Shown here: positions 1 through 20,000 of the stretch, one piece after another | Layout: the number at the start of each line of letters is the position of its first letter | Position numbering within the stretch: the first letter of the stretch is position 1 | Source: an uncultured virus (IMG/VR IMGVR_UViG_3300027763_000054) | Taxonomy: Duplodnaviria > Heunggongvirae > Uroviricota > Caudoviricetes | Direction: 5' to 3' (one strand) | Length of the DNA: 20,000 bases | Virus record (IMG/VR): IMGVR_UViG_3300027763_000054 | The notes under the pieces: generated by a model | What the model saw: the letters and a program-made list of their open reading frames with translations, nothing else | Told to the model about the DNA's origin: nothing | Databases searched by the model: none | Made by a program: the position numbers and the translations under genes

Positions 1-2
1 CT

Positions 3-137
3 GTTCCAGATAACGATCAAACCAAGCCTGATAAAAACGAAACATCAGAAAGTCTGTTGTTAGCAGAATTATTGAGAAAATCATGCCCCGAGTGTGATAA
101 AAAGCGTACTGGTCCTTGTAAATGTAAAGAAAAATAA
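3..137 (+). CDS. 3' end of an upstream gene with a Cys-rich C-terminus (partial)
   Basis: Open frame from the window edge: VPDNDQTKPDKNETSESLLLAELLRKSCPECDKKRTGPCKCKEK*, TAA at 135-137. Confidence 0.55.
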   Translation, partial: VPDNDQTKPDKNETSESLLLAELLRKSCPECDKKRTGPCKCKEK

Positions 138-140
138 CAC

Positions 141-169
141 TTGACTTTATGGACATTTTCTGTTATACT
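141..169 (+). promoter_or_regulatory. sigma70-type promoter
   Basis: TTGACT (141-146), 17 bp spacer, TATACT (164-169), with extended -10 TG at 161-162. Confidence 0.8.
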
Positions 170-193
170 ACTAGTATCAGAAAGGAGTCAAAT

Positions 194-694
194 ATGGAAA
201 TTGTTGAAAGAGCTAGAATTTTTGCTACAGCGGCCCACTCGGCCGTTGCTCAAATGCGTAAGTACACCTTTGAGCCTTACATTGTTCACCCTGCTGAAGT
301 TGCTGGCATTGTTGCTACAGTGGATCACACTCCTGAGATGCTGGCCGCGGCATGGTTACATGACGTTGTCGAAGACACTGGTGTTACCAACGAAGTGATT
401 CGTGCTGAGTTTGGTGACAAGATTGCTGAATTGGTAGGATGGTTAACTGATGTGAGCCGACCTGAACAAGGCAATCGTGCTGTTCGTAAGGCTATTGATC
501 GTGCTCATACAGCCGCCGCGCCAGCTGAAGCACAAACAATCAAGTTGGCTGATTTAATCTCCAACACCAAGAGCATTGTTGAACATGACGAAAAGTTTGC
601 TCGCACATACTTGGAAGAAAAAAGATTGTTATTGGAAGTAATGACTCGTGGCGATGCAAAGTTGCTTGCTATTGCTCAGAGCCACATTGGATAA
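194..694 (+). CDS. HD-domain hydrolase, RelA/SpoT-hydrolase (Mesh1/small alarmone hydrolase)-like
   Basis: Motifs H..Q.RK...PYIVHP, AAWLHDVVED, LTD and IKLADLISN. AGGAG SD before ATG 194; the ORF-track start at 149 lies inside the promoter. Confidence 0.85.
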   Translation: MEIVERARIFATAAHSAVAQMRKYTFEPYIVHPAEVAGIVATVDHTPEMLAAAWLHDVVEDTGVTNEVIRAEFGDKIAELVGWLTDVSRPEQGNRAVRKAIDRAHTAAAPAEAQTIKLADLISNTKSIVEHDEKFARTYLEEKRLLLEVMTRGDAKLLAIAQSHIG

Positions 695-697
695 TAC

Positions 698-1162
698 ATG
701 CCACGTTGTTATCAATTAATCGGAGTCCCGGGTAGTGGAAAATCTACCTGGGCCTCTAATCAAGAATGGATAGGCAAATGTGCCTGGATATCCACTGATC
801 AATATGTTGAAGAATGGGCCAAGTCTGTTGGCAAGACCTATAGTGAAGTCTTTGAAGAATATATGCCAACGGCAGTTGCTCGCATGGCTGGAGCTGTCAA
901 TGGTGCAAAAAGTATTGGCAAAGACATTGTATGGGACCAAACCAGTACTACAGTTAAGAGTCGAACCAGAAAGTTTAATATGCTTCCTGACTATGAACAC
1001 ATTGCCATTGTGTTTCAAACACCTAAACCTGATGAACTTGTTCGACGTCTTGCCAGTAGGCCAGGTAAAGTTATTCCTAATGAAGTAATGCAGTCCATGA
1101 TTAACGATTGGGAAGAACCCACAGAGGATGAAGGCTTCAAGGAAATTTGGTATGCCTACTAG
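698..1162 (+). CDS. P-loop kinase (AAA_33 / polynucleotide-kinase-like)
   Basis: Walker A GVPGSGKST, ISTD, IVWDQT and lid motif RLASR. Confidence 0.8.
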   Translation: MPRCYQLIGVPGSGKSTWASNQEWIGKCAWISTDQYVEEWAKSVGKTYSEVFEEYMPTAVARMAGAVNGAKSIGKDIVWDQTSTTVKSRTRKFNMLPDYEHIAIVFQTPKPDELVRRLASRPGKVIPNEVMQSMINDWEEPTEDEGFKEIWYAY

Positions 1163-1178
1163 AAGATAATTAAAAATA

Positions 1179-1712
1179 ATGAAAACATGGATAACATCAG
1201 ACATACATTTCTATCATGCTAACATTTTAAAGTTTTGTCATGCTACCCGGCCCTACTACGATGTTGAAGAAATGAATCAAAAAATAGTAGAGTCGTGGAA
1301 CAGCATGATTGACCAATACGACACAGTTTACATTTTAGGTGATGTGGCTTTTGCCAATGCTTATGATGCTTCTAAAATTGTAAATCGTTGTAATGGTAAT
1401 AAAATCCTTGTCAAAGGCAATCACGACACCAAGCTTTTACAAGAACCACTTTTTACCAATTGCTTTGAATCTATACATGACTACCTTGAAGTTGGATACA
1501 ATGGTCATCGCTTAGTGTTGTTTCACTTTCCAATTTGGGAGTGGGATAGAATGTATCACGGTGCTGTACATTTTCACGGACATTGTCATGCTAGGCCAAC
1601 TGGCATTCCGGGGAGAATCTTAGACGTGTCAATGGACGGAAACGCCTGTTTGCCATACAGCATGGACGAAGCCATTGCTATAGCATCAAAAAACGCCATA
1701 AGAACCCGTTAA
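1179..1712 (+). CDS. calcineurin-like metallophosphoesterase
   Basis: Motifs SDIHFYH, LGDV, GNHD, HFP and HGHCH. Confidence 0.9.
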   Translation: MKTWITSDIHFYHANILKFCHATRPYYDVEEMNQKIVESWNSMIDQYDTVYILGDVAFANAYDASKIVNRCNGNKILVKGNHDTKLLQEPLFTNCFESIHDYLEVGYNGHRLVLFHFPIWEWDRMYHGAVHFHGHCHARPTGIPGRILDVSMDGNACLPYSMDEAIAIASKNAIRTR

Positions 1713-1779
1713 AACCGCATTTTGTTGTAAAAATACCACAAAAATACCCTACTTTTTGTAGGGTTTTTGCTAAAAATGG

Positions 1780-1808
1780 TTGACCATTGGGCCAAAACGC
1801 CTTATAAT
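1780..1808 (+). promoter_or_regulatory. sigma70-type early promoter
   Basis: TTGACC-17bp-TATAAT; palindrome-like TGTTGTAAAAATACCACA upstream at 1723-1740. Confidence 0.85.
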
Positions 1809-1839
1809 ACATACATGAACAGCAAAAAAGGAGTTTACA

Positions 1840-2052
1840 ATGTTTGAAACTTGCGTAAATCAACTTGTTAAGGTAACACTTACAAACGAAACTGTTAAAA
1901 CCGAATGGTTTAACGGTACTCTTTTTGTTAGCACTATTAACGAATCTCAAGCTCGTAGTGTATTTCACAGACTGTCTTCAACTTTGGGCCTAGGTAAAGT
2001 ACATGTAAGCCCAATTGGTGACACTGGCGAATACGCATTTGATTTCGTTTAA
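1840..2052 (+). CDS. hypothetical protein (70 aa)
   Basis: AGGAG SD and its own promoter. Confidence 0.75.
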   Translation: MFETCVNQLVKVTLTNETVKTEWFNGTLFVSTINESQARSVFHRLSSTLGLGKVHVSPIGDTGEYAFDFV

Positions 2053-2058
2053 AAACGG

Positions 2059-2087
2059 TTGACCAAAAGGTCCAGATACTATATAAT
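2059..2087 (+). promoter_or_regulatory. sigma70-type early promoter
   Basis: TTGACC-17bp-TATAAT. Confidence 0.85.
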
Positions 2088-2116
2088 AGACACATAGACA
2101 GCAAAAAGTAATTAGT

Positions 2117-2392
2117 ATGCGAACACCAACAATCATAGACGGCTTCAAAAATAGTCAAAAATTTCGTGTTATTTTCAAGGGCGATGGCAGTGAAAACGAC
2201 ATTGGCATGTATCTTACAATCAAGCAAATGAGCGAACAGTTTGCCACAGTTAACGCTCGCAGTCTTTGCTATGATGCCATGAATATGCTGGCAGTTGAGC
2301 GTGAATTGGCAAAATCTCTGCGTACCAAAGCTATCCCCACAGGACTTGGTACTACAATCCGCGGCAAGCAAATTCAAGTAGATTTGGTCTAA
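2117..2392 (+). CDS. hypothetical protein (91 aa)
   Basis: ORF directly after a promoter, co-oriented with neighbours. Confidence 0.7.
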   Translation: MRTPTIIDGFKNSQKFRVIFKGDGSENDIGMYLTIKQMSEQFATVNARSLCYDAMNMLAVERELAKSLRTKAIPTGLGTTIRGKQIQVDLV

Positions 2393-2403
2393 GGAGATAT
2401 AAA

Positions 2404-2631
2404 ATGACACTAATTAAAGAAACCCGTTATAGCACACGCCATGGTGGCCCTTATGACCGTGGTTCAGCTGACAGCTATTACGGTCGTGGTTATAATCCTC
2501 ACTACTTTGTTGGTGATTCATATTCCAGCACAAAGGTAGAGTTGCGTGATATGACTGTAGAGGAAATTGTAGCCTATTCTGCAGGCTTCGAAGACAATGA
2601 AAAATCTGGTGATAAAAAGGAGTGGGCATAA
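2404..2631 (+). CDS. hypothetical phage protein (75 aa)
   Basis: AAGGAG SD; motif RHGGPYDRGSADSYYGR..PHY, which I recall from small phage proteins. Confidence 0.75.
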   Translation: MTLIKETRYSTRHGGPYDRGSADSYYGRGYNPHYFVGDSYSSTKVELRDMTVEEIVAYSAGFEDNEKSGDKKEWA

Positions 2632-2855
2632 TGAATTCAAATATACAAGCATTGATTTCTAAGTATGCAGAAATCTTGGATCGTGATCCATTGGATCAAA
2701 TGGAAGACACTCAAACGATTCTAGCTCACTTCACTCAAGCATTGGCTACAGAGCTAGGTGAAATTGTAGTTGCGGATCCTATCAAAGATGGTGTACGCAT
2801 GTACTTTGATGAAAAAATTGCCCGTTATGTAATTAAGAAAAGTGTAGGATTGTAA
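2631..2855 (+). CDS. hypothetical protein (74 aa)
   Basis: TAATG stop/start overlap with the previous gene favours ATG 2631 over GTG 2622. Confidence 0.7.
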   Translation: MNSNIQALISKYAEILDRDPLDQMEDTQTILAHFTQALATELGEIVVADPIKDGVRMYFDEKIARYVIKKSVGL

Positions 2856-2857
2856 TA

Positions 2858-3064
2858 ATGAACAAACGAATTAAAGAACTTGCCAAACAGGCTACTACTG
2901 TTATTGAAGCAACTGACTACAGTGGTGAAGGTTGGATCTTTAATAAAGAAAAGTTCGCCGAGTTGATTGTGGCAGAAATGTTAGTGACTTGTGAAGAGCA
3001 TCCTGCTTGGACTGGTCGTATGATTGGTGAGCAGATTAAACAACATTTCGGAGTTGAAGAATGA
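2858..3064 (+). CDS. hypothetical phage protein (68 aa)
   Basis: Pattern MNKRIKELA...EKFAELIV...IKQHFGVEE, typical of small phage ORFs; tight gene packing. Confidence 0.75.
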   Translation: MNKRIKELAKQATTVIEATDYSGEGWIFNKEKFAELIVAEMLVTCEEHPAWTGRMIGEQIKQHFGVEE

Positions 3065-3147
3065 TGCAGGCTATTACAAATTTGGTTGTTGTTATGTTGC
3101 CCGTGATTGTCATGGGTCTGGCAATTGTTTTGAAAGGTGGCTTTTAA
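3061..3147 (+). CDS. 28 aa single-pass membrane microprotein (not in ORF track)
   Basis: MMQAITNLVVVMLPVIVMGLAIVLKGGF*; ATGA overlap with the upstream stop. Confidence 0.55.
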   Translation: MMQAITNLVVVMLPVIVMGLAIVLKGGF

Positions 3148-3153
3148 AAGTCG

Positions 3154-3182
3154 TTGACAACAATGCAGTAAGATATTAAAAT
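3154..3182 (+). promoter_or_regulatory. sigma70-type promoter
   Basis: TTGACA-17bp-TAAAAT. Confidence 0.75.
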
Positions 3183-3209
3183 AAGTATTCAACATTTAAA
3201 GGAAACATT

Positions 3210-3377
3210 ATGACTTGCAGAGGTTATGACTCAAAGGCAGTTAAACTGCCAAAATCAATCAAACGCCAAGCGGCGCAGGAAATTAATCCTGCTAAACGTG
3301 GCGACATGATTCGTAGTTATGTAAAAATTCTTGAATCAGAATTACGTGTCAGTAAAAGTTCAAAATCTGAAAAATAA
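3210..3377 (+). CDS. basic hypothetical protein (55 aa, not in ORF track)
   Basis: MTCRGYDSKAVKLPKSIKRQAAQEINPAKRGDMIRSYVKILESELRVSKSSKSEK*; AAGGA SD and promoter upstream. Confidence 0.7.
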   Translation: MTCRGYDSKAVKLPKSIKRQAAQEINPAKRGDMIRSYVKILESELRVSKSSKSEK

Positions 3378-3380
3378 TAC

Positions 3381-3626
3381 ATGGGAAGTCTAACAGCTTA
3401 CTTTGAGAAGGATGCTTACCAGCCCAAATACTTTTTAGGTGATAGAGTATTTGGTCGTTGGAACAAGATACCTTTTATTGGTTCAGTGGGCAACGACACT
3501 GTGATCAGCTTAATCGAAGGCCCACGCATTTCAATACTGTTAGACCTACCTATTAAATTTAATGACCGCATACACAATGTCATTATAGTAAAACACAAAG
3601 ATATTAAACCATTGATTGAATTCTAA
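3381..3626 (+). CDS. hypothetical protein (81 aa)
   Basis: Starts 3 bp after the previous stop; its stop overlaps the convergent protease stop. Confidence 0.7.
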   Translation: MGSLTAYFEKDAYQPKYFLGDRVFGRWNKIPFIGSVGNDTVISLIEGPRISILLDLPIKFNDRIHNVIIVKHKDIKPLIEF

Positions 3627-4279
3627 GGTAAAGAAAAGGTCCACACATCGTAACCCTTTTCTTCCATGTAATCAAATGGTATCCAGCAGTATCCGTGATC
3701 TCCCCAAAATTTCCCAAAACTATTCTTAGCAAGTAATAATTTCTTGTCGAGGTCATAGCCTACCAGGCACATGGCATGTCCTGTTTTTTCATTGTTGGGA
3801 GTTGGCATTTGTATGACAGGATTTGTTATGCTGGTATATTGGAAATCGTTTGAAATAACAATCCCAAATACAACAGGCTGATTGCGATTTAAGGTTTCAA
3901 TTGTTTGTTCAATGTCCACAATTGATTTAACATTTGATATGTTACGAGAAACAGCATCTTTATAACAAGCATCAGGGGGTACGACATTAAATTTTTCAAT
4001 GTCGTACGGCCACAAGGACTCGGAACAAAGTCCAAATTTCTTAACACCATCTAATGCGTCGGATATAAAAGTACCAGTATCTTCTTCGACTGTGCCTGAT
4101 ATTAAACGAGCATTATAGTAGATGAAAAGTCGACTAATTTCAATAAAAGTTTTGGGTCTGTATTGCATGACCAACATCTCATAGGCATTTGAAATTGCAT
4201 TTGCACTACAACTACCTAGATAATATTGGTCTTCAACAACACCTGCACTTTCTCTTAAATCGACTTTAGATCGAATCAT
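3623..4279 (-). CDS. papain-like cysteine peptidase (C1A family), catalytic domain only
   Basis: VDLR...DQYYLGSCSANA (oxyanion Gln, catalytic Cys), SRLFIYYNAR, GHAMCLVGYD (His), KNSFGKFWGDHGY (Asn). No signal peptide. Confidence 0.92.
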   Translation of the reverse strand: MIRSKVDLRESAGVVEDQYYLGSCSANAISNAYEMLVMQYRPKTFIEISRLFIYYNARLISGTVEEDTGTFISDALDGVKKFGLCSESLWPYDIEKFNVVPPDACYKDAVSRNISNVKSIVDIEQTIETLNRNQPVVFGIVISNDFQYTSITNPVIQMPTPNNEKTGHAMCLVGYDLDKKLLLAKNSFGKFWGDHGYCWIPFDYMEEKGYDVWTFSLP

Positions 4280-4962
4280 TATGCTGTAAAGTAACCTGGG
4301 AATTGCTGTGTCAATCCAGTTGCAAATGCACTGATGAAAGAATTAGCACCGGCGGTAAGTTTTTCTCTAGCTGTTGTTTCAGCACTTGAATTCTTATCGT
4401 TCTTTGCTTTGATGAATTCTTTGAATCCGTCAAATACCTGAGTTAATACAGTTCTAACGTCACCAATTCTCCATAAATTATTATAGGTGTTTAGTAAGTT
4501 TGAAATGTCACTACTAACTTGGTAGTTCAACCGATCAGAAGGATCTTTAATATCATAATTGTTCTTGATATTTCTAGCAATAGTGAACATCAAGATTGCT
4601 AAAGTTCTAAAACCATAATTGAGTCTTTCGCCAAATTCAACGCCATAATATGATTTGGCAAATTCGCCAATTCCGTCAATTTGTGCCCAAAGTGTCTCTT
4701 CTGCTTTGGCAGCATTTTCTGAATCGTTGTTTAGGATATATCCAAGGACGTTCAGAAGGTTTGTATCAAACGTATCGAAATATGTTTGAAGCACTGATTT
4801 TAATTCAGCACTTGTCATTACGTTTGGAGCCTTTGGCGGCTTTACGTATTTGTTTTTCTTAACAACCGGGCCAATGGCAGGTTGATCTGCCATTGCTTGT
4901 TCTGCCAAAGCAGGATGGTTGTAGTGATGTTCTTCAATTGTATGTTTAATTACTTTATACAT
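4279..4962 (-). CDS. alpha-helical hypothetical protein, paralog of 9557-10252
   Basis: Shares N-term MYK..[SK]H.I.E.HY, central IG.F...YYG...G and C-term G...QFP..F with 9557-10252. Confidence 0.8.
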   Translation of the reverse strand: MYKVIKHTIEEHHYNHPALAEQAMADQPAIGPVVKKNKYVKPPKAPNVMTSAELKSVLQTYFDTFDTNLLNVLGYILNNDSENAAKAEETLWAQIDGIGEFAKSYYGVEFGERLNYGFRTLAILMFTIARNIKNNYDIKDPSDRLNYQVSSDISNLLNTYNNLWRIGDVRTVLTQVFDGFKEFIKAKNDKNSSAETTAREKLTAGANSFISAFATGLTQQFPGYFTA

Positions 4963-4996
4963 GATTTTTCCTTTAAATTAATTCTCTCAGAGAATA

Positions 4997-5614
4997 TTAG
5001 ATTATACGCCATCCGGCGCGAAATATTACTGTTATACTGGCATTAGAATTTAATGATTTGCTAGTGCTACCATCTATCTTTTCAAGTCCCGTGCCAATGA
5101 CGGTGGTACTACCACTGGCAGCTTCATTTTTAATAATATAAACTTTACCAGTTACACCTAATGGTAAAGTAACTATAGTCGGGTTAGCAGTAACACCAAT
5201 ATATCCATCACTTGCTGATGCTGTGTATGCCACTGCTGTACTGGTAGTTGTTTCAATACCAGGCTCTTGAACAGAAATAGTAACAGCACCAGTGCCGCCA
5301 CTTAATGTTACATTAGTACCTGCTATTAAACTGGTAACACCTGTGTTGTTGATTGTAAATGCCGAAGCCGGGCCTGTACTGGTTAAACTAGTAACACTAA
5401 TGCCAGTACCAGCAGTGGGTGTAATACCTGTTACCACTGAGTTACCATTTAATTTCAATGCCGAAGTAGCGTTAATGGTATCAAATGTAACTGATGCCGT
5501 AGTTGCTACACTCTGTGGTATAGATATAATGCCGTTAGCATCAACAGAGATATTTGAACCAACCTCTAGTACACCTTGTTCAGTTGTAGATCCTAATGGA
5601 AATAGATATGACAT
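4997..5614 (-). CDS. short fibre/adhesin-like protein (N-terminal beta-hairpin motif, shaft repeats, C-terminal head domain 'B')
   Basis: STTEQGVLEVGSNISVDANGIISI; repeats VTGITPTAGTGISV and VTSLIAGTNVTLS; head YTA..SDGYIGV..IVTLP...GKVYIIKN...IDG...W.II. Confidence 0.75.
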   Translation of the reverse strand: MSYLFPLGSTTEQGVLEVGSNISVDANGIISIPQSVATTASVTFDTINATSALKLNGNSVVTGITPTAGTGISVTSLTSTGPASAFTINNTGVTSLIAGTNVTLSGGTGAVTISVQEPGIETTTSTAVAYTASASDGYIGVTANPTIVTLPLGVTGKVYIIKNEAASGSTTVIGTGLEKIDGSTSKSLNSNASITVIFRAGWRII

Positions 5615-5626
5615 TTTGTCTTCCTT

Positions 5627-6106
5627 TTATAAAATGTTCCATCGTGAACTGTCAAACACGAGTATAAACCCAGCGTCAGTTCCTAATGTTTTAAAACTAC
5701 TGCCATCTATGGTTTCGCTTCCGTTGCCCTGAACCTTGCAATTGCCAGGCGCCTGATTTTTTACATAGTAGACTCTACCAAGCTCTCCTTTGGGTAATGT
5801 TAGTGTTATATTATTAGTCGTAGCACCAACATAATAGTCATCTTCTGTGATGGTGTAATTTACACTGGTTAATTTAACCTTTACTTTTTTACAACAATCA
5901 TCTTCACCACCTGTTACTGATAATACACCCTTGGGTGTAATAGACAAACCGCTGCCAACTTGAACAACGCCAAGACTGGTAGTACTGGCTTCCTCACAAT
6001 CTAATGTTACTGGAACGATGCCAGCTGGTTGGATTACAGCTGGCGGTGGATTTTGCTTTAGTGCTTTCCCCGCCAATACTGTTTGTGGTAGTCTATTGTA
6101 GGCCAT
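5627..6106 (-). CDS. short fibre/adhesin-like protein (beta-hairpin motif + DDCC + head domain 'B')
   Basis: ASTTSLGVVQVGSGLSITPKGVLSV; YTITEDDYYVG..ITLTLP..GRVYYVKN...TIDG...WNIL. Confidence 0.75.
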   Translation of the reverse strand: MAYNRLPQTVLAGKALKQNPPPAVIQPAGIVPVTLDCEEASTTSLGVVQVGSGLSITPKGVLSVTGGEDDCCKKVKVKLTSVNYTITEDDYYVGATTNNITLTLPKGELGRVYYVKNQAPGNCKVQGNGSETIDGSSFKTLGTDAGFILVFDSSRWNIL

Positions 6107-6115
6107 ATTAAATTA

Positions 6116-6517
6116 TTATAAAACCAACCATTGTGTACCGTTATACACAAATGTCAATGAACCATATGGCGCATTAATAACTGCTGTTGCGGCACCATCA
6201 ATGGTACCGGCAGTTGGTGTGATAGTAATTGGTGTTGCTGGCGCGGCCAAACCTAGACCATCTTTGATTGTAAATGACTGGCCGGTTACGCCCGCTGGCA
6301 ATGTTACTGCTACAGCAACTGGTCCTGGTACTTGAATGCTGACGATATCATCTGTTGCGGCTACTACAGTTACTGGTGTAGCCACAGCATTTCTAATTGC
6401 AACAATTGGTACACCGCTTGCGCTAATTGTAACTACCTCGGCACCGGTGCCTGTTGTTGGTGTTACTGTGATACCTGCTCCGGCAAGTATCGAGCGTGGA
6501 TTATTTGTATATGACAT
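6116..6517 (-). CDS. short fibre/adhesin-like protein (one shaft repeat + head domain 'B')
   Basis: SILAGAGITVTP; TDDIV..VTLPAG.TGQSFTIKDGLG.A...PITI....TIDG....IN.PYGS....YNGTQWLVL; AAGGAG SD. Confidence 0.75.
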   Translation of the reverse strand: MSYTNNPRSILAGAGITVTPTTGTGAEVVTISASGVPIVAIRNAVATPVTVVAATDDIVSIQVPGPVAVAVTLPAGVTGQSFTIKDGLGLAAPATPITITPTAGTIDGAATAVINAPYGSLTFVYNGTQWLVL

Positions 6518-6549
6518 GTTATGTCTCCTTTAATTAAATGCGTGGAAGA

Positions 6550-6924
6550 TCATGATATAGTCTTCCAATTTGTGCCGTCATACACTACCTGTATATGACT
6601 GTATCCACCATTGAGAATCGCAAAGGAAACACCATTAATGGTTTTGCCTCCGGCACTCGTAATAGTAATTGGATTCGTTTGAGCCGTCCCAGAATAATCT
6701 TTTATATAAAAACTACGCTGTAATACAACTGTGTTCGGGTTATTATCATCGTCGTCGTGAGTTTTATCTTTATTACCACAGCAGTCTTCACCAGTGGCAT
6801 TTCCGTTTGCTGGTAGTATCACTGAAGCTGGACCCGATGTTATATTGATGAAAACTACTTCATCTGTTGTTAGTATGTTATACGGTGTTGTTGTGACTAT
6901 TTTGGTGTTTAAATTTAATGACAT
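6550..6924 (-). CDS. stand-alone head domain 'B' protein with an acidic/Cys-Cys insertion
   Basis: PYNILTTDEVV..VILP [NGNATGEDCCGNKDKTHDDDDNN] ..FYIKDYSG.A.TNPITI....TING...YDGTNWKTI. Confidence 0.75.
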   Translation of the reverse strand: MSLNLNTKIVTTTPYNILTTDEVVFINITSGPASVILPANGNATGEDCCGNKDKTHDDDDNNPNTVVLQRSFYIKDYSGTAQTNPITITSAGGKTINGVSFAILNGGYSHIQVVYDGTNWKTIS

Positions 6925-6934
6925 AATATTTTCC

Positions 6935-7507
6935 TTAACTGATTCTGGTCAGTGTAATTTTTGCACTAAAGCCACTTGGGCGAATTGGTGTTATTGCGGC
7001 TGGCAACGCCACCAAACTTACTGTGGCGTCTGGGCTACTCCAACACATTTCGATGCTACTGCCTGCTGCCATATCCAATGTAAAATTACCGCTTACAAAC
7101 AGTTCACTGAGCGTGTTAATTAATTGTAGTTCCTGTCTTGATCCTGGCAGGTCAGCGTTGTTATATCGTAGCCAAATACTAATGCTACTTGTACCACCAG
7201 CTGTTTTGTTTAGAATCACTGTGAACTGTTTGTTATAGACTCCGGCGTTGGCTACAACTATCTGCGTTGGATCTCCAACCAATACACTTACTCCATTGGT
7301 AGGATTTGGTGGATTTGGTGTCACATCAAAAGTTATAAGATTAATAAGATTGGCACCAGCACTATTCTGCGTGGTGCTACTGGAGACAAATCCATAGTTG
7401 AGTAGGCCGGTACTGCCAGATATCACACCATCAGTAATACTGATGCCTGCGCCAACTTTGACAATGCCAAAGTCTGTGGTCGATGATAATGGTGCTTTGT
7501 ATGACAT
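6935..7507 (-). CDS. fibre-like protein with a C1q/TNF-like (BclA C-terminal-like) head
   Basis: N-term SSTTDFGIVKVGAGISITDGVIS; head YG...S.TTQ..ITFD...IVVANAGVYNKQF...IWLRYN...FTLDMAAGSSIEMCW...ITLTRI. Confidence 0.7.
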   Translation of the reverse strand: MSYKAPLSSTTDFGIVKVGAGISITDGVISGSTGLLNYGFVSSSTTQNSAGANLINLITFDVTPNPPNPTNGVSVLVGDPTQIVVANAGVYNKQFTVILNKTAGGTSSISIWLRYNNADLPGSRQELQLINTLSELFVSGNFTLDMAAGSSIEMCWSSPDATVSLVALPAAITPIRPSGFSAKITLTRIS

Positions 7508-7516
7508 TGTATTCCT

Positions 7517-8071
7517 TTACAATTGAACTATAGTGCATCTAACACTAGGTGTTGCTGGTCTACTCGGTAGAATCTGTGCTACATTTGCCAACAGTTGCAT
7601 AGCGGTATCGAGACTTTGCCAAGCAATCTCTACAACGTCTCCGGCACTAAGCGCCAGCGTATAATTCCACGCTGCCAATAACGGTTCATTGGTAGTGTTA
7701 AGAGTTAGCGTAGTATTAGTATCTGGATAGTTTAGACTGTTTCTTAAAATCCAAATATCTATTTGATCCAATCCAGCATCCGTTTTGTCTATCTGTGCAG
7801 TAAATTGTAAATTGTAGTTGGCAGTTTTACTTACTTGTATCTGTGACGCTGTTAACAATGTTATACCAACATTAATGGCAGCATTATTAAATGTCATTTT
7901 ATTAACAGCACTGGCCACTGGATTTGTTTGTGTTATTGTACTGTAAAAATATGCTTGGTCAAACAGAGCAATTGGTGTTACATTTAATACCCCATTAGAT
8001 ATAGTCAGGTTAGTGCCTGGCTGTATCATACCTGGAGTACTAGCAGTAGCCAATGGTTCTCTATATGACAT
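7517..8071 (-). CDS. fibre-like protein with a C1q/TNF-like (BclA C-terminal-like) head, paralog of 6935-7507
   Basis: Start MSYREP at 8071 (TAATG overlap); AYFYSTITQ..MTFN...IQVSKTANYNLQF...IWILRN...LALSAGDVVEIAW...TIVQL. Confidence 0.7.
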   Translation of the reverse strand: MSYREPLATASTPGMIQPGTNLTISNGVLNVTPIALFDQAYFYSTITQTNPVASAVNKMTFNNAAINVGITLLTASQIQVSKTANYNLQFTAQIDKTDAGLDQIDIWILRNSLNYPDTNTTLTLNTTNEPLLAAWNYTLALSAGDVVEIAWQSLDTAMQLLANVAQILPSRPATPSVRCTIVQL

Positions 8072-8520
8072 TAGACAATATTCCATTCTGTTCCATTAAA
8101 GATGAATTGTAAACTGCCATAGTTAACATTAATCGTAGCAGTACTAGCATCAACTAATTCACCACCAGTGCCTTGAATAGTAATTGGATTGTTTGCCGCA
8201 TCGCCAAAGCAATCTTTAACTATATAAACCGTGCCTAGTATGCCTGCGGGTAATGTAATTGTGACTACGCCATTGGTCAACACACATAAAAAATAATCAG
8301 TTGGCAGTGCTGTATACGTTGCAGTAGCAACATCTGTGACAGCTACTGGACTGGGATTACCTGCTGGTCCTGGAGGTCCAGGAGGTCCCGGTGGACCTAC
8401 ACCACCTCCACCATTTACATAAATGCTACCTGGTCCGCTTTCGTTGTACACCGGCGCAATTGGCCGAAAAATTGGTCTAATTATTCTCCTAATAATCGGT
8501 CGTCTATAAAAATGCATCAT
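8071..8520 (-). CDS. collagen-like (GPP) short fibre with an Arg-rich N-terminus and head domain 'B'
   Basis: ATGA overlap with the upstream stop at 8517-8520; RRPIIRRIIRPIFRP; GPPGPPGPPGPAG; YTALPTDYFL..TITLPAG..GTVYIVKD..G.A.NNPITI...INVNYGS...FNGTEWNIV. Confidence 0.8.
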   Translation of the reverse strand: MMHFYRRPIIRRIIRPIFRPIAPVYNESGPGSIYVNGGGGVGPPGPPGPPGPAGNPSPVAVTDVATATYTALPTDYFLCVLTNGVVTITLPAGILGTVYIVKDCFGDAANNPITIQGTGGELVDASTATINVNYGSLQFIFNGTEWNIV

Positions 8521-9041
8521 CGTATTGCCCATGTTGATTTAAACTGGTCAATCTTGGCCAGCACTGGAGGAATCATTTTTTCAAATATTTTCCCCTCATT
8601 TTTGTTCTTAACTTCTACATCTTCTGCAACAGGCTCTACAGGTACAGGACTAATTTGCGTTACTTCATGGTCAACCACTGGTTCAACGCTAACTGGTACC
8701 AATTCATCAGTTAATTTTGTTTCTTCAATAATTGGTTTTACTTCTTGTGGTTTAACACTTACAATGGTTGCTTCATCATTCTTCACCACATTAGGTTCTT
8801 TTTGTACTGGCCCATTTAAAAATTCACCAAGTGCCGTGGCACGAGTAACAATATCTACTTCTGTGGGATAATGCGGGAATGGTGGATATGCTAGCTTGAT
8901 GCCGCGAGTTCGCCAAGCAACATCGGCCTCGGATAGCCAACGATTATGATCTTGCGCTCGTTTATCAATATATTCGTTAATAACAAGTTCTCTTGCCATG
9001 CGAAGAAGTTCAAGTCTTGATGTTACATTATTGTTACTCAT
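8517..9041 (-). CDS. hypothetical protein; N-terminal domain paralogous to 12811-13047, followed by an acidic Pro/Val-rich tail
   Basis: RLELLRMARELV...P.FP.YPTEVDIVTRA..L.EFLN versus RLELLKMSKEML...F.PFPTEEEIIKKA..LNEFIN; GGAG SD. Confidence 0.8.
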   Translation of the reverse strand: MSNNNVTSRLELLRMARELVINEYIDKRAQDHNRWLSEADVAWRTRGIKLAYPPFPHYPTEVDIVTRATALGEFLNGPVQKEPNVVKNDEATIVSVKPQEVKPIIEETKLTDELVPVSVEPVVDHEVTQISPVPVEPVAEDVEVKNKNEGKIFEKMIPPVLAKIDQFKSTWAIR

Positions 9042-9050
9042 TGATTCTCC

Positions 9051-9302
9051 TCATCTAAGTTTATCTAAAGCAATTACTGCTATGGTTGCAAAACTGGATA
9101 ATACAGCAACCGCAATAGTAATAACTTTGGCCATAAATTTCTTCTCTTCTTGAAGTTCATTTTTTATTTTTCTAATTTCTTCATCATACTCTGCCAATTG
9201 CTGTTCATAACTCAAATGACGAGCAATGCCAAGCTCTACATGAACTGCTAGATTTTCTTTTTCTATTTCTTCTATGTTGTCAAGTTTTTCAAATTCTTTC
9301 AT
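9051..9302 (-). CDS. coiled-coil protein with a C-terminal TM helix, paralog of 9299-9553
   Basis: IEKENLAVHVE motif; hydrophobic VITIAVAVLSSFATIAVIAL; ends DKLR. Confidence 0.75.
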   Translation of the reverse strand: MKEFEKLDNIEEIEKENLAVHVELGIARHLSYEQQLAEYDEEIRKIKNELQEEKKFMAKVITIAVAVLSSFATIAVIALDKLR

Positions 9303-9553
9303 TTTATTTTATCCACTAATAAAATTGCCGCAGGTATTAATACTGCAAGTAATGTACCTCCGGCGACCATGGTTTGTATAACACTTTGCCTAGTAGAATC
9401 ATTTTCTATAACAAAGTGATCAATTTCTTTTTCAACAGCGTCAATACGATGCTCCAGTGCATTATATCGTTGTATAGAAATTTCCACATGCGCGGCCAAG
9501 TTTTCTTTTTCAATGTTGTCTGGGCTAGGAATAGTTGTTCGTGTTACAATCAT
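9299..9553 (-). CDS. coiled-coil protein with a C-terminal TM helix
   Basis: IEKENLAAHVE..QRYNALE; hydrophobic MVAGGTLLAVLIPAAILLV; ends DKIK. Confidence 0.75.
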   Translation of the reverse strand: MIVTRTTIPSPDNIEKENLAAHVEISIQRYNALEHRIDAVEKEIDHFVIENDSTRQSVIQTMVAGGTLLAVLIPAAILLVDKIK

Positions 9554-9556
9554 ATT

Positions 9557-10252
9557 TTATACCGTAAATGATAATGGAAATTGTGCAATAACTCCTCTGC
9601 TGAGAACATCAGCAAGACTGGTATAGCCGCGATTAATATGATTAGGAATACCAGTGATTACTAACTTGCTTATGTTGTCTAAACTAATGGCGTCAGCTGA
9701 TTCATCAGATGCAAATCTTGCTTTAATATTATCTGTCCAATATGCGGCCAAATTGGTAAACATATCTACTAAAAGTTCTTTAGGGAAATTTGATGGGTTT
9801 AATTCATTTAGATAATCTGCCAATTCATTGATTGGACTGATCCATAGTGTTCTAAATTGATTCAAGTCTTTTCCGTTTTGCACAGTGTGTATTGTGTCAA
9901 TGCCAATCCTAGCATACGCGGCAAGCAATGCACCAATTTTATAGCCTGCAGTCATTCCATAATATGGAACAAAAAAATCACCAATAGAGCTTGCTGCCTT
10001 GATTAGTCGTCCTTCGACTTGGCCAGCAGAATCAAGTTTGCCTTGCCTGGCAACAGAAAGATTTACCAATCCTAGAGCAAACTTTGTCCATATTGTTCTG
10101 GAATCCATGCGAAATGTCAATGTTGATTCATTTATTACAAATGTAGGCAACGGACCCGTAAATGGTTGTGCTGGGATGTCAATGCTACCTGCACTAGGTG
10201 GCACCACACCATAATGTTCTTCTTGTATATTATGTGAAACTCGTTTATACAT
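9557..10252 (-). CDS. alpha-helical hypothetical protein, paralog of 4279-4962
   Basis: R.IW...; IGDFFVPYYG..AG.KI..LL; W....ELADYL..LNP; LAD....GVIAQFP..F. Confidence 0.8.
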   Translation of the reverse strand: MYKRVSHNIQEEHYGVVPPSAGSIDIPAQPFTGPLPTFVINESTLTFRMDSRTIWTKFALGLVNLSVARQGKLDSAGQVEGRLIKAASSIGDFFVPYYGMTAGYKIGALLAAYARIGIDTIHTVQNGKDLNQFRTLWISPINELADYLNELNPSNFPKELLVDMFTNLAAYWTDNIKARFASDESADAISLDNISKLVITGIPNHINRGYTSLADVLSRGVIAQFPLSFTV

Positions 10253-10254
10253 AA

Positions 10255-10452
10255 TCAGTAGATATTAATTGGATTAGCAATTTGGTTAATTCCAGCGGCA
10301 ATTCCTGTATTTGTAACTGTCTGATTAGACAATTGACTTTGATATGCATTTATACCCAAGTAATTGTAGTATGGATTGTATGCTCCATAATATGGATATG
10401 GCATAATTGCACCAGGGCTCCTATAATAAGGATAATAGTAACTTCCAAACAT
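10255..10452 (-). CDS. Tyr/Pro-rich microprotein carrying the C-terminal motif of the 186/188 aa proteins
   Basis: MFGSYYYPYYRS..PYPYYGAYNPYYNY followed by INAYQSQLSNQTVTNTGIAAGINQIANPINIY; GGAG SD. Confidence 0.75.
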   Translation of the reverse strand: MFGSYYYPYYRSPGAIMPYPYYGAYNPYYNYLGINAYQSQLSNQTVTNTGIAAGINQIANPINIY

Positions 10453-10471
10453 TTAAATCTCCATGTTTATT

Positions 10472-10501
10472 AAAAAACAGGCTTGATAGACAAGCCTGTT
10501 T
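10472..10501 (-). terminator. intrinsic terminator inside the minus-strand operon
   Basis: 11-bp inverted repeat AAACAGGCTTG (10475-10485) / CAAGCCTGTTT (10491-10501) with a 5-nt loop; A6 at 10472-10477 is a U-tract on the minus strand. Confidence 0.75.
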
Positions 10502-10505
10502 ACTT

Positions 10506-10670
10506 TTACCAGTAGTAAGGGTAGCCGCCGTAGCCGCCATACCCACCGTAACCGTATCCACCATATGGTAGGCCAATGAAGCCTCCATAGTATGGGTAAC
10601 CGATTCCAGCGGCCAGGTAAGGACGTTGAAATCCTCCCCACCCTCTATAACCTAATCCATTAAAAAACAT
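10506..10670 (-). CDS. Gly/Tyr-rich 54 aa microprotein (not in ORF track)
   Basis: MFFNGLGYRGWGGFQRPYLAAGIGYPYYGGFIGLPYGGYGYGGYGGYGGYPYYW*; perfect AAGGAGG SD 7 nt upstream of the ATG; terminator directly downstream. Confidence 0.85.
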   Translation of the reverse strand: MFFNGLGYRGWGGFQRPYLAAGIGYPYYGGFIGLPYGGYGYGGYGGYGGYPYYW

Positions 10671-10686
10671 CTTTGTTCCTCCTTAA

Positions 10687-11253
10687 TCAACCAATGGTTG
10701 TTGGATTTGCAGACTGTACAGTACCTGCCATACTGTTGGTGTTGACTACTCGCTGTCCAGCAACTGAACTTTGAAATGCGTTAGTAGCATTAAAATTATC
10801 AGCTGTTTGTACAGCGGCATTTAACCCACCATATGCCAGGCCTAAACTTGCATAATTCAACCCACCACCAATTAAGGCAGTGTTTGTATTGATTAATGCG
10901 GTATTCAAGTTTTCTGTGTTTAGATCATTAATTAAATTACGATCACGTTCAGCTTGGCGCATTGCTTCTCGTTGAGTAGACATTGCTGTCAATCCAATTA
11001 TGGCATCAGTGCGACCTGCTGACAACATTGTTTCAAGAGTTTTCTTCGAAGCTGCCGCCTTAAGATCAGACTGAGCAGCCGCATTTCTTAATGCCACTTG
11101 CATGGCACGATTATTCACGTCTGCTGTTTGGGCTACCTGTAATTTGTAACCCTCAAATACGCTATCAGCTACCTTAGTTTTTGTTGATTCAATTTCTGTA
11201 GCCAATGCAAAGAATGGATCAATGGTGATAGTTGGAGTTGTTCCGTCAGCCAT
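10687..11253 (-). CDS. Ala/Thr/Asn/Gln-rich 188 aa protein, tandem paralog of 11267-11827; candidate major structural subunit
   Basis: Colinear with its paralog (DPF.AL..EIE.TKTKV.DS.FE.YKLQVAQT.D.NNRAMQVAL; LNT.NLNTALINTNTALIGGG.NYA.LGLAYGG.NAA); AGGAG SD. Confidence 0.85.
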   Translation of the reverse strand: MADGTTPTITIDPFFALATEIESTKTKVADSVFEGYKLQVAQTADVNNRAMQVALRNAAAQSDLKAAASKKTLETMLSAGRTDAIIGLTAMSTQREAMRQAERDRNLINDLNTENLNTALINTNTALIGGGLNYASLGLAYGGLNAAVQTADNFNATNAFQSSVAGQRVVNTNSMAGTVQSANPTTIG

Positions 11254-11266
11254 AGTATTCTCCTAA

Positions 11267-11827
11267 TTAACGAATTGTTGTTGGACTAGCTGTTTGTGTA
11301 GTACCAGTCATAGTACCAGTGTTAACTACGCCTTGTTGAGCTAATTGGCTTTGGAAAGCATTGATAGCACTTGTAGTGTTAGCACTTTGGTAAGCGGCAT
11401 TCACGCCACCGTATGCAAGACCAAGACCAGCATAATTTACGCCACCACCAATTAAGGCTGTATTTGTATTGATCAAAGCTGTGTTTAGATTTTGTGTGTT
11501 TAATGCGTTGATTAGACCACGTGTTAATTCGCCTTGTTCCATGATTGTGCGTTGAGTAGACATTGCTGTCTGTCCAATTGCGGCATCGGTACGAGCGGCA
11601 GCTAACATAGTCTGTAATGTACCATCAGCAACAGATTGCTTTAGGTCAGCCAATGCAGATGTGTCATGTAATGCCACTTGCATAGCACGGTTGTTGATGT
11701 CGTTTGTTTGAGCGACTTGTAGTTTGTAATTTTCGAAAATGCTATCAGAAACTTTGGTTTTTGTAGCTTCGATTTCTCTTGATAATGCGTAAAATGGGTC
11801 TAGCGTAAAGCTTGTCATATCAGCCAT
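11267..11827 (-). CDS. Ala/Thr/Asn/Gln-rich 186 aa protein; first structural gene of the island
   Basis: AGGAG SD; paralog of 10687-11253; C-term INAFQSQLAQQGVVNTGTMTGTTQTASPTTIR. Confidence 0.85.
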   Translation of the reverse strand: MADMTSFTLDPFYALSREIEATKTKVSDSIFENYKLQVAQTNDINNRAMQVALHDTSALADLKQSVADGTLQTMLAAARTDAAIGQTAMSTQRTIMEQGELTRGLINALNTQNLNTALINTNTALIGGGVNYAGLGLAYGGVNAAYQSANTTSAINAFQSQLAQQGVVNTGTMTGTTQTASPTTIR

Positions 11828-11844
11828 ATTATATCTCCTAGGAT

Positions 11845-11873
11845 GTTAAGAATGATTATCATTCATTCTTAAC
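11845..11873. promoter_or_regulatory. 11-bp inverted repeat enclosing a Fur-box-like core; candidate operator or 5'UTR hairpin
   Basis: GTTAAGAATGA-ttatcat-TCATTCTTAAC; minus strand 11851-11863 reads AATGATAATCATT. Confidence 0.5.
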
Positions 11874-11925
11874 TACTTAGAAGCAAAATCAGCTGATGCT
11901 ATATTGACATGGTCGACGGTCGACT

Positions 11926-12558
11926 TCAGTTAGAAAACAATGCTAACTGTGTTCTGTTTCTTACTTTATACTTTTTCAGGATACTGGTAATGTGAAGCTT
12001 AACTGTACTTTCGGTAATGTTAAGCATACGAGCAATGGACTTATTGCTAGCGCCACGTTGTTGTATAATGGTTAGGATTTCTCGCTGACGTGGCGTAAGT
12101 TGAATCTCATTGAGTGTTTTAATTTTAGGTTCGACGAGTTTCTGTATAGTTGGAGAAATATATACTATTCCAGTTTTTAAAGACAAAAAAATCTCGGATA
12201 AATGATCTAAATCATCTGATCCGAGTATGGCGTTTACATCGTCTCTGGCAATAGTTGATTTTATTTGTCTTATATTGGCGGAGTTATCAAATACTACTGC
12301 TACTTTTGGCCCAATGTTTTCTGGCATATATTTTTTAAAACAACAAATTACTGCCTTGGCAATGTGAAGATCATCAAATAATTGTGTGTAATTTTGTTTG
12401 TATAGATCACCTGAATCTAGGATTATTAAATTTGGATTATTATTTAACGATAGCTCGTCTAACACTTGATTAACGGTTGAGTAATACTCAACTGTCACCC
12501 CAATTGGTATGTGGGCCAGTGTATTTTTTGTTACAACTGCGGCCTTTAATTGGTTCAT
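11926..12558 (-). CDS. LuxR/NarL-family transcriptional regulator (degenerate receiver-like N-domain + GerE-type HTH)
   Basis: C-term LTPRQREIL....GASNKSIARMLNITESTVKLHITSILKKYKVRNRTQLA; N-term PNLIILD and YISP; AGGAG SD. Confidence 0.9.
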   Translation of the reverse strand: MNQLKAAVVTKNTLAHIPIGVTVEYYSTVNQVLDELSLNNNPNLIILDSGDLYKQNYTQLFDDLHIAKAVICCFKKYMPENIGPKVAVVFDNSANIRQIKSTIARDDVNAILGSDDLDHLSEIFLSLKTGIVYISPTIQKLVEPKIKTLNEIQLTPRQREILTIIQQRGASNKSIARMLNITESTVKLHITSILKKYKVRNRTQLALFSN

Positions 12559-12810
12559 AAATTTCTCCTATCATACATTTGTATGGTTTATATATTTTGT
12601 AAATCTTACTAAAATAATTATAAACATTTACCATGGAGAACACAATAGCAATGTACTATGTACGATAGTATATATTTGCTAAAAGTTGCTTTATGGCAAA
12701 ATGCGTTTGGTCATTGAACACATAGATGGTCGTACAAGTAAGTTCTGCGTTTATAATTAATTTTGTAGAACACAAGTTTTACGCACACACTCAAACACAG
12801 GAGAACTATA

Positions 12811-13047
12811 ATGAGTACAATTGCCCCTAACGGCTACACCATTCGTCTTGAACTACTCAAGATGTCAAAAGAAATGCTAGAGCAAGACTGGCATGCACAT
12901 CGCGAAGCGGTAATGACAGATTACCATACCAAAGCTTCAAAAGACGAAAATGTTGTACCACCTGCCCCAACCTTCAAACCTTTCCCTACCGAGGAAGAGA
13001 TTATCAAGAAGGCCAAGGTTCTAAACGAATTTATCAATACAAAATAA
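12811..13047 (+). CDS. hypothetical phage protein ('IRLELLKM' type), paralog of the 8517-9041 N-domain
   Basis: AGGAG SD after an ACAC-rich leader; motifs YTIRLELLKMSKEML and FPTEEEIIKKA. Confidence 0.8.
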   Translation: MSTIAPNGYTIRLELLKMSKEMLEQDWHAHREAVMTDYHTKASKDENVVPPAPTFKPFPTEEEIIKKAKVLNEFINTK

Positions 13048-13093
13048 GATAAACTAGTTTAGCCAAAAGGAGTCTATATGGTAATCAACTATA

Positions 13094-13122
13094 TAGACTT
13101 TCTATTGAATGCTTGTTATAAT
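13094..13122 (+). promoter_or_regulatory. sigma70-type promoter; the -35 overlaps an inverted repeat
   Basis: TAGACT-17bp-TATAAT with TG; AGTCTATAT (13071-13079) / ATATAGACT (13091-13099); palindrome CATCAC-taa-GTGATG at 13131-13145. Confidence 0.65.
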
Positions 13123-13167
13123 TGTTATACCATCACTAAGTGATGTATCAAAAATAAGGAAATTAAA

Positions 13168-13446
13168 ATGTTAAAGAAATTCGACGAAAACACAAAACAG
13201 TATAAATTGTTCAAAGCTTTGGTTATCAATGGTGAGTCATTGACAGAAGCCGCAATCCAAAAGCGTTTTGGCATCAAGAACCCAACTGCTACAATCAGCG
13301 TTATCCGTCAACGTGGTTATGCAGTTTATGCTAACCCACGTAAGGCAGGCAATGGCGTTCAAGTTACTGAGTATCGTCATGGTGAAGCCAGCCGCCGCAT
13401 GGTTGCTTTGGCATACAAGGCCCAAAGCATGGGCATCACAATCTAA
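13168..13446 (+). CDS. small winged-HTH-like DNA-binding protein
   Basis: GESLT.AAIQKRFGIKNPTATISVIRQRGYAVY...YR pattern, typical of phage wHTH proteins. Confidence 0.65.
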   Translation: MLKKFDENTKQYKLFKALVINGESLTEAAIQKRFGIKNPTATISVIRQRGYAVYANPRKAGNGVQVTEYRHGEASRRMVALAYKAQSMGITI

Positions 13447-13469
13447 TTTGCTTAAAAATTAGACAGATT

Positions 13470-13492
13470 AGCCCCTTAAATGGGGCTTTTTT
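13470..13492 (+). terminator. intrinsic terminator
   Basis: AGCCCC-ttaaat-GGGGCT followed by TTTTT. Confidence 0.85.
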
Positions 13493-13553
13493 GTGGCTGT
13501 AGCATAAAAACAACAGAAAACCACACTTTTTATAGGGTTTTTGATAAAAATGG

Positions 13554-13582
13554 TTGACTCTTGGTTCAAAACCGCATATAAT
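13554..13582 (+). promoter_or_regulatory. sigma70-type early promoter (near-copy of the 1780 cassette)
   Basis: TTGACT-17bp-TATAAT; flanks resemble 1750-1842. Confidence 0.85.
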
Positions 13583-13613
13583 ACATACATGTCAACACAA
13601 AAGGGAGTTTATA

Positions 13614-14000
13614 ATGCGTAATTTTACTAAACAAGAGCACCTTAATAGCATTGATACAAATGACATTGGTGAGGGCATTGATGACTTTAGCGACCCAGAG
13701 CTCAACGAGGCTTTTGGTAAGTTTTGTATTATGGACGACCAGTGCGCCTACAATAACTTATTGGAAGACATGGGTTATGACGAAGATGAAATTGAAAACG
13801 AACATTGTACTATTGTACACGATACAGTGGTTGAGACTCTTAAGCAAGTGAACCTTGTGTTTAAGAACTTGGGCCTGGACTTGGAGTTTAAATCTGCAGA
13901 CATGGTGGAGCACGTGGCCTTCATGCTTACTGGCAAAGGTGATACACCCGAGGACATGGCCCACCGTATCCGCAGATTGGTTGACAACAAGCCTGTTTAA
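13614..14000 (+). CDS. acidic hypothetical protein (128 aa)
   Basis: GGGAG SD before ATG 13614; the ORF-track TTG start at 13554 is the -35 box. Confidence 0.75.
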   Translation: MRNFTKQEHLNSIDTNDIGEGIDDFSDPELNEAFGKFCIMDDQCAYNNLLEDMGYDEDEIENEHCTIVHDTVVETLKQVNLVFKNLGLDLEFKSADMVEHVAFMLTGKGDTPEDMAHRIRRLVDNKPV

Positions 14001-14009
14001 TAGTACAAT
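13981..14009 (+). promoter_or_regulatory. sigma70-type promoter
   Basis: TTGACA-17bp-TACAAT, starting inside the 3' end of the upstream gene. Confidence 0.8.
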
Positions 14010-14033
14010 AACATACACACAAAAGGAGTCCAA

Positions 14034-14360
14034 ATGATTACTCGTGATAACATGGTAGTTTACAAGAACATTGGCACTTACCACTTAGTAAGTGACGACG
14101 GTTATGATGAAGACACTGACTCGTGGTATGAGCCTTTTGAGCACTATGAGGTGCGCCACTTTTCAGGTCTAACTGTGACTGCTAGCTCAGTTAAAGAGTG
14201 CAAGAAATGCCTGGATGACTTTGAAGTTACCGCACAGGAGATCCGTGAGGCTATCAACAAGCTCGCCATTTACGGCTATCGTGTATTCAAAGAGCAAGAG
14301 TATTTTGACACCAGCACAGACCCCAACGGCCTAAAGGCATGGGTCCGGGATTTCGGTTGA
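14034..14360 (+). CDS. hypothetical protein (108 aa)
   Basis: AAGGAG SD and its own promoter. Confidence 0.8.
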   Translation: MITRDNMVVYKNIGTYHLVSDDGYDEDTDSWYEPFEHYEVRHFSGLTVTASSVKECKKCLDDFEVTAQEIREAINKLAIYGYRVFKEQEYFDTSTDPNGLKAWVRDFG

Positions 14361-14385
14361 CCTAAAACAGATTGTTTGCTATAAT
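14357..14385 (+). promoter_or_regulatory. sigma70-type promoter
   Basis: TTGACC-17bp-TATAAT with TG; the upstream gene's TGA lies within the -35. Confidence 0.85.
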
Positions 14386-14418
14386 ACTTGTATTGCAATT
14401 AAAAAGGAAGTTACCAAA

Positions 14419-14841
14419 ATGAAACACACTATCCTATTAGACAATGGTACCTACTTGCAGGTAAATGATTTGGGTTGGACCGAGCGTAAGACGCCACGGC
14501 AGTACAAAAGCCTAGCAGAAGCTCAGCATCATTTACAATGGGGCATTGCCATGTGCCACACCAATGTTAAACTTAGAACAGACTATATTGCAACCTATCA
14601 TCGAGATAAAACTAGATTTGAAAAAGCTGTTGCAAAAGAACAGGCCCTTATCAAACAGCTAGAGACACAACCTTATAACAAGGTAGCAGATCGTATTGTA
14701 CAAGCACACCATAATATTGATCAACTCACTGTCAAGTTTTATCCTGAAAGCCGCCTTAAGGATTTCAAACGTGATACCAAGTTCCTTGCAAGTGCCAAGC
14801 AGGTACTTGCCAACAACCCCAGGATCATTCCTTTAGGTTGA
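14419..14841 (+). CDS. hypothetical protein (140 aa)
   Basis: AAGGA SD and its own promoter. Confidence 0.75.
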   Translation: MKHTILLDNGTYLQVNDLGWTERKTPRQYKSLAEAQHHLQWGIAMCHTNVKLRTDYIATYHRDKTRFEKAVAKEQALIKQLETQPYNKVADRIVQAHHNIDQLTVKFYPESRLKDFKRDTKFLASAKQVLANNPRIIPLG

Positions 14842-14866
14842 CAGGATCTAAAAAATCTAGTATAAT
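14838..14866 (+). promoter_or_regulatory. sigma70-type promoter (perfect consensus)
   Basis: TTGACA-17bp-TATAAT; the upstream TGA stop lies within the -35. Confidence 0.9.
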
Positions 14867-14887
14867 TAACACACACAAGGAACCAAA

Positions 14888-15214
14888 ATGGCTACAACAG
14901 ATACAGTCCGTAAAAGAGGCACATTTGAGGAATATTGGAATGCCAAATATCCTCCAAGTAAAAGCACTAAAGCACAACTGCCAATGGGTAAAGCCAGCGC
15001 AGAATTTTGTATGTATGGTTACACACAAAGAACCTTTACTGACGCCACCACACATTACTTTGGAGTCCATACAGCTACTGGCATAGAGGTCAGTGCCAGG
15101 ACTAGAGAAGGCGCAGTCAAGGCCTTGGCCACAGTAGAGCGCAAGCAGACAAAGATTAAAGAGGCTATTGCTTTTTTAAAGTCTGAAGGTTATAAAATTT
15201 CTAAATCTGTTTAA
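14888..15214 (+). CDS. hypothetical protein (108 aa)
   Basis: AAGGA SD and its own promoter; C-terminal half resembles 14034-14360. Confidence 0.75.
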   Translation: MATTDTVRKRGTFEEYWNAKYPPSKSTKAQLPMGKASAEFCMYGYTQRTFTDATTHYFGVHTATGIEVSARTREGAVKALATVERKQTKIKEAIAFLKSEGYKISKSV

Positions 15215-15222
15215 GGATAAAC

Positions 15223-17322
15223 ATGAAACTCAAAACACTTACCTTAGCTATCGCATTGGCTCTCTCTGCTGGCGCCAATGCACAAGTATTTGGCAACCAA
15301 GAAACTGTTGCTACAACAAGTTACCTCAAGGCAGTAGGTGCTCCACAAGCGTGGGCCCGCGGCTTTACAGGCAAGGGTATTATCATTGGTGTTGTTGACA
15401 ACGGCTTTGACTTAAAGCAAACAGACATTAAAAAGAATGTCCTAGCATTTGCAAACTTCAGTTCTACTGCTGTAGTGGTAGGTGTACATGGTACACAAAT
15501 GGCCAGTATTGCCGCAGGCGTAGCAGACGGCAATGGTACAGTTGGTGTTGCTCCAGATGCCAAGTTGGTCCTTGCACAAGCAAACAGTACTGTAAGTTCA
15601 TCAACTGGCTTAGCAGGCACAGGCATCAGCATGGCTTCAGTGCTTAAAGGTATGGCCTGGGCTGAAGCACAAGGTGCCAGCATTATTAATCTGAGCCTTG
15701 GTTCTACATACGATTCCACTTTCCAATCTAAGACTGTTATGATTGCCCCGGGCATTTACAATGCCCCTGATTCATACACAAACAAAATTGGTGGTCTTGA
15801 TTACTTGTATGGTTCATCTCTTAAAGATGTGGCGGCATTTGCTGGTACTACCAAGAACGCTGTCATTGTTGCCGCAAGTGGAAACTCTGCTACACCTTTT
15901 GCACAATTCCCGGGTGCGTATGCTACACAAACAGATGCCAATGGTAATCTATTGCTTGGCGGCCGTGTTATCATTGTTGGCAATGTCAAAGGCGACGGCA
16001 AGGGTGGTTGGATCATGAGTGAGACTAGTAGTGCGGCTGGTAGCTTATGCTCAAACATTGTTGCTAGTGTATGCCAAGACAAATACTATGTCAAAGATTT
16101 TTATGTTGTAGCACCAGGTACAGGTATCTTAGGTGCTATTCCCGACAGTGCCAGAACAGCCGCAAGTATCACAGCAGGTAAGACAAATGGTGTTGGTGGG
16201 GTCAGTGGTTCTAGTCCAGCGGCCGCCGTAGTGTCAGGTGGTATTGCACTGATGAAGCAAGCATGGCCTCAGTTAAGAGCCAATCAGCTTGTTTCTCTGG
16301 TATTGAATACTGCTACCCCATTGGGCGATAGTAATGTATATGGTAAGGGTATGGTGAACTTTGACAAGGCTACCCAACCAATGGGTCAGCTTACACTTGC
16401 CAACCTTACCAAACTTACTGGCAGTGGTATTACGGGTACAGCAGTTGTTGGTACAGGTATTGTTACAAGTGGTTCGTCAAGTTTAGGTACCAGCTCTGTG
16501 TTGCAGAACACCCAAGTTGTAGACACCATAGGACGCAACTATACAGTTGACATGACAAAGGCAGTTGGTTACAACAATGCACTAAGTTACCAATATGGTA
16601 CACCTTGGATGGCTTTTGGTGGTTCAAACTATCGACAGGTTGTTACACCAGTTGGTCGAGATGGCTTGCTGTCAATCATGGCCAGTGACTCAGGTTCGTC
16701 TAGTCAATACGAATGGCAACAGACTGATGATACTCGTTTGAGCATCGAGGTAGGTGCATTGTCAGAACGCAATGGCTTCTTAGGTACACATGGTGGTGGA
16801 GCAATGTCGTTTGGCGGATCTAATACTGCATGGACCGGCCTTGGCTTTAGCAAGAACATTGTTGGTAGTACAAACTTAATTGGTAGTTATACAGTTGGCT
16901 TGACTCGCACAGGCAATGTTCAAGGCAGCATGGTTCAACTTGACTCTAGCGTAATTGCTGACTCATGGAAGCTGGGTGTAGCACAAAGTAATTTGGCGTT
17001 CAGCGGCAAGACTAAGGATACATTAAGCCTTACAGTAGCATCACCTGTGGCAGTACGTAAAGGTTCAGCTACAGTTATGGGTGTAACAGGTTACACCTAT
17101 ACTGACAATGCAGATGGTACAACAGATGCCAATCCAGTTATGCAAACAGAACGTGTGAGCCTGGCTCCCAAGGCACGTGAAATGAACTTGGTACTGGGCT
17201 ATACTGTAACACAAAATAACACGTCATCAATTGGTGTTAACGTAGTTAGACAGTTCAACGCAGGCGGACAAGCTGGCGTACAAGGCACAGGCGTATCAAT
17301 TATGGCACGTAGCGTATTTTAA
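15223..17322 (+). CDS. secreted subtilisin-like (S8) serine peptidase with a beta-rich C-terminal domain
   Basis: Sec signal MKLKTLTLAIALALSAGANA; Asp GVVDNG, His HGTQMASIAAG, INLSLG, oxyanion AASGN, VVAPG, Ser SGSSPAAAVVSG; C-terminal amphipathic strands ending in Phe. Confidence 0.9.
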   Translation: MKLKTLTLAIALALSAGANAQVFGNQETVATTSYLKAVGAPQAWARGFTGKGIIIGVVDNGFDLKQTDIKKNVLAFANFSSTAVVVGVHGTQMASIAAGVADGNGTVGVAPDAKLVLAQANSTVSSSTGLAGTGISMASVLKGMAWAEAQGASIINLSLGSTYDSTFQSKTVMIAPGIYNAPDSYTNKIGGLDYLYGSSLKDVAAFAGTTKNAVIVAASGNSATPFAQFPGAYATQTDANGNLLLGGRVIIVGNVKGDGKGGWIMSETSSAAGSLCSNIVASVCQDKYYVKDFYVVAPGTGILGAIPDSARTAASITAGKTNGVGGVSGSSPAAAVVSGGIALMKQAWPQLRANQLVSLVLNTATPLGDSNVYGKGMVNFDKATQPMGQLTLANLTKLTGSGITGTAVVGTGIVTSGSSSLGTSSVLQNTQVVDTIGRNYTVDMTKAVGYNNALSYQYGTPWMAFGGSNYRQVVTPVGRDGLLSIMASDSGSSSQYEWQQTDDTRLSIEVGALSERNGFLGTHGGGAMSFGGSNTAWTGLGFSKNIVGSTNLIGSYTVGLTRTGNVQGSMVQLDSSVIADSWKLGVAQSNLAFSGKTKDTLSLTVASPVAVRKGSATVMGVTGYTYTDNADGTTDANPVMQTERVSLAPKAREMNLVLGYTVTQNNTSSIGVNVVRQFNAGGQAGVQGTGVSIMARSVF

Positions 17323-17335
17323 GGAAGTTACCGAG

Positions 17336-17572
17336 ATGGCAAAGAAAACTGCAAGGAAAATTGAATTAGATGGGGAAACCGCAGATCGCATTACAGTTTT
17401 AAACTTGATAGACTATCGTGCGTATCTTAAAACGGAATTGAACCTGTGGAAGAAAAATCCCAGGACAGAAACTAACCCTGATGGATATTGGTTACACCCA
17501 GATGATGTAGCAGGTAACATTAAGGCCATTGAGGCTCTTAATTTGATTATCAAACATTTTGGAGAACAGTAA
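17336..17572 (+). CDS. hypothetical protein (78 aa)
   Basis: AAGGA SD; tight packing with neighbours. Confidence 0.75.
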   Translation: MAKKTARKIELDGETADRITVLNLIDYRAYLKTELNLWKKNPRTETNPDGYWLHPDDVAGNIKAIEALNLIIKHFGEQ

Positions 17573-18153
17573 TGAATAGTAATCTTGATCAAGAACTTTG
17601 TAAACAGTATCCAAAGATTTTTGTGAACCGATATAAAAGCATGCAGGAAACTGCAATGTGTTGGGGTTTTGACTGCGGCAATGGTTGGTATAATATCATT
17701 GCTTCATTGTGTGCCAACATCCAACACCATATTGATTGGCGTAGACAACAACGTGCTAGTGCATTACAATACAATCGTTGCCTGAGTCGAGCCATTGCCG
17801 GTGACACAGCAGGCCTGGTTTGGTACTACACATATGGCAATGATCCTACACCACAAACATATAAAAGTGTTGAGAATGATGTGGAACATGCTAGATTTAG
17901 ACCAGTTCCTGAGTTAGTTGTACAAGTTACCGCAGACCAAGTAAAAGAGAAGTTTGGTACACTAAGGTTCTATTACACAGGTGGAAACGAGTTTGTGCGT
18001 GGCTTGGTTGCCATGGCAGAAAGCATGAGCGCAGTAACATGTGAAACTTGTGGCAAGCCCGGCAAGCGTGTTGGTGGAGGGTGGGTTACTACCTTGTGTC
18101 AAGAACATGCTGAAGCAAGAGGTATATACGAAGATGAAACTGCCGAACATTAA
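17572..18153 (+). CDS. phage hypothetical protein with a C-terminal Cys motif
   Basis: GFDCGNGWYNII...QVKEKFGTLRFYY...TCETCGKPG...GW..TLC..H; TAATG overlap. Confidence 0.8.
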   Translation: MNSNLDQELCKQYPKIFVNRYKSMQETAMCWGFDCGNGWYNIIASLCANIQHHIDWRRQQRASALQYNRCLSRAIAGDTAGLVWYYTYGNDPTPQTYKSVENDVEHARFRPVPELVVQVTADQVKEKFGTLRFYYTGGNEFVRGLVAMAESMSAVTCETCGKPGKRVGGGWVTTLCQEHAEARGIYEDETAEH

Positions 18154-18361
18154 TTGGGAATTGTATGGTGCATTGACTGCATTTTGCGTATGCATTTATA
18201 TTTTGTACAATATTGGATTTCCAAAAGAAGCGGTGTATAATTGTAGTATTGCAGAAATTAGTCCGGATATTCCACTCAAGGTAAAAGAAGAATGTCGAAA
18301 ATTACAAGCCAACACAAAATGGAACCCGATAAAAAATCAACAACCTACTACAGAAAAGTAG
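18134..18361 (+). CDS. small membrane-anchored protein (75 aa)
   Basis: ATG 18134; TM LYGALTAFCVCIYILYNI followed by YNCSIAEISPDIPLKVKEECRK. Confidence 0.6.
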   Translation: MKLPNINWELYGALTAFCVCIYILYNIGFPKEAVYNCSIAEISPDIPLKVKEECRKLQANTKWNPIKNQQPTTEK

Positions 18362-18801
18362 GTCGTAGGTATGAGCCTGTAAGCGAATACGATTCTGAAT
18401 TATGTGATGCCTTCCCTAAAGGCACACATCTGGTACAAAGTTATCCAGGCGGAACTCTGCGTAGGTTTAACATTGATCCAAAGTATGCTCCTATGATCGC
18501 GGCTGGGCGAATTGCCGAAGAAGCTATCAGTGAGAAACTCAGGAAAGCCAGTGACCTTCGTATGCAACGTGGTAGTGTACCTTTGACAGTTGCTCAAAAA
18601 GACGCATGGGAAAATCTTGTCAAGGAGTTTGGCCCAGATGCTCGCCAACTTGAATGGGCTAGCTCTAGAGAGATTACTGAAGCAGGTGTTAATGCCATGG
18701 TCAAGGAAGCACAAGAACTCATGAATCACCCAATGGTTCAACAAGCTTACGAAGAATTTGAAGCAACGTGTCGCTTGGTTCATGGTGATAAAAAATCTTA
18801 A
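18319..18801 (+). CDS. hypothetical protein (~160 aa)
   Basis: YYRKVGRRYEPV..YD pattern; start uncertain (18292 or 18319). Confidence 0.75.
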   Translation: MEPDKKSTTYYRKVGRRYEPVSEYDSELCDAFPKGTHLVQSYPGGTLRRFNIDPKYAPMIAAGRIAEEAISEKLRKASDLRMQRGSVPLTVAQKDAWENLVKEFGPDARQLEWASSREITEAGVNAMVKEAQELMNHPMVQQAYEEFEATCRLVHGDKKS

Positions 18802-18819
18802 ATTTTTCGCCATAAGAGA

Positions 18820-18848
18820 TAGACTTTTTCAATATAAGGATATATAAT
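18820..18848 (+). promoter_or_regulatory. sigma70-type promoter for the leader/tRNA region
   Basis: TAGACT-17bp-TATAAT. Confidence 0.7.
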
Positions 18849-18854
18849 TACACT

Positions 18855-18917
18855 ATGATGAATACACGATTACCAGGTACATATACGCCAGCTGTGGAGG
18901 ATAATCCACTGGCTTGA
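18855..18917 (+). CDS. putative leaderless 20 aa leader peptide
   Basis: MMNTRLPGTYTPAVEDNPLA*; the ATG sits at the expected +1 of the 18820 promoter. Confidence 0.4.
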   Translation: MMNTRLPGTYTPAVEDNPLA

Positions 18918-18941
18918 TCCTACACATCTGTATTGATCAAG

Positions 18942-18970
18942 CCTCGGAACTAAACACTCCGAGGTTTTTT
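18942..18970 (+). terminator. intrinsic terminator upstream of tRNA-Gly
   Basis: CCTCGGA-9nt-TCCGAGG followed by T6. Confidence 0.85.
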
Positions 18971-18991
18971 GTTAGAGGTATTTTATTTGAT

Positions 18992-19068
18992 GCGGGATTA
19001 GCTCAGTTGGTAGAGGCGAGTGCTTGCCAAGCACTAGGTCGTCAGTTCGAAACTGATATCCCGCTCCA
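18992..19068 (+). tRNA. tRNA-Gly(GCC)
   Basis: Acceptor GCGGGAT/ATCCCGC, anticodon arm AGTGC-TTGCCAA-GCACT, T-loop GTTCGAA, encoded CCA; one extra G after the D-stem. Confidence 0.9.
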
Positions 19069-19100
19069 AATAAAATATTTTTAAAAGTTTCAAAAAGTAG

Positions 19101-19129
19101 TAGACAAGACATAGGTTTTGTCATATAAT
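19101..19129 (+). promoter_or_regulatory. sigma70-type promoter
   Basis: TAGACA-17bp-TATAAT. Confidence 0.7.
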
Positions 19130-19207
19130 AGAAACATACTGTAGCAGTACAGTAAAAGGATAAAAGTAAGTGTTGTAAAAATACAACAAAGAAATTTCAA
19201 AAAGTGG

Positions 19208-19236
19208 TTGACATAGAAGCGAAAGCAGTATATAAT
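19208..19236 (+). promoter_or_regulatory. sigma70-type promoter for the tRNA array
   Basis: TTGACA-17bp-TATAAT; palindrome TGTTGTAAAAATACAACA at 19171-19188. Confidence 0.9.
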
Positions 19237-19303
19237 AACCACTTAACAGCAAGAAATCATTGTGTTACTTGCTAAGAGTTCTTTTACAATTTAGCGGCAT
19301 TGT

Positions 19304-19378
19304 GCTCGATTCGTCTATCGGTTAGGACGCTGGCCTTTCACGCCGGAAAGAGGGGTTCGATTCCCCTATCGAGTACCA
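19304..19378 (+). tRNA. tRNA-Glu(TTC)
   Basis: Acceptor GCTCGAT/ATCGAGT, anticodon arm CTGGC-CTTTCAC-GCCGG, T-arm AGGGG-TTCGATT-CCCCT, CCA. Confidence 0.93.
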
Positions 19379-19522
19379 TTTGTTTAGTGTTATCAAGGTA
19401 TCGTGTATGGACGCATACACTATGCGGGCCTAATCCGCCGGAAAAAGGTCCTAACATAACTGCATCGGCTTTGACCGGGAAGCACCCGACGTCTAAATTT
19501 GCACGATAGCACTAAACAAATG
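19379..19522 (+). ncRNA. putative structured ncRNA (~145 nt) between tRNA-Glu and tRNA-Leu
   Basis: 18-bp closing stem 19377-19394 / 19505-19522 (one G-U) enclosing internal hairpins. Confidence 0.55.
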
Positions 19523-19530
19523 CATTATAT

Positions 19531-19616
19531 GCGAGTATGGAGAAATTGGTAGACTCAAGAGACTTAAAATCTCTCGCTGTAATGGCATCCCGGTTCGACC
19601 CCGGGTACTCGCACCA
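19531..19616 (+). tRNA. tRNA-Leu(TAA)
   Basis: Acceptor GCGAGTA/TACTCGC, anticodon arm AGAGA-CTTAAAA-TCTCT, long variable arm, CCA. Confidence 0.93.
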
Positions 19617-19623
19617 AGTTTTA

Positions 19624-19700
19624 GGAGTGGTAGTTCAGTTGGTTAGAATACCGGCCTGTCACGCCGGGGGTCGCGGGTTCGAGTCCCGTCCACTCCGCCA
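19624..19700 (+). tRNA. tRNA-Asp(GTC)
   Basis: Acceptor GGAGTGG/CCACTCC, anticodon arm CCGGC-CTGTCAC-GCCGG, T-loop GTTCGAG, CCA. Confidence 0.95.
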
Positions 19701-19701
19701 A

Positions 19702-19898
19702 ATCCCGTTACTATTTTCGTTAAAATAGCGTTTGATTAGCGATAGAGATCCGGTGGCAGAAAACCGTAAGCGTGAGGCTGGAAACTACCCTTACAGACTC
19801 TGATAGGCAGTATCCTTCTGCACACAGACTTTGAATAAAAAGGATGGACAGAGTAACCGCTCAATTTAAGGGCTGGTGTGGAAACCAGTAGCTTAATC
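19702..19898 (+). ncRNA. putative multi-stem ncRNA (~195 nt) after tRNA-Asp
   Basis: Six or more short complementary pairings; no credible ORF. Confidence 0.45.
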
Positions 19899-19905
19899 CT
19901 AATTT

Positions 19906-19980
19906 TGTAGCAGTAGTAGTTACGGGCACTTCCGGCAACAGGAGGCGCTGACTAGCAGGGTGCAACTCCCTCGGCTACAT
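19906..19980 (+). other. degenerate tRNA-like element
   Basis: TGTAGC/GCTACA closing stem and T-arm-like AGGG-TGCAACT-CCCT, but no normal D-arm, anticodon loop or CCA. Confidence 0.35.
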
Positions 19981-20000
19981 TCAAGTTTTGAGAGTCACAT

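Follow-up and report, generated by a model that had tools for sequence, protein, structure and literature searches.

What does an island of 18 genes on the opposite strand of a tailed-phage genome build, and what decides when it is built? We examined positions 3623-12558 of a 20,000-nucleotide stretch from an uncultured Caudoviricetes virus (IMG/VR record IMGVR_UViG_3300027763_000054), here called the window. The ORFs agreed with the preliminary description of 18 packed minus-strand genes, in the order that it gave, between plus-strand genes. Of the 8936 bases, 8646 are coding, the intergenic gaps range from -4 to 98, and the pairs g7/g8, g9/g10, g10/g11 and g17/g18 overlap. The plus strand outside the cassette holds four tRNAs and flanking genes with family matches. 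The head gene was recognized as LuxR-type (g1, PF00196, 5.7e-16) and the tail gene as a C1A protease (g18, Peptidase_C1, 2.8e-14), as had been proposed, and the same was true of the two paralogous proteins behind the regulator (g2 and g3, 68% identity), the second helical protein (g6 and g17 are paralogues, 21%) and the terminator behind g4 (fold -15.9 kcal/mol, z -3.45). Judged by hydropathy alone, the cassette proteins have no N-terminal hydrophobic stretch, in line with the claimed lack of signal peptides. Alignments placed the start of g10 probably at 8520 and that of g11 at 8071. The features are as follows.

12615..12622, minus: candidate g1 promoter TATAATTA; no operator at the family spacing, matrix score -5.6
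11926..12558, minus: g1, NarL/LuxR-type HTH behind an N-terminal domain that resembles a degenerate receiver; putative cassette activator
11923..11930, minus: operator-like box, upstream of the late-promoter motif by 49 nt; in the window it overlaps the g1 stop, but across loci it goes with the promoter
11874..11881, minus: variant T4-type late promoter TCTAAGTA, 54 nt ahead of the g2 start
11845..11873, minus: hairpin of 11 bp where the g2 mRNA is predicted to begin; z -3.44
11267..11827, minus: g2, long helix with 3.64-residue periodicity and a polar conserved C-terminal tail of ~28 residues; core protein, no known family
10687..11253, minus: g3, g2 paralogue
10506..10670, minus: g4, Gly/Tyr peptide of 54 aa (35% G, 24% Y); final gene ahead of the terminator
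10475..10501, minus: intrinsic terminator-like hairpin dividing the operon into a bulk and a minor tier
10255..10452, minus: g5, Tyr-rich peptide with the same C-terminal tail as g2/g3
9557..10252, minus: g6, helical bundle; Bacillota members of its family are misnamed acetylglutamate kinase/glycosyltransferase; without the His triad
9299..9553, minus: g7, short coiled coil, transmembrane segment at the C terminus
9051..9302, minus: g8, g7-like, C-terminal transmembrane segment
8517..9041, minus: g9, 'RLELL' protein, homologue of the plus-strand gene 12811-13047
8071..8520, minus: g10, Arg/Pro-rich leader, short collagen, then gp9/XD1 head
7517..8071, minus: g11, N-terminal MSYxxP motif, shaft repeat, head probably C1q/TNF-like
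6935..7507, minus: g12, g11 paralogue (32%)
6550..6924, minus: g13, lone gp9/XD1 head with a Cys-Cys/acidic insert
6116..6517, minus: g14, MSY motif, shaft and gp9/XD1 head
5627..6106, minus: g15, MAY..P motif, shaft repeat and gp9/XD1-type head
4997..5614, minus: g16, MSYLFP motif, shaft repeats and gp9/XD1-type head
4279..4962, minus: g17, second helical bundle, sharing the N-terminal MYKxIxHxIxEEH motif with g6
3623..4279, minus: g18, papain-like C1A protease (Gln18, Cys24, His168, Asn186)

In the usual view, the sliding clamp turns on the T4-type late genes together, with no site-specific regulator involved. An 8-bp box resembling TATAAATA was found in 28/36 upstream regions, as against 6.0 ± 2.1 in shuffles, and gp55 was present in all five records tested, three of which are carriers and none of which is the window's own genome. 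The coil-gene promoter carried the one-base variant TAA[G/C]TA at 46 of 49 loci with a LuxR gene and the canonical TAAATA at 25 of 32 loci without one; TAAATA also lies upstream of ordinary structural-region genes in two relatives (12/32 and 10/45 upstream regions). An operator-like box at -52..-46 was observed at 32/49 LuxR loci and at 0/29 LuxR-less loci, the pattern having been composed after the LuxR loci had been inspected. The LuxR cassettes carry a fixed-spacing box where the T4-type class has no upstream element.

A matrix trained on the g2 promoters alone scored above 5 at the exact offset in 21/42 LuxR-gene promoters, whereas at most three scored so at any other offset and 0/103 ordinary TAAATA sites did, suggesting positive feedback. 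The window's own g1 promoter showed no match to this matrix (-5.6), which counts against the explanation that we favour. When the link between promoter and LuxR gene was assessed independently of kinship in six pairs, 4.2 went the same way and 0.3 the opposite way (sign test, median p 0.125). No wider regulon was found: a strict operator-promoter pattern occurred once in each of two genomes (G026 and G027), both times at the cassette. The test is insensitive, since the pattern failed to occur in three further carriers and turned up once in a non-carrier, with comparable control counts.

The best solved match of the g1 HTH was NarL (2.3e-12). There was no Response_reg among the Pfam matches listed for its N-terminal domain, all NCBIfam models were under the cut-off, and the Asp, Thr/Ser and Lys of a phosphorylatable receiver were, by eye, not conserved in the alignment of relatives. 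Rfam gave no family for the structured leaders of six LuxR-less loci. The earlier suggestion of conditional expression thereby gains sequence evidence, from the promoter type and from the box that follows the presence of the LuxR gene. A regulator of its own probably switches the cassette on and off at a T4-type late promoter, a class for which no switch of this kind is known, and we infer that the LuxR protein is an activator rather than a repressor. Judged from their promoters, the LuxR-less cassettes are constitutively late, like ordinary virion parts, a point against the favoured explanation.

The preliminary description had proposed a search for syntenic copies. Contigs of other T4-like jumbo phages hold the cassette in the same gene order (43 near and 61 distant loci). 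It was missing at the same site in relatives and absent from 16/16 flank-linked records, of which three are at least 99% complete; by its distribution it is an accessory, optional module, carried here by a giant freshwater phage. The fibres were missing in 8/62 loci, and three loci hold the LuxR gene, coil, Tyr peptide and g9 alone. By gene content, the coil gene is the family-defining component and the fibres are optional. The g2 core protein has 776 homologues at E ≤0.001 and is present in complete phages of 258-400 kb. A tblastn search of 50,697 deposited phage records gave no match for g2, g6, g14, two distant g2 relatives or one helical relative, and no carrier in culture came to light. 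Among 185,579 cellular genomes, two loci were found in one MAG, both with the same cassette and both probably phage contigs. In run X3, where the reads leave 6671-7337 uncovered (a gap that carries no inference), one contig differed at 105 of ~500 bases of g16 and at 16 of ~2000 over the flank, g18 and g17; none of the joints listed skipped the whole island. No RNA data set was listed as containing the island. Among the papers listed in the literature searches, none described the cassette or a T4-type late promoter controlled by a LuxR protein; gene tables of metagenomic phages could still name the genes.

The terminator behind the Gly/Tyr gene was conserved at 28/33 loci, as compared with at most one per control gene, and the low-complexity Gly/Tyr peptide lies ahead of it, in the bulk tier, at 33/34 near loci. 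As read from the sequence, the terminator separates bulk genes (coils and Gly/Tyr peptide) from minor genes, and this two-tier operon favours a bulk material. The C-terminal tails of coil and peptide co-varied (73.3 vs 59.3 ± 2.05, n=21, kinship not corrected), with no co-variation within the distant clade (n=6). The predicted structure of g2 was a single long helix (pTM 0.31), and its family profile had no meaningful match in the PDB (best E 0.12). Neither a likeness between the tail and GerPA nor one between g2 and a coiled-coil family of gut phages gained support, there being no corresponding Pfam or PHROG match.

Seven mini-fibres with collagen, shaft repeats and C1q/BclA-like or other beta heads had been described. 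The fibre genes are there, but collagen repeats occur in g10 alone; five heads are of the phage gp9/XD1 type and two, those of g11/g12, are weakly C1q-like. The Cys-Cys pair is present in g13, but lies in a variable insert that 2/7 distinct g13 relatives have (62 residues compared). A fold search with the g14 head found TSP4 residues 80-175 (Z 13.1, rmsd 1.7 over 91 residues) and also T4 gp9; the head corresponds to XD1 and not to the gp10-like docking domains XD2/XD3. The g11/g12 profile gave three weak PDB matches, one to 9h38 at E 0.019 and the others, at 0.026 and 0.16, to exosporium proteins, and two phage matches carry a C1q/cerebellin annotation.

The proposed homology to spore coats and exosporia gained no support: the coat and exosporium-leader models of Pfam and NCBIfam gave no match, and five heads are a phage-virion domain. 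For g10-g16, NCBIfam had no match at E 0.05, the exosporium leader TIGR03720 included. Only two links to Bacillota were found, the weak C1q-type matches (E 0.019-0.16) and the misnamed helical family of g6/g17, whose three cellular examples have no cassette context. The g6/g17 profile gave generic helical matches alone, and a metal-enzyme role was rejected, the His triad being kept in 1/49 aligned members. The C-terminal segments of g7 and g8 are hydrophobic (KD19 2.45 and 2.49), g9 matches the product of the plus-strand gene 12811-13047 (30% over 73 aa, pairwise E 2e-9), and g18 has the complete Gln-Cys-His-Asn set, with PF00112 above the cut-off. Of the preliminary idea of a conditional protein assembly, the conditional expression and the assembly gained ground, and the spore-coat kinship did not.

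The best explanation, to which we give a probability of about 0.5, is a switchable late module whose product, a material of filaments and matrix that bears knobbed fibres, would lie on or around the progeny virions. The regulatory half of this explanation, a LuxR-switched late promoter, appears likely, and the bulk-material half is evenly poised. The g1 protein would bind the box ~50 nt upstream of the weakened gp55-type late promoter and switch the promoter on; in many relatives, a g1-type LuxR may also act on its own promoter, giving an all-or-none switch. The transcript would yield abundant g2/g3 coiled coil and g4 and, by read-through of the terminator, less of g5-g18. The g2/g3 coils may assemble via their common polar tail, by which g5 would join them, and the Tyr/Gly peptides may glue the filaments into a matrix, by analogy with keratin. 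Decorating the material, short fibres, trimeric and each ending in a gp9/XD1 or C1q knob, would serve as exchangeable adhesive tips, and g18 may process or dissolve the material. This material, most likely on or around progeny virions, could lead to sticking, clumping or persistence in water. A broader proposal, which we hold tentatively and consider doubtful, is that in T4-like jumbo phages, cyanophages included, an occlusion-like or hair-like material embeds or bundles virions, and that many lineages have a self-reinforcing, site-specific activator of a gp55 promoter, so that a fraction of infections would yield a dispersal form that is protected or sticky.

The genes could instead make optional stoichiometric whiskers of a second, regulated virion morph, with g2/g3 as fibritin-like trimeric coils, folded or anchored by the tail, and mini-fibres chained via N-terminal hooks. 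A late promoter ahead of the coil gene would suit whiskers, as would the ability of that gene to stand alone (at L168 and L189 the search found none of the other cassette families next to it, which fits a simple fibritin-like whisker). So would the N-terminal motif M-[SA]-Y-x(1-3)-P common to five fibres, and locus L016, where g10 is missing and a g10-type leader and collagen are fused straight onto a g12 head. The gp9/XD1 heads match T4 gp9, TSP4 and the Pa223 capsid spike, and such knobs and collagen are known in virion spikes and fibres, which counts against the favoured explanation. However, whiskers leave the Gly/Tyr low-complexity peptide of the bulk tier unaccounted for, the collagen-XD1 protein occurs without a detected hook protein at 19/62 loci, and XD1 is described, in the available text of PMC8825819, as a spacer with unclear function. 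A complex predicted from three copies each of the g10 head and of g11 residues 1-40 scored 0.01, which carries no weight either way. We consider whiskers unlikely, although they deserve to be taken seriously.

A structure in or on the host cell, a membrane-anchored scaffold or coat that stabilizes the virocell, delays release or clumps infected cells, would explain the transmembrane anchors of g7/g8, the lack of signal peptides and the sensor-like N-terminal domain of g1. It is improbable, as g7/g8-type genes are limited to 19/62 loci, and the adhesive-type knobs and the ice-binding domain that occupies a fibre slot at L015 are meaningful outside the cell alone; with no secretion signals, the knobs can exit at lysis only. 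Least credible is an ordinary branched tail-fibre or receptor-binding module under no special regulation. Weak PHROG matches of the fibres to baseplate and tail-fibre families, and the variability of the fibre genes, the highest in the cassette (as in g16), point towards it. Heads that match XD1 and not the docking domains, the lack of any tailspike or enzymatic body, the position on the opposite strand in a variable region, the absence of the cassette from complete relatives, and the cassette's own promoter variant and operator argue against it.

If the favoured explanation is true, a lytic phage could decide, through a DNA-binding factor with its own operator at a weakened late promoter, whether a structure is made, and aquatic phages would have in the bulk fibre-matrix product a new route to clumping, attachment or persistence. 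The operator-promoter is short enough to be tested in vitro without phage culture. Many as its homologues are, the g2 core protein belongs to no known family and has no relative of solved structure.

The regulation shares with T4 late transcription (gp55, gp33 and gp45) an 8-bp TATA-like box followed by AT-rich DNA, and the carriers have gp55. According to the available text of PMC2988020, T4 late promoters have no upstream element and the T4 activator is not site-specifically bound, whereas the cassette's variant box has an upstream site at fixed spacing that is present or absent along with the LuxR gene. In the available text of PMC12357932, F-ENA endospore appendages (F-Anchor, F-ENA and F-BclA) comprise an anchor built of leader, collagen and head, small proteins that carry a hook-like motif at the N terminus, and tips of the C1q-like type; the cassette resembles this set in the first two respects and probably in the third. 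It differs in its gp9/XD1 head, the lack of an exosporium leader and the hook motif, which is not M-P-h-h-x-P-h. The DUF4183 head had no Pfam match in the cassette, and fold searches placed the cassette head with gp9/XD1, F-ENA being absent from the matches listed, results formally compatible with kinship. The core coil and Tyr peptides have no F-ENA counterpart. Branched receptor-binding complexes (T4 gp9/gp10, CBA120 TSP4 and KP32 RBP1/RBP2) share the gp9/XD1 fold and conserved N-terminal peptides on partner fibres, but dock via XD2/XD3 or a gp10-like branching domain, whereas the cassette places XD1 at the C terminus, lacks an enzymatic body and has optional fibres; the motif common to five of its fibres and the fusion at L016 hint at docking of one fibre's N-terminal peptide on another. 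The baculovirus occlusion body and p10 fibrils show very late expression in bulk, driven by an activator of their own, and include a fibril protein of coiled-coil type and an associated protease. Their likeness to the genes read here is one of analogy alone, with no homology found, and the literature search found no occlusion-type body known for phages. Keratin filaments are accompanied by Gly/Tyr-rich matrix proteins. Like g2, T4 fibritin forms a long coiled coil whose C terminus is a short, conserved tail, and hair-like accessory fibres are described, in the available parts of the sources, on the jumbo virions of PTm1, Y3, CBB and Atu_ph07.

Inspection of the open reading frames confirmed that 18 minus-strand genes (g1–g18 in order of transcription; window 3623–12558) lie in the arrangement of the preliminary description, and their tight packing was borne out (8646/8936 bases coding). 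Only g1 (LuxR HTH regulator) and g18 (C1A protease with an intact catalytic set) among the island genes passed curated Pfam cut-offs. The left island junction is spanned by contigs in two DNA runs besides the possible source. The plus-strand flanks hold HD, kinase, phosphoesterase, subtilase and tRNA genes, with two near-consensus sigma-70 sites, and include:

Window 149–1712, plus strand: consecutive HD hydrolase, AAA/polynucleotide kinase-like and metallophosphoesterase genes
Window 18992–19700, plus strand: tRNA-Gly, -Glu, -Leu and -Asp genes

The subtilase (15223–17322, plus strand; 699 aa; PF00082, 2.4e-28) apparently begins with a signal peptide, has an extended C-terminal region and is kept in many flank relatives. 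A short homologue of g9, the 'RLELL' protein, lies directly beyond the island (12811–13047, plus strand) and is retained in relatives without it.

Gain or loss of the block was examined in 80 loci retrieved through the flanking gene at 13168–13446: g2–g18 were found in 0/80 and a g1-like gene in 1/80, and in relatives the island is missing at the equivalent site. The left- and right-flank genes were close together in 11 of these loci, and in L056 homologues of both island-bordering genes adjoin each other. DNA similarity to island-less relatives ends near position 12749. The g2 family was absent from 16/16 flank-linked records >100 kb (positive controls detected 5/5), of which three reach at least 99% completeness, though these are distant; completeness is 86% for the closest of the large ones.

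A total of 776 homologues of g2, a coiled-coil gene with g3 as its paralogue, were found. The search for syntenic copies gave 43 viral loci via g2 (near group) with gene order largely as in the window, and a distant group of 61 further viral loci, 53 with a collagen-XD1-type match nearby; the two groups align with a probability of 99.6. Searching 1.84 billion representatives with a profile returned 102 matches, many being longer proteins with a related tail at the end. Complete carrier records measure 258, 385 and 400 kb; the 258-kb one is cyanophage-like and has psbA, and T4-type capsid or gp55 genes were present in the carriers tested. Among deposited phages there was no match to g2, g6, g14 or two distant g2 relatives, and g11 matched 10 records (25–37% identity over the head). 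One carrier, L132, has a glutamine riboswitch, a group I intron and a PhotoRC-II RNA near psbA (3716–3764, 14580–14782, 15815–15906). Two contigs of one Chitinophagales MAG (L044, L045) contain the cassette; these are probably phage DNA within the bin, and the MAG is a possible hint at the host.

Genes were counted in the 62 loci, from 80 kept, with 7 kb downstream: XD1 54, collagen-XD1 50, Tyr peptide 47, LuxR 38, g9 34, hook motif 34, protease 33, helical 28, g7/g8 (short coils with TM) 19 and C1q 18, with no fibre match in 8/62. The coil gene is universal by construction, because the loci were chosen by it; the other cassette genes are clearly dispensable.

The head of the mini-fibre g14 has the T4 gp9/TSP4 XD1 fold (Z 13.1, rmsd 1.7 over 91 residues). 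Further fold matches were the C-terminus of a tailspike (Z 11.5, rmsd 1.6 over 84 residues) and, with Z 9.4 and rmsd 2.4 over 88 residues, the C-terminal part of the capsid spike of Pa223. In the accessible part of PMC8825819, XD2/XD3 are assigned to docking and the role of XD1 is called unclear. The g11/g12 heads have weak C1q/exosporium-like similarity. An N-terminal M[SA]Y motif is common to g11, g12, g14, g15 and g16, and g10 has an Arg/Pro-rich leader. In L016 a g10-type leader and collagen are fused to a g12 head, and in L015 an ice-binding domain (PF11999, 1.6e-28) with a g10-like leader occupies the fibre slot (12270–13427).

The predicted g2 model is a single helix (11–163; periodicity 3.64 residues) with a disordered tail, which recurs at the C-terminus of the Tyr peptide g5. 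Coil and peptide tails co-vary in near loci (73.3 vs 59.3 ± 2.05, n=21, uncorrected for kinship); co-variation was undetectable within distant loci (n=6). The helical proteins g6/g17 match a misnamed Bacillota family (probability 98.9; Atlas TM 0.72–0.78), whose three histidines they have lost. Their N-terminal motif also turns up twice in L015, once on an ORF of 60 aa and once within an otherwise unrelated protein (11037–11219, 13923–14453), which suggests a portable tag.

A T.TAA.TA motif, usually followed by a hairpin, precedes the first coil gene in 28/36 regions (shuffles 6.0 ± 2.1; antisense 8). In two relatives, genes of the structural region have TAAATA, the canonical T4-type late promoter. 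Dropping duplicates, short flanks and uncertain LuxR status reduced the 102 loci to 80, to which the window was added. Loci with LuxR had TAA[G/C]TA in 46/49 and TAAATA in 3/49; LuxR-less loci had TAAATA in 25/32, the variant in 4/32 and no motif in 3/32. On the tree there are 8 changes of LuxR status, but for the promoter–LuxR link the 6 independent pairs yield only p about 0.125. An operator-like box 49 nt upstream of the promoter, a pattern picked after inspection, occurred in 32/49 loci with LuxR vs 0/29 without. Its distance to the LuxR stop varies from -5 to 628, and the box is therefore tied to the promoter. Independently, a matrix built from g2 promoters scored >5 at the exact offset in 21/42 LuxR-gene promoters (17/35 with unbiased site choice), in at most 3 at other offsets and in 0/103 ordinary sites; no candidate promoter site was available for 4 LuxR genes, and the window's g1 promoter scored -5.6. 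T4 late promoters, as described in the accessible part of PMC2988020, have no upstream element, and their activator is not site-specific. This proposed regulatory switch is our best-supported new result, and is directly testable.

A terminator follows the Gly/Tyr gene (g4) in 28/33 near loci (at most 1 per control gene). Many of these hairpins in L006–L036 share a loop-side CTCA(C/A)AAG, possibly a protein-binding or antitermination site. In L132 (7750–8000) and related LuxR-less loci, the coil gene is separated from its canonical late promoter by a conserved, apparently structured leader of ~245 nt with no Rfam match. The LuxR proteins of L015 (7862–9010; 382 aa) and L017 (8084–9694; about 536 aa) have apparently repeated receiver-like domains.

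The mechanism that we propose builds on what the sequences show: a syntenic but optional block whose products have assigned domain folds and common tails, together with the variant promoter, its box and the terminator. The g1 regulator would activate a weak late promoter and often also its own; activation is favoured over repression because the promoter is off-consensus in loci with LuxR and has the box on its upstream side. Coils and Gly/Tyr peptide would be produced in bulk as a filament–matrix composite, with knobbed fibres as minor, exchangeable tips and g18 maturing or dissolving the material. Keratin matrix proteins, fibritin and baculovirus occlusion bodies offer analogies.

We put the probability that the product is such a bulk material at about 0.5. 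Regulated stoichiometric whiskers are a less likely alternative. Since no export signals are evident, the product would exit the cell only at lysis and most likely travels with virions. A structure of the host cell is unlikely, and an ordinary receptor-binding module we consider highly improbable.

The preliminary description knew of no characterised phage system alike, and our literature search, with most subscription papers outside its coverage, likewise found no description of the cassette. Hairy virions are described in the accessible parts of two jumbo-phage reviews (PMC13282480, PMC7824862), where collagen is unmentioned, as is LuxR in the latter. The cassette is real, widespread and undescribed within the searched literature. 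It may work in a similar way to F-ENA (PMC12357932) or to branched fibres (PMC13352976), but the features that define these systems were not found in it.

Follow-up and report, generated by a model that had tools for sequence, protein, structure and literature searches.

How two otherwise different kinds of small protein, encoded side by side in a phage genome, come to end in the same segment, and what that segment might do, is the question raised by a 20,000-nucleotide stretch of DNA from an uncultured virus (hereafter the window; Table 1), which is marked as phage DNA by its PHROG matches and four tRNAs. A sequence-only reading of the window had pointed to three minus-strand ORFs (of 186, 188, and 65 aa) as three unlike proteins sharing one gap-free C-terminal motif of ca. 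30 residues at an equal distance from the C-terminus, and had regarded this motif as a beta-forming (perhaps amyloid-like) tag that could be attached to several unlike cargos, with the 65 aa protein as an adaptor between the polymer and Tyr-rich cross-linking partners. All three ORFs and their C-terminal ends were found as described, and a purine-rich ribosome-binding site could be read from the sequence in front of each of them.

Table 1. Features of the window discussed in the text. Family counts were obtained by BLAST clustering and refer to 44 sequences, i.e., the 43 close loci plus the window itself.
Feature	Position	Strand	Evidence and remarks
LuxR/GerE-type regulator, head of the cassette	11926..12558	-	Pfam GerE, E 5.7e-16; family in 35/44 sequences
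Leader of the long gene	11834..11879	-	Late-promoter-like TAAGTA at 11874-11879; 11-bp inverted repeat (hairpin) at 11845-11855 / 11863-11873; strong ribosome-binding site at 11834-11839
Long subunit, 186 aa	11267..11827	-	ORF; AlphaFold2 model; 776 homologue clusters; no family match
Tail of the 186 aa protein (last 32 residues)	11270..11365	-	Helix end, then ca. 22 uncharged residues of low pLDDT; tail profile
188 aa paralogue of the long subunit	10687..11253	-	67% identity over the full length
Tail of the 188 aa protein	10690..10785	-	Tail profile
54 aa Gly/Tyr-rich protein, tail-less (13 Tyr, 19 Gly)	10506..10670	-	ORF; family in 16/44
Short carrier, 65 aa	10255..10452	-	Tyr/Pro-rich N-terminal half (14 Tyr) and common tail; 236 homologue clusters
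Tail of the 65 aa protein	10258..10353	-	Tail profile; profile-profile alignment
231 aa conserved cassette protein	9557..10252	-	Family in 39/44; paralogue at 4279-4962 (21% identity, E 8e-9)
Two ca. 84 aa proteins (hydrophobic C-terminal stretch) and a 174 aa protein	8517..9553	-	Families in 32/44 and 33/44
Seven small proteins, including one that has a short Gly-Pro-Pro repeat	4997..8532	-	Several weak matches of tail-fibre/baseplate type; family in 35/44
Papain-family (C1) protease, end of the cassette	3623..4279	-	Pfam Peptidase_C1, E 2.8e-14; in 20/44 sequences

Over their last 32 residues, the three proteins could indeed be aligned without gaps, with 20/32 (186 vs. 188 aa), 17/32 (186 vs. 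65 aa), and 15/32 (188 vs. 65 aa) identities and with 13 positions identical in all three, and a profile built on the three tails matched only these three ORFs within the window. Since the tail of the 65 aa protein scored 80 against the 186 aa protein, while 5000 shuffles of this tail scored 15.7 on average and 50 at most, this likeness is not a matter of chance. The common motif therefore stands, but the three proteins are not all unlike, since the 186 and 188 aa proteins are identical at 126 of 187 positions (67%; E 1e-87) over their full length, and at 106 of 156 positions outside the tail. As these two are full-length paralogues, the carriers reduce to two, i.e., a long protein (present in two copies here) and the 65 aa protein. 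The description of the latter as the tail fused to a Tyr/Pro segment was borne out by profile-profile alignment, in which the long and short families aligned over the 33 columns of the tail only (probability 97.5, E 7e-12), the Tyr/Pro segment being unrelated to the body of the long protein. The idea that the 65 aa protein is a truncated long paralogue was rejected because only the tail aligns, although it may hold for the loci L037-L039 discussed below.

Scanning with the 186 aa protein yielded 43 viral loci that form a close clade, and 81 further loci (about 25-35% identical) make up a distant clade. Both carriers were found in 38 of the 43 close loci, and of the remaining five, three terminate at or close to the short gene; L012, L022, L027, L028, and L042, in which the short carrier was undetected, stand outside the co-variation counts. 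Collapsing identical short tails reduced the 39 close and 3 distant sequences with both carriers to 36 non-redundant loci, of which 14 have a second long copy. In the distant clade, the tail profile matched 121 ORFs in 79 of the 81 loci, all of them on the cassette strand and above 12 bits (vs. 10.3 bits or less for reversed decoys), and every match was the long subunit, a fragment of it, or a short Tyr-rich protein; L048, L051, and L052 had contributed to the very profile that later found them. The short carrier was present in 26 of the 53 non-redundant distant loci. Ten of these 53 with less than 5 kb downstream were excluded from the carrier and tail-length counts, and of the 43 with at least 5 kb downstream, 22 have no short carrier.

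The relatives are uncultured T4-type giant phages of 250-400 kb with two different capsid-protein sizes, and it is because these relatives carry a T4-type major capsid gene (in 7 of the 11 records tested, including all four complete ones of 250-400 kb) that the window is assigned to this type. The record nearest to the window is a 17.7 kb fragment with neither a capsid gene nor the long gene. Among 50,697 records of cultured or annotated phages, neither the 186 aa nor the 65 aa protein, nor a distant homologue, gave a match. In cellular genomes, the close alignment matched two short contigs of one metagenome bin (L172 and L173), which are probably phage DNA inside that bin, and the distant alignment gave no match. 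No description of these genes was found in the literature, with subscription journals mostly outside the coverage of the search, and supplements of papers might list them; a jumbo-phage review (PMC7824862) contains no occurrence of the words LuxR, collagen, or amyloid.

The motif proved to be conserved in homologues as well, five of its columns being kept at 84-99% over 140 distinct tails (S 96%, Q 84%, N 91%, G 99%, and Q 92%), with ca. 2% of the tail residues charged. The consensus proposed earlier fits the window but is narrower than that of the family. Likewise, the equal distance from the C-terminus applies to the window (7-8 residues past the last conserved Gln in its three proteins) and to most close relatives, but not to the distant clade, in which the short protein often extends beyond the motif (8-36 residues past this Gln). 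Taken at the level of these comparisons, the view of the tail as a conserved module under protein-level selection is supported. No Pfam, PHROG, NCBIfam, or PDB family fits the motif, its two carriers, or the cassette, and the tail is a real, conserved, and undescribed motif of two protein families, for which the comparative evidence speaks well for a matched pair.

The notion of a tag on several unlike cargos, in contrast, received no support, as no third tail carrier was found in four long phage records or in protein searches at 154-2000 aa and 30-163 aa. The four records (131, 139, 259, and 385 kb, the last of these being complete) were scanned with a profile broadened to the 140 tails, and only cassette genes scored above the decoy level of 12.3 bits. 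Of the 8000 candidates of 154-2000 aa that were scored against the short-protein alignment, nine matched, all of 180-187 aa, which is weak evidence; a Tyr-rich N-terminus together with the tail was seen in each of the best 120 of 236 matches at 30-163 aa. In the complete 385 kb genome, the long protein was the single tail match and there was no other carrier; besides the regulator and the long gene, its cassette consists of a Tyr-rich ORF without the tail and the 174 aa family. Judging from this gene content, at least one complete genome can do without the short protein.

The cassette itself is a block of minus-strand genes running from the regulator to the protease. In the 43 close loci, the order is the regulator, one or two long genes, often the tail-less Gly/Tyr ORF, the short carrier, the 231 aa family, small hydrophobic proteins, the 174 aa family, several small tail-fibre-like proteins, and the protease. 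The small proteins between the 174 aa protein and the protease gave PHROG baseplate and tail-fibre matches with E-values of 2.5e-6 to 2e-3, and a match to the Pfam T4 gp9/10 N-terminal domain that lies below the cut-off (E 1.6e-4). Small tail-fibre-like domains also occur in 39 of 43 distant loci, and the protease in 20 of 43. With regard to the proposed cross-linking, a scan of 31 window proteins detected no peroxidase or comparable enzyme. In this window, the cassette adjoins non-structural genes.

The two tails within a locus are more alike than tails from different loci. Across the 36 non-redundant loci, the short tail reached a score of 86 when compared with its own locus's long tail, vs. 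60 with those of other loci, and none of 20,000 permutations (in a test that ignores kinship) exceeded 72.75. Assuming additive distances, one old duplication predicts no such own-locus preference, so that parallel change, conversion, or re-duplication is needed. Specifically, in the 50 rows compared, a one-residue insertion is present in both tails (8/8 rows) or in neither (42/42), and the same is true of a two-residue insertion (7/7 and 43/43, respectively). The SQ/SA state is concordant in 47 of the 50 rows, that of the terminal Pro in only 43, and a Gln-to-Asn change occurs in both tails of L006, L013, and L014. The one-residue insertion may have arisen once. Independent contrasts agreed in 3/3 cases on well-supported branches, a number too small for a test.

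Moreover, this matching persists on changing flanks. Grouping the 8 insertion loci as one clade was rejected on the tree of the tail-less long protein (p-AU 0.003) and on that of the 231 aa family (p-AU 1e-38). The latter tree mixes paralogues, and five of its rows are either separated from the short gene or overlap with it; L040, L043, L048, L051, and L052 are left out of these clade tests. Mapped on the trees, the insertion requires four changes for seven loci (LuxR), six for eight (231 aa family), five for seven (174 aa family), or four for five (protease), with a range of 4-6 when the tree of the long-protein body is included. Rejection of the clade indicates that the flanks have been exchanged while the tail pair stayed matched; as read from these trees, the tail pair travels as a unit within a cassette of mosaic make-up. 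Since a mere 375-503 bp separate the two tails in the close clade, linkage can keep the pair together. Finally, in the distant clade, all 8 loci in which the long tail is lengthened lack a short carrier, vs. 21 of the 35 with a tail of usual or shorter length that have one (Fisher p=0.004, kinship ignored). Lengthening of the long tail where the short carrier is missing is the pattern that would be expected upon release from a register constraint.

In the AlphaFold2 model of the 186 aa protein (based on 124 sequences; mean pLDDT 82.8), residues 11-164 form one helix (pLDDT mostly 75-98), the ca. 150 helical residues of which would arithmetically span ca. 22 nm. The tail has a pLDDT of 44-55 in this monomer model and of 55-71 in that of the short protein. 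The motif consequently falls into two parts, i.e., ten residues of helix end followed by ca. 22 uncharged residues with a fixed Gln, Asn-x-Gly, and Gln, and the earlier idea of a beta-forming tag does not extend to the first ten residues, which are modelled as the end of the long helix. Hydrophobic periodicity of the helical-repeat type (3.65) was found only in residues 11-60 of the long protein and was absent in residues 61-164, which gives no firm ground for a canonical coiled coil or for any one packing of the rod. Complex prediction for the 65 aa protein together with three copies of residues 95-186 scored 0.00 twice, but its controls were not folded, and the score speaks neither for nor against binding. 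Fold searches returned a best E-value of 7.1 for the long-protein model among viral structures and no match for the short-protein model (pLDDT 53) in the PDB, and the Atlas offered only unnamed clusters for the 186 aa protein and no usable feature match for the 65 aa protein. Pfam hits to Baculo_gp41 (9 of 124 sequences, best E 0.024) and P11_C (4 of 37, best E 0.087) were taken as chance, and a suspected likeness to GerPA/GerPF found no support in Pfam.

On balance, we lean towards the tail being a self- and co-assembly segment that ends the helix and lets the short protein join in register. Copies of the long helical protein would associate as a rod and be joined at their C-termini, where the helix end would lead into the ca. 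22-residue uncharged segment (with its conserved Gln, Asn-x-Gly, and Gln) that packs beside its counterparts in other chains, where it would probably form short beta strands. The 188 aa paralogue would enter the assembly via this same segment, as would the 65 aa protein, and, since all subunits would be using it, their tails would need the length and register of the main subunit's tail. In this way, the Tyr-rich arm of the short protein would be placed at the end of the rod, and the product would be an accessory fibrous structure, presumably formed late in infection and controlled by a LuxR-type switch of its own. In this scheme, we infer the direct tail-to-tail contact, the beta structure, the oligomer size, the late timing, and the place of the product. 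The paired tail changes are what co-assembly predicts, and the upkeep of the tail on the long protein of the complete 385 kb genome, where there is no other carrier, fits a role in self-association. The low pLDDT of the tail, the empty fold searches, and the close linkage of both genes speak against it.

An assembly of this kind could be either a finite cap or an open cross-beta stack. The latter leads to a more far-reaching version that we consider doubtful, i.e., that the tail serves as a cross-beta (amyloid-like) stacking unit of one rung, yielding an open-ended filament or mat with helical bristles of ca. 22 nm, in which the 65 aa protein serves as a co-polymerising spacer or nucleator and its Tyr-rich arm glues filaments together. 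Governed by a conditional LuxR-type switch at a variant late promoter, such material might form a coat or matrix round progeny virions or in the infected cell, and would then represent a functional amyloid encoded by a phage. Unbroken stacking at 4.8 Å is awkward where a helix leads directly into a single motif, which would be the one argument for the short protein acting as a spacer.

It is also conceivable, albeit unlikely, that the tail is a docking peptide, with the long and short proteins plugging into one groove of a third protein (a beta-sandwich trimer from the cassette or a virion protein) instead of into each other. Paired change would be expected here as well if both peptides follow one receptor, and the unfolded tail in the monomer models fits, as do the several small tail-fibre-like domains in the cassette, including that of most distant loci. 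A precedent is found in the accessible text of PMC12357932, in which the exosporium leader present on BclA and F-Anchor is docked on ExsF. However, the insertion state does not track the LuxR, 231 aa, 174 aa, or protease trees, and the cassette of the complete genome G005 keeps the tail, yet has no adjoining beta-sandwich gene.

Alternatively, the match could be a by-product of origin, the short gene having taken over the tail of a long gene and being occasionally re-copied through recombination of the adjacent genes; linkage would keep the pair together and the match would not be needed. Some signs of such capture do exist. In L037-L039, the short protein has the tail type of the second long paralogue and agrees with it in additional residues upstream, and these loci look like cases of older tail capture by recombination. 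Furthermore, codons at shared residues are identical slightly more often within loci (394/814, 48%) than between loci (43%; uncorrected p=0.002), so that old gene conversion may have occurred between tails that are less than 510 bp apart. Four-fold sites, in contrast, are identical at 179 of 450 positions (40%) within loci vs. 37% between loci, and with synonymous sites this near to background, recent gene conversion is unlikely. That amino acids are kept under these circumstances argues for selection holding both tails. In addition, no mismatched insertion pair was seen in 50 rows although adjacent genes recombine, and conversion would explain the origin of a match, but not its upkeep across proteins that are ca. 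30% identical, all of which renders this explanation quite improbable. Very improbable, finally, is a C-terminal signal read by an enzyme or sorting step (e.g., the papain-family protease or head packaging) and not serving as a structural contact, since, for all that the tail is C-terminal, has no predicted fold, and occurs with a protease in 20/44 close and 20/43 distant loci, the protease is absent from about half of the loci, its tree does not follow the tail type, the distant-clade motif is often internal (with up to 36 residues after it), and thirty conserved residues with strict spacing seem long for a cleavage site.

That a shared motif lets a minor protein join a polymer is a known principle, while the motif, its two carriers, and the cassette found here have no known family. 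A close parallel is the bacterial amyloid signalling sequence (BASS), for which the accessible text of 10.1101/2020.01.06.895854 describes a short motif common to neighbouring Bell-domain and NLR genes and matched within the pair. Similarly, the phage tails sit on two otherwise unrelated neighbouring genes and are matched between partners, and co-aggregation through matched motifs is the mechanism proposed here. The phage motif, however, is C-terminal or near-terminal on both carriers, whereas that of BASS lies at the N-terminus of the NLR and the C-terminus of the effector; moreover, BASS is a cellular signalling pair, whereas the present one belongs to a phage structural cassette. A BASS pair is further expected to give cross-beta fibrils that cross-seed the partner. 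No NLR/NB-ARC/NACHT or Bell domain was found among the 31 window proteins, and the RHIM/BASS3/PP signature G-phi-Q-phi-G occurs in none of the 140 distinct tails (the looser phi-N-phi-G in 46 of them).

In curli, as the accessible part of PMC10192328 sets out, the major subunit CsgA and the minor subunit CsgB share a Gln/Asn/Gly-rich motif and co-assemble. There, a ca. 23-residue repeat array forms a beta-solenoid, whereas each phage chain has a single motif on a body predicted to be a long helix (residues 11-164). The spacing of the Gln residues follows QX12-13Q in 124 of 140 tails and the QX10Q kernel of curli in 21. A LuxR-type regulator heads both loci, CsgD being the one that acts at the curli operon, and CsgD is also the best NCBIfam match of the window regulator, though far below the cut-off (55.8 vs. 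250 bits). Curli secretion runs through CsgG/CsgF, the subunits being encoded in a curli operon. No Csg export genes were detected among the 31 window proteins, nor was a signal-peptide-like N-terminus apparent by eye.

A comparable role of a terminal peptide is described for F-ENA as well as F-Anchor and F-BclA, where, according to the accessible text (PMC12357932), a short terminal peptide common to fibre subunit and accessory protein lets the latter join the fibre. Both systems have collagen-like neighbours. Nevertheless, F-ENA belongs to Firmicute spores and uses a 7-residue N-terminal hook on a DUF4183 trimer, whereas the phage segment comprises ca. 32 C-terminal residues on a helix, and neither DUF4183, BclA-C, nor the exosporium leader (TIGR03720) was found by Pfam (31 proteins) or NCBIfam (10 window proteins and 3 homologues). 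Among T4-type phages, fibritin is a long helical rod with a C-terminal foldon, and thus likewise has a small C-terminal segment on a helical rod, proposed in the present case to set the oligomer register. In fibritin, this segment nucleates a parallel trimeric coiled coil that sits on the virion. Pfam, PHROG, and PDB sequence profiles gave no match to fibritin or the foldon, which is not known to occur on a separate micro-protein as well. The R-body (Reb) profile was absent from the window proteins and from the 124 long proteins (Pfam; best 25 of 29 weak families).

The natural matched variants (with no, a one-residue, or a two-residue insertion) provide a ready test of specificity with synthetic peptides that does not depend on phage culture, and hundreds of sequence clusters exist to choose from (776 long and 236 short). 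If tails were to cross-seed by type, this would yield an orthogonal 30-residue assembly tag and a first handle on the product of the cassette.

As to the timing of expression, TAARTA is scarce in the window, with 6 sites vs. 39.5 expected, and in 19 of 36 loci the first long gene has the TAAGTA form upstream (vs. a mean of 2.9 and a maximum of 10 in shuffles). Other cores at this position are TAACTA (9/36) and TAAATA (5/36), any core being present in 31 of the 36 loci, and TAAATA precedes many structural genes in the relatives. The canonical T4 late promoter TATAAATA has no site in the window and, among the 36 loci, precedes the first long gene in 3. TAAGTA could thus be a variant late promoter, which may need the LuxR-type protein. 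One RNA run (share 0.08) contains 26 contigs that align to the window, although contigs cannot show transcription or its level; among them are two ca. 90% identical pieces over the long genes, which stem from a relative.

The copy number of the long gene (encoding the 186 aa protein or its paralogue in the window) was compared across the 36 non-redundant viral loci carrying both this gene and the short Tyr-rich carrier that shares its C-terminal tail. All eight loci with a one-residue insertion in their tails (i.e., L007–L010, L018, L023, L024, and L026) harbored a single long gene, and 14 of the 28 loci lacking this insertion harbored two. Since the paralogues of such two-gene loci (e.g., L003, L004, L015, L017, L020, and L035) often clustered by locus in a tree of the protein bodies, their sequences suggest that the body was repeatedly duplicated or converted. 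Nevertheless, the tails of the paired paralogues remained two distinct types despite this grouping of the bodies by locus. In the distant locus L055, the short carrier (961–1185) preceded the long gene by ca. 7 kb, and some short genes that were scored as missing may therefore be located beyond the fetched flanks.

Upstream of the long gene (11845–11879 in the window, and the same place across the 36 loci), the core mostly read 5′-TAAGTA-3′ or 5′-TAACTA-3′, followed by a hairpin, rather than the 5′-TAAATA-3′ found ahead of structural genes in these phages. In many loci, boxes of the AGTACT/TACTGA type, noted by eye, recurred ahead of the long gene as well as of the regulator gene. This arrangement possibly represents a late promoter that is conditional and carries a LuxR operator.

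Several small proteins of the cassette displayed a second short motif, of the Ser/Thr-Thr-x-x-Gly-hydrophobic-x-Val-Gly type, located internally or near the N-terminus, which we take to resemble a tail-fibre-type repeat; some of them also had a C-terminal domain in common. The fibre-like genes of the cassette were flanked by two distant paralogues (21% identity) that matched no family in Pfam, PHROG, or NCBIfam, and that may resemble the four-helix Bacillus proteins often misnamed acetylglutamate kinase. A 78 aa protein encoded outside of the cassette resembled the N-terminal 75 residues of the 174 aa cassette protein (30% identity, E-value of 2e-9), and neither matched any Pfam or PHROG family.

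Features of the window outside the tail-carrying genes
Feature	Coordinates	Strand	Match
Flanking paralogue	4279–4962	-	
Small protein with second motif	4997–5614	-	
Small protein with second motif	5627–6106	-	
Small protein with second motif	6935–7507	-	
Small protein with second motif	7517–8086	-	
174 aa protein	8517–9041	-	
Flanking paralogue	9557–10252	-	
78 aa protein	12811–13047	+	
Subtilase, 699 aa	15223–17322	+	Pfam S8, E 2.4e-28
tRNA-Gly, tRNA-Glu, tRNA-Leu, and tRNA-Asp genes	18992–19700	+	

The phage subtilase combined a signal-peptide-like start with a long uncharacterised C-terminal part. In the related viral locus L052, a P-II-like nitrogen regulator gene and an ammonium-transporter-like gene (11261–12822) were noted by eye after the cassette.
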